From assembly GCA_964448855.1 (NCBI GenBank), contig CAYUXI010000003.1, positions 32,976-96,975 of the forward strand: a DNA stretch of 64,000 bases. The letters run 5' to 3'. This document shows positions 1 to 64,000 of the stretch, piece after piece. The DNA is from an uncultured Oscillospiraceae bacterium (lineage in GTDB: Bacteria > Bacillota > Clostridia > Oscillospirales > QAMX01). Both the position numbers and the translations under genes were made by a program. Each line of letters opens with the position of its first letter. Within the stretch, counting starts at the first letter, position 1. The notes beneath the pieces were generated by a model. The model was not told the origin of the DNA and searched no databases. It worked only from the letters and a program-made list of their open reading frames with translations.

Positions 1-203
1 TTCAAAAGGTCTGCGACTGAACAGTTATTGGTCACATTGCAGCGGCCTTTTCCGGTAATCGCGAGCTTCCGACCGGGCAGCCGGTTCTTTTCGCAGAGAA
101 GGACACGGGCGCCACCGGCCGCAGCCTGTGCAGCCGCCATCATGCCGGACGGCCCGGCACCGATGACAATACAATCATATGCTTTGCTCAAAAACGAGAT
201 CAT
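1..203 (-). CDS. NAD(P)/FAD-dependent oxidoreductase, HI0933/YhiN-like (N-terminal part; gene runs off the window start)
   Basis: Minus-strand translation from ATG 203-201 gives MISFLSKAYDCIVIGAGPSGMMAAAQAAAGGARVLLCEKNRLPGRKLAITGKGRCNVTNNCSVADLL. It has a GxGxxG dinucleotide-binding fold and the GKGRCN motif typical of HI0933-type flavoproteins. The frame stays open to position 1. Not in the ORF track. Confidence 0.75.
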   Translation of the reverse strand, partial: MISFLSKAYDCIVIGAGPSGMMAAAQAAAGGARVLLCEKNRLPGRKLAITGKGRCNVTNNCSVADLL

Positions 204-218
204 CCCTTCACGATGCAT

Positions 219-1640
219 TCATCGGGCATTCCGCTGCGTCCCATCCGGGGACACTTCAAATGACCGAATCAGCGCATAAAAGCTGCTTGCCGCAGCGTCC
301 AGCACTTCGTCCGGGGACAAATCCCCTTCCAGCATGGGCTCATAAACCGAACGGTCAAAAAATGCCTGAAACCGAACGTCAAATTCGTCGGCCGTCACCG
401 TGACGGCGGGCAAAATCCAATTCCGAATGACCCGTACCGCATCTGTGTCCAGATTGGCCTGACGGACAAAGGCGGCAACCCAGTCACCGTTCAACCGCTG
501 TGCCAGAGCGTTGAAAAGAATCACACTGTTGCGCAGCGTGATGTTATTGGCAGGGAACGCGTACCCGCAATACCCCGTAACCGGTGTTCGGCGCGCAGCG
601 GAACCGGTCGGAACCGGCATCAGAATAGCTGTGCCGGAGGCGGTCAATGCGGGTGTGTCGAGAATGCTGGCCGTATCCGTCCAGAGAAAGAGCAGCTTCC
701 CGTCGATAAACAGCTGCTTCGCTTCGGCCGGTGTGCCGGAAAACATCCCCGATGAGGCAAACGTCAATGTACGAAGCTCCGAAAGCGCCTTGACGGATGC
801 GGATTCCGTCAACTCACAGCTCCATGCACCATCCCGGCGCGAAACGATCGAACCGCCGAGCGACAGATAGGCAGACCGCGGTGACGTCAACGCCGTCCCA
901 TACGTTGTGGAGGAGAGAGCCGAAGCGGCGGCAGCCAAGCGCGTATATTCCGATAACGTCCATTTCCCGGTCTCCAAGAGATTGTAGAGGTTCCCAGTGC
1001 CCAGCCGATCCAAAAGCGTCTGATTGCAGAGTAGAACCTGCCCAAAAGCGGGAATATCGTATTCCGAGGCCAGCTGAACGGCCCATTGCTTCCCGTCATA
1101 ACGAGCCTGCGAGGAAATATCGGTCAGAAATCGTGTTTTATCGTTGCAATTCAGCCCGGCATTCAAAAGCACCGGGTCGTCCGCTGCATAAATGGCTTTG
1201 GAGCTGGCCAGCACCGGAATTTCAAAGCTGCGGATTCCGAGAACATCCGCAGAGCAGACCCCGGCAGCTGCATCCGCAATGCACTCGGAAAGCGACGGCG
1301 CATAGCTGATATCGATCACGGCGTTGTAGTCGGAGCAGAGCGCATTGTAAATCGCCAGAAGCTGGCGGTCAGATTCCGTGTCATCCGCGTTCGGTAGCAG
1401 CCGATCCGCCCATGGCACGCGAATCGACCAGACATAGCCGTTCAGATCAATCGCCGGAACGGTGGTTTCATCCGGCTGCTCCGGATCCAAAAACGATGTC
1501 GTAGAAGCGACAGAGAAGACAGACGTCGCAGCCGTGGTAGAAACGTGGGCATTCAACGGCGTCATGGAGCAGGCGGAGCATAGCGCCAAAAGCAAAGCCG
1601 TCAGCACGGCCAGAAACCGCCGAGCAGTCCCTGATGGCAT
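219..1640 (-). CDS. hypothetical secreted protein / putative lipoprotein (solute-binding-protein-like size)
   Basis: 473-aa ORF with an N-terminal signal-like segment containing Cys (RRFLAVLTALLLALCSACS). No catalytic motif recognised. Confidence 0.55.
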   Translation of the reverse strand: MPSGTARRFLAVLTALLLALCSACSMTPLNAHVSTTAATSVFSVASTTSFLDPEQPDETTVPAIDLNGYVWSIRVPWADRLLPNADDTESDRQLLAIYNALCSDYNAVIDISYAPSLSECIADAAAGVCSADVLGIRSFEIPVLASSKAIYAADDPVLLNAGLNCNDKTRFLTDISSQARYDGKQWAVQLASEYDIPAFGQVLLCNQTLLDRLGTGNLYNLLETGKWTLSEYTRLAAAASALSSTTYGTALTSPRSAYLSLGGSIVSRRDGAWSCELTESASVKALSELRTLTFASSGMFSGTPAEAKQLFIDGKLLFLWTDTASILDTPALTASGTAILMPVPTGSAARRTPVTGYCGYAFPANNITLRNSVILFNALAQRLNGDWVAAFVRQANLDTDAVRVIRNWILPAVTVTADEFDVRFQAFFDRSVYEPMLEGDLSPDEVLDAAASSFYALIRSFEVSPDGTQRNAR

Positions 1641-1748
1641 ATGATCCCCCTCCCATCAATCCAATCCAATATATTATACAGCAAAACGGCTGGAAATTCA
1701 ACAGGATTTTGTAAAAACGGATGGAATCTTTCACAATGTCGCCCCGCG

Positions 1749-2069
1749 CTACAGCGCAGAAAACCGCCTGCGCGTTTCTTCCTCCGCCGGGCAGAGGACA
1801 GCGGGCAGATCGACCAGAATGGCGTCCGTGCCGATCAGCCGAATCTGCGCCCAGTCAATGTGAATGCCTTCCTCGTGCCCGAAAAAACCGAAAAACCGTG
1901 GACGGCCGGGCAAGACCAGTTGACGAATCTGACCGCTGCCTGTGTCCATCTCCAGATCGCAAATCCGGCCAAAGATTTTCCCGTCCCGGACGTTGACCAC
2001 CTCTTTCAGCTGCAGCTCGCTCAGTCGAAACGGCTCGTGCAAAACAATCAGCTCCTTTTCCGACAACAT
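1749..2069 (-). CDS. YlmC/YmxH family sporulation protein (PRC-barrel)
   Basis: 106 aa. The segment LSELQLKEVVNVRDGKIFGRICDLEMDTGSGQIRQLVLPG matches the YlmC/YmxH PRC-barrel pattern as I know it. Confidence 0.8.
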   Translation of the reverse strand: MLSEKELIVLHEPFRLSELQLKEVVNVRDGKIFGRICDLEMDTGSGQIRQLVLPGRPRFFGFFGHEEGIHIDWAQIRLIGTDAILVDLPAVLCPAEEETRRRFSAL

Positions 2070-2130
2070 CGGCCAAATGGATGATATTCAGATTGTATGC
2101 GCGAAAAACGGCGATCTTGCCTGTCTGAAC

Positions 2131-3348
2131 CTATTGAATTCTGCCGTTTCCAGATTCTGTCAGAATATTGGCGTCGTCCCGCAGACAGACGACAAAATCC
2201 GGCTGAACTGCCTGAACGTAGTCCAAAATGGACAGGTCGGTATGGTGCCGAAGATCCAGACTTCTTGTTTCGTTGAAGCTCGTATACAGGAAGGTTTCCA
2301 CGGCGTTGGTATAGGAATCGCCAAAAATCAGCACGTTCGGCAGCTCCGGTCGATTCGTCTGCAAAACCGTTTCCGCCACATCTCCACCCATGTACGCCGC
2401 ATAGGTGACAGACGCTGCGTCGTTCTCCGGCAGCACAATCACGGGCGCATCTGTGGGAACGCCGTTGTCCATGCGCGTGTAGGGGATCGGCTGCTGCAAG
2501 GCGTAGGTCCAGAAATCATCCTGCAAACCCGTCAGATAGTAAATCGACCGGCTGCGCGAACCGCGAAACGTCGCCGATACCTTCGAAAAAACGAGATCCG
2601 AATCCGTCAAAACCGGCATCGTCCGCGTCCCGTCCAGCGCCTGAAGGCGCTCCATCATCGTCTGATAGACGAGAAAAGCGCCCTTCAGCGTGTAGTGATG
2701 GTCGGTTCGCATATAAAACTGCTGCATACCACCGGCCTGCTCAAAAACCGGCTGCATACGGAGACAGGCGATCTGCCGCTCCGCCAGTGCGCTTTCGAAC
2801 GCATTCAGCGCCAACGCACGCGACTCGGCACCGCTGTAGAGATCGGCCGGATACACATCGGCAAACGCCGTCATCTGCGTCGGAACGATCACATAGAGGA
2901 ATGTCCCGCCGTACGCGTGAACCGCGTCCTGCAAGGCCAGCAGACGCTCCGCCATGCGTTCCGCACGCGCTGACGTTTCCTCAGGTGCTTCGTCGGAAGG
3001 GGACAGCTCCGGCAGCAGACAATCGTCCGTCGAAATGATGCCGTTGACAATGGTGCGGGCGGCGACATGAAGCTCCAGCCAAGTGTGCCCCATCAGCATG
3101 ATATCGCGGCCGACAATGTGATCCTGAAAGCAGGTTTCACAGTCCGCAAAGAAATCGCCGGAGATCAGCGACTCCCAGGAAGCCTCAGGCAGCTCTGCCA
3201 AGGTGCGGTTTTCAATCTGTGATACCTTTGATTGTGGCAGACAGACGGTGATCACGGGGACGGCGAAGAGGATGGCGACAAAAACGGCGGCAAAGACGAG
3301 ACTGGCTCGGTGCCGCAGCGAATCGGAAGCGCGAGGAGATTCCTGCAT
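2131..3348 (-). CDS. DHHW-motif / AlgX-AlgJ-DltD-like partner protein of MBOAT O-acyltransferase
   Basis: ORF track gives 2131-3369. An AAGGAG ribosome-binding site lies 6 nt before the internal ATG at 3348, so that start is preferred. It has an N-terminal TM anchor and the RTDHHYT motif, and sits directly downstream of the MBOAT gene. Confidence 0.7.
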   Translation of the reverse strand: MQESPRASDSLRHRASLVFAAVFVAILFAVPVITVCLPQSKVSQIENRTLAELPEASWESLISGDFFADCETCFQDHIVGRDIMLMGHTWLELHVAARTIVNGIISTDDCLLPELSPSDEAPEETSARAERMAERLLALQDAVHAYGGTFLYVIVPTQMTAFADVYPADLYSGAESRALALNAFESALAERQIACLRMQPVFEQAGGMQQFYMRTDHHYTLKGAFLVYQTMMERLQALDGTRTMPVLTDSDLVFSKVSATFRGSRSRSIYYLTGLQDDFWTYALQQPIPYTRMDNGVPTDAPVIVLPENDAASVTYAAYMGGDVAETVLQTNRPELPNVLIFGDSYTNAVETFLYTSFNETRSLDLRHHTDLSILDYVQAVQPDFVVCLRDDANILTESGNGRIQ

Positions 3349-3375
3349 ACAAAACTCCTTCCGGATCATACCCGG

Positions 3376-4779
3376 CTAAAACCGGAAATAAATAAATGGA
3401 TTAAAGGACGAAACCGTGATCGATACGACGGAAAGACCGAAGATCATCAGCAGCAGCCCGTCGCACAGAATGGCCAGCCAGGTGTGTGCCTGATAGGCGG
3501 CGCGGAGCCGGCGAGGGAGCGGGAGACAAAAGAGCACCCCCAGCAAAAGCTCCAAATGGTACTGTCCAAACAGATACCGCAGCGAAGGCGCACCGGCTTC
3601 GCCAGCGTTGACACCGCACATCGCCTGCAAATAGGTGACGACCTGTGAGAGACTCCCGGCATTAAAAAGCACCCACCCAATCAGCACCGCCAGCAGCGTG
3701 TAGAGATGGCGGAAAACAGCGGGCATCCTGTCCAATAAACGCGCAAAAAACAGCTTTTCCAGAATCAGAAGAACGGCGTAGTACAGCCCCCACAGCACAA
3801 AATTCCAGGAAGCGCCGTGCCACAGCCCGGTGAGCAGCCAGACAATCAGCAAATTGAACAGCTGACGGACACGCCCACAGCGGTTGCCGCCGAGCGGGAT
3901 GTAAACATAGTCCCGAAACCAGGTGGAGAGGGAAATATGCCACCGCCGCCAGAAATCGGAAACCGAAACGGCCAGATAAGGGTGGTTGAAGTTTTCCGGG
4001 AAGTGAAACCCGAACATCTGCCCCAGACCGATGGCCATGTCCGAATATCCGGAAAAGTCAAAATAAATGTGCAAAGCATAGGCAACTGCACCGAACCAGG
4101 CGGCACCCGCGGAAACCGCCGACAAATCCGCACCGAATACGGCGGACGCGGCCTCACCGAGCGCATTGCCGATCAGCATTTTCCGCCCAAGCCCAATGAT
4201 CAGCCGCCGACAGCCTGCGACAAATTCCTCTGCGGTTTCCCGGCGGTGCAGAAGCTCATCCGCCACCGTCTCATACCGGACAATCGGCCCGGCCACCAGC
4301 TGCGGAAACAGCGCAATGTAGGTGGCGACGTTGAGAATGTTTTTCTGCGGTGCGCACCGAGCCCGATAGACATCCAACACATAGCTCATGCCCTGAAACG
4401 TGAAAAACGAAATGCCAATCGGCATGACAATGGCGGGCACGGTCAGTGAAAGTCCGAACAGCCGGTTCAGATTCGAAACGGCAAACCCGGCATATTTGAA
4501 GAAAACGAGCAGTCCGATGTTCAAAACGACTGCCAAAACGAGCAAGAGCTTCCGCACACGCTCTGAATACCGCGCAATGCCGAGCGCCAACAGCGTATTG
4601 GCAAGAATGGATGCAAGCATTACAAAAATGCCGACCGGCTCTCCATATAAATAAAAGAACAGCGAAAAAATCAGCAGCACACCATTCCGAAGCGAACGGC
4701 AGTGCTGCGGAATCAGAAAATAAGCCAGCAGGACAGCCGGCAAAAATGCAAATAGAAAGGTTAGACTGCTGAAAACCAT
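3376..4779 (-). CDS. MBOAT family O-acyltransferase (AlgI/DltB-like)
   Basis: Polytopic membrane protein with MBOAT hallmarks (WRRWHISLSTWFRDYVYIPLGGNR, GLWHGASW). ORF track starts at 4875, but AGGAGG plus ATG at 4779 (MVFSSLTFLFAF) is the likely start. Confidence 0.9.
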   Translation of the reverse strand: MVFSSLTFLFAFLPAVLLAYFLIPQHCRSLRNGVLLIFSLFFYLYGEPVGIFVMLASILANTLLALGIARYSERVRKLLLVLAVVLNIGLLVFFKYAGFAVSNLNRLFGLSLTVPAIVMPIGISFFTFQGMSYVLDVYRARCAPQKNILNVATYIALFPQLVAGPIVRYETVADELLHRRETAEEFVAGCRRLIIGLGRKMLIGNALGEAASAVFGADLSAVSAGAAWFGAVAYALHIYFDFSGYSDMAIGLGQMFGFHFPENFNHPYLAVSVSDFWRRWHISLSTWFRDYVYIPLGGNRCGRVRQLFNLLIVWLLTGLWHGASWNFVLWGLYYAVLLILEKLFFARLLDRMPAVFRHLYTLLAVLIGWVLFNAGSLSQVVTYLQAMCGVNAGEAGAPSLRYLFGQYHLELLLGVLFCLPLPRRLRAAYQAHTWLAILCDGLLLMIFGLSVVSITVSSFNPFIYFRF

Positions 4780-4932
4780 ACATCCTCCTGCGGTGAAAGG
4801 CCAATCGGGCACTTCCATCCCAAGGATAATTGTACCAGTCTTCCTCTGAAATGTCAACATATTTCCGGCGAACACCGCAGAAAATAGGAATGCGGTTCCA
4901 ACCGCACAGATCGGAAATTTGAGGGGAATTGT

Positions 4933-5103
4933 ATGAACAAATCGTCAAAACGTATCAAGAAACAACAAAAAATGCAGTCGCCGCCACTCGGCAAAACGTT
5001 GGAAATCAACGAGATCGACCACAAGGATTCGTCACAGACACCGCAGCGGACAGACCGCGCAGTCGAATCCTCGTATGAGTGGACACGCTTTACGCAGCTG
5101 TAA
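4933..5103 (+). CDS. small basic hypothetical protein (56 aa)
   Basis: GAGGGG ribosome-binding site 6 nt before the ATG. Sequence: MNKSSKRIKKQQKMQSPPLGKTLEINEIDHKDSSQTPQRTDRAVESSYEWTRFTQL. A 13-bp hairpin follows immediately. Below the ORF-track cutoff, and no homology recognised. Confidence 0.4.
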   Translation: MNKSSKRIKKQQKMQSPPLGKTLEINEIDHKDSSQTPQRTDRAVESSYEWTRFTQL

Positions 5104-5109
5104 CAGCCA

Positions 5110-5138
5110 GACAACCTCCGGAGCCTCCGGAGGTTGTC
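5110..5138 (+). terminator. stem-loop downstream of small ORF (possible terminator)
   Basis: Perfect 13-bp stem GACAACCTCCGGA/TCCGGAGGTTGTC with a 3-nt loop. The downstream T-tract is weak (CTCGTTTGTG). Confidence 0.45.
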
Positions 5139-5178
5139 CTCGTTTGTGCCAAAACATGAAAAAAACCACACGGAGCTC

Positions 5179-5207
5179 TTGACAAAAATGGCAAAACGTG
5201 CTATACT
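5179..5207 (+). promoter_or_regulatory. sigma-A-like promoter of the peptide-maturation operon
   Basis: TTGACA, a 17-nt spacer, then TATACT. It lies about 210 nt upstream of the ATG at 5415. Confidence 0.55.
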
Positions 5208-5228
5208 GATTTCAAACAAAGAAACAGA

Positions 5229-5240
5229 GCGAACGTTCGC
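5229..5240. promoter_or_regulatory. 12-bp perfect palindrome just downstream of the promoter (candidate operator)
   Basis: GCGAACGTTCGC is its own reverse complement. It sits about 15-25 nt after the predicted transcription start. Confidence 0.3.
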
Positions 5241-5264
5241 AATTCGAATGATTTCCATAAATAA

Positions 5265-5282
5265 ATATATATATATATATAT
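5265..5282. repeat. (AT)9 dinucleotide microsatellite in the operon leader
   Basis: Eighteen nt of uninterrupted ATATAT, read directly from the sequence. Confidence 0.9.
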
Positions 5283-5414
5283 TTACATGATTTGCATATA
5301 CCAGCGCGCAAAACCAGACGTAAAATCCTGAATTTTGAAAAAACTGCGGTTCGTGAGCGCGGCGACTGATTCGCCACACCGATTGCCCGCGTCTCCGCAA
5401 ATGAGGAGGACGTT

Positions 5415-6812
5415 ATGAATCGCGACGATATCTATTTTGGAACCATTGAACAGCAGGATTCGTTCTTTCTGTCCATCTGCTCGGATGCAAAACGCGCCTA
5501 TTCTTTTTTTCTTGCCGGTACGACACCGTATGGCAAAACGTGGGTTGCCAATAACCATGTCAATCTTCGTGTTGCCTTAGACGCATACCATCATTCGGAA
5601 AAACCGGAAATCAACCTGAGAATGGTTTCCTCTCTGATGGATTCGACCCGCCTGATCGATGCGGTGCGCATTCCGAAACATACAGATTTTCTCAATGACC
5701 CGACGACCGCAGCTGCTTTCCTACGTGAACAGCTGATGGCCGGCAAGGCCGTTGTCTGCGAGCTCGATATGTTTGAGCTGCCGCATAACGAATATACCGG
5801 AAAAGAACATGAGCCACACCGAACGCTGCTGTACGGCATGAATCCAGCAGATGATACGGTGTGTCTTTTTGCATTGGTCTCACAGAACCGGCACACATTT
5901 TCCAACTTTGAAATGCCACTGGAAAAGGTGAGCCGCGCCTTGACGGCGGAATGCTGCATGGACACATCAGATCTTCAGGTCTGTACCCTGAATAACCTCC
6001 CGGAGTATCGGCTGGATCCTGAACTAATCGCGACTCAGCTCCGCTATTTTCTCTCAGGCCAGGATATCAATGCCCAGCTGGAGCTGTTTTTTGACCGTGT
6101 CCCGGATGAAATCCTGAACCGCTCACTGCGCAATACCTATACCAGTGAACAGTTCGTTTTCGGCCTCGACTGCTATACCTGGCTGGCCAAACGACTGCGG
6201 AAAATGGATCATTATCTCCCACTGCTGACATCCCTGCAATCCATTCGGGAACACTTCCAGTGCGCACTCCTTCGCATTTCGGAACTGAACAATGCGGGCT
6301 TCCTGCCTGAGTCTGCGGCTGAGGAGCTGAACAATGGCTACTCTGAGCTGCTTGCTACCACGAAAATCATCCAGATGATGAACATCAAATACAAATTCCA
6401 GCTCGCTGAGCCGGGTCGCCATATGCCGGATCTCCTTTACCGCATCGCTGATCAGCTGGAACAGATCGCAGAAACAGAAAAGCACCTGACATTGCAATTG
6501 CTGGCCTGCCTGACAGAAGCATCTGACACAGCCCCCAATTGCACCCGGTCGAATGAGCGCCCCTGCAAAGCGTCGGTACCTGCTGCGGAGAAAACGATCC
6601 AGGCGGCCTATCAGGACTATGTCCCGTCCCGATACAACCTCCTTCAGCCGGTGGATGATCGCGTTGTTGCGGTCAATACCCTGTGTGGCTCCTTCCTCTC
6701 GCTGAATCCGGACGGAGAAGCCGCCACATGGCTCCGGAAAGGGCTGAAAAACGTCCCGAAAAATCCAATGGCTGATCGTCTCATTGAGCGGGGCTACTTC
6801 GTCCGGAGCTAG
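5415..6812 (+). CDS. unassigned ~400-aa domain fused to an rSAM/SPASM-maturase-type N-terminal (peptide-binding, RRE-like) segment; ends at in-frame TAG
   Basis: AGGAGG ribosome-binding site. The C-terminal 62 aa (PSRYNLLQPVDDRVVAVNTLCGSFLSLNPDGEAATWL...LIERGYFVRS) look like the usual start of SPASM peptide maturases. The same frame continues past TAG 6810-6812 into the rSAM core. Confidence 0.7.
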   Translation: MNRDDIYFGTIEQQDSFFLSICSDAKRAYSFFLAGTTPYGKTWVANNHVNLRVALDAYHHSEKPEINLRMVSSLMDSTRLIDAVRIPKHTDFLNDPTTAAAFLREQLMAGKAVVCELDMFELPHNEYTGKEHEPHRTLLYGMNPADDTVCLFALVSQNRHTFSNFEMPLEKVSRALTAECCMDTSDLQVCTLNNLPEYRLDPELIATQLRYFLSGQDINAQLELFFDRVPDEILNRSLRNTYTSEQFVFGLDCYTWLAKRLRKMDHYLPLLTSLQSIREHFQCALLRISELNNAGFLPESAAEELNNGYSELLATTKIIQMMNIKYKFQLAEPGRHMPDLLYRIADQLEQIAETEKHLTLQLLACLTEASDTAPNCTRSNERPCKASVPAAEKTIQAAYQDYVPSRYNLLQPVDDRVVAVNTLCGSFLSLNPDGEAATWLRKGLKNVPKNPMADRLIERGYFVRS

Positions 6813-6869
6813 GCCAATGAACAGGCTCTGGCCTGCGAACAATGGCAGAGCAGCAGCAACCAGACCAGC

Positions 6870-7955
6870 GTGCTTCGCCTAATTCTGCTGCCGACAGAAG
6901 GCTGCAATTTCCGCTGCCTCTATTGCTATGAAAACCACCAACCGACCAGAATGTCTGATGAAACGGTTTCTGACATCCTGACGTTTGTCCGACAGAATAT
7001 CCATAACTATGCGGCACTTCGCATCTCGTGGTTCGGCGGTGAGCCGCTGCTCTTCATGGACTTGATCGAACACCTCTCCACCGAACTGATCGATATCTGC
7101 CGCAGGGAACGCCGCCTGTATATTTCCGATATCACGACAAACGGTTACCTGCTGACGCCTGAGATCATGAAAAAGCTGCTGCGTCTGCGTGTTCTCTCGT
7201 ATCAGGTCACGGTGGATGGCTCTGCCGCCATTCATGATCGAAACAGACCGCTGGCCAACGGCGAAGGAACCTACGATACCATCACGAAAAATATTCGCAA
7301 AATCCGCCGGGAAGTCAAAACAGGAACGTTCCAATTCCTCATCCGTGTCAATTTCACACGGGAAAGTCTCGAAGAATTTGACAGCTTCTCTGCCGAATTG
7401 CAACGGCTGCTCGCCGGTGACAAACGGTTTCATTTGCTATTCCGCCCGGCCGGAGACTGGGGTGGCCAGATCGATGAGCGTATCCGCTGCTCCCTTGTGA
7501 CGGAAAAGAGCGAACAGGTGCTCGAACGGATGCTCCGGAAAAATTCAAACCTCGACCTCCGAGAACATCTCGATTTCCTGCTGCCCTGCGGCTACCTCTG
7601 CTATGCCTCATGCGCCTCAGCCTTCGTGATTGACCCGCAGGGAATCGTCCGCAAATGTACCTGTCACCTGGAATCCGATGCCAACTGCATCGGAAAGCTC
7701 GAAAACGGCAAACTCCTGCTGGATCGGTATGCGGCAGCTCAGTGGAGCCTGGCATCGGTCGCTCCGTCAGAAACCTGCAAACAGTGCGTGATGTTCCCGG
7801 TCTGCGGAATGTCGGCGTGCCCGGCCAATCGAATTGTTCTGAAAAAACCAGAGGATGATTCGGGCTATGAAAACTGCCCGCTGGAATCGAAACTCCTCCC
7901 GCAGCTGATCGCGGCGATGGAACGGAAACATGATTTCGAAAGGATGGACGGATAA
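6870..7955 (+). CDS. radical SAM / SPASM-domain peptide-modifying enzyme core
   Basis: CNFRCLYCY (CxxxCxxC) lies 11 aa after the GTG start given by the track. The C-terminus has SPASM-type Cys clusters (CYASCASAFVIDPQGIVRKCTC, CKQCVMFPVCGMSACP). There is no ribosome-binding site before 6870, and the ORF is in the same frame as 5415-6812. Confidence 0.85.
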   Translation: MLRLILLPTEGCNFRCLYCYENHQPTRMSDETVSDILTFVRQNIHNYAALRISWFGGEPLLFMDLIEHLSTELIDICRRERRLYISDITTNGYLLTPEIMKKLLRLRVLSYQVTVDGSAAIHDRNRPLANGEGTYDTITKNIRKIRREVKTGTFQFLIRVNFTRESLEEFDSFSAELQRLLAGDKRFHLLFRPAGDWGGQIDERIRCSLVTEKSEQVLERMLRKNSNLDLREHLDFLLPCGYLCYASCASAFVIDPQGIVRKCTCHLESDANCIGKLENGKLLLDRYAAAQWSLASVAPSETCKQCVMFPVCGMSACPANRIVLKKPEDDSGYENCPLESKLLPQLIAAMERKHDFERMDG

Positions 7956-8014
7956 CCATGAAGAAAGAAGTTCTGGATGGCATTCTGAATGCGTTGGAAT
8001 AGGCGGTTTCAGAC

Positions 8015-8443
8015 GTGGATGATATCGTCAAAACGGTTCGCAAGGGCAAAGATGTTGATCTCCGCAACGTGATCATTGACTCCTTTCAGTTTATTTCTTT
8101 TATAATGGACGTGGAGGATCAGCTGAACATCGAAGTTCCGGACGAACTGCTGGTATATGATCATTTTGCCTCTCTACTTGGCTTTGCGGAGCTGATGAGC
8201 ACCGTCAAAGAAGAGTACGAAGAAGAGTACGAAGAAGAGTACGAAGAAGACGAAGAAGAGTACGACGAAGACGAAGAAGACGAAGAAGAAGACGAAGAAG
8301 ACGAAAAAGACGAAGAGGAAGACGAAGAGGAAGACGAAGAGGAAGACGAAGAGGAAGACGACGAAGAAGACGAAGAGGAAGAAACAGAGCTGAAAGTGCT
8401 TGATCGAACCATGCGTGGTCCGTGGTCAGGCTTTTTAAGATAA
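8015..8443 (+). CDS. acyl-carrier-protein-related protein with polyacidic C-terminal tail (probable true start ATG 7958, interrupted by TAG 8000-8002)
   Basis: ACP-like helix-2 region NVIIDSFQFISFIMDVEDQLNIEVPDELL with the Ser of a DS motif. The in-frame upstream stretch MKKEVLDGILNALE-TAG-AVSD reads like ACP helix 1. The tail is 58 residues of Asp/Glu apart from 4 Tyr and 1 Lys. Confidence 0.7.
   Translation: MDDIVKTVRKGKDVDLRNVIIDSFQFISFIMDVEDQLNIEVPDELLVYDHFASLLGFAELMSTVKEEYEEEYEEEYEEDEEEYDEDEEDEEEDEEDEKDEEEDEEEDEEEDEEEDDEEDEEEETELKVLDRTMRGPWSGFLR
8207..8383 (+). repeat. GAA/GAG/GAC triplet-repeat region encoding the polyacidic tail
   Basis: Tandem GAAGAGTAC x3, then reiterated GAAGAGGAAGAC / GAAGAAGAC units. 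The region is coding. Confidence 0.85.
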
Positions 8444-8461
8444 ATGAAGGGAGGCGAAATC

Positions 8462-8608
8462 ATGAAGCAGCTGAAAAAACTGGTCAAGCCGTCCAAAAAG
8501 GCGGCAAACGCCATCGTGACACTGTATGTCAATGAAAACCAGTGTGGCGATCCGTGTGGTGCCAGCAAATGCACCAATGAATCACAGTGCGGCAAACGTT
8601 GCACCTGA
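8462..8608 (+). CDS. Cys-rich precursor-peptide candidate (48 aa)
   Basis: GGGAGG ribosome-binding site (8449-8454) 7 nt before the ATG. Sequence: MKQLKKLVKPSKKAANAIVTLYVNENQCGDPCGASKCTNESQCGKRCT, ending in TGA. It has a Lys-rich leader-like half and a core with five Cys. It sits between the ACP-like and protease genes and is absent from the ORF track (<60 aa). Confidence 0.75.
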   Translation: MKQLKKLVKPSKKAANAIVTLYVNENQCGDPCGASKCTNESQCGKRCT

Positions 8609-8641
8609 TGCCGCAACAGAAGCGTTGAAACGGGGTCAGCT

Positions 8642-10408
8642 ATGAATGTTCGAATTTGGATTGTGGACAGCGGCGGAGCGCCGGGCGCAGAAAACAGCCG
8701 GGTCTTCCGCAACGGTTCACTGTACCCGGATGAAGTAGGGGATCGCTTCGGCCATGGAACCGCAGTCAGCGGGATCATTGGCTCCGGCGCCCCAACAGCA
8801 GAACTCACCCATGTTCGCCTGGTGAATCAGGAAGCGCAAGCCACGGCCGATGAGCTGACGGCACTGCTGGTATACATGGATGCCCATGCAGATGTCGATC
8901 TGATTCATATGAGCCTTGGTGTCACGGGCGGTGACCTGCAAGCCCTGCATACGGCCTGTGTGCGCCTTGCGGAAAAGGGTGTCATTCTGGTTGCTGCATT
9001 TGATAACGGCGGTGCCATCTCCTATCCGGCTGCATTCCCGGAGGTCATTGGCGTGAGTTCCAACCCGGCCTGCAGGCGCAAAGATGCCTTCCGCTTCTGT
9101 GATGACAGCGTGTTGAATCTGCTTGCACACGGAAATGTGCAGCGCGTCCGTTGGACGGAACCGAAATACCTGCTGATCACCGGCAACAGCTTTGCCGTAG
9201 CACACGTCACTGCGTGGGCGGCCAACGAAATGTCCAGGTCGAATCATCGCCTCACCCGAGCGGACCTTCTGGAACGCTTCCGGAAAGCCGCACGGGATGT
9301 GGTATCCTTCGGCTCGGAACCGCTTCCGCAAAAGCTCCCGTTTGAAATTCGTCGGGCTGTGCTGTTCCCGTTCAACAAAGAAATGCACGCACTGATCCGC
9401 TTTCGTGATCTGCTGCCATTTGAAATCGTCGGGGTCTATGAGGGGCGTTATGCCGCCACCATAGGCACTTCGGTATCGCAGCTTGTCGGTACATCAGGCG
9501 CAGAAGATCTGATGATCCGAAAGCTCAGCGACTGCGATTTCGACAGCTTTGACACGGCGGTCATCGGTCACTGCGGTGAGCTGGCCAGACTGGTGAATCC
9601 ATCGCTCATGACGGCCTGGATCCGCCGCCTGGCGGCACACGGAAAGAACATCTATTCCTTTGATGATCTGTCCGACCTGCTGCCGGGTTTCTCCTATGAA
9701 CGCTGGTTTTATCCGCATATTAAGCGGTCTGATCTCCCGCCGGATCGCTGTGGGAAGCTGTTCCGAATTCAAACGCCGGTGCTCGGCGTTTTTGGAACCA
9801 GCTCCAAACAGGGGAAATTTACGTTGCAGTTGGCACTTCGAAAATGGCTGATAGCAGAAGGCTATCGCGTCGGGCAAATCGGAACGGAACCAACCGCTCT
9901 ACTGTTCGGCATGGAACGCTGCTATCCCATGGGATATGCCTCGTCGGTCGAAGTGTCCGGCACGGATGCCGTGCGTTGGTTGAATCATGCGATGAACGAT
10001 ATCTCAGAAGACAAAGATATTCTGATCGTTGGCTCACAATCAGGTACCATTCCGTTCAGCTGCGACAATACCGCGTATTTCTGCTTCCCTCAGCAGGAAT
10101 TCCTGCTGGGCACGCAGCCGGATGCCATCCTCCTGTGCATCAATCCATATGATGAACCGGATTATATCGGCAAAACCATCCAAATGCTGGAAGCAGCAGA
10201 CGCAACAGTCATTGGATTGGCTGTCTTTCCAATGACCTTTCAATCTGAACTCAATCTGCTTGGAAAACGCAGATTGACACAAGAAGAGGAGACGCACCTG
10301 CTGCAACTTTTACGACAGCAGTTTGATCTTCCGGCCTGGATTGTTCGGGATCCGGCCGATGTCGAAGAAATTGCAGACTGTGTCATCCACTTTTTTACAA
10401 CCTGTTAA
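8642..10408 (+). CDS. S8 (subtilisin-like) serine peptidase fused to a DUF1611/DgcN-like C-terminal domain
   Basis: Asp/His/Ser triad contexts IWIVDSGG, GHGTAVSG and GNSFAVAHV, plus AAFDNGG. The C-terminal half shows VFGTSSKQGKFTLQL, ILIVGSQSGTIPF and LLGTQPDAILLCINPYD, which parallel the DUF1611 motifs (GTDxxxGK, EGQG, GxxPDaxxL) as I recall them. Confidence 0.8.
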   Translation: MNVRIWIVDSGGAPGAENSRVFRNGSLYPDEVGDRFGHGTAVSGIIGSGAPTAELTHVRLVNQEAQATADELTALLVYMDAHADVDLIHMSLGVTGGDLQALHTACVRLAEKGVILVAAFDNGGAISYPAAFPEVIGVSSNPACRRKDAFRFCDDSVLNLLAHGNVQRVRWTEPKYLLITGNSFAVAHVTAWAANEMSRSNHRLTRADLLERFRKAARDVVSFGSEPLPQKLPFEIRRAVLFPFNKEMHALIRFRDLLPFEIVGVYEGRYAATIGTSVSQLVGTSGAEDLMIRKLSDCDFDSFDTAVIGHCGELARLVNPSLMTAWIRRLAAHGKNIYSFDDLSDLLPGFSYERWFYPHIKRSDLPPDRCGKLFRIQTPVLGVFGTSSKQGKFTLQLALRKWLIAEGYRVGQIGTEPTALLFGMERCYPMGYASSVEVSGTDAVRWLNHAMNDISEDKDILIVGSQSGTIPFSCDNTAYFCFPQQEFLLGTQPDAILLCINPYDEPDYIGKTIQMLEAADATVIGLAVFPMTFQSELNLLGKRRLTQEEETHLLQLLRQQFDLPAWIVRDPADVEEIADCVIHFFTTC

Positions 10409-10421
10409 TGGAGGGATCATC

Positions 10422-11102
10422 ATGAAAAGGAAACCGTTCAGCGGTATCAGCGAAACCTTGTCCTTTATGTTCTCCTTTATCTGGAAGCATCAAAAATCCT
10501 TTTTCCTCTGGAATACGGTTCAAAATCTGGTCGTTCCGGGGACAAACCTCGCAGAGGTCTGGCTGTCCAAGCTGGTGATGGACGAAATTTTTTCCGAAAC
10601 CCGGACAGTTGAAAGGATTGCATTCTACGTTGGATTGATGCTGCTCTGCTACCTGGTGCGCAATTGCGTCCGTGAGCTGACCTATACGTTGATTAGTAAC
10701 AATCGAACCATCCTCTACCACCGGTTCCGCCAGATGATGATTAGCACCGTCTGTGAAGCGGACTATGAGCTGTTGGAAACGCCGGTCACGCACGAACTGA
10801 AAGAAAATGCGGAGCAGGTGGCATATGGGGACGGCGCCGGCTTCTGTGCCATTGTTCAGGAGCTGTTTTCTCTGAGTGGCAACTTCATCACCCTGGCCGG
10901 TATCACAGCGATTATTTTCACGTTGAACCCGCTGTTTGTCCTGTTGCTGCTGGCGCTGATTTTTGTAAACTCCATGGTTCGCAATCAATGCAACAAGATT
11001 GAATATTCGCTGCGAAAAAATCGAATTCCGATTGAACGGAAATCAAACTATCTGTCGGATATTTCCGAAGGCTTTGAATACGGAAAAGAGGTTCGCCTCT
11101 GA
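10422..11102 (+). CDS. ABC exporter, N-terminal transmembrane part (ends at in-frame TGA 11100-11102)
   Basis: GGAGGG ribosome-binding site plus ATG 10422 (MKRKPFSGISETLSFMF). TM helices typical of type-I ABC exporter membrane domains. The frame continues after the TGA. Confidence 0.75.
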   Translation: MKRKPFSGISETLSFMFSFIWKHQKSFFLWNTVQNLVVPGTNLAEVWLSKLVMDEIFSETRTVERIAFYVGLMLLCYLVRNCVRELTYTLISNNRTILYHRFRQMMISTVCEADYELLETPVTHELKENAEQVAYGDGAGFCAIVQELFSLSGNFITLAGITAIIFTLNPLFVLLLLALIFVNSMVRNQCNKIEYSLRKNRIPIERKSNYLSDISEGFEYGKEVRL

Positions 11103-11156
11103 AACCTGAAAAATTTCATCATTGAGAGACTGGAAAAGCATGATGCGGTAGCTGAA

Positions 11157-12239
11157 ATGTTTTACCGGAGGAGCACCCGGGTCAGCGACCGTGCCAGCTA
11201 TCTCTCCTATATCACATCACTGATTCAGCAGGGCGCCTCCTATTCCTACCTGGTCTTTCTGGTCTTCACGGAAGGCATGACCATCGGTTCGTTCACCATG
11301 TACATGAGCGCCCTCAACAAGTTCAACGGCGTCTTCAATTCGTTCTTCAGCGCCTACACCGAGATGGCAAACTCGAAGCTCTATTTCCAGGATCTACAGA
11401 ACTTCCTGAACCTGAAACGCCGCGCTGATGACTCGGGCTCGGAAAAACCACAGTTGAAACAGGACACCGTCATTTCCTTCTCGCACGTCTCCTTCCATTA
11501 CCCCGGAACCGACCGCGACGTCCTCCACGATGTCACCCTCGATTTCAAGATCGGCGAAAAGGTTGCGCTCGTAGGTGCCAATGGCGCGGGCAAGTCCACC
11601 TTTATCAAGCTGCTTGTGCGTCTGTATGACCCGACGGAGGGTGAAATCCTGCTGAACGGCAAAAACATCAAAGAGTATGACTACAACGAGTACCTGAACC
11701 TGTTTGCACCGGTATTCCAGGATTTCAAACTGTTTGCATTCACACTGCGCGAAAATCTGGCGCTGACCGGCGAATACGATGATGAGCGCATGGAGAAAAT
11801 CGTCCGTCAGGTCGGACTGGATTCGCGCTTTGCGGAACACGGTCTGGACACCATCCTGTACAAAGAGTACGATGAAAGCGGGACGGAGCTGTCCGGCGGC
11901 GAAGCACAGCGCCTGGCGATTGCCCGTGCGCTGTACCGCAATAGCCCGATGGTTGTTCTGGATGAGCCCACCGCCGCACTCGACCCGCTGGCGGAATATA
12001 ATATCTACCAGATGTTTGGCGATCTGGTCAACGGCAAGACGGCCTTCTTTGTCACACATCGTCTGGGTTCGGTTCGTTTCTGCGACGACATTCTCGTCTT
12101 TGACAACGGACAGGTGGTTGCCCGCGGTACACACAGCGAACTCATGAAGAAGAATGACATTTATGCGGAAATGTTCACCAAACAGTCCGATATGTACAAG
12201 GAACTTGAATCCCAGCAGCCGGCAGAAGCGGCGCTGTAA
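11157..12239 (+). CDS. ABC exporter, C-terminal TMD remainder plus ATP-binding domain (coding sense resumes at 11103, same frame)
   Basis: Walker A GANGAGKST, signature LSGGEAQRLAIARAL and Walker B VVLDEPTAALD. There is no ribosome-binding site before ATG 11157. Confidence 0.85.
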   Translation: MFYRRSTRVSDRASYLSYITSLIQQGASYSYLVFLVFTEGMTIGSFTMYMSALNKFNGVFNSFFSAYTEMANSKLYFQDLQNFLNLKRRADDSGSEKPQLKQDTVISFSHVSFHYPGTDRDVLHDVTLDFKIGEKVALVGANGAGKSTFIKLLVRLYDPTEGEILLNGKNIKEYDYNEYLNLFAPVFQDFKLFAFTLRENLALTGEYDDERMEKIVRQVGLDSRFAEHGLDTILYKEYDESGTELSGGEAQRLAIARALYRNSPMVVLDEPTAALDPLAEYNIYQMFGDLVNGKTAFFVTHRLGSVRFCDDILVFDNGQVVARGTHSELMKKNDIYAEMFTKQSDMYKELESQQPAEAAL

Positions 12240-12252
12240 CGTTTTTTTGGGT

Positions 12253-12290
12253 TAAAAATGCCCCGGAGATCCAGTCTCCGGGGCATTGCT
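12253..12290. terminator. bidirectional stem-loop terminator between the convergent ABC and permease genes
   Basis: Perfect 12-bp stem ATGCCCCGGAGA/TCTCCGGGGCAT. A T-run follows on the minus strand (TTTTTAACCCAAAAAAA). Confidence 0.7.
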
Positions 12291-12296
12291 GTATGG

Positions 12297-13439
12297 TCAT
12301 CGAACGAGCATCATGATTGCCGTCAGAACGGCGAGAAAGCCGAAGTTGAACGCGGAAAACAGGACAAGGTATCGCCGCGTCTGTCCTGGATTGTGCGCCG
12401 TATATTCGCGGAACGTAATCAGGCTGGCCAGCGACGCAATCAGCGTTCCTGTTCCGCCGATGTTCACGCCGATCAGCAGCTCACGGTAATTGCCCGTGAA
12501 TTGCGATAGCAGAATCGCCGAGGGAACGTTGCTGATGCACTGACAGGAGAGTACGCTGAAAAGCAGGGTATCCTTTTCCAAAAGCGATGCAAACAGCGAT
12601 TGAACGGCGGGAATCCGCGCCATATTGCCGGAAAAGATGAAAAATGCGGCAAAGGTCAGGAGCAGGGGATAATCGACATCCTTCAGGGCTTTTGGATCCG
12701 CAAAAAGCAGCACCAGCGGAATCACAATCAGTCCAATCCAGTAGGGGATGAAGCGGAAAACGATCACAATCGACAGGACAAACAGACAGAGGTACAGCAC
12801 CGTTCGCCGGGCGGGGAGCGCGGAACGCTTGGCTGGAATCTGCATGGCCTCCGGCTTGACAAAAATCCGGCAGCAGAGCGTGATCAGTGCAATGGAAATC
12901 ACAAACGGCAACAGCATGATCATTGTGAATTCGCCGGTCGGAATTGCAAACTTGCCGTACAGATAAAGGTTCTGCGGATTGCCAAACGGTGTCAGCATCC
13001 CGCCGAGGTTTGCAGCGATGTTCTGCATGATAAACGTAAACGCCATGTATTTCTGCATCCCCGAACAGGACAGTACGAAATAGCCGAGCGGCAGGAAGGT
13101 CAACAACGCCATATCGTTGGCAATCAGCATGGAACCGATGAACGTGATGTAGACGAGCGCCAGAATGCAGAACCGGGCGTTTCGGAATCGCCGGACAATC
13201 TGCTCCGCGAGCACATAGAAGAACCGGATGTTTTTCAAAGCGCAGACAACCGCCAGTACACAGAACAGACAGGTCAGCGTCTTCCAGTCAAAATACGTCA
13301 GATAGGTGCGGTCAGGTGGCACGATACAGGACGTGAGCGCAGCGGCCAGAATCGCAATGCAGAGAACCACGTTTTTTCGAACCCAGTGCAGAAGGCGCGT
13401 CGGGAACATGGAAACCGGGTGCAGGGGCGGGTGCGTCAT
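12297..13439 (-). CDS. anion/citrate-transporter-type permease (ArsB/NhaD-CitMHS-like superfamily)
   Basis: Polytopic membrane protein; MLTPFGNPQNLYLY and VNIGGTGTLIASLA resemble this permease superfamily. The ORF track extends to 13631 by reading through tRNA-Thr. ATG 13439 (MTHPPLH) with an AAAGGAAG ribosome-binding site is the plausible start. Confidence 0.7.
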   Translation of the reverse strand: MTHPPLHPVSMFPTRLLHWVRKNVVLCIAILAAALTSCIVPPDRTYLTYFDWKTLTCLFCVLAVVCALKNIRFFYVLAEQIVRRFRNARFCILALVYITFIGSMLIANDMALLTFLPLGYFVLSCSGMQKYMAFTFIMQNIAANLGGMLTPFGNPQNLYLYGKFAIPTGEFTMIMLLPFVISIALITLCCRIFVKPEAMQIPAKRSALPARRTVLYLCLFVLSIVIVFRFIPYWIGLIVIPLVLLFADPKALKDVDYPLLLTFAAFFIFSGNMARIPAVQSLFASLLEKDTLLFSVLSCQCISNVPSAILLSQFTGNYRELLIGVNIGGTGTLIASLASLITFREYTAHNPGQTRRYLVLFSAFNFGFLAVLTAIMMLVR

Positions 13440-13500
13440 AAAAAGACTTCCTTTGTATTCGAAGATCGCCGAACAAAAAGCGGAACGGCACTTGACCATG

Positions 13501-13533
13501 AAAAAAGCACTTGCAATTGCAAGTGCTTTTTTC
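13501..13533. terminator. rho-independent terminator after the tRNA pair
   Basis: AAAAAAGCACTTGCAATTGCAAGTGCTTTTTT: a perfect 9-bp stem flanked by A- and T-runs. Confidence 0.85.
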
Positions 13534-13534
13534 A

Positions 13535-13610
<76 letters not shown>

Positions 13611-13638
13611 AATTACCCCGCGCTTCTGCACGGAGCGA

Positions 13639-13716
13639 TGGCGACCCGGAAGGGGCTCGAACCCTCGACCTCTAGCGTGACAGACTAGCGTTCTAAACCA
13701 ACTGAACTACCGGGCC
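13639..13716 (-). tRNA. tRNA-Asp (anticodon GUC)
   Basis: Minus strand: GGCCCGGTAGTTCAGTTGGTTTAGAACGCTAGTCTGTCACGCTAGAGGTCGAGGGTTCGAGCCCCTTCCGGGTCGCCA. Anticodon loop CTGTCAC, T-loop GGTTCGAGCC, encoded CCA end. Confidence 0.9.
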
Positions 13717-13762
13717 ATACCGGAAATTGGAACCGTGTGATGTGTGTTCATCACAGGTATAT

Positions 13763-13791
13763 ATTCTACTACAAACTTCTCCGTTTGTCAA
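13763..13791 (-). promoter_or_regulatory. sigma-A-like promoter for the tRNA-Asp/tRNA-Thr unit
   Basis: Minus strand reads TTGACA, a 17-nt spacer, then TAGAAT, about 45 nt upstream of tRNA-Asp. Confidence 0.6.
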
Positions 13792-13823
13792 GCCCCTTTT
13801 CAAAAAAAGACGAAAGAATTTGC

Positions 13824-13852
13824 TTGATAAACCGATTTCTTTCAGGTATCAT
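13824..13852 (+). promoter_or_regulatory. orphan sigma-A-like promoter divergent from the tRNA promoter
   Basis: TTGATA, a 17-nt spacer, then TATCAT. There is no credible CDS downstream before the terminator at 14017-14065. Confidence 0.4.
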
Positions 13853-14016
13853 ATCAATCAATGGGGAAAAAGGGGGGATGACAAACGACGCAGAACAAGT
13901 ATGTCGAACAAATTCGCTGTTCAGGCGACCTGAACACGGCTGCCTGGCTGAATCGGATTCCGGCCATTGGCCAGCTGCTCGGCGGGGAAGCGCCGGACTG
14001 AATCCACAAAAAATAG

Positions 14017-14065
14017 AATGCCCGACCCGGTCGGTCAAAGCGCCAAACCGGATCGGGCATTTTTC
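14017..14065. terminator. bidirectional stem-loop terminator
   Basis: AATGCCCGA...TCGGGCATT arms with an inner CCGG/CCGG pairing. TTTTT follows on the plus strand and a T-run follows on the minus strand. It lies directly downstream of the minus-strand gene that ends at 14073. Confidence 0.65.
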
Positions 14066-14072
14066 ATGGCAG

Positions 14073-15482
14073 TCAACGGGGATACCGGACATTCTCACAT
14101 TGCTCGATGGAGATGCGGTTCCAAACGGTGGACAGCTGCCCCTCCGGCAGCTCCGGTACACAAATTCTGCAGCCTTCCAACTGAACCTGCTGCAGGCTCC
14201 AGCGGTTCGCATACGATTCTGCAAACTGCCGCACCAGCAAATCACTGCTCTGCGAGAGCGTCTGAAGACCGCTCTCACCCATGCTGAGGAGGAGACCGCT
14301 CCAATCGCCTTGCACCCGCTCCTGCAGGACATACGGAGATGTCAGGTCGCAATTCCGGACGGTGAGCCGTTCGCAGGAAAGAACACCCCAGAAGATCAGA
14401 TTACTGAACACCGCAGAAACACTTAGCCCATAGCCAAAGCAGTTTTCCATCACAACATCCGAAATCGAAACGCTGCCATCGGCCGCATCCAGGTCGCCGC
14501 ACAACAGCCCGGCAGACTGATAGGGCAGGGTATCCAAATCCGTCCCCACAGCCAGACAAACAGCGGCATTCCGAATCTCTACGTTGGAAATGGCCAACTG
14601 GCTTCCGGGCTGCAGCGCATAGATGCCATCGGAAATCAACAGCCCGCTGCCACACCGCAGGGAACCGACAAATTGCGGCGCCTCATCGCGCAGCAAATTG
14701 CCGCCCAGCCCGTCACAATAGGCCAGCACCGCATCGCGGTCAGCGTCCGCCAGACCGCCGTCAATCACGATATTGCAGAGGCTGTACGAACGGAAAGCGT
14801 CCGGCTCCCCGGTCGGCAACGCAGCACCCAAACGCTGTTCGGAACGGCGGGCAATGATGTTTTCAATGGTAATGTCTCCGTCCGGCAGCCGAAGCGCGAC
14901 GGGGGACAGGCAATCCTCAAAAACGAGGTTGGCGCAGCGGTAGCTGTCGGCGGCAAGCAGCCGGGACGCCTCATCCACGACCGTTTCCGCACTTGCACCC
15001 GCCGCGATGTGATAAAACCCGGGCGCATGATCGGACGAGGCGGTCATCGCCATCAGATTTACGCCGCCCGCATATGCAAGCGGAACGAAAACGCCGTCCG
15101 AAAAATCGAGCGGTGATGCAATGACAACCGTCACCTCTTCTGCAAACGCAGCGCGATCCGCGTTGTATGCTTCGGCAAAGCTGTTCCACTCCGCAGCGGA
15201 GTGGATTTCAGCGTATGCCTTTCGCTGAATCTCCACAGACGGTGCAGAAGAAGCCGGAGCAGAAGTCGCGGCTTCACTTGTGGACGTCGAAACGACGGAA
15301 GCAGACGTGGTCGGTGTGGGTGTCGAGGCGGACGGCACACCACCCCGCTGCTGGGAACACGCGGCAAGCGACAACGCCAGACACCCACACAAAGCAGCAC
15401 AGACCATTTTGGTCACCCTACGGGGTGCTCTTTTGGATGACGAAGGGGGGAACAATCCTGTGTTCGCGGCGAGCAAAGCCAT
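14073..15482 (-). CDS. hypothetical lipoprotein with Ser/Thr-rich linker
   Basis: Signal peptide and lipobox (CGCLALSLAAC-SQQ), with an alternative start at 15407 (MVCAAL). The low-complexity STPTPTTSASVVSTSTSEATSAPASS linker is followed by a repetitive domain of unknown function. Confidence 0.6.
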   Translation of the reverse strand: MALLAANTGLFPPSSSKRAPRRVTKMVCAALCGCLALSLAACSQQRGGVPSASTPTPTTSASVVSTSTSEAATSAPASSAPSVEIQRKAYAEIHSAAEWNSFAEAYNADRAAFAEEVTVVIASPLDFSDGVFVPLAYAGGVNLMAMTASSDHAPGFYHIAAGASAETVVDEASRLLAADSYRCANLVFEDCLSPVALRLPDGDITIENIIARRSEQRLGAALPTGEPDAFRSYSLCNIVIDGGLADADRDAVLAYCDGLGGNLLRDEAPQFVGSLRCGSGLLISDGIYALQPGSQLAISNVEIRNAAVCLAVGTDLDTLPYQSAGLLCGDLDAADGSVSISDVVMENCFGYGLSVSAVFSNLIFWGVLSCERLTVRNCDLTSPYVLQERVQGDWSGLLLSMGESGLQTLSQSSDLLVRQFAESYANRWSLQQVQLEGCRICVPELPEGQLSTVWNRISIEQCENVRYPR

Positions 15483-15782
15483 TCATGAAAACGCCTCCTT
15501 AAAATATTGCAGACTGACTGTTTTTTTTGTGTGAGCTTCTTTTCGAAATTGAGTTTCTATATAAAATATATCAGATATCTGATCGAAAAGCAATGGGCAG
15601 AATCCACAAGAATTACAAAACGGTTATTTGAATAACCGTCACATGGATGATGCGCATGATCGTCCACATTCACTTTCACTCCTCCTCAACACACCGACCA
15701 CCCGGTCAAACGGCAGCCGGTCTGCATACACTGTACCAGGCGGCGGACGCCGAAATTCGCCGCTGTGAAAAGAGGGATTCAA

Positions 15783-16052
15783 ATGGGAACAAACGGAGCC
15801 GCCGGATGCTATGTCCTGACACGGTCTGTGACGTATGCACAGGCGCTTCTCCGCATTCTGCGATCACGCGGAATGCAGGCGCGGATGGTTCGAAGTCCCG
15901 GAAGCATCACGGAAAACGGCTGCGCACACGCGGTTCTTGTCAGGCAGGCAACACCGAACGCCATTCTGCGGGCGATGTCAGAGGCCGGTATGCCGCGATT
16001 CCGGTTGTACACGACAGAAAACGGAACAGACTTCCGTGAATTTTTCGGCTAA
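15783..16052 (+). CDS. DUF3343-like small protein (putative S/Se carrier-type)
   Basis: AAGAGGGA ribosome-binding site plus ATG 15783. MGTNGAAGCYVLTRSVTYAQALLRILRSRGMQARMVRSPGSITENGCAHAVLV resembles DUF3343 proteins, which usually sit next to cysteine desulfurase-like genes. Confidence 0.6.
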   Translation: MGTNGAAGCYVLTRSVTYAQALLRILRSRGMQARMVRSPGSITENGCAHAVLVRQATPNAILRAMSEAGMPRFRLYTTENGTDFREFFG

Positions 16053-16078
16053 AACAAAAAAAGGCAGGCGAAAACGGG

Positions 16079-17209
16079 ATGATTTATCTGGATCATGCGG
16101 CGACCTCCTTTCAAAGACCGCCTGCGGTTGCCCGTGCCGTCAAAGCCTCCCTGCACCACCACGCAGGCTATGGACGCAGCGGCCACGAAGCCGCTGTACG
16201 GGCAGCCGAAGCGGTCTATGACTGTCGCGTCGCTGCCGCAGAGCTGTTCGGCCTCTCTGCGCCGGAACGCGTGATTTTCTGCTGCAACGCCACACACGCG
16301 CTGAATACGGCGATTCTCGGTATGCCGATGCAGGCCAAACGCGCAGTGATCTCCGGATATGAGCACAATGCCGTCTATCGCCCGCTGGTGGAGCGTGCTG
16401 CGCGGGACGGAACGGAAACCGTCATTGCAGCCAGCTCGCTCTTTGATACAGACGGCGCGATTTGCGCGTTTGACAAGCTGCTGGACGAACGCTGCGGCCT
16501 CTGCGTCTGCACCATGCTCTCCAATGTGTTTGGCAACCGCCTCCCGGTGGAGTTCATCGGCAAAATGTGCCGGGAACGGCAGATTCCGTTCATTGTTGAT
16601 GCTTCACAGGCCGCCGGAACACTGGCTGTCGATGCCCGGCGGCTCTCAGCCGATGTCATCTGTATGCCGGGGCATAAGGGGCTGCTCGGCCCGGCCGGAA
16701 CGGGCCTGATGCTCCTTTGCGCCGATCGATTGCCCGATCCGCTTCTGTTCGGCGGCACCGGCGGGGATTCGGCCAGCCCGCATCAACCGCCAACGCCACC
16801 CGAACGCTTTGAGAGTGGCACGCTGAATGTTCCGGGGATCTGCGGTCTGCGTGAAGGCATTCGATATATCGCAGAGCACCGGGAAGCGATTCACGCCAGA
16901 GAAATCGCCCTGAATGCGTGGCTGCAGCAGCGGATGGCGGCCATGCCGGGCGTTCGAGTGTATGGCGGAACGGAGACAGCGTGCAGCGGGCTTTTTTCCT
17001 GGAATGCGGACGGATGGGACTGCGAACGCATGGCGGCGGCGCTGGCGGAAAACGGGATTGCCGTGCGCGCCGGTCTTCACTGCGCACCGCTTGCACATCG
17101 GAGCGCCGGGACAGAGGGAACTGTGCGGGTCAGCTTTGGCTGGAACAGCACTCAAAGAGAGACAGAACGCTTTGCGGAAACGCTGGAAACGATTCTTTTT
17201 CAAAAATAG
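16079..17209 (+). CDS. class V aminotransferase / cysteine desulfurase family protein
   Basis: MIYLDHAATSFQRP start, PLP-Lys context ICMPGHKGLLGPAGTG, and 376 aa. Confidence 0.8.
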   Translation: MIYLDHAATSFQRPPAVARAVKASLHHHAGYGRSGHEAAVRAAEAVYDCRVAAAELFGLSAPERVIFCCNATHALNTAILGMPMQAKRAVISGYEHNAVYRPLVERAARDGTETVIAASSLFDTDGAICAFDKLLDERCGLCVCTMLSNVFGNRLPVEFIGKMCRERQIPFIVDASQAAGTLAVDARRLSADVICMPGHKGLLGPAGTGLMLLCADRLPDPLLFGGTGGDSASPHQPPTPPERFESGTLNVPGICGLREGIRYIAEHREAIHAREIALNAWLQQRMAAMPGVRVYGGTETACSGLFSWNADGWDCERMAAALAENGIAVRAGLHCAPLAHRSAGTEGTVRVSFGWNSTQRETERFAETLETILFQK

Positions 17210-17353
17210 AACTTTGATTTTGAAGCAGAATATGATATAATAGAAAAAGGAAAGAATGCCGCCGCATCGGGTGGCGGCATTCTTCCTGAAAGACCGATGA
17301 AACGGCATTGCGGCAGGGAACGCCGCAGAACAGAAAAGGCAGGAACAGACGGA

Positions 17354-18340
17354 ATGTTGAAACTCGCAGCCTCCAAGGGAATCTATCTTGATACAGCTCT
17401 GGCGGACAAACTCTGCCGCCTTCCCAATCCGGATGCAATCCGGCTGTACCTGTATGCATCGCTGCATGAGACGAATGATGAACAGACGGCTCGCGCCCTC
17501 GGCCTGTCGAAGGAAGCACTCGAACAGGCGGAACAGGCGCTGATTGCGGCGCAGCTGGCCGTCTCTGTATCCGAAACCGAGTCGATTCGCCGCAAACAGC
17601 AGATGCAGACCGCCCCGACCTATTCCACGGCGGAGGTCTCGGAGCTGGTCACGTCCGATATGGCGTTTGCTCAGGTTGTGCATGAGGCTGAAAAGGTCCT
17701 GCATCCCTGCCTGAGCGAAAGCGATTTGAAGGAACTGATGACGATCTACCGCTACTTCGGGATGCCCGCCGAATGCATCATTCTGCTCCTGCATTTTGCA
17801 GCGGCGCGGACGACTCGACAAACAGGTAGACGCCTCTCTCTGTCCACGGTGAAGCGGGAAGCGCTGCGCTGGATGGAAAACGATATCATGACGCCGGAAG
17901 CGGCCGAACGGTTTGTCCGTCGGGAAACGCAGATCATGGATACCGTCGAACGAATGGAAAAGGTCATTGGCCTGCAGAATTATTCCACCGAGGAAAAGCG
18001 CCTCTTCCGAACCTGGGCGGAGATGGGCTTCGATGAACAGGTGGTTGCACTGGCCAGAGAAATTACGCTGCAGCGGATTGGTGAGCTCCAGCTGAAGTAT
18101 ACCGGAAGCATTCTGAAAAGCTGGAAGGATGCCCATCTGAACGGCCTGGATGCCATCCACGCATATGAATCGCAGCGCGAAAAGGAATATGAACAGGCGC
18201 GCATGGCCGCCGAAAAGCGCCGGGCGCGGAAGCAGTCGACATCTGCACCGTCTGCCTCCGGCAGCTTCTCATCGGCTGAACGGACGGCGCTGCAGGAAAT
18301 CCAGGCGTATATTCAACAAAATGGGGGACAAGGCGTATGA
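17354..18340 (+). CDS. DnaD-domain replication/primosome protein
   Basis: Two DnaD/DnaB_2-like repeats (ECIILLLHFAAARTTRQTGRRLSLSTVKREALRWMENDIMTPEAAERF; VVALAREITLQRIGELQLKYTGSILKSWKDAHLNGLD). Its stop overlaps the start of the following loader-ATPase gene. Confidence 0.7.
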   Translation: MLKLAASKGIYLDTALADKLCRLPNPDAIRLYLYASLHETNDEQTARALGLSKEALEQAEQALIAAQLAVSVSETESIRRKQQMQTAPTYSTAEVSELVTSDMAFAQVVHEAEKVLHPCLSESDLKELMTIYRYFGMPAECIILLLHFAAARTTRQTGRRLSLSTVKREALRWMENDIMTPEAAERFVRRETQIMDTVERMEKVIGLQNYSTEEKRLFRTWAEMGFDEQVVALAREITLQRIGELQLKYTGSILKSWKDAHLNGLDAIHAYESQREKEYEQARMAAEKRRARKQSTSAPSASGSFSSAERTALQEIQAYIQQNGGQGV

Positions 18341-19335
18341 GTTATGATGTCACAGCGCTGAAAAAAGCGCTGGAACGGTATGCCACACAGCGAACGGAGC
18401 GGGAGCTTGCTCATGCGCGAACCGTTCGTGAACTGAATGAACGCATTCCGCGCCTCGCTGAAATTGAAAAGGCGCTTTCGTCCTGCGGTCTGTCAATCGT
18501 GGAAAATGTCGTAAAGGGCGGCGATTCCGTCGAGGAAAACGTCGCTGCGATCAAAAGACAGTCCAGAGCTCTGCGCGCTGAACGCGCCGAGCTGCTCAAG
18601 GCGCAGCATCTGCCGGAAGACCTGATCGACGGCCATACGTCCTGCGCCGCCTGCGGGGATACCGGCTACATCGGCTCCGAAATGTGCGAATGCTTGCGCC
18701 GCGTGTACCGCGAAGAACAGTATGACGCGCTGTCCGAGCTGTTTTCACAGTCCGAAGGCCGCGTGGAAGCCTTTGATGTCTCGCAGTATTCCCCGGTGAA
18801 AACCGGCGAAAGCCCGGTTTCGCCGCAGGAGTGTATGCATCTCCTCGCCGAAAAGTGCAGAAAATACGCAGCCGATTTTTCCAACACCTCGCCCAACCTG
18901 CTCTTTCACGGGGAAAGCGGCTCCGGTAAGACCTTTTTTATGGCCTGCATCGCAAGAACGGCGGTTGAAAAGAACGCCTTCGTCGTCTATCAGAGCGCAT
19001 TCACGCTGGCCAAACAGCTGGAGGATGACCGCTTTGGAAAAAGCGAAGACAGCAGCGCGGCACTGGAACAGTGCGCAAAGTGCGATCTGCTGATCATTGA
19101 TAACCTTGGAACGGAAACGACAACAGCCTATACGGCGTCTGCACTGTATCAGCTGCTGAATCGCCGCGTGTCGGAAAAACGGCCAACCCTGATCGCAACG
19201 GCCATGAATATCGACGAAATCGCAGCGCGATATGGCACCCATATGTCTGCCCGCATCCGTTCGGACTATATCCTGATGCCGCTCTATCCGCGCAACCATA
19301 TCACCCGAAAAACGAGAAGTATGCTGGAAATCTGA
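18337..19335 (+). CDS. DnaC/DnaI-like helicase-loader AAA+ ATPase
   Basis: Walker A HGESGSGKTF, Walker B LLIIDNLG, and an upstream Cys cluster CAACGDTGYIGSEMCEC. Confidence 0.8.
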   Translation: MSYDVTALKKALERYATQRTERELAHARTVRELNERIPRLAEIEKALSSCGLSIVENVVKGGDSVEENVAAIKRQSRALRAERAELLKAQHLPEDLIDGHTSCAACGDTGYIGSEMCECLRRVYREEQYDALSELFSQSEGRVEAFDVSQYSPVKTGESPVSPQECMHLLAEKCRKYAADFSNTSPNLLFHGESGSGKTFFMACIARTAVEKNAFVVYQSAFTLAKQLEDDRFGKSEDSSAALEQCAKCDLLIIDNLGTETTTAYTASALYQLLNRRVSEKRPTLIATAMNIDEIAARYGTHMSARIRSDYILMPLYPRNHITRKTRSMLEI

Positions 19336-19380
19336 ACCGGATTCGATTCGCATGGTTCCCTCAAAAAACGGAGTGTCTCT

Positions 19381-19878
19381 ATGAAACAGACCGAAGAAAA
19401 AACCAATGTCATGCGGACGCTGGACAGGCTCCGGATTCCCTACGCCGTCCATCATCCGAACGATACAACAAACGCCCTGAGCGGCGTGGAAATTGCCCGA
19501 CAGCTGAATCAACCGCCGGAACGTGTTTTCAAAACGCTTGTGACCACCGGCCACAGCGGCAAGCACTATGTGTTTATCATCCCGGCCGCAGCGGAGCTGG
19601 ACCTGAAAAAAGCGGCACAGGCCGTGCGCGAAAAATCCATTGCCATGCTGCTGCAAAAGGAGCTGCTCCCGCTGACCGGCTATGTCCACGGCGGCTGCTC
19701 GCCGATCGGCATGAAAAAGGTCTTCCCAACCGTGCTGGATGCGTCTGCCGCATCACAGACAGCCATCTTCGTCAGCGCCGGAAAAATCGGCAGCCAGATT
19801 GAGCTGTCGCCGGAAGCACTTCATCAGGCGATTCCGTACCAGACAGCTGACCTGACGCGCACCGAGGCTCATCCATGA
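19381..19878 (+). CDS. ybaK: Cys-tRNA(Pro)/Cys-tRNA(Cys) deacylase YbaK
   Basis: 165 aa. KTNVMRTLDRLRIPY...FKTLV...TGYVHGGCSPIGMKK is typical of YbaK/EbsC. Confidence 0.8.
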   Translation: MKQTEEKTNVMRTLDRLRIPYAVHHPNDTTNALSGVEIARQLNQPPERVFKTLVTTGHSGKHYVFIIPAAAELDLKKAAQAVREKSIAMLLQKELLPLTGYVHGGCSPIGMKKVFPTVLDASAASQTAIFVSAGKIGSQIELSPEALHQAIPYQTADLTRTEAHP

Positions 19879-21029
19879 ACGAGAAACGACAGTGCATGGA
19901 GGCGGTCTTTTCGTTCTGGCGGAGTGAGGGAGAACCGCTTCTCGCGCAGCTGGCCCAAATCCTGCCGGATTGGTTCACAGCTCATGCGCGAGACCTGCCT
20001 TGGCGCGTTGACCGGGAACCGTACCATATCTGGCTCTCGGAAATGATGCTGCAGCAGACGCGGGTGGAAACGGTCAAACCGTATTACGAACGCTTCCTTC
20101 AGGCGTTTCCGACCGTCTCCGATCTGGCCACTGCTGAGGAAGACCGCGTTATGAAATTGTGGGAAGGCCTTGGCTACTATTCCCGTGCGCGCAATCTCCA
20201 CGCGGCTGCCAGACAGATTCAGGAACAGTACGGCGGCCGATTTCCCCAAAGCCTCACCGAACTGCTCGCGCTGCCGGGCATCGGCGCCTATACAGCCGGT
20301 GCAATCGCCTCCATCTGCTTCGGCGCACCGACACCGGCGGTGGATGGAAACGTGCTGCGGGTGGTTTCCAGACTGACGGAGCTCTACCTGCCGATCGATG
20401 AACCGCCCGTCAAAGCCGGAATCACGGAATCCCTCGCTCGCGTCTACCCGGCGGGGCGGTGCAGCGACTTCACACAGGGACTGATGGAACTCGGCGCCAC
20501 GGTGTGCGTCCCAAACGGAACCCCGAAATGCGACGAGTGCCCCGCACGTGATTTCTGCCGCGCCCACGCGGAACAGAGCATCGATTTGCTCCCGGTGCGC
20601 CGCCCAAAACGGACGCGAACCGTTGAAGAAAAAACGGTGCTGATTCTGCGCTCTGCATCGTCCATTGCCGTCTGTCGTCGGAACCGGAGCGGCCTTCTGA
20701 ACGGCCTCTGGGAGCTGCCCAACCTCGGTGGCTTCGCATCGAAGGACGATGTGCTGCGCCTGGCCGGGGAGTGGGGACTCTCTCCGCAGTCGATTGAAGA
20801 ACCGTATGAACGCACCCATATCTTCACCCACCGGGAATGGCATATGCGCTGCTATGAGCTGCTCTGCGAAAACCGACCGGATGAATTCGTCTGGGCGACC
20901 GAGGCCATGCTCCGGGACGAGCTCGCACTGCCGACCGCCTTCCGAATTTGTTTGCCGACAGACGCGGAAAACGCAAAAACGCCGACCGGTGATTTGAATT
21001 TGAACCACAATCAAACAGAAATGGAATGA
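19875..21029 (+). CDS. mutY: A/G-specific adenine DNA glycosylase
   Basis: Motifs seen: DLPWR...PYHIWLSEMMLQQTRV, an HhH-GPD region, a 4Fe-4S loop CVPNGTPKCDECPARDFC, and a Nudix-like C-terminus. Confidence 0.9.
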   Translation: MNEKRQCMEAVFSFWRSEGEPLLAQLAQILPDWFTAHARDLPWRVDREPYHIWLSEMMLQQTRVETVKPYYERFLQAFPTVSDLATAEEDRVMKLWEGLGYYSRARNLHAAARQIQEQYGGRFPQSLTELLALPGIGAYTAGAIASICFGAPTPAVDGNVLRVVSRLTELYLPIDEPPVKAGITESLARVYPAGRCSDFTQGLMELGATVCVPNGTPKCDECPARDFCRAHAEQSIDLLPVRRPKRTRTVEEKTVLILRSASSIAVCRRNRSGLLNGLWELPNLGGFASKDDVLRLAGEWGLSPQSIEEPYERTHIFTHREWHMRCYELLCENRPDEFVWATEAMLRDELALPTAFRICLPTDAENAKTPTGDLNLNHNQTEME

Positions 21030-22075
21030 ATTATATGAACCTGACACCAATGAAAACGACCCCCTGCTACAAACAGATGCCGTGGGGCGGCACCTCGCTG
21101 AACGAACAGTACGGCAAGCATTCCGAATTCCCGATCACCGGTGAAAGCTGGGAAGCAGCCGACCATTTTCATGGCAAAACGCCGATCGTCGGCGGCTGCT
21201 ATGACGGAAAGGATTTCTCGCAAATCATCGCGGAAATGGGCGCAGACACCTTCCTCGGTCATCTGACAACGGATGGCCGCTTCCCGCTGCTCTTCAAACT
21301 GATCGACGCACGCGACCGCCTGAGCGTCCAGGTACACCCGAACGATGCGTTTGCCGCCACTGATGGCGACCGCGGCAAAACTGAAATGTGGATTGTCCTG
21401 GAGGCGCAGCCGGGTGCTGGGCTGTATCTCGGCTTTGAACACGCCATCAGCCGCGAAACGTATCAGCAGCTCATTGAAACGAATGAACTGGAATCGGCGC
21501 TGCATTTCGTTCCGGCCAAAGCGGGCGATACGTTCTTCCTGCCGCCGGGACTGGTTCATGCCATTGGTGCCGGCCTGGTCATCGCCGAAATTCAGCAGTC
21601 CAGCGACGCGACCTATCGCGTCTATGACTGGGGTCGGCTGGGACTGGACGGCAAGCCGCGCCAGCTCCATATCGAAAAAGCGCTGGCCGTCACGGATACG
21701 GCGCTGCGCGGCGACTGCAATGCACCGCTGACGGTGCGGGAAGACGGCGCAGAGATTGATTATCTCAAGGCCTGCCCGCTGTTTGCAGCCCAGCGGATCC
21801 GCCTGTCGAACCGCTGCCGCATGGAAACGCGTGGCAGCAGCTTTACCATCCTGTTCTGCGCAGCGGGCCAAATGACGGTCTCCACGGCAGACGGCGCGGT
21901 GCAGCTGGAAAAAGGCCAGACAGCCGTGATTCCCGCTGCGGCCAATGCGTTTGAAATGCAGGGCGCGGCAGAGGTCTATCGGTTCTTCGTCCCGGATCCG
22001 GAGCGGGATTTCGTGGAGCCGCTCCGCATGGCCGGATTTACGGATGCTGAAATTCAGCCGCTGCTGCACGGCTGA
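21026..22075 (+). CDS. manA: class I mannose-6-phosphate isomerase
   Basis: Motifs seen: YKQMPWGG, LSVQVHPND, KTEMWIVLEA and FLPPGLVHAIGAG (cupin metal ligands). Confidence 0.85.
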   Translation: MNYMNLTPMKTTPCYKQMPWGGTSLNEQYGKHSEFPITGESWEAADHFHGKTPIVGGCYDGKDFSQIIAEMGADTFLGHLTTDGRFPLLFKLIDARDRLSVQVHPNDAFAATDGDRGKTEMWIVLEAQPGAGLYLGFEHAISRETYQQLIETNELESALHFVPAKAGDTFFLPPGLVHAIGAGLVIAEIQQSSDATYRVYDWGRLGLDGKPRQLHIEKALAVTDTALRGDCNAPLTVREDGAEIDYLKACPLFAAQRIRLSNRCRMETRGSSFTILFCAAGQMTVSTADGAVQLEKGQTAVIPAAANAFEMQGAAEVYRFFVPDPERDFVEPLRMAGFTDAEIQPLLHG

Positions 22076-22128
22076 ACCGTTGCCACAAGACACGGAGGAA
22101 CGCATTTGAAAAAAGGGGAGCGAGCCAA

Positions 22129-22956
22129 ATGAACCGGTGGGGTTGTAAAATTTTCGCCAACCATGCCCATGTGTTCGAAGCAGCTGTCCGCCCAAAGGGG
22201 ACGGTTGATTGCCTGAAAGCACTGATGGACGAGGTCGGCATCGATAAAGCCGTCGCGTTTGCACCGTTCTGCGGCGGGAAGAAACCGCAGATGGCCGACC
22301 CGGACGCCAACCAGAACTGTTGGCTGGCGAGCGAACTGCGCGACAGCCCGGATATCATTGGCTTCGGCACGATCAACTTCTCCAAGGGTGACCTGCGCGG
22401 ACAGACGGAGCAGATCGCCGAGCTCGGCCTGCGCGGCATCAAAATTCATCCACCGGCACAGGAAATCCGCGTCAACGGCGAAAAGGCGTATGAGGTCTAT
22501 GAAGCGGCACAGCGCTGCGGCCTGTTCCTCTCCTTTCATACGGGCGTCCACTGGGCGCGGCTCTCCAATTATGCCATGCTTCTGTTTGACGACCTGACGT
22601 ATGACTTCCCGGAGCTGAAGTTCTCGCTGGAACATATCGGCGGCCACTGCTTTTTCAAAGAGGCAATCGCCGTGATGGCCAACCGCCGCGGCAATGCACA
22701 GGATCCGCACGTCTTCGCCGGTTGGACGGATATTCACAATCCGGGCGGCCTCTGGAGCATCACCGAAGAAGAGCTGTATGACCTGCTGAATATCACAGGC
22801 CCCCGCGCACAAATCCACGGGCTGGACTTCCCGTACAGCGATGCGGATTTCTGCCGCGCCGGCATCGAACGCATCCTGGCTCTGAATATCCCGGAGACGA
22901 CAAAGGCGGCCATTCTTGGGCAAAACCTGGCAGACGCACTCGATGTCCGCCTGTAA
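22129..22956 (+). CDS. amidohydrolase-2 family metal-dependent hydrolase
   Basis: 275 aa. Motifs IFANHAHVF, GIKIHPPAQ and SFHTG, with a TIM-barrel amidohydrolase pattern. Confidence 0.65.
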   Translation: MNRWGCKIFANHAHVFEAAVRPKGTVDCLKALMDEVGIDKAVAFAPFCGGKKPQMADPDANQNCWLASELRDSPDIIGFGTINFSKGDLRGQTEQIAELGLRGIKIHPPAQEIRVNGEKAYEVYEAAQRCGLFLSFHTGVHWARLSNYAMLLFDDLTYDFPELKFSLEHIGGHCFFKEAIAVMANRRGNAQDPHVFAGWTDIHNPGGLWSITEEELYDLLNITGPRAQIHGLDFPYSDADFCRAGIERILALNIPETTKAAILGQNLADALDVRL

Positions 22957-22988
22957 CCTCACGATTCTCGAAAAAAGGAACAAATCAA

Positions 22989-23882
22989 ATGTGGCAAATC
23001 ATCATTGACATTCTCAAAGAAACTGCGCTCGATGGACTGAAAATGCTGCCATTTCTCTTTGGTGCCTATCTGCTGCTCGAATGGGTGGAGCATCGCTCCG
23101 GCGAAAAGCTGCGCCATGCACTCAGCCATTCGGGACGCTATTCCGTCCCGCTCGGTGCGGCGATTGGCCTGATTCCGCAGTGCGGATTTTCTGTCGCAGC
23201 GTCTAACCTCTACGCAGGCCGCCTGGTGACAACCGGGACACTTCTCGCCGTGTTCATCGCGACATCCGACGAAGCCATCCCTGTCATGCTTGCCAGCCCC
23301 GATGGAACCGCGAAAATTCTCCCATTGCTCGGCCTCAAACTCCTCTTCGCCATCCTCGGCGGATATCTGGCGGACAGCCTCTTTTTCCGCCGTCCCAACC
23401 GAAACGACTGCGCAACGGAACACTGCAAGCACGATGACGAACGCGATGAAGCGACACGGGAGCTGTGCGCCCATTGCGGCTGTCAGGGTGGGATTCTCAA
23501 ATCGGCTCTTCACCATACGGCAGAAACGTTTCTCTTCCTGATGATCGTCCTTCTGCTGATCAATACCGCTACAGAGCTGCTCGGCGAGGAACGCCTTTCC
23601 TCCTTCCTGCTGGCGGGAACCGTCTGGTCGCCGATCGTGACGGCGCTCGTTGGCCTGATTCCCAACTGCGCGCCTTCCGTTCTGATCACGGAGCTGTACA
23701 TCAACGGCACGCTGTCGCTTGGTGCCGCGGTGGCGGGGCTCTCGGCCGGTGCCGGTCTCGGCGTCGCCATGCTGTTCCGAATTAACCCGGATAAAAAGCA
23801 AAACCTCCGCATCCTGGCATACCTCTATCTCTTTGCCGTGGTTGTCGGCATGGTGACCGACTGCGTCACCCGCCTGCTGTAG
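22989..23882 (+). CDS. putative 10-TM heavy-metal/arsenic-efflux-type permease (ArsP_2-like)
   Basis: The MWQIIIDILKETALDGLKMLPFLFGAYLLLEWVEH start is typical of this family as I recall it. It has a central Cys/His-rich loop (CATEHCKHDDERDEATRELCAHCGC). Confidence 0.6.
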   Translation: MWQIIIDILKETALDGLKMLPFLFGAYLLLEWVEHRSGEKLRHALSHSGRYSVPLGAAIGLIPQCGFSVAASNLYAGRLVTTGTLLAVFIATSDEAIPVMLASPDGTAKILPLLGLKLLFAILGGYLADSLFFRRPNRNDCATEHCKHDDERDEATRELCAHCGCQGGILKSALHHTAETFLFLMIVLLLINTATELLGEERLSSFLLAGTVWSPIVTALVGLIPNCAPSVLITELYINGTLSLGAAVAGLSAGAGLGVAMLFRINPDKKQNLRILAYLYLFAVVVGMVTDCVTRLL

Positions 23883-23931
23883 ACCGCATTTGCCAGCTGC
23901 GCCAATCTCTTCCATATTTCAACCAAAAAAC

Positions 23932-23975
23932 AACAGACGTCAGGGAACCAATTTCCCTGACGTCTGTTTGATTTT
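23932..23975. terminator. bidirectional rho-independent terminator
   Basis: AACAGACGTCAGGGA/TCCCTGACGTCTGTT: a 15-bp stem flanked by A-rich and T-rich runs, between convergent genes. Confidence 0.8.
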
Positions 23976-23987
23976 GATCGGACAGCC

Positions 23988-25232
23988 TCACTGATATTTG
24001 CCGTCTGCGGTCAAAGTGTGCAAAGCTGGGGTGCCGTCTTCACCTTCCAGGACAATGTATAAGACGTCCTGATATTCTCCCAGCGCATAGCAGCTCTGGA
24101 TATAGAGTGTCGTTCGATGCGTGGGCTCAGCAACAAGAACAGATGCTCTCCAGTCGAGATTGTCGGAGTAGAAGATCTCCAAACAACCCTTCTCTGCAGA
24201 TCTCACAGAAACCCGTGCATTGCCCAACAGATAATGCTTGGTGCCTGTATCAAATGCCAGATTGTTGATCTTGGATTGCTCGGTTCGCAAATTGTCTTGA
24301 TCATAGGAAACGGTTGAGAGCTCTTCCGGTGCCAACGTGAATTTGTCTCCGGAAAGTGCTTCGTGCGAATAGCAACCGTAAATAATCCGGTCATCCGACT
24401 CACGAATCACGGCGTACAGTCCGCCATTGTCCAACAGATAGCTTTCCGGATAATAGGGTCTGCCAAACAACTGCTCGATGTCCGGATCCTCATCAAAAAT
24501 TTCAGACAGCAAAACGCGATGCAGCCCTCTGTCATTGATGCCGCCATTCCAGATCAGATATAGATAGGTGCCGTCGGTATCAAATCCAAAGTTGCCGCCG
24601 TAGCCGTTGGTTGATTTGTCGATCAACGCATTTGTTTTCCCGGAGGTCAAATCCAGCACCTCCACATAAACTCGGCCTTTTCTGGTGGAAACATCCACAA
24701 GATAATAGGCGAAGCACAACGTGTCATTGATGATCAACATATTTTCTGCGGAAGCACCTGCAACGGAATAAACAGTCTCGACCGTACCGCTGGCCAGATC
24801 ATATCGGCGAATCTCGCAGGAATCGACGGTGTCCTGGTCTGTAGCTTCTATATCTTCGGTGAAATAAATCCCACCTGCATACGCATTCAGCTTGGCTGAA
24901 ATCGGAAACAGGGAATCCTGGTTGATCGGGCAGTGCTCCTGCAAATCGGTTCCGTCCATTTGAAGACTACATAACATATGGTCACTGTTCAAAAAGAAGA
25001 CGCGGTTTTCTGCAAAACACAGCGAAGAGGTGCTTTGCAGAAGATTGTTGGGAAGATTGCCAAAGGTGACCTCCTTCGCCGGATAGGTCGTTGGATTGTC
25101 TGCAGAAGGCGTGCCCTGATTCTGTTGGGATTGATCGGGCAGCTTGCTTCCTTCAGAAGTTGTCTGACTGCTGCAGGCAACCAGAGAAAACAGCATGAGG
25201 CAAGCAAGAAAAACAGAAAGGATTTGTTTCAT
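23988..25232 (-). CDS. lipoprotein, beta-propeller-like (DUF5050-like)
   Basis: AAGGAG ribosome-binding site plus ATG 25232. Lipobox MLFSLVAC-SSQ, with repeated YF/YY-containing blades. Confidence 0.6.
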   Translation of the reverse strand: MKQILSVFLACLMLFSLVACSSQTTSEGSKLPDQSQQNQGTPSADNPTTYPAKEVTFGNLPNNLLQSTSSLCFAENRVFFLNSDHMLCSLQMDGTDLQEHCPINQDSLFPISAKLNAYAGGIYFTEDIEATDQDTVDSCEIRRYDLASGTVETVYSVAGASAENMLIINDTLCFAYYLVDVSTRKGRVYVEVLDLTSGKTNALIDKSTNGYGGNFGFDTDGTYLYLIWNGGINDRGLHRVLLSEIFDEDPDIEQLFGRPYYPESYLLDNGGLYAVIRESDDRIIYGCYSHEALSGDKFTLAPEELSTVSYDQDNLRTEQSKINNLAFDTGTKHYLLGNARVSVRSAEKGCLEIFYSDNLDWRASVLVAEPTHRTTLYIQSCYALGEYQDVLYIVLEGEDGTPALHTLTADGKYQ

Positions 25233-25634
25233 AAGTGGCTCCTTACACCAAATATTTCCGTATGTGTTTTGAAAAACCCAGATTTTCAAAACACATACAT
25301 TTCATTATACCATAAATCCGGATGCCTTGCAAGATATGGCCGACGGTACAGAACGCATCTGCCACCCGCATATGCTTTCCGACCCTGCGCTCCAACCCAA
25401 AAAAGCAGCCACCATTCCCCAAAAGATACAAAACCGCTGCTACTTCCATCCTGCATGGGGGATGAAAATTGCAGCGGTTTTACTAAAAAACGCTTTCACA
25501 AATCCACAGCAGCCGATCTCAGACATTTTCCGGAAACCTATGAACGTATAAAATTCAACGGTCTATCCATTTGAGTTGTTCATTGATTCCGAAAATGGGA
25601 CACTGTATAAACTCCGTTCTAACTGTTGAAATCA

Positions 25635-25811
25635 TTATTTATCTTTCTTTCTGGATATACAAGATAACAAAAGTGCAATCGTATTGAGAGTAAAGCCTGC
25701 CGATAACAGTACTTGATTCTTGTCCGGCTGAGCAATACATACTGCCAAACAAATAAGTCCGACTAACGAAATGAAAATCCTAGCAATCAAGACAATCATA
25801 TCTTTTTTCAT
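25635..25811 (-). CDS. small 2-TM membrane protein (58 aa)
   Basis: AGGGGGAA ribosome-binding site. Sequence: MKKDMIVLIARIFISLVGLICLAVCIAQPDKNQVLLSAGFTLNTIALLLSCISRKKDK. It lies 15 nt downstream of the XRE gene, within the low-GC patch. Not in the ORF track. Confidence 0.6.
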   Translation of the reverse strand: MKKDMIVLIARIFISLVGLICLAVCIAQPDKNQVLLSAGFTLNTIALLLSCISRKKDK

Positions 25812-25826
25812 AATGCGTTCCCCCTA

Positions 25827-26291
25827 TTATTTTCTTTTTGACCCTTTAGCAACGACATAAATGCCCGCCAGCATTTCAACGATTGATAATCCCGACAGAA
25901 GTCCTGCCAAAAAGTCCTTGACATTTGAACCGCCCAAGGTATGTGATAATGCCTGTAAAGCAATCCCCATTACAATGAGGATAACGCCGGTTAGCATCAC
26001 TTTTTGTTTTTCTAACTCTTGTGTGCGTCTTAATAAATCGAGGATTTGTTCATCATCATATGAACGAATATTTTTTTCATCATTTTCTTCGCCGTCCATC
26101 AGTTCAGAAACTGTTATTTTCAATTCCTCGCACAGTTTCTTTACCACGGCATAGTCGGGCATACATTTTGCTGTTTCCCATTTTGAAATGGTTTTGTTTG
26201 AAACTCCCAAGCGTTCAGCAAGTTGTTCTTGCGTTAAATTTTGCTCTTTTCGTTTTTGAGCGATGAATTTGCCTATAGCAATTTGATCCAT
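25827..26291 (-). CDS. XRE-family HTH regulator with C-terminal transmembrane segments
   Basis: IGKFIAQKRKEQNLTQEQLAERLGVSNKTISKWETAKCMPD is a classic Cro/C1 HTH. The C-terminus has two hydrophobic helices. AAAGGAGG ribosome-binding site. Confidence 0.85.
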   Translation of the reverse strand: MDQIAIGKFIAQKRKEQNLTQEQLAERLGVSNKTISKWETAKCMPDYAVVKKLCEELKITVSELMDGEENDEKNIRSYDDEQILDLLRRTQELEKQKVMLTGVILIVMGIALQALSHTLGGSNVKDFLAGLLSGLSIVEMLAGIYVVAKGSKRK

Positions 26292-26523
26292 TTCGGATAC
26301 CTCCTTTGGTTCCTCGTGATTAGAATAGCATTTTTACTTGCAAAATTACACCCCTTATCAGGCGAATATGCGAGGAATAGCTATTGGACTGCACGTTCTA
26401 GGTAATGGTTAGGAGGTTTTGCATCTTTTGGTATAAGGCATACTTGGTTAGCATTCCAAAATGCCATCCGCAATCATCAGGTGTGTGATCCAGCTCGTCC
26501 ATATCCAAGTGAATCTTGATATG

Positions 26524-27894
26524 CTACTTTGCATTCAGTTTGGACAAAAGACATACCGTCTCGACGTTGGCCGTGCGCGGGAAGAGATCGAACCCGGAAA
26601 CCGCGTCCACCTGATATCCGCCGGAACGCAGACGCGCAACGTCCCGCGCCAGCGTGGCCGGGTCGCAGGAAACGTAGATCAGATGCCGGATATCCAGATC
26701 GGAGAGAAATTGACAGACCGGCTCCGCCAATCCCTTGCGCGGCGGGTCAACGACCACCAAATCCGGGTGAAAATCAATCTGAACCAGCTGCGCCATCGTG
26801 TCCTGTGCATCGGCACAGAAAAAGCGGACATTTTTCAGCTGGTTCTGCGCGGCGTTCGCTTCCGCATCCCGCACCGCATCCGGCACGGATTCAATGCCGA
26901 CAGCCGACCGACAGCGCCGCGCAAGCGCCAACGTAATGCTGCCGGCGCCGCAGAAGAGATCGAGCACATTCAGGGTTTCGAGCGGAGCGCACTGCGCCGC
27001 ATAGGCGAGAATCTGTGCATACAGCCGCTCACACTGCGCATGATTGACCTGATAAAAGGTGTGCGGGGAAAGGGACAGCGTGTTCCCGGCGAGGACATCG
27101 GTAATCACCGGCTCGCCCCAGATACGGAAGATGCGCTCACCGATCAGACGGTTGGAGGCCTCCGGCTGGTGCGAAAGCAGAACGGATGTCAGCTCCGGCG
27201 CGGCTGCTTTCAAATATAGCACCAGCTCCTCCGAATAGGGGAGACGGCGCTTGGCCGCGTTGATGCAGACCATGATTTCGCCGGAGACAGCACCACGGCG
27301 AATGAAAATGCTGCGGACGACGCCCTTCTGCGTGGCTTCATCATAGGCGGGAACACCATATTCGTTCATATAAGTGCAGACGGCCGCAGCCAGCTCGCTG
27401 AAGACCGGCGGATGAATCCGACAGGTCGCACAGGGAATCACTGCGTGCGTGTTGGCACGGAAAAAGCCGAAAACCGCTTTTCCATCCTTGCCGGGTGCAA
27501 CCGGGAAAATGGCCTTGTTGCGGTAGGCATCGGTGGACTCAGCCGGATGATACGCAATCTCCGGACAGGAAATGCCGCCGATCCGCTCCAAAGCGGAGGC
27601 AATCTGCTCCTTTTTTAAGTGGGATTCCGCTTCGTAGGTGATATGCCGGTAGTTGCAGCCGCCGCAGGCCGGGAAGGCTGGACAGTCATTTGCAATGCGG
27701 TCGGGCGAGGGCTGGATACAGCGCTCGGTTCGCCCGATTGCGCGATTCGAAAGGCATTTGACAATCCGAACCTCCAAAACGTCCCCAACAGCTGCACCCG
27801 GGACAAAAACTGCGATGCCCTCGGCGCGGCCAATTCCGTGCCCGTCATGCGTATATCCTGTGATGGTCAATTCAAACAAATCGTTTTTTTTCAA
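26524..27894 (-). CDS. rlmD: 23S rRNA (uracil-5)-methyltransferase RlmD/RumA family
   Basis: N-terminal TRAM domain, Fe-S Cys cluster (CPAFPACGGCNYRH), SAM motif LDLFCGAGSI, and a VETVCLL C-terminus. Confidence 0.85.
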   Translation of the reverse strand: MKKNDLFELTITGYTHDGHGIGRAEGIAVFVPGAAVGDVLEVRIVKCLSNRAIGRTERCIQPSPDRIANDCPAFPACGGCNYRHITYEAESHLKKEQIASALERIGGISCPEIAYHPAESTDAYRNKAIFPVAPGKDGKAVFGFFRANTHAVIPCATCRIHPPVFSELAAAVCTYMNEYGVPAYDEATQKGVVRSIFIRRGAVSGEIMVCINAAKRRLPYSEELVLYLKAAAPELTSVLLSHQPEASNRLIGERIFRIWGEPVITDVLAGNTLSLSPHTFYQVNHAQCERLYAQILAYAAQCAPLETLNVLDLFCGAGSITLALARRCRSAVGIESVPDAVRDAEANAAQNQLKNVRFFCADAQDTMAQLVQIDFHPDLVVVDPPRKGLAEPVCQFLSDLDIRHLIYVSCDPATLARDVARLRSGGYQVDAVSGFDLFPRTANVETVCLLSKLNAK

Positions 27895-27906
27895 AATGCT
27901 GCCTCT

Positions 27907-28899
27907 CTATCCCATATATAATGGATTGATTTTCAACTGCCCCGTCAATTCGCTGTAAGGAATCGTGAATTGGAGAATACCTGCACTGTAGGATGCCAGT
28001 TCAAAGGGATTGAAGTAAATCACAAGGCCTTTCTCGCTGAAATACCAACGGTTCTCCAGCTCGAAGAAGTAGACCAGATTTTCATAGTCGGCATAATACG
28101 CCGTTGGGTTCGACCGGATTTCCGTGAGAATCGCCTCATAGATTGTTTTCTGACCACCCGAAAGGCCGGAAGAAAAGATGCCGGGCAGCTTGAAGGCAGT
28201 GTTGGAGGCAACTGAGAAATTGTAGGTTCGCTGAGCGATGGAGTCGTGAGCTTCGCCGGTATGCTTGGTTTCCGTGAAAACAATCGATACAGCAGTGGCC
28301 GAGCAGACGGTAACTTCATACTCGACAGAGAGGCGATAGGGCAGTGCGCTGTCTCCGGCGGTGCGCGCCTGCTTGGCGTATGTCAGCAGCTCCTCCAGCG
28401 CATATTTTTCATATTCAGCGGCAATGGCTGCCACGGCCTTGTTCAGCACGTCGGGAGACGAGCTGTCGCCGTCTGATGCTGTAAAAACAGGATAGGACAC
28501 CTGATACCGGAGAACGACCTGACCGTTGTCGGATTCCTCGCCGGACAGATTGTCAGAGCGCAGCAGCTGAAACGAGGTATCAACAATCTGCGGCGGCTCC
28601 GAGGAAGAGGTGCTGGTGGCGGGAACACTCGACGTGTCCGAGGAGGTTCCGCTAGTCTGGTCGGACGAGGACTGAGCCGGACCGATGAGGTCGAGCGTGA
28701 TGGGCGGGAGCGTGCCGACTGTCCCGATGGAGGTCGAGGAGGATTCAGTCGTCCCCTGTACCTCCGGGCTGTCGCCCTCGTCGCCGGAAGCGATGAGAAT
28801 GGCTATCATCGCGGCCAGCAGCAGCGGTGCTGCAATGGCGATGCACAGCTTCCACGGAATGGGACGTTTTCGAAATTTGAGCTGAAACGGAAAAGACAT
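27907..28899 (-). CDS. membrane-anchored DUF3298/DUF4163 (RsiV-like) protein
   Basis: N-terminal TM segment, a Ser/Thr-rich linker, and a C-terminal WYFSEKGLVIYFNPFELASYSAGILQFTIPY stretch typical of DUF3298. Confidence 0.65.
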   Translation of the reverse strand: MSFPFQLKFRKRPIPWKLCIAIAAPLLLAAMIAILIASGDEGDSPEVQGTTESSSTSIGTVGTLPPITLDLIGPAQSSSDQTSGTSSDTSSVPATSTSSSEPPQIVDTSFQLLRSDNLSGEESDNGQVVLRYQVSYPVFTASDGDSSSPDVLNKAVAAIAAEYEKYALEELLTYAKQARTAGDSALPYRLSVEYEVTVCSATAVSIVFTETKHTGEAHDSIAQRTYNFSVASNTAFKLPGIFSSGLSGGQKTIYEAILTEIRSNPTAYYADYENLVYFFELENRWYFSEKGLVIYFNPFELASYSAGILQFTIPYSELTGQLKINPLYMG

Positions 28900-29071
28900 G
28901 ACGATGTATCAGAGCCGCCCGAAACGGGCAGGCAATCCTTTCATGATTTTTCGACGCCCGGATTTCTGCAAAGGTTGACGCTCCACAGAAAACGAGGCGC
29001 CTCTATTATACCATAAAGCAAGGAAAAAGAAAAGTTGCACAGAAAAAAACCGAAAAAAACGTTTTTCAGAC

Positions 29072-29099
29072 TTGACAAATCGGAGATTTCTGGTATAAT
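29072..29099 (+). promoter_or_regulatory. sigma-A-like promoter of the rpsF-ssb-rpsR operon
   Basis: TTGACA, a 16-nt spacer, then TATAAT, about 100 nt before the rpsF ATG. Confidence 0.6.
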
Positions 29100-29196
29100 A
29101 AACAGGATGGCTGGCACGTCCGCAGACGTTCCGGCCGCCAATCCTTACTCCCGGCAGAAGCGCGGGGGTCATAGACCAGAAGGAGGTGTATCTGAA

Positions 29197-29499
29197 ATGG
29201 CAAACATGGGCAAATACGAAGCAGTCATTATCATCAATGCCACTTTGGACGACAGCGCGATCGAGGACACAATCAACCGTGTCAAAAACCTGATCGGTGA
29301 ACACGGTACGCTGGACGCCATCGATGATTGGGGCAAGCGCAAGCTCGCATACCCGATCGACGACATGATGGAAGGCTATTACGTTCTGCTGAACTTCACC
29401 GCTCCGAAGGAATTCCCGGCAGAACTCGATCGAATCTGCAACATCAGCGACGCGGTCATCCGCTCCCTGATCGTCGCAAAGGAAGAAGAACAGAAGTAA
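29197..29499 (+). CDS. rpsF: 30S ribosomal protein S6
   Basis: GAAGGAGGTG ribosome-binding site. MANMGKYEAVIIINATLDD...WGKRKLAYPI is the S6 signature. Confidence 0.9.
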   Translation: MANMGKYEAVIIINATLDDSAIEDTINRVKNLIGEHGTLDAIDDWGKRKLAYPIDDMMEGYYVLLNFTAPKEFPAELDRICNISDAVIRSLIVAKEEEQK

Positions 29500-29532
29500 T
29501 CTCAATCAATTAGAAAGGGCGTGTCCTTCCGT

Positions 29533-30003
29533 ATGCTGAATAAAGCGATTTTAATGGGGCGTCTGACGCGTGACCCTGAACTCAGACACACGCAGAATAA
29601 TACGCCCGTTGCATCCTTCCGCCTCGCAGTTGATCGTGGCCGCAAAAGTGCGGATTCCAATCAACCGTCCGCCGATTTCATCGACATCGTCGCGTGGAAT
29701 CAACAGGCAGAATTTGTTTCACGCTACTTCCGGAAAGGCCAGCTTGTCGCTGTCTGCGGGCGGATTCAGACAAGAACCTGGACGGATAACAACGGGAACA
29801 ACCGCAATAGCGTCGAAGTTGTGGCCGACGAAGTTCATTTCGCCGAACCGAAACGCGACAGCTATGATTCTGCTCCGACAGGCGGTCAACAGGGCGGATA
29901 TGCGCCGGCTCCCTCCAATCGGGCAGCTGCGCCGGTTGCACCGCAACCCTATTCGGGTGGCTTTGATGAGATCACCGACGATGACGGTGACCTTCCGTTC
30001 TGA
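29533..30003 (+). CDS. ssb: single-stranded DNA-binding protein
   Basis: MLNKAILMGRLTRDPELRHT OB-fold start and an acidic tip DDDGDLPF. Confidence 0.9.
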   Translation: MLNKAILMGRLTRDPELRHTQNNTPVASFRLAVDRGRKSADSNQPSADFIDIVAWNQQAEFVSRYFRKGQLVAVCGRIQTRTWTDNNGNNRNSVEVVADEVHFAEPKRDSYDSAPTGGQQGGYAPAPSNRAAAPVAPQPYSGGFDEITDDDGDLPF

Positions 30004-30068
30004 CCCTGCGTTGAATTTTCGCCGGATATTCCGGCAAGTGACATTGCTTTGAAAAGGAGGCCATTTCC

Positions 30069-30314
30069 GTGGAAAACGAAAGAACCGAACGGCCTGCGCG
30101 TCCGCGCAAACGCAGAAAGGTCTGCGTATTCTGTGCCGATAAGATCTACGACATCGATTATAAAGACGTGTCCCGTCTTCGCCGCTTCATGAGCGAACGC
30201 GCGAAGATCCTGCCCCGCCGCATGACGGGCACCTGCGCGAAGCATCAGCGCCAGCTGACCATCGCCATTAAACGCGCACGTCATATCGCACTGCTGCCGT
30301 ATATCTCCGACTAA
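30069..30314 (+). CDS. rpsR: 30S ribosomal protein S18
   Basis: AAGGAGG ribosome-binding site plus a GTG start. Motif [49 protein letters not shown]. Confidence 0.9.
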
Positions 30315-30328
30315 ACCCGATTGGATCG

Positions 30329-30372
30329 AAAGAGCTGTGAACCTCAAAAAGGCTTCACAGCTCTTTTTTTCT
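30329..30372 (+). terminator. rho-independent terminator after rpsR
   Basis: AGAGCTGTGAA/TTCACAGCTCT stem followed by TTTTTTT. Confidence 0.85.
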
Positions 30373-30424
30373 CGAGTCAATCGCAGAATTTCGAAAAAAA
30401 CTGCGGGACGGGCAAACCTGCCTC

Positions 30425-30453
30425 TTGACAAACGCAGGGGGAAGTATTATAAT
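30425..30453 (+). promoter_or_regulatory. consensus sigma-A promoter
   Basis: TTGACA, a 17-nt spacer, then TATAAT (both hexamers are perfect consensus). Confidence 0.7.
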
Positions 30454-30473
30454 ACACACATTAACTCGGAGAG

Positions 30474-30485
30474 ATTGTATACAAT
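30474..30485. promoter_or_regulatory. candidate GntR-family operator
   Basis: ATTGTATACAAT is a 12-bp perfect palindrome fitting the GT-N-AC core of FadR/GntR operators. It lies between the promoter and the first gene of an operon that encodes a GntR regulator. Confidence 0.45.
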
Positions 30486-30522
30486 TATACAAACATACGA
30501 GCATACGAAAGGATCTATACCT

Positions 30523-31902
30523 ATGTTAGACCGTAATCATCATTCGAATCTCCTCGAACAGGACCCGTACCGCTATACCCTGCAGGACGTCGATGAGCCA
30601 GTTCTGTTCCGGGAAATTTACCCGTACACGGAAGTGCCGAAGGTGGTTTTCAACCATCGTCGTGTTGACCTGGCCATGCCGGATGAAATCTGGATTACGG
30701 ATACGACCTTCCGCGACGGACAGCAGTCTCAGGCGCCGTATTCCGTCGAGCAGATGCTCGATCTGTTTGATTTGCTCCATCGGCTGAGCGGCCCGAACGG
30801 AATCATTCGGCAGACCGAATTTTTCGTCTACAGCGAAAAGGATCGGAAGGCCATTGAAAAATGCATGGAGCGCGGCTATCAGTTCCCGGAAATCACGACC
30901 TGGATCCGCGCCACCAAAAAAGACTTCGACCTCGTCAAATCCATCGGAATCCGCGAAACGGGTATCCTCGTTTCCTGCTCCGACTACCATATTTTCAAGA
31001 AGCTCCGGATGTCCCGCAGTGAAGCCATGGGGCATTACCTGTCTGTCATCTCCGATGCACTCGATGCCGGTCTGGTTCCGAGATGCCACTTTGAGGATAT
31101 CACCCGCGCCGACTTCTACGGCTTTGTTGTTCCGTTCGTCAATGCGTTGATGGACATGAGCCGCGACGCCGGTATCCCGGTCAAAATCCGGATCTGCGAC
31201 ACGCTCGGATACGGGATTCCGTATCCCGGTGTGGCACTGCCGCGTAGCGTTCCGGGCATCATCAACGGCCTGCGCCATTACTCCGGCGTTCCGAGTGCTC
31301 AGCTGGAATGGCACGGCCACAACGACTTTTACAAGGCTGTTGCCAATGCGACTACGGCATGGCTCTACGGCGCATCGGCCGTCAACTGCTCGCTCCTTGG
31401 CATCGGCGAACGGACGGGCAATATCCCGCTCGAAGCGATGGTGTTTGAGTATGCCTCGCTGCGCGGCACGACCGACGGCATGGACACCACGGTCATCACG
31501 GAAATTGCCGATTACTTTGAACACAACATGGGCTATTCCATTCCTGGCATGACGCCGTTTGTCGGCCGCTACTTCAACCAGACCCGTGCTGGAATCCATG
31601 CGGACGGCCTGATGAAGGATGAGGAAATCTACAACATCTTCGACACGCGCACCCTGCTGAACCGCAGCGCCGGTGTGGCCATCAACAGCACCTCCGGCCT
31701 GGCCGGTATCGCCTACTGGATCAATGATACCTATGGCCTGACTGGCAGCAAAACCATGGATAAGCACAGCGAGCCGGTTCAGAAAATCAAGGAATGGATT
31801 GATCAGGCTTATGCAGACGGCCGTCAGACCGTCATTTCGGATGAGGAAATGCGGATGCTGATTGACCGGTATGCGCCGGAACTGACGGCAACCGACAGGT
31901 AG
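30523..31902 (+). CDS. HMGL-like synthase (LeuA/NifV/Re-citrate-synthase family)
   Basis: ITDTTFRDGQQ and HGHNDFYKAVANA metal/substrate motifs. About 459 aa from ATG 30523; the ORF-track start at 30337 overlaps the promoter. Confidence 0.75.
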   Translation: MLDRNHHSNLLEQDPYRYTLQDVDEPVLFREIYPYTEVPKVVFNHRRVDLAMPDEIWITDTTFRDGQQSQAPYSVEQMLDLFDLLHRLSGPNGIIRQTEFFVYSEKDRKAIEKCMERGYQFPEITTWIRATKKDFDLVKSIGIRETGILVSCSDYHIFKKLRMSRSEAMGHYLSVISDALDAGLVPRCHFEDITRADFYGFVVPFVNALMDMSRDAGIPVKIRICDTLGYGIPYPGVALPRSVPGIINGLRHYSGVPSAQLEWHGHNDFYKAVANATTAWLYGASAVNCSLLGIGERTGNIPLEAMVFEYASLRGTTDGMDTTVITEIADYFEHNMGYSIPGMTPFVGRYFNQTRAGIHADGLMKDEEIYNIFDTRTLLNRSAGVAINSTSGLAGIAYWINDTYGLTGSKTMDKHSEPVQKIKEWIDQAYADGRQTVISDEEMRMLIDRYAPELTATDR

Positions 31903-31911
31903 GGCAGAACC

Positions 31912-32631
31912 ATGCTATCAACGATCAACAGCGATACCGAAAAAGGCTCCCTGACGTCACGCGTCTTCCAGAAAATTGAAAAAGAAATCGTAGACGGCAC
32001 CTTTGCCCCCGGCGAAAGCCTGACGGAAAGCCGCCTGTGTGAAACGCTCGGCGTCAGCCGCACACCCGTCCGCGAAGCGCTGTTCCAGCTCGAACAGGAA
32101 GGGCTCGTGCAGATGCAGCGCAACAAGGGCGCCGTGGTCATCGGCATCAGCGAAAAAGACATTGATGACATTTACACCATTCGAATGCAGATCGAAGGCT
32201 TGGCCTCTCGATGGGCGGCAGAACGCATCACCGAAGAGGAAAAAACGCGCCTGGCGGAAATTGTCGCGCTCGAAAAGTTCTATGCGGAGCGCGGCAATAT
32301 TGAGGAAAACCGCAACCTGGATCATATGTTCCACGACGGCCTCTATACGGCCAGCCGCTCAACACCACTTCGCAACACGCTGCGAACCTTCCATAACTAC
32401 ATCGGCCGTGCCCGCGCCATTTCCTTCCGAACGGGCGATCGGGCGCGGATTGCCGCCATTGAACATATGGCCATTCTGGACGCGGTCAACTGCGGTGACG
32501 GCGATCTGGCCGAACGGCTGACACGGGATCACATTGTCAACGCGAAGGCGAATCTGCTGCGTTCGATCCGAGAAAATCATCTGGCTGCCGATGATGAAAC
32601 CGACCAACCGACAGAAGGGGGATCGGTATGA
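31912..32631 (+). CDS. GntR-family transcriptional regulator (FadR/FCD subfamily)
   Basis: Winged HTH ESRLCETLGVSRTPVREALFQLEQEGLV plus an all-helical FCD-like C-terminal domain. Confidence 0.85.
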   Translation: MLSTINSDTEKGSLTSRVFQKIEKEIVDGTFAPGESLTESRLCETLGVSRTPVREALFQLEQEGLVQMQRNKGAVVIGISEKDIDDIYTIRMQIEGLASRWAAERITEEEKTRLAEIVALEKFYAERGNIEENRNLDHMFHDGLYTASRSTPLRNTLRTFHNYIGRARAISFRTGDRARIAAIEHMAILDAVNCGDGDLAERLTRDHIVNAKANLLRSIRENHLAADDETDQPTEGGSV

Positions 32632-34679
32632 ACGGAGAAATTCTGGCTCCCTGCGGCGATTTTTCCTGCATGGAAGCCGCGGTCCGCTGTGGCGCGGATG
32701 CGGTTTACTTTGGTGCCGGCAATTTCAACGCACGCCGCAATGCGGGCAACTTTGATGGAAAAGCCTTTGCCGACGCCATCGCATACTGCCGCATCCGCGG
32801 TGTCAAAACCCATATCACATTGAATACGCTGCTGCATGACGACGAACTGGATGAAGCACTCCGCGTGGCCTGCCAGGCGGCGGAGGCCGGTGCAGACGCC
32901 CTGATCGTACAGGATCTCGGCCTGGTGCGCCGCATCCACCGCATCCTCCCGACGCTTCAGCTACACGCATCCACTCAGCTCACAATTCACGATTGCAACG
33001 GCCTGTATGCGGCGAAATCGCTCGGCTTTTCGCGCGTGGTGCTGGCACGGGAGCTTTCACTGAACGAGATTCGCGCCATTTGCCGGGAAGCGGAAAGCAT
33101 CGACATGGAAACTGAGGTCTTCGTTCATGGTGCCCTCTGTATGTGCGTATCCGGTCAGTGCTACCTGTCCTCCATGATCGGCGGGCGCAGCGGGAATCGC
33201 GGCCTGTGCGCACAGCCGTGCCGCCTGCCGTTTACGTCACCGTCTGCTGACAATGCATATGCGCTCTCGCTGAAGGACATGAGCCATCTGGCCTACCTGC
33301 AAACGCTGCGGGAGGCGGGTGTGCATTCCTTCAAAATTGAAGGCCGGATGAAACCACCGGAATACGTCGCAGCTGCCGTGACAGCGGCCAGAGAAGCGCG
33401 TGACTTGGGTGCAGTCAGTGAGAAAACAGCACGTCGGCTCCACGCTGCATTTTCCCGCTCCGGGTTCACCGACGGCTACCTGACCGGAAAACGGCAGAAT
33501 ATGTCCGGTATCCGAACTGTGGCCGACAAAGCGCTGACCTCCACGGTTGCCAGCGCACTGCATACGCTGTACCGCACCGAACGGCCACGCATTGACCTGA
33601 CGGCCGTCCTGTCCTGCCAAATCGGTAAACGCGCTGCGCTGACTGTGTCGGACGGAACGTTCCACGTGACCGCAGAAGGTACCGAGGTTCACCCCGCTGA
33701 GGGCAGACCGCTGGAACAGGAGGCTGCCGAAGCGCAGCTCTTCCGGACAGGCGGCACGCCGTACCGGATGACCTCCCTCCAACTGGACGTGGAGGACGGC
33801 GCGTTCGTGTCCGTTTCCGAACTCAATCGGATGCGCCGAACCGCTCTGGATTTGTTGACGGCCAAACGCAGCCAGCCGCAAGCGATTCAGGCGCAGCCGG
33901 ATCCGGTCGTCCGCTCCAAACGCCCCCATCACCTGAACGGCCTCGCCGCCCGGTTTTATCAGACGCTGCCGGAATCCCTGACGGGGATTACCCGCGCATC
34001 ACTCGTCCATTCCGCATCGAATGAGCAGTTTCAGCGCCTCCTGCGCGAAATCGGGGATGTGTCGGTTGAACTCCCGCGAACCTTCTGGGGTGACGATACG
34101 GCGCTGCGTACCCGCCTGATGGAGCTGAAGGCACTTGGCGTCCGCCGGGCGCTGTGTGAACACCTTGCAGCTGTCCGGCTGGCAGAAGAACTCGGCTTCG
34201 AAATCCATGGCGGTGCATTCCTGCAAATCACCAACTCCGATGCACTGGCAGCAGTAGAGGCACTCGGCGTCTCGTCTGCCGTCGTTTCGTTTGAAAACAC
34301 AACGCAGCAGACCGCCCGCTTGCAGACGAGCCTGGATATCGGACTGGTGGGCTATGGCTTCCTGCCACTCATGATCACGCGCTGCTGTCCGCTGCGCACG
34401 GAACACGGCTGCAGAAAAGGCTGCCAGGGCGGCTATATCACAGACCGCAAGGGCAAACGCTTCTTCGTCCGCTGCCGGGACGGCGCTTCGGAAATCCTGA
34501 ACTGCGTCCCGTTGATGATGAGCGACCGAAAACAGGATTTGGCCGATGTGGACTTTGTCATGCTGTATTTTACCGTTGAAACGCCCAGCGAGATCGCATC
34601 CGTCCTGGATGCCTGGCAGAACGGCCGCGCACCAGAAGGCGAGTACACGCGTGGCCTCTATTATCGCGGCGTTCAGTAA
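32628..34679 (+). CDS. U32 family peptidase-like protein
   Basis: N-terminus ILAPCGDFSCMEAAVRCGADAVYFGAGNFNARR, the motif E..VHGALCMCVSGQCYLS, and 683 aa. Confidence 0.8.
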   Translation: MNGEILAPCGDFSCMEAAVRCGADAVYFGAGNFNARRNAGNFDGKAFADAIAYCRIRGVKTHITLNTLLHDDELDEALRVACQAAEAGADALIVQDLGLVRRIHRILPTLQLHASTQLTIHDCNGLYAAKSLGFSRVVLARELSLNEIRAICREAESIDMETEVFVHGALCMCVSGQCYLSSMIGGRSGNRGLCAQPCRLPFTSPSADNAYALSLKDMSHLAYLQTLREAGVHSFKIEGRMKPPEYVAAAVTAAREARDLGAVSEKTARRLHAAFSRSGFTDGYLTGKRQNMSGIRTVADKALTSTVASALHTLYRTERPRIDLTAVLSCQIGKRAALTVSDGTFHVTAEGTEVHPAEGRPLEQEAAEAQLFRTGGTPYRMTSLQLDVEDGAFVSVSELNRMRRTALDLLTAKRSQPQAIQAQPDPVVRSKRPHHLNGLAARFYQTLPESLTGITRASLVHSASNEQFQRLLREIGDVSVELPRTFWGDDTALRTRLMELKALGVRRALCEHLAAVRLAEELGFEIHGGAFLQITNSDALAAVEALGVSSAVVSFENTTQQTARLQTSLDIGLVGYGFLPLMITRCCPLRTEHGCRKGCQGGYITDRKGKRFFVRCRDGASEILNCVPLMMSDRKQDLADVDFVMLYFTVETPSEIASVLDAWQNGRAPEGEYTRGLYYRGVQ

Positions 34680-34720
34680 TCGCACGCTGATCGGCTTGAC
34701 CGATAGGCGACTTTCAAACA

Positions 34721-34756
34721 AAAAAACCTCTGTCTTTTGAAGACAGAGGTTTTTTC
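34721..34756. terminator. bidirectional rho-independent terminator
   Basis: AAAAAACCTCTGTCTT-TTGA-AGACAGAGGTTTTTT. Confidence 0.85.
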
Positions 34757-34769
34757 AGCAATTCCTTGC

Positions 34770-35948
34770 TTATTCCGTTGCAAAATTCGTAAAATAGCCC
34801 TTGATGTAGACAACGGGCGTACCGCGGTCGCCGCTGCCGCTGACCAGGTCGCAGAGGCTGCCGACCAGATCGGAAATGCGACGTGGCGTGGTGCCTTCGG
34901 AGCTCATGCGGCCGACGAGATCGGCGTCCTTTGCCCGGATTTTTTCACGCATGGCCTGCTCCAGCTCCGCGCCGGAAAGGTGACTGAATTCGCTGTCGGC
35001 AAAGTATTTCATCTTGATTTCGTTGGGCGTGCCGGAGAGACGTGGCGTATGGGCAGGGGAAACCACCGGGTCGGCAAATTCCCAAATGCCACCGACCGGA
35101 TCCTTGAAGCAGCCATCTCCGTAAATCATGACCTCGACATTCTTGCCGGTTGCGTCAAAGATGCGACGGTGCAGCTCGGCGACAAAGCTCTCCGTATCCC
35201 GCGGGAACAGCTTCACACGCGTGTCGCTGGCCTTGTTGGAACCGAGCAGACCATACTGCTCGTTGCAGCCGCTGCCGTCCACCGGTGCCGTCAGAATTTC
35301 GTCCAGCGAGAAGAGGCGCTCCGCACCGGCCGCGGCCAGACGGCGCTTTGTTCTGCGGCGCGAATGAATGTCGCAGCCGATGACGTTTTTTGTGTAATTC
35401 AAAATATAGGTCGGATCGTTGGAGAGAATGATCTCCACGTTGCTGCCGAGGCTCTTATAATATTCGATGTAGTCGACGCCGGTGAAACGGTGGACAGTCG
35501 ACCCAAACATGGCACGGAATTCGGCTTCCGTAAAGCTGTCCTTGTAGGGATCCACACCCTTTTCATCCAGCAAATCCGGGTCGATCAGCAGATTGCCCAC
35601 TTCGTCAGACGGGTAGGAGAGCTGAACTACCAGCTTTTTGCAGCTCATTGCAAACGCAGAGAGCAGAACAGCAAAACGGTTCCGGCTCATAATCGGAAAC
35701 ACCAGACCAATGGTGTCATCGCCCAATTTTGCCTGGACATCCGCCGAAATCTGCGCGGTTGTCGCATAGTTTCCCTGTGCGCGGGCAACAACGGCCTCGG
35801 TTACGCCGACAATATCGCCATCTTCAATTGGAAAATTTTCTGCAGCAGAAGCTGCCAGGAGATTTTGACAAACCATCTCCGCCAGCGGGTCGCCTTCCCG
35901 GAAAACGGGCATAATGACGCCACGAGCGGTAACGCCGGTCATACGCAT
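34770..35948 (-). CDS. CofE-like (F420-0:gamma-glutamyl ligase family) protein
   Basis: 392 aa. GDIVGVTEAVVARAQG and GLLGSNKASD...LFP resemble CofE-fold proteins. It is the real gene under the 5' part of the 840-aa plus-strand ORF. Confidence 0.6.
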   Translation of the reverse strand: MRMTGVTARGVIMPVFREGDPLAEMVCQNLLAASAAENFPIEDGDIVGVTEAVVARAQGNYATTAQISADVQAKLGDDTIGLVFPIMSRNRFAVLLSAFAMSCKKLVVQLSYPSDEVGNLLIDPDLLDEKGVDPYKDSFTEAEFRAMFGSTVHRFTGVDYIEYYKSLGSNVEIILSNDPTYILNYTKNVIGCDIHSRRRTKRRLAAAGAERLFSLDEILTAPVDGSGCNEQYGLLGSNKASDTRVKLFPRDTESFVAELHRRIFDATGKNVEVMIYGDGCFKDPVGGIWEFADPVVSPAHTPRLSGTPNEIKMKYFADSEFSHLSGAELEQAMREKIRAKDADLVGRMSSEGTTPRRISDLVGSLCDLVSGSGDRGTPVVYIKGYFTNFATE

Positions 35949-36140
35949 CGTACTTCAAATCCTTTCATGATGGTTGATTTCCTTGAACACACTTTATTAT
36001 ACCGCAACTGCGTCCGCTTGTCAAATCACAGAACCCCCATCTGCCAAAATACGCCGAAAAAAATGCTTGCTTTTCAATGGGACATATGGTATACTGAACG
36101 TACCTTTCAGCGTATTCAACCGATCAAGGAGGAATTTTGC

Positions 36141-37259
36141 GTGAATCAACCCATTGAAACCATGTTTAATATTATGACGTTTGGCGCGGTCAATGACGGC
36201 GAAACCGACAGCACCGCAGCCATTCAGGCCGCTCTTGATGCGGCGGCTCCGGTGAAGGGCGTTGTCATCGTTCCGCCGGGCAATTATCTCTGTGGCTGTG
36301 TTCGCGTGCCGCGCGGCGTCATGCTGACCGGGTATCATGCGTGGTCGTACCGCTATAACGGTGCCAGCACGCTGATTTTGCGCAGCGCGGAGGAACCGTG
36401 CCTGCTTGATTTGTCCGGCGGCATCGGCTGTACGATCAAAGGCATCTGCCTCGATGGCCGCCGACTGGGCAGCGGGATTCATGGCATCTGCGTCACCCAT
36501 AAGGAATACAACGGCGCGGGCGAAGAGGATACCCCCACCATTGAAGACTGCCGCGTCAGCCATTTCAGCGGCGACGGCATCCACCTGAAGTATATCTGGT
36601 GCTTTTCCATCCGCCACACCCAGTGCATTTCCAATGTCGGCCACGGCATTTATATGGACGGCTGGGACGGCTTCATTCTGGACAACTGGATGTCCGGCAA
36701 TGGCGGTGCCGGCCTGTACACAGACGGTGTCGCCGCCTCTGTTACGGCGACCGGCAACCGCGTTGAGTGGAACCAGATGGGCGGCTTCTGGCTGACCTAC
36801 GCCAACACGTTCAACATCACCGGCAACTATTTTGACCGCAGCGGCGGCCCGGCTATTACCATTCTGGCTCAGAACCGTCCGGGCGAACCGGCATCACCCA
36901 ATAATAAAGCCAGCGATACCATTACGATCACTGGAAACGTCATGTACCGCAGCGGTGCGCACAGCGAGCAGGAGCCACTGAACAACGCACATCTGCGCCT
37001 GGAACGCTGCGTGAACGTGGTTGCAACCGGCAACACCTTCCGCGCCGGTGAAAATGACGGCGGCGGCGGTCTGCGCAGCCCGGATTATGGCATCGTGGTT
37101 CGCCACCTGAAAGCCTGCATCATCAAGGACAACGTCATGCAGTGCGGTATGCTGAAGCAGGGCGTTCTGGATCTTGGCGAGCACGAGGGCGATGTGGAGC
37201 TCTCCGGCAACATCGGCGCACCGTCCAAGGGTTATCCGTCTCTGGAACATGATGAATAA
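36141..37259 (+). CDS. right-handed parallel beta-helix (pectate-lyase-superfamily) protein, paralog 1
   Basis: AGGAGG ribosome-binding site 8 nt before GTG 36141. TFGAVNDGETDSTAAIQAALDAA is a Pectate_lyase_3-type start, and repeated GN/NxxG beta-helix rungs follow. No signal peptide. Confidence 0.75.
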   Translation: MNQPIETMFNIMTFGAVNDGETDSTAAIQAALDAAAPVKGVVIVPPGNYLCGCVRVPRGVMLTGYHAWSYRYNGASTLILRSAEEPCLLDLSGGIGCTIKGICLDGRRLGSGIHGICVTHKEYNGAGEEDTPTIEDCRVSHFSGDGIHLKYIWCFSIRHTQCISNVGHGIYMDGWDGFILDNWMSGNGGAGLYTDGVAASVTATGNRVEWNQMGGFWLTYANTFNITGNYFDRSGGPAITILAQNRPGEPASPNNKASDTITITGNVMYRSGAHSEQEPLNNAHLRLERCVNVVATGNTFRAGENDGGGGLRSPDYGIVVRHLKACIIKDNVMQCGMLKQGVLDLGEHEGDVELSGNIGAPSKGYPSLEHDE

Positions 37260-37301
37260 GGATTTCACCCCCATTTCAATCTGGAAAGCAGGTGTCAGAT
37301 C

Positions 37302-38396
37302 ATGAAAAACGTATTTGAAATTACCGCGTTCGGCGCGGTCGATGACGGCATCACCGATAACACCGCTGCCATTCAGGCGGCGCTGGACGCCGCAGCGCCC
37401 GTCAAAGGCTGCGTGGTTGTGCCGCCGGGCGACTATGTCTGCGGCTGTGTCCACGTGCCGCGGGGCGTCACACTGGCTGGGTATCACGCCTGGTCGTATC
37501 GTTACAACGGCGGGAGCACGCTGATCCTGCGCAGTGCGGAGGAGCCTTGCCTGCTCGATCTGTCCGGTGCAGTCGGCTGCACGATTCGCGGCATCTGCCT
37601 CGACGGACGCCGTCTGGGAACGGGGATTCACGGAATCTCCGTCTCCTATCCTTCCTATAACGGTGCCGGGGAAGAGGATACCCCAACGATTGAGGACTGC
37701 CGCATCAGCAATTTCACCGGCGACGGCATTCATCTGAAGCACATCTGGTGCTTCTCCATCCGTCACTCCCAATGTGTCTCCAATCTTGGAAACGGCATCT
37801 ACATTGACGGCTGGGACGGCTTCATTCTGGACAACTGGATGTCCGGCAATGGCGGTGCCGGACTCTATGTCGATGTCGTTGCCGCCGCCATCACGGCGAC
37901 CGGAAACCGCGTTGAATGGAACAGAAGGGGCGGCTTTATCTGCGCATCCATGAAGAATTCCAACATCACCGGCAACTATTTCGACCGCAGCGGTGGCCCG
38001 GCCCTGTCCATCCAGACACCGCCCAATGCAGACAGCAATACGTTGACCATCACCGGCAATGTCTTCAACCGCAGCGGTGCAGGGGATTTCGGAGACCACC
38101 TCCCGGAGGATCCACTGAACCGCACCCACATCCGCCTGGAACGCTGCGTCAATACCGTGGTTGTCGGCAACACGTTCTGCAACGGCAAAAATGACGATGC
38201 CTCCGGCCAGCGCTCACCGGATTACGGCATGGTGGTCGGACATCTTCGCGCCTGCATCATCAAGGATAATGTCATGCAGTGCGGCATGGTCAAGCAGGGC
38301 ATTCTCGATCTGGGTGACCACGAAGGCGATGTTGAAATCTCTGGCAACATCGGTGCTGCCATGGATGACTGGCCCGGCCTGGAACGAAAAATCTGA
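37302..38396 (+). CDS. right-handed parallel beta-helix protein, paralog 2
   Basis: Colinear with and highly similar to 36141-37259 (AFGAVDDGITDNTAAIQAALDAAAPVKG, WDGFILDNWMSGNGGAGLY identical). Confidence 0.75.
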   Translation: MKNVFEITAFGAVDDGITDNTAAIQAALDAAAPVKGCVVVPPGDYVCGCVHVPRGVTLAGYHAWSYRYNGGSTLILRSAEEPCLLDLSGAVGCTIRGICLDGRRLGTGIHGISVSYPSYNGAGEEDTPTIEDCRISNFTGDGIHLKHIWCFSIRHSQCVSNLGNGIYIDGWDGFILDNWMSGNGGAGLYVDVVAAAITATGNRVEWNRRGGFICASMKNSNITGNYFDRSGGPALSIQTPPNADSNTLTITGNVFNRSGAGDFGDHLPEDPLNRTHIRLERCVNTVVVGNTFCNGKNDDASGQRSPDYGMVVGHLRACIIKDNVMQCGMVKQGILDLGDHEGDVEISGNIGAAMDDWPGLERKI

Positions 38397-38410
38397 ATCC
38401 AAACACAAAC

Positions 38411-38450
38411 AGAACCCGTATGAGGAGACTTTCCTCATACGGGTTCTTGC
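38411..38450. terminator. bidirectional stem-loop terminator
   Basis: AGAACCCGTATGAGGA/TCCTCATACGGGTTCT: a 16-bp stem between convergent genes. Confidence 0.75.
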
Positions 38451-38478
38451 TTGAATCAACGGGTCCTCGCCGGAACGC

Positions 38479-38856
38479 CTATGCCTGCAGATTCGGCAGC
38501 TTCTTGCCGCAATGCGGGCAAAATGCGAAGTCACCGACAACCGGCGAACCGCAATACGGACAAAAACGGTCGGCTGTCTTCACCTTTTGCTGAACGCCGA
38601 AGCGCTGATTCAGCGGATCCGGCTCCTCTGTGCTGTCGACAATGTCATAGGCAGAATACCGCTCCTGACGCGTTGCGTTCGAAAAGTTGTAGATCGTTAT
38701 CGCAATGGCGATGCAGGTCCAGAAGATGCCAAAGATGGCAAACAGAGGGCTGAACTGCGCCGCAATCACCGTCCAGACAACGCCAATCAGAATCATGAAG
38801 ATGCCCGCGATCCCACTCAGCATGGAAGGGCCGCGACCGGGCTTAATGTGTTTCAT
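38479..38856 (-). CDS. membrane protein with C-terminal zinc-ribbon
   Basis: Two TM helices, then CPYCGSPVVGDFAFCPHCG (CxxC...CxxC). Confidence 0.65.
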   Translation of the reverse strand: MKHIKPGRGPSMLSGIAGIFMILIGVVWTVIAAQFSPLFAIFGIFWTCIAIAITIYNFSNATRQERYSAYDIVDSTEEPDPLNQRFGVQQKVKTADRFCPYCGSPVVGDFAFCPHCGKKLPNLQA

Positions 38857-38926
38857 GGAATAACCTCTTTTCTCTCCGGGATTGGATCCGGCCGGTACAG
38901 CACGGAATCAGATGAAAGGGGAGAAC

Positions 38927-41305
38927 TTATTCGGCGAGCTTCCGTGACAGCTCCAGAATCCGCTTGACGCAGGCCTCCAGATCGGCACGGGTCAGCTTTC
39001 CGGCCTCAAAGGCGGCCTTGAGCTCTTTGGGATCGCCGGAACCCATTTTCACGTCACTCCCGGCCTTGACCTCATCCGAATGTGCGCTGTGGACGCCCCA
39101 GTCGGTCGTGACGGCGCCGTTGAAGCCCCACTCGCCGCGCAGCAGCTCCGTGATCAGCTCATAGCTCATCGAGGTGTGCTGACCGTTCAGCAGGTTATAG
39201 GAGGTCATGATGCACCACGGGTCAGCCTCCCGCACGCAGATCTCAAAGCCGCGGAGATAAATTTCACGCAGTGCGCGCTCCGACACGCGGGAATCCGTTT
39301 CGAAGCGGTTGGACTCCCGGTTGTTGCAGGCAAAATGCTTGACCGCAGCACTGACCTTGTAGGACTGAATGCCGCGAACGGCGGCGGCACAGCTCTTGCC
39401 CGCGACCAGCGGATCCTCCGAATAGTACTCAAAGTTCCGGCCGCAGAGCGGGTTGCGATGAATGTTCATAGCCGGAGCCAGCCAGACGCCGAGATTGTTT
39501 TCGCGCAGCTCCGCACCGCCACCTGCGCCGACAGCCTCAATCAGGTCGGTGTTCCAGGTGCAGGCCAGCAATGTTGCACAGGGCCAGGCGGTTGTCGCAA
39601 CGCCGGTTTCCGCGTTCAGACGCACACCGGCAGGGCCGTCTGCCGTGGGCAGCGGCGGGATGCCCAAACGCTTCAGCCCGCCGAATACACCGGTATTGCA
39701 GACGCCAGCACCGGGATGACCGCCCAGAAAATCGACCAGCTCATCGACCGTCATCTGACGGATGAACGCATCCAGAGAGACAGACTCACCGACTTCATCA
39801 AACGAAACCAGCTGCTCCGGCGCAACCGCACCGGAATCGACTGCAGAGCCGGAATGGTAGGTCGGCTCACCCTGCGGCAGCAGTTCATAGGTTCCGTCCG
39901 CCAGCAGACGCTTTTCCAGCTGGAAGGGTCTCAACAGCGACTGCGACTGCAAAACCACGGTATCCGCGCCGACCGAGTATTCGAACGCCAGCTTCTGCGT
40001 ATTCCGAACCGAATTGCCCAGATGGAAGGTGTACTGCCCGGCCTCCAGCACAAATGCCGATTTCTGAATTTTGCCGAGGTCATCAAAGCTGGCCATATCG
40101 TTCACAGCGAAGGAGAGCGTGACAAGCTGCGCCTCGCCCGGCGCAAGCAGCTTGGTCTTCTGATAGGCAGCCAGCTCCCGTGCAGGCTTGCCGAGCTTGC
40201 CCTGCGGGGCGCTGTAATACAGCTGGACAACCTCCTTGCCGGGACGGCTGCCGGTGTTGCGGACGGTCACCGCCGCGACGATCTGTCCGTCGCTTTCGCC
40301 GCAAATTGCACCGCTCATTTCAAACGTGGTATAGGAGAGGCCAAAGCCGAACGGATACCGGACGCGCTCTGCGGCACCGGGGATGGTTTCAAAATAACGA
40401 TAGCCGACATAAATGTCGTCAAAATAATCCAGATGCTCAAAGCCGGTCAGGAAAACCTGCCCATTCTGGTAATCCTGATACGATTTCGGAATGGTATCCA
40501 CCAGCTTGCCGGAGGGGTTGACATCACCGGTCAGCAGATCGGCAATGGCCAGTCCGCCTTCCATACCGCCCTGCCAGCCGAACAGGATGCCGGAAACGCG
40601 GTCATTTTCGGCAAAATCATCCAGATTCAGAACGGCACCGGAATTCAAAACGATCACCGTCTTCGCAAAGGCGGAGGAGACGCGGTCAATCAGACTCTTT
40701 TCGATGTCGGTCAGCTCGTAGTCATTCTCAATCGGCTTGCGATCGACACCCTCGGCGGAAAACCGGCTCAGCGTGATAATCGCAGTGTCCGCGTGCTCGG
40801 CAGCGTCCGCAATCACAGCATCCGGCACAGCCGGTTCACGCACGTGCATTCTGGCGAAGGTGTCGTAAATGATGTCGTCCTTTTCCTGGCAGAAGGACAT
40901 GGCGTTGACTTTGTCCCAGATTTTGTTGATCTGCGCCTCTGTCAGCACCTGATCGGCAGATTCCTTGATGTAGTTCTGGTAAAAAGCAGAGGTCGGCATA
41001 TGGACGGAAACCTTGCCTTCCTGCTCCTTCTGCAAAAAGCCGTCGAGAATGTTGTGCGTATAGGCGCAGTAGACATCGCCGCTGCCGCCACCGCCTTTGA
41101 TGTATTCAATGGAGGCCTTTCCGAACAGCGCAACACGTTCCCCACGGGCGAGCGGAAGCGCCGCGTTGCTGTTTTTCAAAAGTACCATCCCTTCGCCTGC
41201 GGCCTGCCTGGTCAGGGCGATATGCTCCGGGGAAGCGGTTAAACGACGGCCGTCTGCTCCGAGCGGGAGACACGGCTGATATTTGAATCGCGCAAATTGA
41301 TCCAT
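38927..41305 (-). CDS. glycoside hydrolase family 3 (beta-glucosidase-type)
   Basis: KHFACNNRESNRFETDSRVSERALREIYLRGFE and GAVTTDWG (GH3 N-terminal domain motifs), with the other GH3 domain and an FnIII-like module. 792 aa. Confidence 0.85.
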   Translation of the reverse strand: MDQFARFKYQPCLPLGADGRRLTASPEHIALTRQAAGEGMVLLKNSNAALPLARGERVALFGKASIEYIKGGGGSGDVYCAYTHNILDGFLQKEQEGKVSVHMPTSAFYQNYIKESADQVLTEAQINKIWDKVNAMSFCQEKDDIIYDTFARMHVREPAVPDAVIADAAEHADTAIITLSRFSAEGVDRKPIENDYELTDIEKSLIDRVSSAFAKTVIVLNSGAVLNLDDFAENDRVSGILFGWQGGMEGGLAIADLLTGDVNPSGKLVDTIPKSYQDYQNGQVFLTGFEHLDYFDDIYVGYRYFETIPGAAERVRYPFGFGLSYTTFEMSGAICGESDGQIVAAVTVRNTGSRPGKEVVQLYYSAPQGKLGKPARELAAYQKTKLLAPGEAQLVTLSFAVNDMASFDDLGKIQKSAFVLEAGQYTFHLGNSVRNTQKLAFEYSVGADTVVLQSQSLLRPFQLEKRLLADGTYELLPQGEPTYHSGSAVDSGAVAPEQLVSFDEVGESVSLDAFIRQMTVDELVDFLGGHPGAGVCNTGVFGGLKRLGIPPLPTADGPAGVRLNAETGVATTAWPCATLLACTWNTDLIEAVGAGGGAELRENNLGVWLAPAMNIHRNPLCGRNFEYYSEDPLVAGKSCAAAVRGIQSYKVSAAVKHFACNNRESNRFETDSRVSERALREIYLRGFEICVREADPWCIMTSYNLLNGQHTSMSYELITELLRGEWGFNGAVTTDWGVHSAHSDEVKAGSDVKMGSGDPKELKAAFEAGKLTRADLEACVKRILELSRKLAE

Positions 41306-41449
41306 AAATGGTTTGACTCCTTTTCAATGTGATGCGAGAACCGCACGCAGAATCCATCTGCATTATAACATAATCCCCACCTGATTGCAAGCCTCAACAG
41401 CAGGTGAGATAAACAGGAGATCTGCCGCCTGGGCAGACCTCCTGCATTT

Positions 41450-42931
41450 TTATGAACGGCTTGCATCCGAACGCGACGACTTGTCCTGCGGGGCTTTTTC
41501 CGTGCGATCGGAACGGCGCTGCTTTTCAGAACGATCCGACTTCCCGTGCCGTTCCTCCTTGCTGCGCTCCTCTTTCTCCGGTTTTTCATCGGCGTCCTCA
41601 TCCGGTTCAGCCGGCGGAAGCTTGGATACCAGTGCCCATTCCACGCGGTGGTTCTGGATTTTTTCCACCTGAATGTGAAGCGTATCCGTTGTGATTTCCG
41701 GCGTATTCCCGTCTTCCGGAATCTGCGTCAGACAGCTGAAAATCAGACCGCCCAGCGTCGTATAGCTGGCATCCGGATCCTCATCAAAGGAGACGCCGAG
41801 CACTTCGCCGAGATCCTCCAGATCACAGTTGCCGGACACCCGCCAGAGGTTGGGCTCCAGAGGCGTGATATCCAGAACCTCGACCTCGTCGGTTTCATCG
41901 TAAATGTTGCCGACGATTTCCTCCAGCAAATCCTCCAGCGTGATCAGACCGGCCGTTCCGCCGTATTCATCGACCACAATGGCCAGATGGATTTTCTTCT
42001 GCTGCATATCGCGGAACAACGCGTCTGCATGAACCGTTTCCGGAACGAAATGCACCGGCGTAACCAGCTCACGGATGGTCTTCGGGGAATGGCTGCAAAC
42101 ATTCAGGAGGTATTCACGCGTCAACAGAATGCCCAGCACATCGTCCGTATCCTCGCCGCAGACCGGCAAACGCGAAAAGCCGCTCTCGACAATCGTCTTG
42201 TGGATATCCTCCGGCGGGTCGTTCGCCCAGACAACGGTCATATCCTTTCGGTGAACCATCAAATCCCCGGCGGACGTGTTGTTGAATTCAAAAATGTTGT
42301 CGATCATTTCCCGCTCTTCGGACTCAATGGTGCCGTTTTCTTCGCCGAGATCAATCATCATGCGAATCTCGTCTTCGGAAACGGATTCCTCTTCTTCATG
42401 CGGGTTGATTCCGAACAGACGAAGCATACCGTTGGTGGAAATGGAGAGGAACCAGACAATCGGCTTCAGCAGCTTGGAAATCATGGTGATGACCGGTGCA
42501 ACAGCCGACGCCAGCTTCTCCGGCTGACGCATGGCCAGCCGCTTCGGCACCAGCTCGCCAAAAATCAGGGTGAAATAGGATAGAATCAGCGTGATGGCGA
42601 TGACAGACAGCGTCTGCAACGTCGAATAGCTCAGAGATGTCACATGGCAGGTCTGCACCAGCCAGTCGGCAATTCCGGAAGAGAAGTTGTCGGCCGCAAA
42701 AGCGGACCCGAGAAAACCGGCCAGCGTGATGCCGACCTGAATGGTAGACAGAAAACCGGTCGGCTCGCTGACCATGCGAAGCAGCTTGACGGCTTTCTGA
42801 TCTCCGTTTTCCACCTGACGGCGGATTTTTCCTTCGTTTAATGAGATGACGGCAATTTCAGAGGCGGCAAAGAACGCGTTGATGGCAATCAGAACCACCT
42901 GCAGCAATAAGCTGCCAACAGTAGAGGACAT
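41450..42931 (-). CDS. CNNM/DUF21-CBS-CorC_HlyC family transporter (hemolysin-family protein)
   Basis: DUF21 TM region, a CBS pair and a CorC_HlyC domain, plus a charged low-complexity C-terminal extension (EKPEKEERSKEERHGKSDRSEKQRRSDR). Confidence 0.85.
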   Translation of the reverse strand: MSSTVGSLLLQVVLIAINAFFAASEIAVISLNEGKIRRQVENGDQKAVKLLRMVSEPTGFLSTIQVGITLAGFLGSAFAADNFSSGIADWLVQTCHVTSLSYSTLQTLSVIAITLILSYFTLIFGELVPKRLAMRQPEKLASAVAPVITMISKLLKPIVWFLSISTNGMLRLFGINPHEEEESVSEDEIRMMIDLGEENGTIESEEREMIDNIFEFNNTSAGDLMVHRKDMTVVWANDPPEDIHKTIVESGFSRLPVCGEDTDDVLGILLTREYLLNVCSHSPKTIRELVTPVHFVPETVHADALFRDMQQKKIHLAIVVDEYGGTAGLITLEDLLEEIVGNIYDETDEVEVLDITPLEPNLWRVSGNCDLEDLGEVLGVSFDEDPDASYTTLGGLIFSCLTQIPEDGNTPEITTDTLHIQVEKIQNHRVEWALVSKLPPAEPDEDADEKPEKEERSKEERHGKSDRSEKQRRSDRTEKAPQDKSSRSDASRS

Positions 42932-43181
42932 ACAAAACTCCTAAATCAAAAATAAAATTCGGTCTGAAAACGCAAAAAGACAAGACGTGTCAAAAATTAC
43001 ATGACAAGCCTTGCCTGGACAATATAAAAATGAAGAAACAGCGCAATCACACCACAAGCAAACGAACCTGCGGAAAGTCGAGTCAGCAGGCGTGTTCGTA
43101 TAGGAACGTCCGTATCACGTGACGGTCGCGGCGGTTTGTCCAAAACGATCCCTCTTTCGTTAAGAAAATAACTTGTGGTTC

Positions 43182-43210
43182 ATTATATCATAACTGCTCC
43201 TGTTTTGCAA
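43182..43210 (-). promoter_or_regulatory. sigma-A-like promoter (extended -10) for the CNNM gene, giving a ~230-nt leader
   Basis: Minus strand reads TTGCAA, a 17-nt spacer, then TGaTATAAT. Confidence 0.55.
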
Positions 43211-43233
43211 GTCCCTTTCTGAAAAAACTGTGC

Positions 43234-43262
43234 TTGAAACCGGGGGAGAACTCTGGTATAAT
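43234..43262 (+). promoter_or_regulatory. sigma-A-like promoter for the 43313 gene
   Basis: TTGAAA, a 17-nt spacer, then TATAAT, about 50 nt before the AAGGAGA ribosome-binding site and ATG. Confidence 0.6.
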
Positions 43263-43312
43263 GATAGCAGCATCGGACGGCAGACCGTCTGAATAAAAAA
43301 GGAGACACTGAA

Positions 43313-43813
43313 ATGAAAAAGACGAAATGGTTTCGCTTTTGCTTCGTGATGTTCTGTCTGCTTGCGGCGATCAAGCTGGCCGCGCTCGGTGTGATCATCG
43401 GCCAGGTCATTGTTCACCTGATCGGGGAAGCCGCAATGGATGACGTCTCATCGACAACCATTTGGGCACTGCTGGTCGATTTTGTCGCATTGCTCGGAAT
43501 GTGGGGCGTTCAGAAGGGCCTGCACCTGTATCGCAAACGCACCTCCGTCTGCTCGCTGCTCGCACCCGTTTTGCTGCTCGTTGTGCTGGGTATGAGCATC
43601 ATCATGGTCGGCTTTGATGCTGCTGACCCAACGGCACAGCTGCTGAACGGCATTTGTTGGGGCTTGATGGCGCTTTACCTGCTGATTCCCGATGCATTTG
43701 TCCTCTGTGATGTGCTCACAGTTCGCAAAAGAAAGCAGCTTCAGGAGACAACCGACGATCCGCTGCCGGAAGAACGCTCCCTGCATGACCGCATTCGGAC
43801 GGCAAAAAAATAA
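43313..43813 (+). CDS. hypothetical 4-TM membrane protein
   Basis: Strong ribosome-binding site and four hydrophobic helices. No family recognised. Confidence 0.6.
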   Translation: MKKTKWFRFCFVMFCLLAAIKLAALGVIIGQVIVHLIGEAAMDDVSSTTIWALLVDFVALLGMWGVQKGLHLYRKRTSVCSLLAPVLLLVVLGMSIIMVGFDAADPTAQLLNGICWGLMALYLLIPDAFVLCDVLTVRKRKQLQETTDDPLPEERSLHDRIRTAKK

Positions 43814-43894
43814 TCGCATAGCAGCCATTCCGTCATAACGCAGAACCTCCGGGAATACGATACAGTAAGATTGAAAACTGGAGGGAAGACAGCG

Positions 43895-44530
43895 ATGTTT
43901 ATTTATTCTGCAAAGCTGGACAAAAAGAAGCTGACAGCCATTCTTCTGGCCGTCGCTGCTGTGATTCTGATTTTTGTGCTGATCTTTGCACGTGGCAAGG
44001 AATCGCCATCCAACGATCAACAGGCAGCACAGCTCAAGCTGCTGCGCACAAGCCGACTGGAAACCAATGAGGAACGCCTGGCACTGCTGGCAGCGCTGGG
44101 GTGGGAAGTGGCTGGTCAGCCGGCTGAGGAAACCGAAGTCCGCATTCCTTCGGTCTTCTCGGATGTCTACGAAAAATATAACCAGCTGCAAAAAGAGCAG
44201 GGACTCGATCTCGAAGCCTGCAAGGGCGAAAAAGCCATGCGCTATACCTACCAGATTGTCAATCATCCGAGCGGCGAAACCGCTGTCCGCGCCACGCTCC
44301 TCGTTCGGAATAACCGCCTGATCGGCGGCGATATCTGCTCCTCGCGGCTGGATGGCTTCATGCATACGCTGCTGAAGCCGGACAATGCATCCGCTACGCG
44401 CAACTCGCAGACCGACGCCTCGTCGAGCAGCCAAACCACGGAGCTGCCCAAGCCCGAAGCATCGGCCAATGCTTCCGTTGCGGAACTGCCAACCGTCGGC
44501 GGAGACGAAGCGGCATTTCCGACGGACTGA
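43895..44530 (+). CDS. DUF4830-like membrane-anchored protein
   Basis: GGAGGG ribosome-binding site plus ATG 43895 (MFIYSAKLDKKKL), followed by a TM anchor. The stretch ALLAALGWEV...YNQLQKEQGLDLEACKGE...RLIGGDI is DUF4830-like. Confidence 0.6.
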   Translation: MFIYSAKLDKKKLTAILLAVAAVILIFVLIFARGKESPSNDQQAAQLKLLRTSRLETNEERLALLAALGWEVAGQPAEETEVRIPSVFSDVYEKYNQLQKEQGLDLEACKGEKAMRYTYQIVNHPSGETAVRATLLVRNNRLIGGDICSSRLDGFMHTLLKPDNASATRNSQTDASSSSQTTELPKPEASANASVAELPTVGGDEAAFPTD

Positions 44531-44612
44531 CCGCATGGCTTTTAGCCGCGCATAATTAGCCGCCGGATTGCAGAACCTACCTGTAAATTTAAAAACAGGC
44601 AGGTCGAATGAT

Positions 44613-45284
44613 ATGAAACGAAAAAGCTGGCTGCGAATCGCGGCACTCACGCTGACCATGGTTCTGTGCATGGCCATCGGCACATTGCCGGTATCCGCGG
44701 CGCTCCGGGAAGGGGATCGCGGCAGCGATGTCCGAACGGTGCAGGAAAAACTGAAGCGCTGGGGCTATTACACCGGCGAAGTGGACGGCATCTATGGCGC
44801 TCAGACCGCATCGGCTGTCCGCGCCTTTCAAAAGAAGAACGGGTTGACGGTCGATGGCATCGTCGGCACGGCCACCAGTCAGGCGCTGGGCATGACGCTT
44901 TCGTCCAGCTCCTCCGCAACCACCAACTATTCCAACGAAATCGGTATGCTCGCCCGCATGATTGCGGCAGAGGGGCGCGGCGAACCGTATACCGGACAGG
45001 TGGCCATCGGCGCAGTGATCATGAACCGCGTCAAACACCCGTCCTTCCCCAATACCATTTCCGGCGTCCTGTATCAGTCCGGTGCCTTTTCCGCACTGAG
45101 CGACGGACAATACGCCTCGACGAACGTACCGGACAGCTGCCGACGCGCAGCCGTGGAAGCCTATAACGGCTCCGACCCGACGTATGGCTGCATCTACTAC
45201 TACAACCCCGCAAAAACCAGCAACCGGTTCATGCTTTCCCGGCCAATTGTCCTGACCATCGGAGATCATGTTTTCTGCAAATAA
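44613..45284 (+). CDS. sleB: spore cortex-lytic enzyme SleB-type (PG-binding domain + Hydrolase_2)
   Basis: Signal peptide, PG_binding_1 domain (GDRGSDVRTVQEKLKRWGYYTGEVDGIYGAQTASAVRAFQKKNGLTVDGIVG), and Hydrolase_2 domain (MIAAEGRGEPYTGQVAIGAVIMNRV...YQSGAFSA). Confidence 0.8.
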   Translation: MKRKSWLRIAALTLTMVLCMAIGTLPVSAALREGDRGSDVRTVQEKLKRWGYYTGEVDGIYGAQTASAVRAFQKKNGLTVDGIVGTATSQALGMTLSSSSSATTNYSNEIGMLARMIAAEGRGEPYTGQVAIGAVIMNRVKHPSFPNTISGVLYQSGAFSALSDGQYASTNVPDSCRRAAVEAYNGSDPTYGCIYYYNPAKTSNRFMLSRPIVLTIGDHVFCK

Positions 45285-45477
45285 CGTAGGCCAAAAGCCG
45301 GACGGATGCGCATTCACCGCACCGCTCGGCTTTTCGTGTGTTTCGCCGGAAAACCTGAAATTCGACGATCAAAATTTACAGGAATGCATTGACTTTTTCG
45401 TACATTATGGTATTATATAATAGGATGTTTCCCAGCTCCTCCCTGCGGAGGATGAAATAACAGATGGAGTGAATAAC

Positions 45478-46611
45478 ATGATTTCAGATAAGATCAGGCG
45501 CATTGCCGGGCAATTTTGCATGGAAGGACAGCTTCAGGATGTCATCCCGATCGTACAGGGACATATCAATGATACATACCGCCTCGTCACGCTGACGGAA
45601 ACCGGTGAACAGCAGCAGTATGCACTACAGGCGATTAACCAGTACGTCTTCAAACAGCCGGAGCTTGTGATGGAAAATATCTGTTCCGTCACCCAATTTC
45701 TGCGTCAGAAAATTACCGCCGCCGGCGGAGACCCGCTCCGCGAAACGTTGACCGTGATTTCGACCCGAACCGGCAAGAGCTTCCATGTGGACGAAAACGG
45801 CGACTACTGGCGTGTTTACAACTATATCAGCGGCGCCTCGACGTATGACACGGTGCAAAACGAACAGCATCTGTACCATGCCGGCTATGCGTTCGGCAGA
45901 TTTCAGACCATGCTGGCTGATTTCCCGATTGAAACGCTGCACGATACCATCCCGGATTTCCACAACACGAAAAAGCGCCTGAATGATTTCTTTGAGGCGG
46001 TGGAACGTGACGCGTGCGGCCGCGCCGCCTCCGTTCAGCCGGAAATCGAATTCATTCGCCAACGCGTGAACGACGCATCCTACCTGATCAACCTGCAGGA
46101 GCAGGGGATTCTTCCGACGCGCGTCACGCATAACGATACAAAGTACAATAATATTATGATCGACGATACCACCGGGAAAGCCCTCTGCGTCATTGACCTG
46201 GATACGGTCATGCCCGGCCTCTCGGCCTATGATTATGGCGACGCGATTCGCTTCGCCGCATCGACCGCAGCCGAGGATGAAACCGATCTCTCCAAGGTTC
46301 ATCTGGATATGAAGCTGTTCGAACTGTTTACGGGCGGCTTTGTCAGTGCTGTCGCCGGCTTTTTGTCGGACGATGAGCTGGCGGCGCTGCCGTGGGGTGC
46401 CCGTATCATCACGCTGGAGCTGGCCTCCCGTTTCCTGGCAGACCACCTGAACGGCGACCAGTATTTCAAAATTCACCGTGAAAACCATAATCTGGATCGC
46501 GCCCGTTCTCAGCTGGCTCTGGTCGCTGATATGGAAAAACGGTTCCCGGAAATGCAGGCCATCTGCGAAAAATACAGAACACAGCAGCTTGAAATGAACA
46601 GAAAGGCGTAA
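45478..46611 (+). CDS. N-acetylhexosamine 1-kinase-like phosphotransferase (NahK/LnpB family)
   Basis: GHINDTYRL, PTRVTHNDTKYNNIMID and IDLDTVMPG resemble Bifidobacterium NahK along the whole length, as recalled. The track start at 45469 is a GTG. Confidence 0.7.
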   Translation: MISDKIRRIAGQFCMEGQLQDVIPIVQGHINDTYRLVTLTETGEQQQYALQAINQYVFKQPELVMENICSVTQFLRQKITAAGGDPLRETLTVISTRTGKSFHVDENGDYWRVYNYISGASTYDTVQNEQHLYHAGYAFGRFQTMLADFPIETLHDTIPDFHNTKKRLNDFFEAVERDACGRAASVQPEIEFIRQRVNDASYLINLQEQGILPTRVTHNDTKYNNIMIDDTTGKALCVIDLDTVMPGLSAYDYGDAIRFAASTAAEDETDLSKVHLDMKLFELFTGGFVSAVAGFLSDDELAALPWGARIITLELASRFLADHLNGDQYFKIHRENHNLDRARSQLALVADMEKRFPEMQAICEKYRTQQLEMNRKA

Positions 46612-46615
46612 AATC

Positions 46616-47428
46616 ATGCCACAGACATATCCAAGAAAACACCGGCAACCGGCCGAATACCAGCGGGAAGCTGCCGAAGCGATGCCCGAAAACCTGATTG
46701 AGGGGCGCAATGCTGTGCGGGAAGCGCTGGCAGGCGACCGTGAAATTGAAAAGGTCTATGCATTAAACAACCGGGACGACAGCCGCCTGGCGGCACTGGT
46801 CGGGGAATGCCGCGCACACGGCGCGCAAATCGTGAGCTGCGACCGCCGCAAGCTGGACGCCATGTCATCCACCGGCGCGCATCAGGGCATTCTCGCCGTC
46901 GTATCCGAGATCACCTATGCGTCCGTCGAGGACGTGCTGAACCGTGCGGAAGCGAGCGGCTGCCCGCCTCTGATCGTCATCTGCGACCATTTGAGCGACC
47001 CACAGAATCTCGGAGCCATTGTTCGAAGCGCAGAGGTTTTTGGCGCACACGGTGTCATCATCCCCAAACGCCGCAGCGTATCCGTCACGCCTGCGGCTGT
47101 CAAGGCGTCGGCTGGTGCGTGTCTGCATCTGCCGATCGTTCGCTGTACGAACCTTCACGCCGTCATCGGCGAGCTGAAGGAAAAGGGCCTGTGGATTTGC
47201 GGAGCAGACGGAGCGGGGGATCGATTGATTTCCGACGCCGACCTGGCAGGCCCCACCGCCATTGTGCTCGGCTCGGAAGGGGATGGCCTGTCCCGCCTGA
47301 CGCGGGAGGACTGCGATTTCCTCGTTCGAATCCCCATGGCCGGAAAGGTCAATTCGCTCAATGTATCTGCGGCGGCATCGGTCTTCCTCTATGAAGCCAT
47401 TCGCCAGCGCACAGCGCTCAACTCGTGA
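46616..47428 (+). CDS. rlmB: 23S rRNA (guanosine-2'-O)-methyltransferase RlmB (SpoU/TrmH family)
   Basis: LIEGRNAVREAL, DPQNLGAIVRSAEVFG and SLNVSAAASVFLYE. Confidence 0.85.
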   Translation: MPQTYPRKHRQPAEYQREAAEAMPENLIEGRNAVREALAGDREIEKVYALNNRDDSRLAALVGECRAHGAQIVSCDRRKLDAMSSTGAHQGILAVVSEITYASVEDVLNRAEASGCPPLIVICDHLSDPQNLGAIVRSAEVFGAHGVIIPKRRSVSVTPAAVKASAGACLHLPIVRCTNLHAVIGELKEKGLWICGADGAGDRLISDADLAGPTAIVLGSEGDGLSRLTREDCDFLVRIPMAGKVNSLNVSAAASVFLYEAIRQRTALNS

Positions 47429-47490
47429 CCCATCCCAGAAATTGAAAGGAACAATGCGCCCATTTTTGTGACGCATATCATCATAGATCT

Positions 47491-49902
47491 ATGAAAAAAA
47501 ATCACCCTTTGATCGACCTGCAGCTGGAAGAAGTGGAATCGTCCGCCGATGAATTTTCACTCGAATCGATTCTGGCGGAATTCGGCTCCGCCCGTCAACA
47601 GAAAACACCCAACCCGACTCACTCCGAACAAGCGGAGCCAATGACGGCTGAACCGCAACCACCGGAACCGCAGCCAATCGTTGAGGAAATTGCTCCTCCA
47701 CCGGAACCGCAGCTAACCGTTGAGAAAATCCCTCAGCCACCGGAACCGCAGCCGACCGTTAAGGAAATTACTCAATCGCCGGAACCGCAGCCGACCGCAC
47801 CGGAAATGCCACCCATCACGGAACCGGCTCCTGCTGCTGTGGCTGAGCCGGAGCCTGCAAACGTCGCGCAGCCTGTACAACAGGCAAAATCGGTTCGCGC
47901 AGAGGATCTGGTCGTACCCCGTGCGATTCCCATGGATCATGTCATCGACACGGCGGCGTTTGACTCCGTCTACGAAAAAAAACAGCGCCGGATTCAGAAG
48001 CTGCGCAAACAGCTGCTCGCCGAACAGGCGGCTGCACCGCGAACGGCTGAACGCAGGAACAAAAAGAATTTGCGCCCGGCACATATCAAGACCGGCCCGA
48101 TTCCGGTTCCGCCAGTCGCCAAGGCGGAAATGGCGCGGGAACGCGCCGAAAAACCGGTCGGGCAGCGCTATCCGCGTCCGACGCCGGTGAAGAAAAAAAC
48201 ACCGGAGAAACCGCCGGAAAAACCGAAGCCGTCCCTGAATCCGCTTCAGATGCTGCGCAAATTCGAACGAAATCGCCGCTCTGCCACCACACGCTTCTGG
48301 CTTGTGCTCATTCCGTGCGTGGCGCTCTTCTACATGGCAGCCGCAGCCTATCTGGATCTGCCGCTGCACACCGCTCTCGATTTTGCAAAAAATCCGCGCT
48401 CAGCTGCACTTGCTCATACCGTTCTGCTCGGCTGCGTGATGGCGCTGAACTGGGATACGCTGGCACGCGGCATCGTCGGCCTGTTCCTGCTCCGCGCGGG
48501 CAGCGATACGCTGACCGCGACTTCCCTCTGCGTCTCCGAAGCGTACTGTATTGCCAATATCATCTCGCCCGACATTTGCAGGGACGCCTCCGGTGCCGTG
48601 GCCTATGTTCCGGTCTCGGTGCTCCCGGCATTGGCCGCATTGTTTGCACTGCGCAGCAGCAAAATTCGCTATCAGGCGTACTACCGCTCGGTTCGAAGCT
48701 GCTACCGCCTGCGCAATGCCAAAACGCTGACCACCCTCCCGGAAAAATACGACGGAGACGTCATCTACACGGTAGCCAAGGCCGATAATTATCAGGGCTT
48801 CTACCGCACCTTCGCCGAAAACGATACAGCATCGACGGTGATGCTCTGGTATACGCCGCTCGTCCTGCTCGCTTCGCTCTTTCTGGCCGTCTACTGCGGA
48901 TATTCGACCCAGAACGGCGCACCCTTCCTCTGGTGCTGGTCGATCATTGTCGCCTTCACACCGGCACTTGGCATCCCGCTGGCGGCAGTTCTGCCCCTGG
49001 CCAGAGCTGCCAAGCGCCTCTATAAAAACGGGATTCTTGTCGGCGGCGGGAAATCCATTGAACGCATGGCAAAGCGCTCGTTTGTCCTGATGACGGATGA
49101 AGATGTGTTTCCCGGCGATGCCATCTCCATCAACGGCTATAAGCTCATGAATCCCGATAAAAAAGAGCTGGCGCTGTCTGCCGCAGCCAGCCTGCTGGAA
49201 GCGGCGCAGACCGCACTGGCCGTTCCGTTTGTTCGCCTCGCCGGTGAAAACTATGCACCGGTTCGCCCGGTAAAAAATCTCTCGTTCTCGGATGCCGGCG
49301 GCATTTCCGGCACGATGGATGGACAGCAGGTGCTCATCGGCAACGCATCGTACGTCCAAAGAGCCTGGGTCAAAATTCCACCGGATATCAAGCTGAAAAC
49401 GGCTGTTTTCTGCGTGGTGGACTCGGAGCTGCTCGCGGTCTTTGCCGTGCGGTATCAGGTCACGCCGAAGGCGGACTATGCGCTGAACCTCCTCGAGGAC
49501 CACGGCTATCTGCCGGTCGTCGCCGCCCGCGATTTCAACGTCACGGCATCCTTCCTGCAGAGTCGCTTTGGTGTCGCATCGTCTGACCTTGTGTATCCGC
49601 CAGCAGAGCTGCGTGTCACCATGTCAGATCCAACCCTGAAATTGGATGCCGACGGCCTGATCGTGACGTATGGCGGCGGAGATGCTGTCGCAGAAGCGCT
49701 GGTTACCTGCCGCCGCTGCAGAACCTCGACACGCCTTTCGCTGCTGTTCTCACTGCTCTCCTCCGTGATTGGCCTGTTGCTCGGCGTGTTGATGGCCTAT
49801 TTTGGGTGGTCGGAAGCGGCTACGCCGGTCAATATGCTGACGTATTACCTGCTTTGGATGGTACCCTCCCTTGTTTTCGCTGCCTGGGTGAACCGATTCT
49901 GA
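47491..49902 (+). CDS. degenerate P-type-ATPase-like membrane protein with Pro-rich repeat N-terminus
   Basis: The C-terminal ~330 aa are colinear with the P1B-ATPase P/N domains, but DKTGT is replaced by MTDED, TGDN by ARDF and GDGxNDxP by GGGDAVAE. The N-terminus carries PEPQP repeats. Confidence 0.65.
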   Translation: MKKNHPLIDLQLEEVESSADEFSLESILAEFGSARQQKTPNPTHSEQAEPMTAEPQPPEPQPIVEEIAPPPEPQLTVEKIPQPPEPQPTVKEITQSPEPQPTAPEMPPITEPAPAAVAEPEPANVAQPVQQAKSVRAEDLVVPRAIPMDHVIDTAAFDSVYEKKQRRIQKLRKQLLAEQAAAPRTAERRNKKNLRPAHIKTGPIPVPPVAKAEMARERAEKPVGQRYPRPTPVKKKTPEKPPEKPKPSLNPLQMLRKFERNRRSATTRFWLVLIPCVALFYMAAAAYLDLPLHTALDFAKNPRSAALAHTVLLGCVMALNWDTLARGIVGLFLLRAGSDTLTATSLCVSEAYCIANIISPDICRDASGAVAYVPVSVLPALAALFALRSSKIRYQAYYRSVRSCYRLRNAKTLTTLPEKYDGDVIYTVAKADNYQGFYRTFAENDTASTVMLWYTPLVLLASLFLAVYCGYSTQNGAPFLWCWSIIVAFTPALGIPLAAVLPLARAAKRLYKNGILVGGGKSIERMAKRSFVLMTDEDVFPGDAISINGYKLMNPDKKELALSAAASLLEAAQTALAVPFVRLAGENYAPVRPVKNLSFSDAGGISGTMDGQQVLIGNASYVQRAWVKIPPDIKLKTAVFCVVDSELLAVFAVRYQVTPKADYALNLLEDHGYLPVVAARDFNVTASFLQSRFGVASSDLVYPPAELRVTMSDPTLKLDADGLIVTYGGGDAVAEALVTCRRCRTSTRLSLLFSLLSSVIGLLLGVLMAYFGWSEAATPVNMLTYYLLWMVPSLVFAAWVNRF
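47659..47805 (+). repeat. 39-bp tandem repeat (about 3.7 copies) encoding PPEPQPxVxEIxx units
   Basis: The unit CCACCGGAACCGCAGCC.A.CGTTGAGGAAAT...CTC.. starts at 47659, 47698 and 47737, with a partial copy at 47779. Confidence 0.85.
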
Positions 49903-50034
49903 CGGTCTGCCCAAAAAATACGAAAAAATTCAAAAATAATAGTTGCTTTTTACCGGCTACTGCGTTATAATAGATAGGAAGCGCGATACAGATTGAATCT
50001 GTTGGAATTATCACGACAAAGGAGAGTAAAATTG

Positions 50035-52110
50035 ATGGCGTACCCTATCGAAAAAATCCGCAATATCTGTCTCTTAGGTCACGGCGGTGACGGGAAAACA
50101 TCTCTGGCAGAGAGCATTCTTTATGCAAACAAAGTTACAGATCGCCTTGGTAAAACGTCAGACGGTAATACCGTTTCTGACTATGACCCAGAGGAAATCA
50201 AGCGTTCCATCTCCATTCAGACAACGATTTGTCCGGTCGAAACAAACGGACATAAAATCAATGTTCTGGACGCTCCTGGCTTTTTTGACTTTGTCGGTGA
50301 AGTAACGGAAGCAATGCGTGTCTCGGATGCTGGCCTGATTGTCATCGGCGCGAAGAGCGGCGTTTCTGTCGGCGCGCAGAAAGCCTGGCTGAACCTGAAA
50401 CATCAGGAAAAACCCTGCGCAATCTACATTTCCAAGCTGGATGAAGAGCACGCAGATTTCTATAAAACATATGAAGAAGCGAGAAAAATTTTCGGCGTAG
50501 CCGTCGCCCCGATCACCATTCCGATTATGGAAAACGGCACAGCCACCGGTATCGTCAACATCGTGACCGGCAAAGCCTATCAGACGACCAACCATAAGGT
50601 CACGGAGATTCCGGTTCCGGCATCCATGGCCGACCAGATCGAAGAATATCGCCAGGAGCTGGCCGAAGATGTCGCCGAAACAAGCGATGAACTGATGGAA
50701 AAATTCTTTGGTGGCGAAGCCTTCACGGATGAAGAATTCGTCGCAGGGATTCGCGCCGGTGTCGCCTCCCGCGCCGTTTGCCCGGTGTTCTGCGGCTCGG
50801 CCATGACTGGCCTCGGCACAGAAGCGCTGCTGGACGGCATCATCAATTATTTCCCGTCCCCGGCTGACGGCAAGGATGAAATTCAGCTCGTCGATGGCGA
50901 AGAAAAGCCGTTCCAGATTCAGTCGGACGGCGCTACCTGCCTCTTCGTCTTCAAAACCGTCGCTGACCAGTATGGCCGCTTCTCCTTCTTCAAGGTGCTG
51001 TCAGGAAAAGTCACATCCGATATGTCCCTGACCAATACGCATTCCGGAACCGTCGAAAAAATCGGCCGGATCTACATGGTTCGCGGTAAGAAAAACACCG
51101 AGGTTTCCGAAATCGGAACCGGCGATATCGGCGCAGTGGCCAAGCTGGCCGACACCCGTACCGGTGATACCCTTTGCGCTGCTGACCTGAACGTGGTCAT
51201 CAAGGGCATGGAATTCCCGCGTACCTGCTACACCAAGGCGATCATCGCCAAAAACAAAGCGGCAGAAGAAAAAATCGCCACCGGCCTTGCCCGTCTCCGC
51301 GACGAAGACCCGGTGTTTGAGAATGGATTGAACTCCGAAACGCATCAGCAGACCATCTCCGGTATGGGCGATATTCACCTCGACGTGCTCTGCTCCAAGC
51401 TGAAAAATAAATTCGGCGTCGAAGTCGAATTGGCAGCTCCGCGCATTGCATACCGCGAAAAAATCCGCAAAAAGGTCGAAGCGGAAGGCCGTCACAAGAA
51501 ACAGTCCGGCGGTCATGGTCAGTTTGGCCACGTCAAAATTCGCTTTGAGCCGACGGAAGAGCTGGATCTGGTCTTTGCCGAAGAAATCTTCGGCGGCAGC
51601 GTCCCGAAGAACTTCCACCCGGCCGTTGAAAAGGGTCTGCGCGAAAGCATGGCGAAGGGCGTTCTGGCTGGCTACCCGGTCGTCAACCTGAAGGCTGTTC
51701 TGTATGACGGCTCCTATCATGACGTTGACTCGAACGAACTCTCCTTCAAACTGGCAGCCCGCCTCGCCTATAAGAACGGCCTGCCCAATGCGAACCCGGT
51801 CATTCTGGAACCGTACGGCCTGCTGAAGGTCGTGATTCCGGCGGACTATATGGGCGATATCAGCGGCGACCTGAGCAAACGCCGTGGCCGCGTCATCGGC
51901 ATGGAACCGGCAGAAGATAATATGCAGGTCATTGAAGCCGAAGTCCCAATGTCCGAAATGGATTCGTATGCCATTGATCTCCGCTCCATGACACGCGGCT
52001 GGGGCAGCTTCACTCTGGACTTTGTCCGCTATGAAGAAGTTCCGCCGATGGTTCAACAGCAGATTATCGAAGAAGCGAAATCCCGCATGGAAGAAGACGA
52101 CGACGAATAA
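50035..52110 (+). CDS. elongation factor G paralog (EF-G-like GTPase with degenerate G motifs)
   Basis: AAAGGAGAG ribosome-binding site plus ATG 50035. EF-G five-domain colinearity. G1 is GHGGDGKTS, G3 is DAPGFFDF (canonical DTPGHVDF) and G4 is SKLD (canonical NKMD). Confidence 0.8.
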   Translation: MAYPIEKIRNICLLGHGGDGKTSLAESILYANKVTDRLGKTSDGNTVSDYDPEEIKRSISIQTTICPVETNGHKINVLDAPGFFDFVGEVTEAMRVSDAGLIVIGAKSGVSVGAQKAWLNLKHQEKPCAIYISKLDEEHADFYKTYEEARKIFGVAVAPITIPIMENGTATGIVNIVTGKAYQTTNHKVTEIPVPASMADQIEEYRQELAEDVAETSDELMEKFFGGEAFTDEEFVAGIRAGVASRAVCPVFCGSAMTGLGTEALLDGIINYFPSPADGKDEIQLVDGEEKPFQIQSDGATCLFVFKTVADQYGRFSFFKVLSGKVTSDMSLTNTHSGTVEKIGRIYMVRGKKNTEVSEIGTGDIGAVAKLADTRTGDTLCAADLNVVIKGMEFPRTCYTKAIIAKNKAAEEKIATGLARLRDEDPVFENGLNSETHQQTISGMGDIHLDVLCSKLKNKFGVEVELAAPRIAYREKIRKKVEAEGRHKKQSGGHGQFGHVKIRFEPTEELDLVFAEEIFGGSVPKNFHPAVEKGLRESMAKGVLAGYPVVNLKAVLYDGSYHDVDSNELSFKLAARLAYKNGLPNANPVILEPYGLLKVVIPADYMGDISGDLSKRRGRVIGMEPAEDNMQVIEAEVPMSEMDSYAIDLRSMTRGWGSFTLDFVRYEEVPPMVQQQIIEEAKSRMEEDDDE

Positions 52111-52347
52111 AATCAGGGTTCCGTACCCAGACTTTCTTGAACAGACAACCGGCGTGCACGATTGCACGCCGGTTGTCTGACGTTCTCCGAAAATCCAGGA
52201 GAAACGATGATGTTTTTTCGCACTTTCTGCGGAAAGTTCACAGTTGGAAATTGAAATACAAAGCATCCTGTGGTATAATGAATAGAAGCGCTTAAGAACC
52301 TGTGCAAACAGCAGAAGAGCGATCAGTACAGCGAAAAGGTGAATGAT

Positions 52348-52878
52348 ATGGACGAAATTTTTAACGAGAAACTGGTCAAAAAGCTCCCGGATGCGCGAGA
52401 TGCGATCTATAAAGGTCTGATCGGGCTGGCGGCCATCGCGATCATGGCCGTTGCCATCATGTATGCCGGTATCATGTCAATTCTGGTCATTCTGGCCGTT
52501 TTCGTCGGCTATTTCTTTGTGAATAAACAGTTCGAGGTGGAATTCGAATACATCCTCACAAATGACGAGCTCGATGTCGATAAAATCATAGCCCGCGAAC
52601 GCCGGAAAAGCCTGCTCAGCGTCAATATTCGCACCTTTGAGATTCTGGCACCGGTCAATGATGCCTACCGGTCTGAATTCAATGACCCAACCATTGAACG
52701 GCGAATCGACGCATCCAGCAGCCCGAAATCGAATAAACGCTGGTTCGCGGTTTTCCGCGAAGGAGAAAAGAAAACACTTCTGATCTTTGAACCGGGCAAA
52801 AAAATGCGTGAAGGGATGCGCCGCATGATTCCGCGCATCATTCGGGAACCGGGAAAGGGCGAGTCTGCGTGTATTTGA
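52348..52878 (+). CDS. DUF6106-like small membrane protein
   Basis: MDEIFNEKLVKKLPDARD..., a TM hairpin, then EFEYILTNDELDVDKI. The track start at 52339 is a GTG. Confidence 0.5.
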   Translation: MDEIFNEKLVKKLPDARDAIYKGLIGLAAIAIMAVAIMYAGIMSILVILAVFVGYFFVNKQFEVEFEYILTNDELDVDKIIARERRKSLLSVNIRTFEILAPVNDAYRSEFNDPTIERRIDASSSPKSNKRWFAVFREGEKKTLLIFEPGKKMREGMRRMIPRIIREPGKGESACI

Positions 52879-53276
52879 CCGTCGGAACCGATATCGAAGA
52901 AATTGAACGTTTTGAATCTGTGCTGACGAATCGGCGGATGATGAAACGCTGCTTTTCTGAACAGGAACGCACCTATTTTGAGTCGCGTGGGCAAGGTGCT
53001 GCCGAAAGCGCTGCCGCCGCATATTGCGCCAAAGAGGCATTCGGCAAAGCCGTCGGCACCGGGATTACCGTGTCCATGCTTGGCGAACTGGAACTGCTGC
53101 ACGACGCAGCCGGAGCGCCTTACCTCCAATTGCATGGCAAGCTGGCCGAACAATATGCGAATATGAAGCTCTCCGTCTCCGTCTCACACAGCGCCAGCTA
53201 TGCCATTGCAACCGTTCTCGCATACCGCGAAACGCCCGAAGCCGAATCCGAAGGAGATGACGGAGATGCTTGCTGA
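52869..53276 (+). CDS. acpS: holo-ACP synthase (4'-phosphopantetheinyl transferase)
   Basis: VGTDIEEIERF, FSEQERTYF and CAKEAFGKAVGTG are typical of AcpS. About 135 aa. Confidence 0.85.
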   Translation: MYLTVGTDIEEIERFESVLTNRRMMKRCFSEQERTYFESRGQGAAESAAAAYCAKEAFGKAVGTGITVSMLGELELLHDAAGAPYLQLHGKLAEQYANMKLSVSVSHSASYAIATVLAYRETPEAESEGDDGDAC

Positions 53277-54147
53277 ACAGGTTCATACAGAGCTGATTCG
53301 CCGCCTCCTTCCACCTCGCAGACAGGATACGCACAAAGGCCACTATGGCCGCGCCATGCTGATCTGCGGCGCGCTGGGCTATTCGGGCGCAGCTTTTTTC
53401 TCCGCTGAGAGTGCTGTTCGAAGCGGTGCCGGACTGGTTGATCTGACGGTTCCGGCCGCCATTTTCCAAACCGTCGCCGTCAAGCTGAACGAAGCGATGG
53501 TGTATCCACTCCCGGATACACCGGACGGTATGTTTGACGATGGCGCGATTCCTATCCTTCTCAAACGGATGGAATGCGCCGACGCCATTTTGATTGGTTG
53601 CGGTCTGGGACGCAGTGAACCGGTCTCCCGGCTGGTTCAATCGGTTGTTACTCACGCCAAAGTTCCGGTCGTTGTGGATGCAGATGGCATAAATGCGCTG
53701 GCTGCACATAAAAATATCCTGCGGGATGTTCACACACACCTGATCCTGACACCGCATGACGGCGAATTGACCCGTTTTCTGGGCGAAGCGCCGGTTCGAC
53801 CGGGCGAATTCAGAACCGATGCGGCGGCGCGCCTGGCAACAACGCTGGGCGTGACGCTCGTGATGAAGGGCCACGAAACTGTGACCGCTGATGCTTCCGG
53901 CAAAACGCGCATCAACACCACCGGCAACGCCGGAATGGCAAAGGGCGGAAGCGGCGATGTGCTGGCCGGCATGATCACGGCTCTGGCGGCACAGGGGCTT
54001 TGTCCGTTTGATGCTGCGTCTGCCGCTGTCTATCTGCATGGCCTCGCGGGGGATCTGGCACAGCGCTCATCCGGCGAAATCGGCATGACGCCGACGGATA
54101 TGTTGCGGCTGATTCCACAGGCGTTTTATCAGTGCCGAGGTGTTTAG
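53266..54147 (+). CDS. nnrD: ADP-dependent NAD(P)H-hydrate dehydratase (YjeF C-terminal type)
   Basis: THKGHYGRAMLICGALGYSGAAFFSA, LTPHDGE and GNAGMAKGGSGDVLAGMI. The start is chosen by the AAGGAG ribosome-binding site. Confidence 0.8.
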   Translation: MLAEQVHTELIRRLLPPRRQDTHKGHYGRAMLICGALGYSGAAFFSAESAVRSGAGLVDLTVPAAIFQTVAVKLNEAMVYPLPDTPDGMFDDGAIPILLKRMECADAILIGCGLGRSEPVSRLVQSVVTHAKVPVVVDADGINALAAHKNILRDVHTHLILTPHDGELTRFLGEAPVRPGEFRTDAAARLATTLGVTLVMKGHETVTADASGKTRINTTGNAGMAKGGSGDVLAGMITALAAQGLCPFDAASAAVYLHGLAGDLAQRSSGEIGMTPTDMLRLIPQAFYQCRGV

Positions 54148-54170
54148 CCGCTCAAAACGGAGGGGCTCTG

Positions 54171-54764
54171 ATGAAACAAAGACGGTTCCAAATACTTGGC
54201 CTGCTTGTTCTCCTGCTGCTGGCAGCCGGCTGCTCGCAACAGCGGGATGACCGGCTCGAAGCGGCGATTCATGCACGGTACGGCGGGGATGCACTCTTTT
54301 CGTCGGTCATACAAATGCGCCTGAATCAGGGGGATTTTGTCTCTGATTACACGCTTTCCTATGCCGGACAGCCTGAAAACGGCCATATCCTGACCGTTAC
54401 GGCACCGTCGGAGGTGGCTGGTCTGGCTGTTCAGGTGCGCCGCGACAAAACGATTGAAGTTACCTATGACGGTGCAGTCTTTCTGCCAGCCAATCTGGAC
54501 GGCACGACGCTGTCGCCCATCGCGATTCTCTGCGACCTCATCTCCAACTGGCAAACCGGCTACGCGGACTCCGTTCAAACGGAAAAACAGAACGGGCAGA
54601 CTGTTGTCATCTGGACTGCGTTCTCAGACGATACCGGCGAAGAAATGACATACCGCACCGTCTTTCAAAAGGATACGCTCGAACCGCGCCGCGCAGAATG
54701 CTTCCACGCAGGCGTGTGTGTTCTATCGCTCACGTTCAGCGACCAACAATGGATCAAAACATAA
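54171..54764 (+). CDS. hypothetical lipoprotein
   Basis: MKQRRFQILGLLVLLLLAAGC-SQQ lipobox. No family recognised. Confidence 0.55.
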   Translation: MKQRRFQILGLLVLLLLAAGCSQQRDDRLEAAIHARYGGDALFSSVIQMRLNQGDFVSDYTLSYAGQPENGHILTVTAPSEVAGLAVQVRRDKTIEVTYDGAVFLPANLDGTTLSPIAILCDLISNWQTGYADSVQTEKQNGQTVVIWTAFSDDTGEEMTYRTVFQKDTLEPRRAECFHAGVCVLSLTFSDQQWIKT

Positions 54765-54787
54765 CATAACAAAAGGATCTTTATCAT

Positions 54788-55981
54788 ATGTCACAACACA
54801 GCTATTTGAAAAGAACCTGGGCAGAAATCAATCTCAATCACCTTCGCCACAATTTCCAGACCGTCCGCTCGCATATCCCATCAGGCGTCAAGATCATGTC
54901 CGTGGTCAAGGCTGATGCCTATGGCCACGGTGCCGCGGTTGTTGCCCCTGTGCTGGAAGCGCTTGGGAGCGATGCCTTCGCCGTTTCGAATATCGAAGAA
55001 GCGCTCGTTTTGCGCAAAAATAGCGTTCACGCACCCATTCTGGTGCTTGGCTGGGTACCCGCTGCTTGGACGGATATCCTGATTCGTGAAAACATCGAAA
55101 CCTCCGTTTCTTCGCTGGAGGGTGCGCGACATCTGTCGGAGGAGGCGGTTCGCCTTGGCAAGACGGTATCGGTTCACGTCAAAGCGGATACCGGGATGGG
55201 TCGCTTGGGTCTCCGCGCACTCAATGACGCCGATATACAGACCGCAGCCGACGAAATTCAACGGATCAGCCAGCTGCCGAATCTCCGCATTGCCGGCCTG
55301 TTTACGCATTTTTCGACGGCGGATGAGCCGGGCGATACCTACTCGGCCACTCAGTTTGCGCGGTTCATGCAGCTGCGTAGTCGACTGGAAACGCTTGGCG
55401 TCGCCTATGGCCTGTGCCATTGCGCCAACAGCGCGGCAACCATGCTCCACCCGGAGTACGCCTGCGATATGGTTCGTTCCGGTGTCACACTGTACGGCCT
55501 CAGCCCGGACAATGACCCGACCGGCCAGCTGGCACAACAGTGCGCGTTGGAACCGGTCATGACCCTGAAATCCACCATCGTCCAGAAGCGCCGGTTCCAA
55601 GCCGGAGATACGGTCAGTTATGGCGCACATCTCCTGGAAGCGGATACGGATATCGCCGTAATTCCCGTCGGCTATGCGGACGGCTACCCGCGTTTGCTGT
55701 CCGGCAAAGGCTTGGTTGGCGTGGACGGGAAACGCGCAGAAATCGTCGGAAAAGTCTGCATGGATATGACCATGGTTGATGTCAGCGGCTGCTCCGCCGA
55801 AGAGGGCAGGGAAGTGCTCCTGTTCGGCAAAACCGCCGATGATTGGATTCCGGCCGAACAGGTGGCTGCTTTGGCCGGAACCATCGGCTACGAACTCGTC
55901 TGCTGCATCGGTCGCCGTGTGACACGGGTGTATCTGCAAGACGGCAGGGAGGTCTCCGTTGTCCAATTGACCACGCCGTAA
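54788..55981 (+). CDS. alr: alanine racemase
   Basis: VVKADAYGHGA PLP-Lys motif. 397 aa. Confidence 0.9.
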   Translation: MSQHSYLKRTWAEINLNHLRHNFQTVRSHIPSGVKIMSVVKADAYGHGAAVVAPVLEALGSDAFAVSNIEEALVLRKNSVHAPILVLGWVPAAWTDILIRENIETSVSSLEGARHLSEEAVRLGKTVSVHVKADTGMGRLGLRALNDADIQTAADEIQRISQLPNLRIAGLFTHFSTADEPGDTYSATQFARFMQLRSRLETLGVAYGLCHCANSAATMLHPEYACDMVRSGVTLYGLSPDNDPTGQLAQQCALEPVMTLKSTIVQKRRFQAGDTVSYGAHLLEADTDIAVIPVGYADGYPRLLSGKGLVGVDGKRAEIVGKVCMDMTMVDVSGCSAEEGREVLLFGKTADDWIPAEQVAALAGTIGYELVCCIGRRVTRVYLQDGREVSVVQLTTP

Positions 55982-55994
55982 CAACAACAAAAAG

Positions 55995-56037
55995 AACGTC
56001 TGTCAACTGCATGATAACAGCTGACAGACGTTTTTTT
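55995..56037. terminator. rho-independent terminator after alr (between convergent alr and purD)
   Basis: AACGTCTGTCAACTG...CAGCTGACAGACGTT stem (one mismatch) followed by TTTTTTT. Confidence 0.8.
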
Positions 56038-56052
56038 GTTTGCAAATTCGAT

Positions 56053-57312
56053 TTAGCGGCGGCCAATGTCGCGGCGACAGAACATTCCGTCAAAATGAAT
56101 GCGGTCAGCGGCGCGGTAGGCAAGCTCCAACGCCTGCTCCATCGTTTCACCGGTGGCGGTGACGCCGAGGACACGTCCTCCAGCCGTCACAATCCTACCC
56201 GCATCGTCCGCTTTTGTCCCGGCGTGAAAGACAATTGCACCGGTATCCGCTGCATCCTGCAGTCCCGTGATCTCGTGACCGCGGGAATAGGAACCGGGAT
56301 AACCGCCGCTGGCCAGAACAACACAGGCTGTGCAGGCGTCTGCCCACTGAATGTCCAGCGTGTCGAGGCGCTGATCAATAATTGCTTCCATGATATCCAG
56401 CAGGCTGGTTTGCAGAAGCGGCAGAACAGACTGCGTTTCCGGGTCGCCAAACCGAGCGTTGTATTCGATCACCTTGGGGCCGTTCGGCGTCAGCATCAAA
56501 CCAAAATACAGAACGCCGCAGAACGTCCGCCCCTCTGCCTGCATCGCACGGATGGTCGGAACAAAGATGTCGCGCATACATTGCTCTGAAATTTCAGGCG
56601 TGTAGTGCCGGTTGGGGCTCACAGAGCCCATGCCGCCGGTGTTGGGTCCCTGATCGTGATCCAACGCCCGCTTGTGATCCTGCGCAGACACCATCGGACA
56701 GATCGTTTTCCCGTCCGTGAAGCAGAGGACAGATACCTCCGGCCCCGTCAGACATTCTTCAATGACTACGCGATCTCCGGCCGCACCGAATGCATGGCCG
56801 GAAAGCGCACGCTCAACTGCTTCCAGCGCTTCGTCAACAGTCTGCGCAACCGTCACACCTTTGCCCAGCGCCAGACCGTCAGCCTTGACGACGATCGGTG
56901 CGCCGTGCGCCCGGATATAGGCGCAGGCGTCCTGCTGATTGTCAAAAACGGCGTATTCGGCGGTCGGAATGTGGTAGCGGCGCATCAAATCCTTGGCAAA
57001 TGCTTTGCTGCCCTCGATAATGGCTGCGTTGGCACGGGGGCCAAAGGCGCGAATGCCGATGGCTTCCAGACGGTCAACCAGACCGAGTGCCAACGGGTCG
57101 TCCGGTGCGACAACGACGAGATCGGGCTTGTTCTCCGAACAGAATGCGACAATGGCATCCAGATCGGTTGCTTTGATGGGGACGCATTCCGCCAGCTGCG
57201 CGATGCCGCCGTTTCCGGGTGCACACCAGAGCTTTTCCACCCGCGCATCCTTCGCGAGCGCCCAGGCAATGGCGTGCTCACGGCCGCCACCGCCAATGAT
57301 TAATATCTTCAT
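56053..57312 (-). CDS. purD: phosphoribosylamine--glycine ligase
   Basis: MKILIIGGGGREHAIAWAL start with an ATP-grasp core. 419 aa. Confidence 0.9.
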   Translation of the reverse strand: MKILIIGGGGREHAIAWALAKDARVEKLWCAPGNGGIAQLAECVPIKATDLDAIVAFCSENKPDLVVVAPDDPLALGLVDRLEAIGIRAFGPRANAAIIEGSKAFAKDLMRRYHIPTAEYAVFDNQQDACAYIRAHGAPIVVKADGLALGKGVTVAQTVDEALEAVERALSGHAFGAAGDRVVIEECLTGPEVSVLCFTDGKTICPMVSAQDHKRALDHDQGPNTGGMGSVSPNRHYTPEISEQCMRDIFVPTIRAMQAEGRTFCGVLYFGLMLTPNGPKVIEYNARFGDPETQSVLPLLQTSLLDIMEAIIDQRLDTLDIQWADACTACVVLASGGYPGSYSRGHEITGLQDAADTGAIVFHAGTKADDAGRIVTAGGRVLGVTATGETMEQALELAYRAADRIHFDGMFCRRDIGRR

Positions 57313-57327
57313 ACAGTGCTCCTCCGG

Positions 57328-58866
57328 TCAGTGCTTGAAGTGACGCATTCCGGTGAAGACCATCGCGATGTTGTGCTCGTTACATTTCCGAATCGAATCC
57401 TCGTCACGGATGGAGCCACCGGGCTGAATGATGGCGGTAATACCCGCTGCAGCCGCCGCGGTGACGCAATCGTCAAACGGGAAGAACGCATCGGAGGCCA
57501 GAACGGAGCCCTTCGCCTTGTCACCGGCCTGACGGATGGCGATGTCGAGTGCGCCCACGCGGTTGGTCTGTCCGGCACCAATCCCGACAGTCTGATCAGC
57601 CGTTGTCAGGACAATGGCATTGGAACGCGTATGCTTGACAATCTTCCAGCCGAAACGCAGTGCCTGCATCTCCTCTTCCGTCGGTGCGCGGTTGGTCACC
57701 GTGTGCAGCGCTGCTTCGTCCAGCAGCTGATCGTCCAGCGACTGCACCAGCAGCCCACCGGCCACTTTTTTGTAGTCGAGCATCGATGCGGTCAGCGGCT
57801 TGGAAATGTCGTCCAGCGTCAAAAGACGCACATTCGGCTTGGCCGACAGGATTTCCAGCGCTTCTGCGGAGAATGCAGGTGCAATAATCACTTCCAGGAA
57901 AATCTTGGCCATCTGCGATGCAGTTTCTGCATCAATCGGCCGGTTCGATGCGACAATGCCGCCGAAAATGGAAACCGGATCCGCTTCATAGGCGCGTGCA
58001 TACGCCTCGGAAATGGTCGCAGCCGTCCCAACACCACACGGATTGGCGTGCTTCACGGCGACGATGGTCGGTTCGGAGAACTCCTTCAGCAGCGTGAGAG
58101 CGCCGTTTGTATCATTGATGTTGTTAAAGGACAGCTCTTTGCCGTGCAGCTGCTTGGCAGCGGCCAGTGTACCCGCGCTCTGGAGCGGTTCGCGATAGAA
58201 AACAGCGCTCTGGTGCGGGTTCTCGCCATAGCGCAGATCCTGAACCTTCTCGAATGTCGCGGTAAACGTCTCCGGCAGAGTGTCAGTTATCTGACGGCGG
58301 AGATAGGAAGAAATCAGAGCGTCATAGGCAGCAGTGTGCTCAAACACCTTGAGCGCCAGACGATACCGCGCTGCCTTGTCGAGAGAGCCATCCTTCAGAC
58401 CAGCCAAAACAGAGTCGTAGTCGGAGGGGTCAACAATGACCGCGACATCCTGATAGTTCTTGGCCGCAGCACGAATCATCGTCGGACCGCCGATGTCGAT
58501 GTTTTCAATGGCCTCCTCCAGCGTGACATTTTCCTTCTGAATGGTTGCCTTGAAGGGGTAGAGATTGATCGCAATGATATCAATCGGGTCGATTTCCAGT
58601 TTTTCCAGCGTTGCCATGTGCTCGGGGTTGGCACGCATGGCCAGAATTCCGGCGTGAATTCTGGGATGGAGCGTTTTGACGCGGCCATCCAGACATTCGG
58701 GGAAGCCTGTCACATCGGAAACGTTGGTGACGGGAATGCCCGCGTTCTTCAGCGCAGTCGCCGTACCGCCGGTGGAGAGGATTTCATAGCCGAGCGCAGC
58801 CAGCCCTGCGGCAAATTCGCACACGCCGGTCTTGTCGGATACACTGATCAAAGCCTGTTTTTTCAT
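57328..58866 (-). CDS. purH: bifunctional AICAR transformylase / IMP cyclohydrolase
   Basis: [14 protein letters not shown]...GRVKTLHP...IQPGGSIRD. 512 aa. Confidence 0.9.
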
Positions 58867-58944
58867 AAATGCATCTCCTTGTCAATCGATCAATCAAAAA
58901 GAGCGGATGTACCGCACTTTCAGTCGAAACATAAAACGCGAAAC

Positions 58945-59574
58945 CTATCGGATATGGACGATTCGCCCGTCAACGGTCAACCGTCCCTGACAGAACTGCG
59001 TGACAGCATCCGGCAGAATCTGCCACTCACACATTTCCATGACACGCCGCTGCAAAATTTCAGGCGTATCCCCCTCACAGACCGGCGCGGATTTCTGACA
59101 GATAATCGGCCCGCCGTCTGTTTCAGCCGTTACAAAATGCGCGGTCGCCCCTGTCACCTTGACACCGTATGCCAAAACCGCCTCATGTACGCGCAGCCCG
59201 AAATATCCTTCTCCGCAAAAAGCCGGAATCAACGACGGATGGATGTTGATCACGCGATTCTGAAAACATTCACAGAAAGACGGGCTGAGAATGTACAGGA
59301 AACCGCAGAGCACGACGAGATCAATGCCTTCAGCGATCAGTAGGTCGGTCAACGCTGTTGTATACGTCTGGCGGTCAGCATAGTCCTGCGGCACTAAAAC
59401 GTGCGCAGGGATTCCGGCATCCGCAGCACGGGTCAGCGCATAGGCGTTCGGACTGGAGGAAACGCAGAGCGCCAGCGTTCCGCCACCGAGCCCAACCGTT
59501 TGCTGACGGTCAATGAGCGCCTGAAAATTCGTCCCGCCGCCGGAAACAAGCACAGCAATTCGGGTCGGTTTCAT
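58945..59574 (-). CDS. purN: phosphoribosylglycinamide formyltransferase
   Basis: RIAVLVSGGGTNFQALID and INIHPSLIP. Confidence 0.9.
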   Translation of the reverse strand: MKPTRIAVLVSGGGTNFQALIDRQQTVGLGGGTLALCVSSSPNAYALTRAADAGIPAHVLVPQDYADRQTYTTALTDLLIAEGIDLVVLCGFLYILSPSFCECFQNRVINIHPSLIPAFCGEGYFGLRVHEAVLAYGVKVTGATAHFVTAETDGGPIICQKSAPVCEGDTPEILQRRVMEMCEWQILPDAVTQFCQGRLTVDGRIVHIR

Positions 59575-60608
59575 CGGATGGAAACACCTTTCTCGCCGGA
59601 ACGGCAGACGCCCAGAACGGCAGCCGTATAGCCGAGTGAACGGATGGCAGCCAGCGCACGGTCAGCATCCTCCGGTGCCACGATCAGCGCCATGCCGACA
59701 CCCATGTTGAAGGTGTTGTACATTTCACGCCGGTCAATCTGACCGACCTTTGCCAGATAGGAGAAGATCGGCGGCACCGGCAGAGCCGTCGTATCCAGCT
59801 CGGCACAGATGTGCTCCGGAAGCATCCGCGGAATGTTTTCAAAGAAGCCACCGCCGGTGATGTGGGAAGCGCCCTTGATGGAAACGGTTTTCAGCACTTC
59901 CAGAACCGGTCGGACATAGATCCGGGTCGGCGTCAGCAGCTCTTCGCCGAGTGTTCTGCCGAACTCGTCCACATAGGTGAAGATGTTGTCAGCGGAAACG
60001 TTCAGAATTTTCCGCACCAGTGAGAAGCCGTTGGAATGCAGACCGGAGGAGGCCATCCCCAGAATCACGTCGCCGTCCGCTACGGTGGAGCAGTCCGTGA
60101 TTTTGGAACGGTCGGCCAGACCGACGCAGAAACCGGCGAGGTCGTATTCGTTCTCATCGTACAGACCGGGCATTTCGGCCGTTTCGCCGCCGATCAGTGC
60201 GCAGCCGGCATCCAGACACCCATCGGTCACACCCTTGACAATGGCGGCAACTCGCTCCGGGACGTTGCGCCCGACGGCGACATAGTCCAGGAAAAAGAGC
60301 GGACGGGCACCGGAGCAAACGACGTCGTTGACCGACATGGCCACGCAGTCAATCCCGACGGTGTCGTGCTTGTCCGTCAAAAATGCAATCTTCAGCTTGG
60401 TGCCGACACCATCCGTGCCGGAAACAAGCACCGGGTCAGAAATACCGGTCAGATCCGGGGAAAAGAGTCCCCCAAATCCGCCGAGGGAACCGATGACACC
60501 TTTGGTAAAAGTCCGTTCTACGAGAGGCTTCATCTGTCGGACAGCCTCATAACCGGCGGTGATGTCAACGCCGGCCTCCTTATAGCGTTCGCTGTATGAA
60601 TCAGTCAT
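59571..60608 (-). CDS. purM: phosphoribosylformylglycinamidine cyclo-ligase
   Basis: AAAGGAGAA ribosome-binding site plus ATG 60608. YKEAGVDI...SGTDGVGTK...GGETAEMPG. Confidence 0.9.
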   Translation of the reverse strand: MTDSYSERYKEAGVDITAGYEAVRQMKPLVERTFTKGVIGSLGGFGGLFSPDLTGISDPVLVSGTDGVGTKLKIAFLTDKHDTVGIDCVAMSVNDVVCSGARPLFFLDYVAVGRNVPERVAAIVKGVTDGCLDAGCALIGGETAEMPGLYDENEYDLAGFCVGLADRSKITDCSTVADGDVILGMASSGLHSNGFSLVRKILNVSADNIFTYVDEFGRTLGEELLTPTRIYVRPVLEVLKTVSIKGASHITGGGFFENIPRMLPEHICAELDTTALPVPPIFSYLAKVGQIDRREMYNTFNMGVGMALIVAPEDADRALAAIRSLGYTAAVLGVCRSGEKGVSIR

Positions 60609-60698
60609 GGTTGCCGATTCTCCTTTCAAATATGGATGTCCCGGTCGGCAGCACCGCCGGAACGAAATCTGACAGAGGTGAATTCTGAAACGCCGGTC

Positions 60699-61562
60699 TC
60701 AGCCGTTCTGACTGTTTTTTGTCAGACGGTCAAAGGCTTCCTGATACTTGTCCAGCGTCGCCTGTACAACGTCCGGCGGCAGAACCGGAGCCGGTTCGAC
60801 GCCAGCCAGGTGGTTATCCTTCAGCCAGTCCCGCAGATACTGCTTGTCAAAGCTGGCCTGTCCACGCCCGATCGCATAGCTGTCAGCTGCCCAGAAGCGC
60901 GACGAATCCGGCGTCAGCACTTCGTCCGCCAAAACGAGATGCCCGTCCTCATCCAGACCAAACTCAAACTTGGTATCAGCAATGATGATCCCGCGGGAGA
61001 GCGCGTAATCAGCGGCTTTCGAATAAATCTCAATCGCAGCATCGCGCACCAGAATGGCCAGAGCCGCACCCAGCTGCTCCTTCATATATTCAAAGCTGAC
61101 GTTTTCATCGTGACCGCTGGCCGCCTTGGTAGACGGCGTGAAAAGCGGCGTCACGAATTTTTCGCTCTCACGCATCCCGGACGGAATCCGAATGCCGCAG
61201 ACTTCACCGGATTCCTGATACGACGCCCAGGCGCTTCCGGTCAGATAGCCGCGCACAATGCATTCAAAGGGGAGCATTTTCAGCTTTTTGACCAGCATGG
61301 AACGCCCGGCCAAAGTGGCATCCGCCTGGAAAGGCGCCGGGAAATCAGCCGGATTGGCGCTGATAAAATGTGTGGGGATGGTGTCCTTCAGAAAGTCGAA
61401 CCAGAAAAGACTCATCTGATTCAGAAGGACACCCTTTCCTGGAACGGTTGTGTTCATAATGACGTCAAAAGCCGAGATACGGTCGCTGGTGACGATCAGC
61501 AGGCGATTGTCACCGGCATCGTAAATTTCGCGGACCTTTCCGCTGGAAATCTGAACTGCCAT
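60699..61562 (-). CDS. purC: phosphoribosylaminoimidazole-succinocarboxamide synthase
   Basis: TAAGGAG ribosome-binding site 9 nt before ATG 61562. GKVREIYD...LIVTSDRISAFD...ADTKFEFG. Confidence 0.9.
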   Translation of the reverse strand: MAVQISSGKVREIYDAGDNRLLIVTSDRISAFDVIMNTTVPGKGVLLNQMSLFWFDFLKDTIPTHFISANPADFPAPFQADATLAGRSMLVKKLKMLPFECIVRGYLTGSAWASYQESGEVCGIRIPSGMRESEKFVTPLFTPSTKAASGHDENVSFEYMKEQLGAALAILVRDAAIEIYSKAADYALSRGIIIADTKFEFGLDEDGHLVLADEVLTPDSSRFWAADSYAIGRGQASFDKQYLRDWLKDNHLAGVEPAPVLPPDVVQATLDKYQEAFDRLTKNSQNG

Positions 61563-61575
61563 GATATTCAACTCC

Positions 61576-62100
61576 TTAATTCTGTGCGTTCAGCATGGAC
61601 TGAACGCGATCGAAAATGGCACGATCCTTTTCCTGAACTTCCTGTGCCATTGCCTTCTTTGCGGCGCTGAGACGCTCTGCAATCGACTCGTCGTACACGC
61701 CAAGAATCTGCTCCGCCAGAATCGCGGCATTGTCACCGCCGTCAATGGCGACAGTGGCCACGGGGACACCCTTCGGCATCTGAACGCTGGAAAGCAGCGC
61801 ATCCAGACCATCCAGCGTCGAGGACTTGATCGGCACCGCAATCACCGGGAGCGTCGTGTGTGCGGCCAGAATCCCGGCCAGATGCGCAGCCTTCCCAGCG
61901 GCGGCGATGATCACGCCAAACCCGTTTTCACGCGCTGAGGACGAAAAAACCGCCGCAGATTCAGGCGTTCTGTGGGCGGATATAATATGAATCTCGTATG
62001 GAATTTGGTCGCGTTCAAATGTTTTGAGACAGCCGAGCATGACGGACAGATCACTGTCCGACCCTAAAATGACGGCAACCTTCTTCTGCTGGATTCCCAA
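61576..62100 (-). CDS. purE: 5-(carboxyamino)imidazole ribonucleotide mutase
   Basis: VAVILGSDSD...ISAHRTP...GVPVATVAI. The ORF track starts at TTG 62115. A GGAGGG ribosome-binding site 7 nt before TTG 62100 makes that start more likely. Confidence 0.85.
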   Translation of the reverse strand: MGIQQKKVAVILGSDSDLSVMLGCLKTFERDQIPYEIHIISAHRTPESAAVFSSSARENGFGVIIAAAGKAAHLAGILAAHTTLPVIAVPIKSSTLDGLDALLSSVQMPKGVPVATVAIDGGDNAAILAEQILGVYDESIAERLSAAKKAMAQEVQEKDRAIFDRVQSMLNAQN

Positions 62101-62172
62101 TGCAAAACCCTCCAAATGTCAAATTCAGTTGTGATGCCTGCAAAACAGGCAACGACTGTCTGTACATATATA

Positions 62173-62201
62173 ATTGTAAAGCAAACCTGTGAAAAATGCA
62201 A
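62173..62201 (-). promoter_or_regulatory. sigma-A-like promoter of the pur operon
   Basis: Minus strand reads TTGCAT, a 17-nt spacer, then TACAAT, about 70 nt upstream of the purE start. Confidence 0.55.
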
Positions 62202-62344
62202 GCAATTCACCGGGCCGGTTCGATTTTCAGAGAAGTGACCATTTATAGCAATAGACAGTCGCATCTTTTTGAAAGAATGAGCAACATTCCTCCAAACCGG
62301 CCAAAGAGATCGGGAACGGAAATTGCGAAAAGCCCGGAAAGTGC

Positions 62345-62373
62345 TTTACAGGCGTTGAAAAATCTGATATAAT
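62345..62373 (+). promoter_or_regulatory. sigma-A-like promoter (extended -10) for prfB
   Basis: TTTACA, a 17-nt spacer, then TGaTATAAT. Confidence 0.55.
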
Positions 62374-62499
62374 AACATAGATGATGCAAAATTGGGTTGG
62401 TCTGCCTGATTTCCGGACAATCCGCCATTGAACTTCGCATCTATCCATGACAGAATCATATATCGCATCGACGATGCAGACAGGAGATATCAAAAACCC

Positions 62500-63621
62500 A
62501 TGATTGAATTGATGGAATACAAGCAGCGCGCCAAGGAACTGCAGCCGCAGCTGGAGGAGCTGAAGAGCGCGCTCAGCATCGATAAATTGACAGAAGAATA
62601 TGAACAGCTCGAAGTCCAGACGCGTGAGAACACGTTCTGGGAGGATATCGAGGGCTCACAGAAGGTTATGCAGCAGATGAAGCAGCTGAAAGCCAAGCTG
62701 GATCGCTACAACAACCTGAGAACCAGAACGGACGACCTGTTCGCCCTGATCACCATGGCGCTGGAAGAAGACGAAGAGGGGATGGAAGACGACATCCTGA
62801 ACGAGCTGACCTCGCTGGAACAGTCGGTCGAACAGTTGAAGCTGGACACCATGCTCTCCGGCGAATATGACCGCCTCCCCGCCATCCTTTCCATCCATGC
62901 AGGCGCGGGCGGAACAGAAGCACAGGACTGGGCGCTGATGCTCTACCGGATGTACATCCGCTGGGGCGAACGCCGCGGCTTCCAGGTCAAGGTTCTGAAC
63001 GTTCTGGACGGCGAAGAAGCCGGAATCAAATCAGCCGATATCCTGATCGAAGGCGAAAATGCCTACGGCTACCTGAAGGGCGAACACGGCGTGCATCGCC
63101 TCGTCCGCGTCTCGCCGTTCGATGCCTCCGGCCGTCGGCACACCTCGTTTGCCGCTGTGGAAGTCATGCCCGAAATCGACGACAGCGTGGATGTCGAAAT
63201 CCGAAGCGAAGACCTGAAGGTCGATACGTACCGCTCCAGCGGTGCCGGCGGACAGCACGTCAATAAGACCGAATCCGCAGTCCGTATCACGCATCTGCCC
63301 ACCGGGATTGTCGTGGCCTGCCAGAATGAACGCAACCAGCATCAGAACCGCGAAATCGCCATGCGGATGCTGCGCTCCAAATTGATCGAGATCAAGGAGC
63401 GGGAGAAGCTGGATAAAATCGGCGATATCAAGGGCGAACAGAAACAAATTGAATGGGGCAGCCAGATTCGCAGCTATGTCTTCATGCCGTATACGCTGGT
63501 CAAGGACAATCGGACAGGCTGCGAAGTCGGTAACGTCAACGCCGTCATGGACGGGGAACTGGACGAATTGATCAATGCCTATTTGAAAGCCAGCGCCAAT
63601 GGAACGCTGAACCTGAAATAA
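62500..63621 (+). CDS. prfB: peptide chain release factor 2 (single uninterrupted frame)
   Basis: SPF tripeptide (VRVSPFDASGRRHTSFA) and GGQ (SSGAGGQHVNKTESAVR). ATG 62500 (MIELMEYKQRAKEL) follows a CAGGAG ribosome-binding site. Confidence 0.9.
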   Translation: MIELMEYKQRAKELQPQLEELKSALSIDKLTEEYEQLEVQTRENTFWEDIEGSQKVMQQMKQLKAKLDRYNNLRTRTDDLFALITMALEEDEEGMEDDILNELTSLEQSVEQLKLDTMLSGEYDRLPAILSIHAGAGGTEAQDWALMLYRMYIRWGERRGFQVKVLNVLDGEEAGIKSADILIEGENAYGYLKGEHGVHRLVRVSPFDASGRRHTSFAAVEVMPEIDDSVDVEIRSEDLKVDTYRSSGAGGQHVNKTESAVRITHLPTGIVVACQNERNQHQNREIAMRMLRSKLIEIKEREKLDKIGDIKGEQKQIEWGSQIRSYVFMPYTLVKDNRTGCEVGNVNAVMDGELDELINAYLKASANGTLNLK

Positions 63622-63656
63622 CCCGATTCAATGACGCAGACAGAAGGGAGCAACGT

Positions 63657-64000
63657 ATGGTTTCCAGAATCTGGACGGTTGGCCTGAACGGAATCGAAGG
63701 ATATCGAATCTCCTGTGAATGTGATTTGTCCGGTGGCTTGCCTACATTTGACATCGTCGGCCTGCCGGATGCCGCTGTGCGCGAATCACGCGAGCGGATT
63801 CGTGCCGCAATCAAAAATTGCGGCTTTGACTTTCCGATGCGCCGCATTACGGTGAATCTGGCACCTGCCGATACGCGTAAGGAGGGTGCGCTGTACGATT
63901 TGCCGATTCTGCTGTCTGTTTTGGCGGCATCCGGACAGATGCACGTCGATGTCTCTGACTGCGTGTTTGTGGGCGAGGTTGCCCTGGACGGTTCGCTGCG
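63657..64000 (+). CDS. YifB/ComM-family Mg-chelatase-like ATPase (N-terminal part; continues beyond window end)
   Basis: MVSRIWTVGLNGIEGYRISCECDLSGGLPTFDIVGLPDAAVRESRERIRAAIKNCGFDFPMRRITVNLAPADTRKEGALYDLPILLSVLAASGQ matches the Lon-like N-domain of YifB. The frame is open at the window edge. Confidence 0.85.
   Translation, partial: MVSRIWTVGLNGIEGYRISCECDLSGGLPTFDIVGLPDAAVRESRERIRAAIKNCGFDFPMRRITVNLAPADTRKEGALYDLPILLSVLAASGQMHVDVSDCVFVGEVALDGSL

What the first reader, a model, noticed from the sequence alone, without database searches (positions are those of the whole stretch)
6810..11102. Three in-frame stop codons interrupt three different genes of the cluster (TAG 6810, TAG 8000, TGA 11100), with no frameshifts
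In each case protein-like sequence continues in the same frame across the stop, and the downstream piece has no ribosome-binding site of its own.
1. ...LIERGYFVRS-TAG-ANEQALACEQWQSSSNQTSVLRLILLPTEGCNFRCLYCYE. The peptide-binding N-domain and the rSAM core are normally one polypeptide.
2. MKKEVLDGILNALE-TAG-AVSDVDDIVKTVRKG...IIDSFQF. An ACP helix 1 is cut after 14 codons.
3. ...FEYGKEVRL-TGA-NLKNFIIERLEKH. As I recall, this sits within the K-E-(I/V)-R-L-x-x-L stretch common in ABC-exporter membrane domains.

I saw no comparable interruption in the other genes of the window. Possible explanations are recent nonsense inactivation of an accessory cluster, consensus or assembly error, population polymorphism in a metagenome bin, or conditional read-through/suppression. 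TAG and TGA clearly terminate other genes here (for example 23880-23882, 31900-31902, 8606-8608), which argues against a global code change.
Basis: seen in the sequence. Interest (0 to 1): 0.7.

Follow-up and report, generated by a model that had tools for sequence, protein, structure and literature searches.

The report
Three nonsense mutations silence a peptide-antibiotic cluster
Three genes of a small peptide-natural-product gene cluster in an uncultured gut-type Clostridia bacterium each carry a genuine, recently acquired stop-codon mutation that relatives lack, so this is ordinary gene inactivation (possibly favoured by selection) and not a new genetic code or a sequencing error.

Summary
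TAG 6810-6812, TAG 8000-8002 and TGA 11100-11102 lie in frame in three genes of one operon: a BtrH_N-like/RRE/radical-SAM-SPASM maturase fusion, an ACP-like protein and an ABC exporter. The same three stops occur in independent metagenome assemblies from at least four accession series, so they are not assembly errors. Orthologous clusters in relatives at 54-98% identity are all intact (846/~145/48/588/605 aa). The closest relatives carry CAG (Gln), TGG (Trp) and TGG (Trp) at these sites. All three stops are therefore derived G:C>A:T transitions, with no frameshifts. TAA, TGA and TAG all end ordinary genes in the window, and no other gene is interrupted. That argues against recoding, Pyl, Sec or general suppression. 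The best explanation is a young, fixed inactivation of a ranthipeptide-like RiPP cluster in one widespread clone. One feature is mildly unusual. Nonsense hits occur at about the neutral rate (3 seen, 3.5 expected) while missense changes remain about 5-fold depleted. A sister lineage also carries two other nonsense mutations, in the maturase and the exporter. This hints at selection for loss, but the statistics are borderline. Interest is low to moderate.

The parts
5179..5207 (+). Sigma-70-type promoter of the cluster: TTGACA (5179-5184), 17-nt spacer, TATACT (5202-5207). It is intact in the stop-bearing clone.
   Evidence: Read from the sequence. Conserved in the alignment with intact relatives.
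5415..7955 (+). Maturase gene encoding a BtrH_N-like N-domain, an RRE-like domain and a radical SAM/SPASM core. It spans 846 codons and is interrupted at codon 466.
   Evidence: Translation. Pfam BtrH_N and Radical_SAM hits. The NCBIfam TIGR04463 profile (positions 1-414) aligns continuously to residues 407-822 of the intact orthologue P0130. Intact orthologues of 846/845/817 aa.
6810..6812 (+). Nonsense mutation Q466* (CAG>TAG, C>T).
   Evidence: The closest relatives L010 and L099 have CAG, L019 and L113 have CAA, and more distant ones have CGG, AAA or Gly. The same TAG is found in L001, L002 and L004. The exact 465-aa product ending at this stop is called on 24 contigs.
7054..7054 (+). Private missense change C547F (TGC>TTC) in the maturase. 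It is present in the window but absent from other members of the stop-bearing clone and from all intact relatives.
   Evidence: The Cys is conserved in P0001-P0004.
7958..8443 (+). ACP-like (PP-binding) protein gene with a long acidic E/D/Y repeat tail. It spans 161 codons and is interrupted at codon 15.
   Evidence: Translation. Pfam PP-binding and NCBIfam ACP hits. Intact orthologues of 124-172 aa.
8000..8002 (+). Nonsense mutation W15* (TGG>TAG, G>A).
   Evidence: TGG is present in L099, L010, L113, L019, L111, L011 and L016, and Ser in L017. The same TAG is found in L001-L004.
8462..8608 (+). Intact precursor peptide gene (48 aa) with a Cys-rich core (QCGDPCGASKCTNESQCGKRCT). It ends in a genuine TGA.
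   Evidence: It is called as a 48-aa gene in all related loci.
8642..10408 (+). Intact gene (588 aa) for a subtilisin-like S8 peptidase fused to a DUF1611 / TIGR04066-like maturation domain.
   Evidence: The identical protein is found on 16 contigs.
10422..12239 (+). ABC exporter gene (membrane domain plus ATPase). It spans 605 codons and is interrupted at codon 227.
   Evidence: Translation. Family hits. Intact 604-605-aa orthologues.
11100..11102 (+). Nonsense mutation W227* (TGG>TGA, G>A), inside the conserved YGK(D/E)(I/V)RL-aromatic motif.
   Evidence: TGG is present in L105, L113, L019, L104, L011 and L016, and Trp in L017. In 116 homologues the column reads Y85, N17, F10, W2, L2. The same TGA is found in L001-L003 and L005-L007.

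Best explanation
The three stops are real, derived point mutations: Q466* in the maturase, W15* in the ACP-like protein and W227* in the ABC exporter. They became fixed in one recent, geographically or sample-wise widespread clone of an uncultured Oscillospiraceae species. They truncate three of the five genes of a ranthipeptide-like radical-SAM RiPP operon. The maturase loses its rSAM/SPASM core, or if re-initiated, its peptide-recognition domain. The carrier protein loses helix 1. The exporter loses TM5-6 and the ATPase. The cluster in this genome is therefore a young pseudogene cluster that no longer makes or exports its peptide. That the mutations exist, are derived and are fixed is shown. 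That function is lost is inferred from domain content. The stops are much younger than the ~2% divergence from the nearest intact strain, because missense constraint on the branch is still strong. Three hits in so short a time, together with two further independent nonsense hits in the same two gene types in a sister lineage, suggest that loss of the cluster was favoured. Possible causes are the cost of production, a non-producer 'cheater' strategy, or a domino effect in which losing one component makes the others harmful. I hold this selection component at only about 35-40%. The confidence given here is for the core claim, genuine inactivating nonsense mutations.
For: Stops and frames.

Reproducibility: identical stops in independent assemblies, and the 465-aa truncated product is indexed in 42 blocks, with 24 contigs read.

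Intact orthologues: single-ORF orthologues at 98, 86, 78 and 54% identity, with whole intact clusters in L011, L016, L017, L019, L099+L105 and L113.

Ancestral codons: CAG, TGG and TGG, all changed by G:C>A:T transitions. This is the dominant mutation class on this branch, 38 of 58 changes.

Branch counts: window lineage 40 syn / 15 missense / 3 nonsense, against 48 / 10 / 0 on the intact sister branch. The neutral expectation for 40 syn is 84 missense and 3.5 nonsense.

Flanking genes: the window-vs-strain-I ratio is similar, 108 syn / 28 nonsyn.

After the stops: the only coding change within the clone is C547F at a conserved Cys.

Sister lineage: W477* (TGG>TGA) in the maturase and K207* (AAA>TAA) in the exporter come from the same sample, with 23 syn / 9 missense / 2 nonsense. 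The two W477* strains differ by 5 syn and 4 missense changes.

Standard code in the window: predicted genes end in TAA 20, TGA 19 and TAG 12, several with ATGA overlaps, and no other gene is interrupted.
Against: Missense constraint on the window branch (omega about 0.18) is barely above that of the intact sister branch (0.10) and of the flanking genes. There is therefore little direct signature of decay. The same pattern would arise if the genes were still functional through read-through.

Promoter, RBS, precursor gene and S8/DUF1611 gene are all intact, and there are no indels.

The nonsense-excess statistics are borderline: a likelihood-ratio p of roughly 0.01-0.06, computed by hand from the counts. 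They are also subject to ascertainment, because the window was flagged for having three stops.

Linkage of the two sister-lineage mutations in one genome is inferred only from their shared sample.

No expression or product data exist.
Confidence: 0.87

Rival explanations
1. Leaky or conditional read-through. The stops are partly suppressed, with UGA read by tRNA-Trp and UAG by near-cognate tRNA-Gln or another tRNA, or by an unseen suppressor tRNA. The cluster would remain functional at a low or regulated level and still be under purifying selection.
For: Missense changes on the stop-bearing branch remain about 5-fold depleted while nonsense changes occur at about the neutral rate. Two of the three ancestral residues, Trp at the TGA and Gln at one TAG, are what near-cognate misreading is known to insert (general knowledge, not tested here). 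Regulatory signals and the other genes are intact.
Against: None of the stops is conserved in any orthologue. The second TAG replaces Trp, not Gln, so no single suppressor restores all three. No other in-frame stop occurs in about 50 further genes of the window, although about 30 would be expected if nonsense were generally neutral on this branch; I extrapolated that figure from the rates. Intact sister branches have 0 nonsense against about 4 expected under neutrality. The window's only tRNAs are Thr-GGT and Asp-GTC. There is no notable RNA structure after the TAGs and only a weak one after the TGA. Three serial low-efficiency read-throughs would leave very little pathway output.
Confidence: 0.07
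2. Pure neutral decay with no selection for loss. This is a variant of the best explanation that differs only in cause. The cluster simply became dispensable, and three nonsense mutations accumulated by chance.
For: If the whole branch were neutral, 3.5 nonsense changes would be expected and 3 are seen. All three belong to the commonest mutation class. The S8/DUF1611 gene shows more missense changes on this branch (7 missense / 8 syn, against 1 / 11 on the sister branch).
Against: The branch as a whole is clearly not neutral: 15 missense changes against 84 expected. The implied neutral fraction of about 9-15% predicts 0.3-0.5 nonsense changes. No indels have accumulated. An independent lineage shows the same multi-hit pattern.
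Confidence: 0.4
3. Sequencing, consensus or assembly artefact, or a mixed-population consensus in a metagenome bin.
For: The source is evidently a metagenome-derived genome, and repeats in the ACP tail do break assemblies.
Against: Identical stop codons with identical flanks occur in contigs assembled independently from at least four accession series and by two pipelines. Substitution-only errors at three specific codons are not a known artefact.
Confidence: 0.01
4. Programmed recoding or an altered genetic code: pyrrolysine at TAG, selenocysteine at TGA, TGA=Trp (code 4), or TAG=Gln as in some phages.
For: The TGA replaces Trp and one TAG replaces Gln, which superficially match codes known elsewhere.
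Against: The other TAG replaces Trp. Orthologues use ordinary sense codons at variable or aromatic positions (Q/R/K/G; W/S; W/Y/F/N). TGA and TAG terminate 19 and 12 predicted genes in the window, including ATGA overlaps and complete-domain proteins. No tRNA-Pyl, tRNA-Sec or SECIS family was found in the window.
Confidence: 0.01

Closest known systems
Natural loss-of-function alleles of bacteriocin loci, e.g. blpA transporter mutations in Streptococcus pneumoniae that create 'cheater' non-producers (PMC3171984, title and abstract)
   Same: A peptide-export ABC transporter of a bacteriocin-type locus is disrupted by small mutations in part of the natural population. Other strains keep an intact locus. 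Null alleles are widespread and recurrent.
   Different: Here the lesions are nonsense substitutions, not frameshifts or repeat insertions. They hit three genes at once: maturase, carrier protein and exporter. The organism is an uncultured Oscillospiraceae. No phenotype, immunity function or social behaviour has been shown.
Ordinary young pseudogenes formed by nonsense mutation in bacterial accessory genes
   Same: The stops are derived relative to intact orthologues. They arose by G:C>A:T transitions, the commonest bacterial mutation class. They are fixed in a clone, and the truncated products lack essential domains.
   Different: There are three independent hits in one 6.8-kb operon within a short branch, with no indels and little accompanying missense decay. 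A sister lineage shows parallel double hits.
Radical SAM/SPASM Cys-rich RiPP (ranthipeptide-like) systems such as TIGR04463, CcpM/TIGR04068 with TIGR04066, and PapB
   Same: The operon has an RRE + rSAM/SPASM maturase, a short Cys-rich precursor, a TIGR04066-like maturation domain, an ACP-related protein and an ABC exporter.
   Different: All NCBIfam scores are far below the curated cut-offs (e.g. 200 vs 525 for TIGR04463, 99 vs 500 for CcpM, 83 vs 200 for TIGR04066). The maturase carries an extra ~400-aa BtrH_N-like N-domain. The protease and the DUF1611 domain are fused. The product chemistry is unknown.
Stop-codon recoding systems (Pyl, Sec, code 4/25, phage TAG>Gln)
   Same: Only the superficial appearance of in-frame TAG/TGA within good coding sequence.
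   Different: There is no conservation of the stops, no recoding signals, and all three stop codons are used normally in neighbouring genes.

Membership tests
Pseudogene by nonsense mutation | The stop is derived: close orthologues carry a sense codon and an uninterrupted ORF | tested here: met
   CAG/CAA, TGG and TGG in relatives, which encode intact 846/124-172/605-aa proteins.
Pseudogene by nonsense mutation | The stop is real in the organism's DNA, not an assembly artefact | tested here: met
   Identical stops in independently assembled contigs from several run series. Raw reads were not examined.
Pseudogene by nonsense mutation | Truncated products lack parts needed for function | tested here: met
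   The 465-aa fragment lacks the whole rSAM/SPASM core. The ATG-6951 fragment lacks CX3CX2C. The ABC fragments separate TM1-4 from TM5-6 plus the NBD. Loss of function itself is inferred.
Pseudogene by nonsense mutation | Relaxed selection after the inactivating event | tested here: inconclusive
   Window branch omega is 0.18 against 0.10 (Fisher p=0.06). The S8 gene has 7 missense / 8 syn against 1 / 11. The one post-stop change in the clone is C547F. The W477* strains differ by 4 missense / 5 syn. Numbers are small.
Pyrrolysine recoding (TAG) | TAG conserved at the position in orthologues, with pylT/pylSBCD present | tested here: not met
   Orthologues have Gln/Arg/Lys/Gly and Trp/Ser. No tRNA-Pyl in the window. 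The whole genome is not available.
Selenocysteine recoding (TGA) | Sec/Cys at the homologous position and a SECIS hairpin just downstream | tested here: not met
   The column reads Trp/Tyr/Phe/Asn. There is no Rfam SECIS hit. Only a weak hairpin starts 30 nt downstream (z -2.2), and the surrounding sequence is nearly unchanged in intact TGG alleles.
Alternative genetic code (TGA=Trp/Gly, TAG=Gln) | The reassigned codon is not used as a terminator and occurs in frame throughout the genes | tested here: not met
   19 TGA and 12 TAG terminators among 51 predicted genes, with ATGA overlaps. No other in-frame stop.
Programmed translational read-through | Stop and context conserved among orthologues, with a stimulatory signal | tested here: not met
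   The stops are confined to one clone. There is no significant structure after the TAGs.
TIGR04463 / CcpM-type rSAM-SPASM Cys-rich peptide maturation systems (for the cluster itself) | Maturase scores above the curated family cut-off | tested here: not met
   Best scores are 199.7 bits vs cut-off 525 (TIGR04463) and 99 vs 500 (CcpM). The cluster is related to this family but is not a member.
Bacteriocin-locus 'cheater' polymorphism (blpA-like) | Null strains retain immunity or benefit and coexist with producers; phenotype demonstrated | not testable with these tools
   Only the genetic pattern is seen: recurrent null alleles alongside intact alleles within run series SRR229232xx.

The most novel reading that the evidence does not exclude
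The stops are not dead ends. The clone keeps the cluster under purifying selection and expresses it only when stop-codon read-through is raised, for example by UGA>Trp and UAG>Gln near-cognate decoding under stress or by a mobile-element-encoded suppressor tRNA. The nonsense codons would then act as a triple conditional lock on a costly or self-toxic peptide pathway.
Probability: 0.04. Interest if true: 0.75.

Novelty: new member of a known kind. Interest (0 to 1): 0.3.

Why it matters
The result rules out an exotic genetic code, Pyl or Sec use, and an assembly error. It shows the region to be a freshly inactivated natural-product cluster. This has a practical consequence for genome mining. 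The cluster in this genome should be annotated as pseudogenes, and the intact alleles (e.g. L113, L019, L099+L105) are the ones to use for heterologous expression. On the biological side, the multi-hit, substitution-only and parallel inactivation is a small natural example of possible selection against peptide production in an uncultured gut-type anaerobe. The same two functions, maturase and exporter, are hit in two lineages while intact alleles persist. The pattern could be tested as a producer/non-producer polymorphism.

Tried and rejected
1. tRNA and Rfam scans of the window for suppressor, Pyl or Sec tRNAs or SECIS elements found only tRNA-Thr(GGT) and tRNA-Asp(GTC).
2. RNA folding downstream of each stop gave no signal at the TAGs and a weak, non-SECIS-like hairpin after the TGA.
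3. I searched for intermediate genotypes carrying only one or two of the three stops among all members of the 90% protein clusters and found none. All close intact alleles form a sister group.
4. An exact-pattern scan of JGI metagenome contigs across site 3, intended to give allele counts, returned 0 hits.
5. I checked whether the window-specific missense changes in the intact S8/DUF1611 gene hit conserved residues. Most are conservative changes at variable columns. A186V lies next to the catalytic-Ser motif and R402W at a variable site, so the check is not decisive.
6. A deaminase-type sequence context for the three transitions was considered and dropped. Read from the sequence, the contexts are CC, CC and TC, which is not consistent.
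7. A-to-I mRNA editing (UAG/UGA>UGG) was considered and dropped. No TadA-like UACG loop motif is present, and editing would give Trp at the Gln site.
8. A literature search on ranthipeptide, ACP and subtilisin clusters produced nothing specific to this architecture.
9. Promoter or RBS damage as an additional inactivating lesion was not seen.
Full report
**Observation.** I read window 5000-13000 and translated the three frames. TAG 6810-6812 is codon 466 of an 846-codon frame (5415-7955). TAG 8000-8002 is codon 15 of a 161-codon frame (7958-8443). TGA 11100-11102 is codon 227 of a 605-codon frame (10422-12239). After each stop the first in-frame start lies well downstream: GTG 6870 and ATG 6951, GTG 8015, and ATG 11157. 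ATG 6951 lies beyond the CX3CX2C radical-SAM motif at 6903-6926.

**What the genes are.** The operon runs from a near-consensus promoter (TTGACA 5179-5184, 17-nt spacer, TATACT 5202-5207) and a GAGGAGG ribosome-binding site. It encodes five products.
- A fusion of a ~400-aa BtrH_N-like domain, an RRE-like domain and a radical SAM/SPASM core.
- An ACP-like (PP-binding) protein with a long acidic tail.
- A 48-aa Cys-rich precursor (8462-8608).
- A subtilisin-like S8 peptidase fused to a DUF1611/TIGR04066-like domain (8642-10408).
- An ABC exporter.

In an intact orthologue, the TIGR04463 maturase profile aligns continuously from profile position 1 at residue 407 to residue 822. Codon 466 therefore lies inside one polypeptide. 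All family scores are far below the curated cut-offs. The cluster is a relative of the ranthipeptide-type Cys-rich peptide systems, not a member of any curated family.

**The stops are not an artefact.** An exact look-up of the intact S8 protein returned contigs from ENA assemblies ERZ27271040/42/53/66 and Logan assemblies of SRR6824189, SRR17704065/75/81 and SRR17244094. These are 99.4-100% identical to the window. Every contig that covers a site has the same stop codon with the same flanks. The 465-aa truncated product is indexed in 42 blocks of the collection, and 24 contigs were read. Within this clone the only differences in the cluster region (window 5104-12239) are the length of an (AT)n tract, the length of the acidic repeat, and one missense change, C547F at 7054. 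C547F is private to the window and to part of the clone.

**The stops are derived.** A homologue search with the read-through maturase found full-length proteins of 846, 846, 845 and 817 aa at 98, 86, 78 and 54% identity. Their contigs carry complete, uninterrupted clusters. So does the closest species representative in the genome collection, an uncultured Oscillospiraceae MAG at 93% nucleotide identity with conserved flanks. The closest intact strain I could assemble comes from one sample (L099+L105, SRR14160763; 97.4-98.2% identity). It has CAG, TGG and TGG at the three sites. The mutations are therefore Q466* (C>T), W15* (G>A) and W227* (G>A). All are G:C>A:T transitions, the class that makes up 38 of the 58 changes on this branch. 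Site 1 is a variable position (Q/R/K/G). Site 2 is Trp in close relatives and Ser at 54% identity. Site 3 is the aromatic position of the conserved YGK(D/E)(I/V)RL-x motif; in 116 homologues the column reads Y85, N17, F10, W2, L2. None of these patterns suggests a special residue.

**Genetic code.** A codon-usage-based gene map of the window gives 51 genes ending in TAA (20), TGA (19) and TAG (12). Several TGA stops overlap the next ATG. Same-frame neighbouring ORFs elsewhere are separate, domain-complete genes, for example HMGL-like | TAG 31900 | GntR/FCD. The window contains only tRNA-Thr(GGT) and tRNA-Asp(GTC) and no other Rfam family. The RNA downstream of the TAGs is unstructured (z -0.4 and +0.2). 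After the TGA there is only a weak hairpin starting 30 nt away (z -2.2). The flanking sequence is nearly unchanged in intact TGG alleles. Recoding, Pyl, Sec and general suppression are therefore not supported.

**Timing and selection.** I polarised changes with L019 as outgroup. The window branch has 40 synonymous, 15 missense and 3 nonsense changes. The intact sister branch has 48, 10 and 0. Using mutation-type rates estimated from the synonymous changes, neutrality predicts 2.1 missense and 0.088 nonsense changes per synonymous change. For 40 synonymous changes that is 84 missense and 3.5 nonsense. Missense omega is thus 0.18, against 0.10 on the sister branch, while nonsense changes occur at about the neutral rate. 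Flanking genes show a comparable nonsyn/syn ratio between the same two strains (28/108). The stops must therefore be young relative to the ~2% divergence.

The implied neutral fraction of the branch is about 9-15% and would yield only 0.3-0.5 nonsense changes. My hand-computed likelihood-ratio test on these counts gives p of about 0.01, or about 0.06 if the first hit is treated as the trigger. This is suggestive only. It also carries an ascertainment bias, because the window was chosen for having three stops.

**Independent replication.** The 90% protein clusters contain other truncated members. In a sister lineage, whose intact forms are L113 and L019, the maturase carries W477* (TGG>TGA) 11 codons downstream of the window's stop. 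This allele is present in two samples. The exporter carries K207* (AAA>TAA). One W477* contig (L111) and the K207* contig (L104) come from the same sample, SRR22923251. Relative to the intact form this lineage shows 23 synonymous, 9 missense and 2 nonsense changes, the same pattern again. The two W477* strains differ by 5 synonymous and 4 missense changes in the maturase, which is compatible with relaxed constraint after the stop. That the two sister-lineage mutations share one genome is an inference from their shared sample.

**Interpretation.** The best-supported reading is ordinary but recent gene inactivation: a young pseudogenised RiPP cluster fixed in one successful clone. Function loss is inferred from what the fragments lack. 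The multi-hit, substitution-only pattern and its parallel in a sister lineage hint that losing the pathway is favoured. A plausible route is that loss of one component, such as the exporter, makes the others costly or harmful. The closest documented analogue is the pneumococcal blpA transporter polymorphism that splits populations into producers and cheaters (PMC3171984, found). No phenotype is known here.

The main rival for the selection component is chance accumulation under simple dispensability. The main rival for the inactivation claim is leaky read-through that keeps the genes useful. That would explain the retained missense constraint. It is contradicted by four observations:
- the stops are confined to this cluster;
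- no stop is conserved in any orthologue;
- a single suppressor cannot restore both Gln and Trp at TAG;
- intact lineages carry no nonsense changes.

**What did not help.**
- No intermediate genotype with only one or two stops was found.
- A JGI metagenome pattern scan gave no hits.
- Conservation analysis of the window-specific missense changes in the intact S8 gene was not decisive.
- The promoter and RBS are undamaged.

**Verdict.** The phenomenon is of a known kind, and interest is low to moderate.

Noticed in passing
window 5265-5282: An (AT)9 dinucleotide tract lies in the 5' leader between the cluster promoter and the maturase start. Its length varies even within the near-clonal stop-bearing population (+2 in L001, -4 in L002/L004) and between lineages. 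The window clone also has an extra ATAAATAA just upstream. It may be a slippage-prone regulatory spacer.
   Followed up: partly
window 8190-8400: The ACP-like protein ends in a long Glu/Asp/Tyr-rich repeat encoded by GAAGAA/GACGAA repeats. Its length and composition differ in every strain, and short-read assemblies break there (many contigs end in it). This is an unusual appendage for a carrier protein.
   Followed up: partly
window 5415-6600 (N-terminal ~400 codons of the maturase gene): A BtrH_N-like (papain-fold/peptidase-like) domain is fused N-terminally to an RRE + rSAM/SPASM maturase. Among the 8000 word-sharing candidates scored from the 5.8-billion-protein collection, only four full-length 90%-identity clusters of this fusion were found, so the architecture looks rare and is uncharacterised.
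   Followed up: partly
window 6084-6086 (maturase codon 224): Codon 224 is Leu, Trp, Arg or Cys in otherwise 98-99% identical strains. It is a strikingly hypervariable single codon in a conserved protein.
   Followed up: no
L103 4325-4327, L111 2245-2247 and L104 2609-2611: A sister lineage carries independent nonsense alleles of the same cluster: maturase W477* (TGG>TGA) in two samples and exporter K207* (AAA>TAA). One of each comes from sample SRR22923251.
   Followed up: yes
window 7054: G>T gives C547F at a Cys conserved in all orthologues (GGEPLLCMD). It is present in the window but not in several other contigs of the same stop-bearing clone, so it arose after the stops.
   Followed up: yes
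window 14012-15427 (ORF 14073-15482, minus strand, 469 aa): This ORF has no confident family hit and is only 83% identical to the L019 relative, where the flanks are 93-94% identical. It is a locally fast-evolving gene next to tRNA-Thr/tRNA-Asp (13535-13716).
   Followed up: no
window 5230-5239: A perfect palindrome, CGAACGTTCG, lies just downstream of the cluster promoter. Its AACGTTCG core is conserved in all lineages. It is a candidate operator for an unidentified regulator.
   Followed up: no
window 34737-37259 and 37302-38396: Two adjacent same-frame genes both encode right-handed beta-helix (pectate-lyase-like/NosD) proteins. They are tandem paralogues separated by a genuine TAA and not an interrupted gene.
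   Followed up: partly
window 4933-5103: A conserved 56-aa Lys/Gln-rich ORF with no family hit lies just upstream of the cluster promoter. It is called in every related locus. Its role, whether regulator, second peptide or unrelated, is unknown.
   Followed up: no

Follow-up and report, generated by a model that had tools for sequence, protein, structure and literature searches.

A carrier-protein pseudogene with a polyacidic linker in a recently decayed radical SAM/SPASM peptide cluster of an uncultured Oscillospiraceae bacterium

The stretch of DNA analysed here, 64,000 nucleotides in length and referred to below as the window, contains a 6.8-kb gene cluster that is peptide-antibiotic-like and belongs to gut-type Oscillospiraceae. 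A first-pass annotation, made from the letters of the window, had placed an ACP-related protein with an acidic tail in a RiPP locus, and the gene in question does form part of a RiPP cluster with a radical SAM/SPASM maturase, a precursor and an exporter. Three genes of the cluster carry in-frame stops. The features of the locus are as follows; homologous loci and homologous carrier proteins are cited by their L and P numbers.

2131-4875, minus strand: DltB-like MBOAT and AlgX/DHHW pair
5179-5207, plus strand: sigma-70-like promoter candidate upstream of the cluster, TTGACA-17-TATACT with TG extension (11 of 12 consensus positions; consensus match only)
5415-7955, plus strand: BtrH_N (papain-fold), RRE-like and radical SAM/SPASM maturase in one frame, split by the TAG at 6810-6812
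6810-6812, plus strand: in-frame TAG splitting the BtrH_N-radical SAM frame; CAA (Gln) in L008, AAA (Lys) in L006
7958-8443, plus strand: carrier-protein (ACP/DltC-fold) gene with polyacidic linker, a pseudogene in the window (from sequence, homologs and model)
8000-8002, plus strand: premature TAG at codon 15 of the carrier gene; TGG (Trp) in L006, L007 and L008
8081-8083, plus strand: TCC codon of Ser42 (numbering of the full-length protein), which is invariant and the predicted site of phosphopantetheine attachment (from alignment and model)
8210-8383, plus strand: 58-residue polyacidic segment of degenerate GAA/GAG/GAC repeats, length-polymorphic and predicted to be disordered (from Tandem Repeats Finder, alleles and model)
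8384-8440, plus strand: conserved C-terminal motif of 19 residues, TELKVLDRTMRGPWSGFLR, with the core HGPxS / DRTM[RH]GPWSG
8462-8608, plus strand: 48-aa precursor peptide, intact; Lys-rich leader (MKQLKKLVKPSKK...LYVNE), 5 Cys in the core
8642-10408, plus strand: S8 protease (subtilisin-like, QhpE-like) fused to a P-loop domain of the DUF1611 / TIGR04066-like type, intact
10422-12239, plus strand: ABC exporter (permease and ATPase), split by the TGA at 11100-11102, a codon that is TGG in L006

The carrier-protein gene had initially been read as an open frame from 7958 to 8443, which overlooked the TAG at codon 15. Translation from the ATG at 7958 gives MKKEVLDGILNALE, meets the stop and then continues in the same frame with DSFQFISFIMDVEDQLNIEVPDEL, the 58-residue acidic run and the C-terminal motif to a TAA at 8441-8443. 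The homologs P0001 and P0002 from public assemblies read ...NALEWAVSD... at this place, with a TGG codon (Trp15). Between the conserved start codon and the terminal stop, the frame is hence interrupted in the window, where TAG replaces the conserved Trp15, and the loci L001 to L005 have the TAG at the same position. The longest clean ORF starts from the GTG at 8015 and comprises 142 aa; it lacks the predicted helix 1 (residues 2-16 in the AlphaFold model of P0002). The 127- and 142-aa “genes” that are called automatically from this GTG are truncated artefacts. The carrier gene of the window is an inactivated copy, and the window strain, we infer, makes no functional protein from it. A minus-strand ORF at 8161-8808 (215 aa, poly-Ser) was rejected as a gene because it reads the GAA repeat in antisense and lies across three plus-strand genes that are conserved.

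That the protein is related to ACP, as originally proposed, was borne out by several kinds of evidence. The ORF at 8015-8440 passes the gathering threshold of PF00550 (PP-binding) marginally, with 21.2 bits against a cut-off of 20.8, and four relatives (P0004, P0005, P0009 and P0011) have precomputed matches to the same family. The models for ACP, DltC, AmcB and AsbD were hit with E-values of 1e-3 to 1e-7 (1e-5 to 1e-7 for ACP and DltC), and the top match of a profile search against the PDB was the aminoacyl carrier protein 4H2W (E = 4.6e-7). An AlphaFold2 model of the intact homolog P0002 has a pLDDT of 92-97 over residues 1-90. When this model was compared with the PDB by Foldseek, all of the 50 best matches were carrier proteins or complexes containing one (DltC, ACP, aminoacyl carrier protein), with target-normalised TM-scores of up to 0.78. 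The Ser of the D-S motif, whose retention had also been pointed out before, is invariant in 48 of 48 aligned sequences and starts a helix in the model (residues 42-56), i.e. it lies at the N-terminus of helix 2 of a four-helix bundle. Profile matches and the predicted structure together show that the core has a four-helix fold of the ACP/DltC type and that its invariant Ser occupies the phosphopantetheine position.

The closest relatives of this carrier are few. A profile search run exhaustively over 1.84 billion cluster representatives gave only two clusters above 160 bits (P0002 and P0004), followed, at 75 bits or less, by 432 mostly 80-residue proteins at E <= 1e-3; a scan of JGI metagenomes with the carrier profile gave no matches. 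The TIGR04069 model, which has a cut-off of 70 bits, did not match the window ORF at E <= 0.01 or P0001, P0002 and P0004 at E <= 1, and among the relatives only the distant P0020 reached 23.4 bits. Membership in TIGR04069 was thus rejected, and the protein is better described as an analogue or relative of that family.

The intact loci L006, L008 and L016 have the same gene order, namely a BtrH_N-radical SAM/SPASM fusion (817-846 aa), the carrier, a 48-residue precursor, the S8-DUF1611/TIGR04066-like fusion and the ABC exporter, and parts of this order are found in the short contig L007 and in L017. L008 comes from a MAG labelled “uncultured Oscillospiraceae” and shares 93% identity with the window over the 10 kb of synteny; a further MAG (CAZEUG010000031) encodes an intact carrier homolog of 172 aa. 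The close subfamily is present in a few uncultured Oscillospiraceae. Among the distant relatives, L013 is organised as Transglut_core, radical SAM, carrier, second radical SAM, precursor (MRAIKKTSKRVKKFALVCLYG...), ABC and S8/DUF1611, and L009 as Transglut_core, radical SAM, carrier and radical SAM. At the loci examined, the carrier gene always lies directly downstream of a radical SAM maturase.

The composition first reported for the acidic run is exact (58 residues, made up of 53 Asp/Glu, 4 Tyr and 1 Lys), and Tandem Repeats Finder detected periods of 9, 12, 21 and 30 in the array with scores of 121-196. An acidic segment is present in all close homologs, contrary to the absence that would have spoken against the first-pass annotation. 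The nine alleles of the close subfamily, distributed over three lineages, have segments of 22, 23, 26, 34, 34, 43, 46, 58 and 69 residues, but individual lengths are uncertain since they derive from short-read metagenome assemblies, in which repeats can be collapsed. Clean indels of 21 bp and 24 bp, with zero substitutions, separate the repeat of the window from that of L001, and P0153, P0002 and P0155 share one core with segments of 22, 34 and 69 residues. The in-frame expansion and contraction that the repeat units had suggested is therefore seen between strains. Punctuation also differs: the segment contains Tyr (EEEY) in the group of the window and L008, is of the DED type in L016, and is Phe-punctuated and substituted (F, V, G, S, N) in L006, where D and E still make up 63%. 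As the lineages differ both in punctuation and in residue number, it is acidity that is conserved, and not sequence or length.

The segment had been termed a tail. It is acidic as described, but it is not terminal, as a conserved motif always comes after it (DRTM[RH]GPWSG, or KKHGPDSYQE in the L016 group), and frame and motif are kept in nine of the nine alleles. We therefore refer to a linker. Its pLDDT in the AlphaFold2 model of P0002 is 53-70, and as judged from the model it behaves as a disordered, length-tolerant linker. In the wider family such extensions are the exception: the core is followed by fewer than 10 residues in 104 of the best 150 relatives, and acidic tails of 15-29 residues occur in P0011, P0018, P0030 and P0070, aromatic-rich in the first three of these.

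A slippage-prone repeat that has expanded neutrally at a permissive site, without a specific function, would account for the length polymorphism between strains by clean repeat-unit indels, for the predicted disorder and for the lack of a segment in most of the wider family. We nevertheless regard this explanation as rather unlikely. The segment persists across three lineages whose cores are only ~56% identical, it has remained acidic in the L006 lineage in spite of divergence by substitution, and there is not a single allele in which it has been lost or the frame shifted, the downstream motif always being kept. The feature is real and non-random, and it is located in a decayed copy of the cluster.

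The first-pass annotation had favoured an interaction with the precursor, in which the polyacidic segment would bind the poly-Lys leader electrostatically as a chaperone, for delivery to the maturase or for self-protective neutralisation. The six Lys that it counted in the first 13 precursor residues are present in the ORF at 8462-8608, the charges are complementary (about +6 for the leader and about -52 for the segment), and in each of the three close lineages the segment and the Lys-rich leader are both conserved. Shorter acidic or aromatic tails also occur in a few distant relatives with basic leaders (P0018/L013). However, Lys-rich leaders are found throughout the wider family, also where the carrier has no tail: in L011, an 82-residue carrier that ends without one is followed by a precursor (MKKLIKPTSKIKKYTKVILYGNEN...) with an equally Lys-rich leader. 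The large proportion of relatives with almost nothing beyond the core points the same way. Moreover, the leader is nearly invariant while the length of the segment changes threefold (22-69 residues). A tail is thus not required for leader handling. Self-protection by charge is unnecessary, because the mature core of the precursor is predicted to have a net charge of about zero, and the conserved motif beyond the segment points to a tether and not to an arm that is free to capture the leader. Leader capture is therefore weakened to a doubtful explanation.

More can be said in favour of the earlier hint that an ACP in such a locus might mean acyl transfer to the peptide. The radical SAM enzyme (Radical_SAM, 72.5 bits) is nearest to TIGR04463 (175 bits), Clo7bot, CefB and PapB, i.e. 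to families for Cys-rich peptides, with all scores below the curated cut-offs. It is intact at 845-846 aa in L006 and L008 and at 817 aa in L016. The BtrH_N domain (PF14399) at the start of the same frame reaches 30.4 bits (cut-off 29.7) with a match that covers part of the profile only, and there is no variation at its Cys22, His132/135 and Asp146/147 among 4 homologs. An AlphaFold model of the BtrH_N-RRE half, built from a two-sequence alignment, has a pLDDT of 35; a profile search of PDB sequences with this half gave no match, and a word-indexed homolog search returned a single fragment. BtrH is an ACP:aminoglycoside acyltransferase and CtaG, from Clostridium, a BtrH/C39-like carrier-protein-dependent transacylase that moves acyl groups between carrier proteins (PMC10318531, PMC7183216). 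Fusion of a domain of this family, with its Cys, His and Asp retained, to the maturase strengthens the hint. It is further strengthened by the distant clusters, in which a transglutaminase-core protein, another papain-fold acyl-transfer catalyst, is substituted, and by the presence of a separate S8 protease that could remove the leader. In Paenibacillus polymyxa, the product of the TIGR04069-containing cluster resisted Edman degradation, which is a weak hint at N-terminal blocking. Still, BtrH_N could equally be a C39-type leader peptidase.

We lean, with moderate confidence, towards the view that the gene in the window is the inactivated small carrier of a radical SAM/SPASM Cys-rich RiPP cluster, whose intact form is phosphopantetheinylated and feeds a papain-fold transacylase, the acidic stretch acting as a tether. 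In intact clusters, the carrier would present a thioester-bound acyl or aminoacyl group to the BtrH_N domain, and this domain, or the Transglut_core protein in distant relatives, would pass this group on to a peptide amine. Loading may involve the P-loop domain of DUF1611. The polyacidic stretch would be a flexible, length-tolerant and highly charged spacer that tethers the carrier domain to a partner enzyme through the C-terminal motif, a docking role that for this motif we purely infer. Electrostatic attraction to the cationic leader would be an optional extra. A broader version of this scheme, in which Ser-phosphopantetheinyl carrier, BtrH_N or transglutaminase-like domain and DUF1611 form a thiotemplated acylation module acting on the radical SAM-cross-linked Cys-rich peptide, and in which the hyper-expandable linker of the Oscillospiraceae subfamily additionally recruits the poly-Lys leader, is speculative, and we would give it a low probability. 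If it were true, the acylation module would be an unrecognised hybrid of RiPP and carrier-protein chemistry that is common in gut Clostridia.

No adenylating or loading enzyme and no dedicated PPTase is recognisable in the cluster; the AcpS gene noted before at 52869-53276 was recovered, with 71.4 bits for TIGR00516 against a cut-off of 59.8. The lack of a loading enzyme would also fit an ACP-like protein that carries no cargo and serves as a structural subunit, stabilising or regulating the radical SAM/SPASM enzyme or the S8-DUF1611 protein in the manner of ACP with LYR proteins or IscS, and so would the constant position of the gene behind the radical SAM gene, which extends to the distant relatives. 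A Ser that is strictly invariant and the co-occurrence of an acyl-transfer fold of the BtrH_N or transglutaminase type argue against such a subunit, which we consider improbable, although these two points are not decisive, as LYR-type partners also use the acyl-phosphopantetheine arm.

Returning to the favoured reading of an inactivated carrier, the age of the inactivation can be judged from related loci. L001 to L005 are five ENA contigs that are 98.5-99.8% identical to the window. All three stops (TAG 6810-6812, TAG 8000-8002 and TGA 11100-11102) are present in L001 and L003, and L002, L004 and L005 have every stop that lies within their coverage, so that the stops are real alleles and not sequencing errors. 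As intact versions of the cluster exist in three related lineages, the locus of the window is a recently inactivated copy. With L006 as outgroup, 89 synonymous and 23 non-synonymous changes and 2 countable stops fall on the branch of the window, and 101 synonymous and 23 non-synonymous changes on that of the intact L008. A test for relaxed selection on the window branch did not find an excess of non-synonymous change; the substitutions are still mostly synonymous, and the decay is thus recent rather than ancient.

The combination of three stops with zero frameshifts and an otherwise low dN/dS, common to near-identical assemblies wherever these are covered, could also be expected if the stops were decoded by recoding, suppression or read-through and the locus were functional in the window strain. 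We think this very improbable. The stops are of two kinds, TAG and TGA, and stand in place of Trp, Trp and Gln/Lys; TAG and TGA serve as normal stop codons in the flanking genes, which are intact; and the window contains no suppressor tRNA, its only tRNAs being tRNA-Thr and tRNA-Asp. Genome-wide stop-codon recoding was rejected on the same grounds. Furthermore, 3 nonsense changes among ~26 changes of the non-synonymous type are not unusual (binomial p ~0.14, assuming 5% nonsense).

Finally, a DltC-like donor role for the adjacent DltB-like MBOAT and AlgX/DHHW pair, suggested by the DltC folds among the closest solved structures, by an MBOAT score of 176 bits with the DltB model (below its cut-off) and by an adjacency kept in L006 and L008, is largely refuted and has next to no probability, as the full cluster of the L016/L017 lineage lies in a different neighbourhood without MBOAT, the distant relatives L009 and L013 have none either, the units are divergently transcribed and a DltA-type ligase is absent. 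Pairs of MBOAT and AlgX/DHHW proteins normally function without a carrier protein, and we treat the adjacency as incidental.

For the window itself, the practical message is that the locus is a recently decayed biosynthetic cluster. The wider interest lies in the family, as annotations of radical SAM “Cys-rich peptide maturation” clusters have included ACP-related proteins for more than 10 years. The close subfamily offers handles in the invariant Ser, in the fused BtrH_N domain that points to carrier-dependent transacylation and in a natural series of linkers of 22-69 residues, which makes the role experimentally approachable in intact relatives (MAG CAZEUG010000031 and the L016 contig). At the level of the family, the carrier is a novel form of a known sort of RiPP accessory protein, distinguished by a C-terminal motif and by a polyacidic linker that is hypervariable.

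The most similar known systems are the TIGR04066/04068/04069 “Cys-rich peptide maturation” clusters, which occur together with a subtilase and an ABC transporter in Roseburia intestinalis L1-82 (PMC4573289) and Paenibacillus polymyxa SacP23 (PMC10731318). Both there and here, the gene for a small ACP-fold protein has as neighbours those for a radical SAM/SPASM maturase of Cys-rich peptides, a protein of the TIGR04066/DUF1611 type, a protease of the subtilisin type and an ABC exporter. Differences are seen in the radical SAM enzyme of the window, which is closer to TIGR04463, Clo7bot and CefB than it is to TIGR04068 and is fused to BtrH_N, in the fusion of the TIGR04066-like domain to the S8 protease, and in the carrier, which does not match TIGR04069 and additionally has a polyacidic linker of 22-69 residues and the C-terminal motif. 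Scores are 93-102 bits for TIGR04068 (CcpM radical SAM), with a threshold of 500, and 83-87 bits for TIGR04066, with a threshold of 200. By sequence, the cluster is a variant of these clusters with an analogous architecture that lies below their membership thresholds. In the literature searched, we found no experimental work on, or assigned role for, the ACP-fold protein of TIGR04069-type clusters, and nothing relevant on acidic tails of carrier proteins in RiPP systems or on DUF1611/DgcN.

The carrier domain resembles most closely the stand-alone aminoacyl and D-alanyl carriers (4H2W; DltC, 4BPG and 8I32), which are the best matches by profile and by structure and share with it the four-helix fold and the position of the Ser. 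However, each of those carriers has a ligase of its own for loading (aa:CP ligase, DltA), whereas the cluster of the window has no such ligase, and those carriers lack an acidic extension and have a different genomic context. The thioether systems QhpC/QhpD/QhpE and the ranthipeptide (PapB-type) systems are similar in that the substrate of their radical SAM/SPASM enzyme is a Cys-rich peptide with Asp, Glu or Asn, but they have no carrier protein, BtrH_N or DUF1611 domain, and all scores obtained here are below the curated cut-offs (121-127 bits for the S8 domain with QhpE, cut-off 165).

For the linker, the C-terminal tail of SSB and the C-terminal docking domains of PKS and NRPS provide a comparison. 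These are acidic, disordered and length-tolerant and end in a short docking motif; the likeness is an analogy only, with no sequence relationship. With regard to the putative chemistry, the closest parallels are BtrI and BtrH of butirosin and CtaE/CtaH and CtaG of the clostridial closthioamide, in which a stand-alone carrier is likewise paired with a BtrH_N-family domain that retains the Cys, His and Asp. Unlike in these systems, the BtrH_N domain is here fused to a RiPP radical SAM maturase, and the acceptor would be a ribosomal peptide.

A single 6.8-kb RiPP cluster in the window comprises five genes, and three of them carry a nonsense codon:

6810-6812, TAG
8000-8002, TAG, interrupting the gene of the carrier protein
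11100-11102, TGA

Two of these three changes are G>A substitutions that turn TGG into a stop. Five near-identical assemblies share each of the stops that falls within their coverage. The cluster contains no frameshifts, its dN/dS is still low, and the genes flanking it are intact. The three stops could have arisen by chance following an initial knockout, or they could reflect selection favouring loss of the cluster. Just downstream of the transporter gene neighbouring the cluster there are two tRNA genes, neither of which carries a suppressor anticodon:

13535-13610, minus strand, tRNA-Thr(GGT)
13639-13716, minus strand, tRNA-Asp(GTC)

The S8-DUF1611 gene shares its reading frame with the precursor ORF, from which only a TGA and 33 nt separate it (8606-8641). 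This in-frame layout recurs at the related loci L006, L007 and L016, and it may be a coincidence, because the spacer is short and without indels.

Several further features lie in and around the cluster:

2131-3369, minus strand, MBOAT O-acyltransferase, DltB-like
3376-4875, minus strand, AlgX/DHHW SGNH-like protein
4933-5103, plus strand, 56-aa ORF (MNKSSKRIKKQQKMQSPPLGKTLEINEIDHKDSSQTPQRTDRAVESSYEWTRFTQL) immediately upstream of the cluster
5110-5138, hairpin with a 13-bp stem
5179-5207, near-consensus promoter-like site
8161-8808, minus strand, 215-aa ORF with a long poly-Ser run

The last of these was rejected as a gene: it is the antisense of the GAA/GAG repeat and a trap for ORF callers, lying across three plus-strand genes that are conserved. 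The 56-aa ORF, which is followed by the hairpin and, 3' of that, by the promoter-like site, yielded no family match; its amino-acid identity is 80% to the L006 counterpart and 98% to that of the Oscillospiraceae MAG locus L008. It could encode a regulator or a second peptide. The MBOAT and AlgX/DHHW genes are transcribed divergently from the cluster, which they adjoin in three related lineages but not at L016, and the pair is thus probably unrelated to the carrier protein. The first-pass annotation had proposed a holo-ACP synthase (AcpS) gene at 52869-53276 (plus strand), which was borne out by TIGR00516 (71.4 bits vs. a cut-off of 59.8); the gene runs into the beginning of the next ORF downstream, which is 315 aa long (53200-54147).

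Two distant homologs of the carrier have short acidic/aromatic tails, e.g. ...DDDYDGEESDID and ...QEDDFFEV:

L013, 8001-8324, distant carrier homolog
L009, 5000-5308, distant carrier homolog

Both are flanked by two radical SAM genes, with a transglutaminase-core protein adjoining. Their tails suggest that acidic-aromatic C-termini have originated more than once within the carrier family.

Follow-up and report, generated by a model that had tools for sequence, protein, structure and literature searches.

A cysteine-rich peptide gene of a widespread, unnamed family: a likely RiPP precursor, probably orphaned in a decaying radical-SAM/SPASM cluster of an uncultured Oscillospiraceae bacterium

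In gut bacteria, a growing number of antimicrobial and signalling molecules come from small Cys-rich peptides that radical-SAM enzymes produce. In ranthipeptides a Cys sulfur is joined to a non-alpha carbon of the acceptor residue, and in sactipeptides to its alpha carbon. CteA/CteB (SCIFF/thermocellin) and PapA/PapB (freyrasin) are ranthipeptide systems in which the maturases are radical-SAM/SPASM thioether synthases; SCIFF peptides have six cysteines in forty-five residues, and the precursor ScfA is matured by ScfB. QhpC is the cross-linked gamma subunit of quinohemoprotein amine dehydrogenase, with QhpD as radical-SAM thioether synthase and QhpE as a cytoplasmic subtilisin-like leader peptidase. 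In butirosin biosynthesis, BtrH is an ACP-dependent acyltransferase and BtrI is its carrier protein.

The nearest described system to the locus considered here is the CLI_3235/CcpM cassette, which has been described in silico only, in Roseburia intestinalis (PMC4573289) and in Paenibacillus polymyxa SacP23 (PMC10731318). It consists of a TIGR04065 precursor, a TIGR04066 protein, the radical-SAM enzyme CcpM (TIGR04068), an ACP-related protein (TIGR04069), a subtilase and an ABC transporter (PMC4573289; PMC10731318). A search of the literature found no experimental work on this type of cassette.

The locus compared here lies in a window of 64,000 nucleotides (the whole stretch of DNA that was analysed) from an uncultured Oscillospiraceae bacterium. 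Its cassette comprises a radical-SAM/SPASM maturase, an ACP-like protein, a precursor, a subtilisin-DUF1611 fusion, one or more ABC exporters and a BtrH_N-like protein. Comparison of sequences makes it highly probable that the small open reading frame (ORF) in this cassette is a Cys-rich RiPP precursor of a widespread, unnamed family that is matured by radical-SAM/SPASM enzymes, and that in this strain has probably been orphaned. A first-pass annotation had proposed the ORF as a leader/core precursor for the neighbouring radical-SAM/SPASM enzyme, and the comparative evidence given below supports that proposal.

The precursor gene and its cassette

The precursor ORF comprises 48 codons on the plus strand (8462-8608), from ATG 8462 to TGA 8606-8608, and its translation is MKQLKKLVKPSKKAANAIVTLYVNENQCGDPCGASKCTNESQCGKRCT. 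As the first-pass annotation had pointed out, a Shine-Dalgarno sequence, GGGAGG (8449-8454, plus strand), stands exactly 7 nt (8455-8461) upstream of the ATG; a purine-rich counterpart is retained in the related loci L012, L017 and L018. The ORF was also correctly placed within a 198-nt gap between the stop of the ACP-like gene at 8443 and the start of the peptidase gene at 8642, and it begins 18 nt past the former and ends 33 nt ahead of the latter. The alternative start that had been raised, ATG 8444, does exist in the window and is missing from the syntenic locus L017, so 8462 is favoured as the start.

The leader region (codons 1-25, 8462..8536, plus strand, MKQLKKLVKPSKKAANAIVTLYVNE) carries the motifs KKLxKP and V-x-L-Y-x-x-E of the family described below. 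The earlier account of its charge holds, with six Lys residues (K2, 5, 6, 9, 12 and 13) and E25 as the first acidic residue. The core (codons 26-48 and the TGA stop, 8537..8608, plus strand, NQCGDPCGASKCTNESQCGKRCT) contains five Cys, in the spacing x3, x4, x5, x3 already reported for this peptide. A second copy of the precursor was not found in the window by profile search of its six-frame segments. The ORF had been called unannotated, which is true of the ORF track available to that reader and untrue of public gene callers: these predict exactly this 48-aa product on at least 35 public contigs (NCBI, ENA, Logan), where it has never been named.

About 200 nt ahead of the first cluster gene there is a promoter-like site with a TG extension (TTGACA-17 nt-TATACT, 5179..5207, plus strand; 11/12 matches in a consensus scan), and a terminator-like hairpin (5110-5138) precedes it immediately. 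By its consensus match this site is predicted to be the likely operon promoter. The maturase gene follows in two parts on the plus strand, whose frame is continuous across a TAG codon at 6810-6812. The 5' part (5415..6812) encodes a BtrH_N-like domain (Pfam BtrH_N, 30.4 bits) and an N-terminal domain that serves leader binding in homologous SPASM peptide maturases. The 3' part (6813..7955; Radical_SAM, 72.5 bits) encodes the radical-SAM core with CNFRCLYC and the SPASM cysteines, giving a CxxxCxxC motif together with the SPASM auxiliary-cluster set.

An intact 846-aa maturase fusion is present in L011-13, L017, L018 and L024, and its residues 407-822 align to positions 1-414 of the TIGR04463 profile. 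This profile is the best NCBIfam match of the maturase, the other leading matches being Clo7bot, CefB and PapB, and the curated models that score highest are all of Cys-rich-peptide or thioether maturases. The TIGR04463 cut-off (525 bits) is missed both by the window fragment (175 bits) and by the intact 846-aa orthologue (200 bits). Maturases of the wider family were likewise rejected as TIGR04463 members, five of them from other genera scoring 174-206 against 525 bits. The nearest solved structure is that of CteB (5wgg, E=1.3e-16).

The ACP-like gene (7958..8443, plus strand; PP-binding 21.2 bits, NF005480 ACP 28 bits) starts at ATG 7958, and its residual ORF starts at GTG 8015. The encoded protein has the Asp-Ser motif IIDSFQF, the Ser of which is kept in 56/56 aligned homologues, and a net charge of about -57; a tandem array (8208-8382) encodes its poly-Glu/Asp tail. 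Among close strains its length ranges from 125 to 172 aa.

The gene downstream of the precursor (8642..10408, plus strand) is intact and encodes a 588-aa fusion of an S8 protease and DUF1611, both matched in Pfam. The S8 domain has the triad D9/H38/S183 and is without a signal peptide or prodomain, the DUF1611 module is complete with the P-loop GTSSKQGKFT, and both triad and P-loop are invariant in 22 homologues. The NCBIfam matches of the fusion are QhpE (120.6 bits, cut-off 165) and TIGR04066 (82.8 bits, cut-off 200). An AF2 model (pLDDT 86), which Foldseek matches to 2g0t/2obn and to subtilisins, confirms the subtilisin-like and DUF1611 folds at the level of predicted structure, and the protein is presumed to combine a leader peptidase with a second activity.

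The ABC exporter gene (10422..12239, plus strand; ABC_tran, 116.6 bits) encodes 605 aa when intact, without a C39 peptidase domain. ABC exporter genes occur in 70 of the 80 loci that are described below, and a BtrH_N-like gene occurs in 43 of the 80, being fused to the maturase in the window's lineage. The BtrH_N-like domain could be a putative transferase or equally a papain-like peptidase. No curated family reached its cut-off for any component of the cassette. No dehydrogenase subunit genes were found near the cluster, and Rfam and tRNA scans of the window returned two tRNAs only, both outside the cluster.

Conservation in close relatives and in a wider family

The first-pass annotation had named lack of conservation in syntenic loci as evidence that would count against the ORF, and the ORF was found in all syntenic loci of close relatives. 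Three close variants (P0001-P0003) are 96, 81 and 77% identical, and the gene order around them is constant. The leader is identical across the three, with synonymous changes only; its codons show 0 nonsynonymous versus 3-6 synonymous differences in L012, L017 and L018. Core codons have 7-10 nonsynonymous changes, and every Cys, Gly, Pro, Thr and Asn is retained, some of the Cys codons via TGT/TGC changes, which leaves the variants with a common skeleton, CG.PCG...CTN...CG..CT. Judged from these codons, both the leader and the Cys codons of the precursor are under purifying selection. The combination expected of a RiPP precursor is thereby present: the leader is conserved, and the core varies while retaining its modifiable residues, with all five Cys kept. 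A search with the single peptide against 5.8 billion proteins returned only three near-identical clusters.

Distant homologues were sought with a family profile made of 40 small-ORF peptides from genera other than the window's. Against 1680 six-frame segments of the window (hmmsearch), the ORF was the sole match (E=7.2e-9, 32.7 bits), the next-best segment having E=1.6, and the window peptide also aligns in the family alignments A2 and A3. The profile was further run on 80 loci, each from a species-level genome and retrieved through the S8-DUF1611 gene, and 54 of these had at least one match at E<=0.01. The 54 loci hold 70 matches, with two loci entered twice at alternative starts, and 40 of the 70 had gone into building the profile itself. 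All 70 lie on the cassette strand, and most are within 250 nt 3' of the ACP-like gene. A search for similar small ORFs beside homologous cassettes, which had been recommended as a check, has thus found the same slot filled in 54 of 80 distant loci. The loci are spread over Oscillospiraceae, Lachnospiraceae, Paenibacillus, Tumebacillus and Treponema, among others. No match at E<=0.01 was obtained in 26 of the 80 loci, possibly owing to truncated loci, non-ATG starts or divergent leaders, and the Latescibacterota loci had no peptide matching the family profile.

The family consensus is a leader of the form MKKLxKP...V-x-L-Y-x-x-E, followed by a Cys/Gly/Asn-rich core, just 3' of the ACP-like gene. 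The window ORF shows both features by which members are recognised, a match to the profile and a same-strand slot 3' of the ACP-like gene. Family leaders contain 28% Lys and 0.2% Cys, and the region after the Tyr contains 15.8% Cys, 14.7% Gly and 13.6% Asn. Core length is hypervariable, from about 5 residues to over 40, and so is core sequence, even among near-identical strains.

A profile search of protein libraries added 12 unnamed small proteins, and an exhaustive search of 1.84 billion representatives gave 25 matches at E<=0.001. Searches of such large libraries have little statistical power for short peptides, many of which also escape gene calling. At E<=10 the window peptide matches none of the Pfam and NCBIfam peptide models, and 33 family peptides compared with the same two collections gave one weak TIGR04065 match only (the L100 peptide). 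The window ORF anchors a precursor family that curated models do not recognise. For annotation, the leader profile KKLxKP...VxLYxxE finds precursors that often fall below ORF size cut-offs.

Proposed maturation, alternative readings and cluster decay

In the proposed pathway, the N-terminal domain of the radical-SAM/SPASM enzyme would bind the basic leader, and SAM and Fe-S clusters would be used to cross-link core cysteines to nearby residues. Thioether bridges would be the likeliest product by analogy with CteB and PapB, the nearest characterised relatives; since no curated family reaches its cut-off, this chemistry is extrapolated from relatives at about 100-200 bits. The cytoplasmic subtilisin-like domain would cut off the leader in or close to the conserved LY-x-x-E junction, cleavage following either Tyr22 or Glu25 being the two candidates, and the peptidase-less ABC transporter would export the product. 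From these comparisons we infer that the ORF is translated, where the precursor is cleaved and that the product is exported, as well as any part played by the ACP-like, DUF1611 and BtrH_N-like components.

Conservation of the ACP-like Asp-Ser motif, of the DUF1611 P-loop and of the BtrH_N-like protein indicates an additional, carrier-protein-dependent step. We suggest tentatively, as a possibility rather than an expectation, that this trio modifies a radical-SAM-cross-linked ribosomal peptide in a carrier-protein-dependent manner; for example, a carrier-bound group could be moved onto the N-terminus newly exposed by the fused protease. If true, this would be RiPP/carrier-protein hybrid chemistry, new for sactipeptide or ranthipeptide-type products. 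It would occur in over a thousand protein clusters, with gut Clostridia contributing many of them, the S8-DUF1611 marker enzyme being found in >1100 protein clusters in public data. With these three components consistently in its cassette, the family provides a well-defined and testable entry to chemistry that may be new.

The alternative that survives best, itself unlikely, is a real precursor on which the radical-SAM enzyme performs chemistry other than thioether formation, such as C-C or C-O cross-linking, epimerisation or methylation, the cysteines being disulfides, metal ligands or carrier-protein-dependent attachment points. SPASM enzymes catalyse diverse reactions, the curated thioether-maturase models are all below cut-off here (best 175-205 versus 525 bits), and to our knowledge the conserved ACP-like/DUF1611/BtrH_N-like trio does not occur in characterised sactipeptide or ranthipeptide clusters. 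However, the top curated models (TIGR04463, Clo7bot, CefB, PapB, CcpM and SCIFF) are those of Cys-rich-peptide or thioether maturases, the closest solved structure belongs to the thioether-forming CteB, and Cys is the sole core residue without variation.

It is considerably less probable that the peptide is a sacrificial scaffold or substrate for a small molecule or cofactor, comparable to PQQ, mycofactocin or the QhpC subunit. This would fit with QhpE as the best curated S8 match (120.6 bits) and with the conservation of an ACP-like carrier and a BtrH_N-like putative transferase in the cassette, but a core that is hypervariable in length and sequence is the opposite of a cofactor precursor, and dedicated ABC exporters in 70/80 loci and the lack of dehydrogenase subunit genes nearby also argue against it. 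A chance or untranslated frame in the spacer, or a mere cis-regulatory element, is very improbable: the ORF is short and its translation is predicted, but a strong, optimally spaced Shine-Dalgarno sequence precedes it, its leader substitutions are all synonymous, its Cys codons are preserved, it matches the profile at E=7e-9 and homologous ORFs stand in the same slot of 54/80 distant loci. That the peptide belongs to the SCIFF family is scarcely credible, as its comparable length, MK start, Cys-rich C-terminus and SPASM partner are set against five Cys instead of six, the lack of any NCBIfam/Pfam peptide match at E<=10, a maturase score of 74.1 bits versus the TIGR03974 cut-off of 425, and SCIFF loci that, as far as we know, have no ACP-like or S8-DUF1611 genes.

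A Cys-rich precursor matured by a radical-SAM/SPASM enzyme is thus the preferred reading for the family, and the cluster of this particular strain carries three nonsense mutations. The first-pass annotation was right that the maturase is broken, but the ACP-like and ABC exporter genes are also interrupted by in-frame stops. The maturase stop (TAG 6810-6812) is CAA (Gln) at the same codon in the sister lineage, the ACP-like stop (TAG 8000-8002) is TGG in relatives, and the exporter stop (TGA 11100-11102) corresponds to TGG in relatives as well as in some contigs with an identical peptide. All three genes are intact in the sister lineage, whose locus L012 has the 846-aa maturase at 1393-3933, the ACP-like gene at 3936-4454 and the S8-DUF1611 gene at 4653-6419; samples with this intact lineage include SRR22923218 and SRR17221322. 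Stop-codon recoding was considered and rejected: the orthologous codons are plain CAA/TGG, the exporter stop is polymorphic among identical-peptide contigs, and all three stop codons terminate long ORFs across the window. The first possible restart of the maturase is GTG 6870, which is without a Shine-Dalgarno sequence; a split maturase restarting there, with the stop falling between the leader-binding and catalytic parts, is conceivable in a strict sense.

Given nonsense mutations in three partner genes, the cluster is probably in decay and its intact precursor orphaned; this strain is unlikely to make a mature product. The outcome for this strain is therefore more modest than for the family: on the evidence of the gene sequences the precursor is probably a remnant in a cluster that is being lost, would go unmatured, and may be non-functional here with its partner genes broken.

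Comparison with known systems

The earlier likening of the peptide to SCIFF, ranthipeptide and sactipeptide precursors stands insofar as these are related in kind, but the resemblance to SCIFF is generic only. The accompanying remark that the sequence is distinct from SCIFF is borne out, the peptide lacking a model match at E<=10 and the maturase scoring 74 bits versus a cut-off of 425; SCIFF membership (ScfA TIGR03973, ScfB TIGR03974) was rejected for both peptide and maturase. CteA and PapA resemble the window peptide as small precursors with a Cys-rich C-terminal core, and CteB and PapB resemble its maturase in having CxxxCxxC and SPASM clusters, the PapB model giving 122-127 bits. In contrast, the CteA and PapA precursors have no sequence similarity to the window peptide, and the window scores are far under the cut-offs for PapB (340) and ScfB (425). 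We know of no ACP-like, DUF1611 or BtrH_N-like genes in the CteA/CteB and PapA/PapB clusters.

The QhpC/QhpD/QhpE system is alike in that a cytoplasmic S8 protease lacking a prodomain is partnered by a SPASM enzyme whose substrate is a Cys-containing peptide. It differs in that the window S8 domain is under the QhpE cut-off (120.6 versus 165 bits) and that the window cassette type has no dehydrogenase subunits, a hypervariable core and exporters. BtrH/BtrI offer a parallel in the form of a BtrH_N-type domain alongside an ACP-like protein with an Asp-Ser attachment motif, whereas only the N-terminal domain matches, weakly (25-31 bits), and the context is that of a ribosomal peptide and not of an aminoglycoside.

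The CLI_3235/CcpM cassette differs from the window in several respects. The window scores 93-100 versus 500 bits for TIGR04068 and 82.8 versus 200 bits for TIGR04066, its peptide does not match TIGR04065 (cut-off 26 bits), and its ACP-like protein has no match to TIGR04069 at E<=0.01, this model being absent among the best 25 of 38 matches at E<=10. Furthermore, the protease and DUF1611 module of the window are fused in one protein of about 590 aa, its maturase is nearer to TIGR04463, Clo7bot and CefB than to CcpM, and the BtrH_N-like protein is an extra, regular component of this cassette type. The shared parts are a radical-SAM/SPASM enzyme, an ACP-related protein, a TIGR04066/DUF1611-type protein, a subtilisin-like protease and an ABC exporter, together with a small Cys-rich precursor that has a Lys-rich MKKL... 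leader. The DUF1611 module of the window shows homology to TIGR04066 (E=2e-23), and the leader of one of 33 family members, the L100 (Paenibacillus) peptide, aligns to TIGR04065 at 19.5 bits versus the cut-off of 26. The five functions that make up the CLI_3235/CcpM cassette all recur in the window, as they do in the majority of the 80 loci.

The precursor gene and its surroundings

The ORF at 8462-8608 (+) is, on the evidence of sequence comparison, a genuine precursor gene. Its branch of Cys-rich peptides, modified by radical-SAM enzymes, is widespread and uncurated. Its 48 codons run from ATG 8462 to TGA 8606-8608 and encode MKQLKKLVKPSKKAANAIVTLYVNENQCGDPCGASKCTNESQCGKRCT. The ORF lies within the 198 nt that separate the ACP-like stop (8443) from the peptidase start (8642), with a candidate Shine-Dalgarno sequence (GGGAGG, 8449-8454) 7 nt from the ATG; the first acidic residue is E25 and the five Cys are spaced x3, x4, x5, x3. 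The first-pass annotation had described these features and the Lys count of the leader correctly. It also favoured the start at 8462 over an ATG at 8444, and since the latter is absent from a close syntenic relative (L017), 8462 is the conserved start. Its description of the ORF as unannotated holds for the ORF track then available, but public gene callers have called the exact 48-aa product on at least 35 contigs (NCBI, ENA, Logan), where it was never named.

A protein search with the peptide as query returned three clusters, each of 48 aa and 96, 81 and 77% identical. The leader MKQLKKLVKPSKKAASAIVTLYVNE is common to all three, and the cores vary around a retained skeleton, CG.PCG...CTN...CG..CT. 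Gene order on their contigs is that of the window, from which they differ in having an intact BtrH_N-radical-SAM fusion (845-846 aa), ACP-like gene (125-172 aa) and ABC exporter (605 aa). Among these lineages the leader codons show 0 nonsynonymous and 3-6 synonymous differences; the core codons show 7-10 nonsynonymous changes, with every Cys codon kept, in some cases via a TGT/TGC switch. This is the signature expected of a translated leader/core precursor, and it supports the reading originally made from the sequence alone.

The gene lies in a tightly packed string on the + strand (5415-12239). A BtrH_N-like ORF (5415-6812) is continued in frame, past TAG 6810, by a radical-SAM/SPASM ORF that stops at 7955. 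Next come the ACP-like gene with its poly-Glu/Asp tail (7958-8443), the precursor, a 588-aa protein in which a subtilisin-like S8 protease is fused to a DUF1611/TIGR04066-like module (S8-DUF1611; 8642-10408) and an ABC exporter (10422-12239). A promoter-like site, TTGACA-17-TATACT (5179-5207, +), is located 5' of the string and 3' of a terminator-like hairpin; the untranslated stretch of ~200 nt from this site to the first cluster gene contains a (TA)n run (5265-5285).

A 56-aa ORF (4933-5103, +; MNKSSKRIKKQQKMQSPPLGKTLEINEIDHKDSS...) with a strong terminator-like hairpin 3' of it (5110-5138) separates the cluster from an MBOAT gene; gene callers report it on every close syntenic contig, and it is without a family match on record. 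The cluster is adjoined, in close relatives too, by a divergent pair on the - strand encoding a DltB-like MBOAT (3376-4875) and an AlgX/DHHW-type SGNH protein (2131-3369). DltB-type enzymes normally partner a small carrier protein. The pair was not detected near the 79 distant cassettes, to which it is probably unrelated. The cluster is flanked by a CitMHS-type transporter gene, and just past this gene are tRNA-Thr(GGT) and tRNA-Asp(GTC) (13535-13716, -); a long + strand ORF overlapping them (12600-13688) was rejected as spurious.

The peptide family and its proposed maturation

The S8-DUF1611 fusion has >1100 homologous clusters of ~600 aa each, and an alignment of 22 homologues was used to retrieve 80 loci from species-level genomes, including Oscillospiraceae, Lachnospiraceae/Acetatifactor, Paenibacillus, Tumebacillus, Treponema, Latescibacterota and others. 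The locus at 96% identity is from an uncultured Oscillospiraceae MAG, which gives the placement of the source organism. Annotation with phmmer revealed a recurrent cassette of a radical-SAM enzyme, an ACP-like protein, small ORF(s), one or two ABC transporters and S8-DUF1611. Small ORFs directly 3' of the ACP-like gene share a leader, M-K-K-L-x-K-P...V-x-L-Y-x-x-E, followed by a short Cys-rich core. When a profile of 40 such peptides, all taken from outside the window's lineage, was compared with 1680 six-frame window segments, the sole significant match was the window ORF (E=7.2e-9; next best 1.6). The first-pass annotation had proposed looking for similar small ORFs beside homologous radical-SAM genes. 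At E<=0.01 the profile gave 70 matches in 54 of the 80 loci (two loci appear twice because of alternative starts), and every match is on the cassette strand. Added matches from Treponema carry an LYVNE junction identical to that of the window peptide; the Latescibacterota loci gave no match to the profile.

Family leaders contain 28% Lys and 0.2% Cys, and the region C-terminal to the conserved Tyr contains 15.8% Cys, 14.7% Gly and 13.6% Asn. Three and four positions ahead of Cys the commonest residue is Asn, an enrichment that would be compatible with Asn-Cys thioethers. Many cassettes (L026, L033, L036, L040, L041, L053, L079, L081, L086) hold two or three tandem precursor genes with near-identical leaders and different cores; the three copies in L079 end in ...CGLEW or ...CGLDW. 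The precursor family is large, unnamed and chemically unexplored.

The best curated match of the radical-SAM part is TIGR04463 (175 bits), followed by Clo7bot, CefB, FlmE/OhkG, PapB, CcpM and SCIFF; all scores are far under the cut-offs, and all these models describe Cys-rich-peptide or thioether maturases. Among solved structures, the one nearest to the intact orthologue is that of CteB, a thioether synthase (5wgg; E=1.3e-16).

The Ser of the Asp-Ser motif is kept in 56/56 aligned ACP-like sequences, and carrier function has therefore probably been preserved. In the window the protein is extremely acidic (net charge ~-57, against ~+4.5 for the leader) because a tandem GAA/GAG/GAC array (8208-8382) encodes its poly-Glu/Asp tail. 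The array differs in length among strains, with products of 125-172 aa in very close strains, and homologues of ~80-90 aa in other genera are without the tail. Hypothetically, it is conceivable that the tail binds the Lys-rich leader electrostatically, as a leader-carrier contact.

None of the 22 aligned homologues deviates in the S8 catalytic triad or the DUF1611 P-loop. An AlphaFold model (pLDDT 86) places an N-terminal subtilisin fold before a complete DUF1611 fold, which matches 2g0t and 2obn (TM-score 0.65-0.70 when normalised by target length). Clustering of all ORFs in the loci identified a BtrH_N-like protein of ~340 aa in 43 of 80, often encoded directly 3' of S8-DUF1611 (e.g., L025 8795-9823; L040 8783-9787; L045 8862-9902); the lineage of the window instead has it as an N-terminal extension of the maturase. 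Since BtrH is an acyltransferase that depends on an ACP, the co-occurrence of BtrH_N-like and ACP-like proteins is suggestive, but the Pfam matches are weak (25-31 bits).

In the best-supported model of an intact cassette, the maturase would recognise the leader and cross-link core Cys, most likely as thioethers by analogy with CteB, PapB and QhpD. The prodomain-less, cytoplasmic S8 domain would then cut off the leader at the LY-x-x-E junction or close to it. The conserved Glu of this junction might either determine cleavage or accept a cross-link. Export of the product would fall to the ABC transporter, which has no peptidase domain of its own. The presence of ACP-like, DUF1611 and BtrH_N-like components points to a further step of unspecified chemistry, and cassette composition raises a mechanistic question.

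Probable decay of the cluster in the window

Three window genes have in-frame stops where the sister lineage (~93% DNA identity), which keeps the cassette intact, has sense codons: maturase codon 466 (TAG at 6810; CAA), ACP-like codon 15 (TAG at 8000-8002; TGG, Trp, in L011-13, L017, L018 and L024) and exporter codon 227 (TGA at 11100; TGG). The ACP-like stop is a third nonsense mutation, absent from the first-pass annotation; the true start of this gene is ATG 7958, and the ORF listed from GTG 8015 is a remnant only. Sequencing error or recoding was ruled out as the source, since the stop alleles recur in independent metagenome assemblies (L001-L005, L009) and the exporter stop is polymorphic among contigs with an identical peptide, which indicates natural mutations.

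The maturase TAG cuts the catalytic core off from the BtrH_N-like and presumed leader-binding part. After this TAG the first in-frame start is GTG 6870, which is without a ribosome-binding site, and the next ATG lies past the CxxxCxxC motif. The precursor and S8-DUF1611 genes are intact. Most simply, the cluster is decaying in the window, where the precursor is probably a remnant of a cluster being lost and this copy is likely inactive.

Relation to described systems

In neither the window nor five distant cassettes did any component reach a curated cut-off. Curated-model searches of the peptide and the maturase excluded SCIFF membership, in keeping with the distinction drawn at first pass. 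A literature search found no paper linking DUF1611 to peptide maturation. The general class of the window precursor is familiar, and a sister system was predicted long ago. Of the systems described so far, the CLI_3235/CcpM cassette (TIGR04065-04069 with a subtilase and an ABC transporter) comes nearest; in the literature searched it is described in silico only (PMC4573289; PMC10731318). The parts list is identical, and one family member has a leader with a weak alignment to TIGR04065 (19.5 bits; cut-off 26). However, the protease and DUF1611 module are fused in the window cassette, and its maturase lies on another branch.
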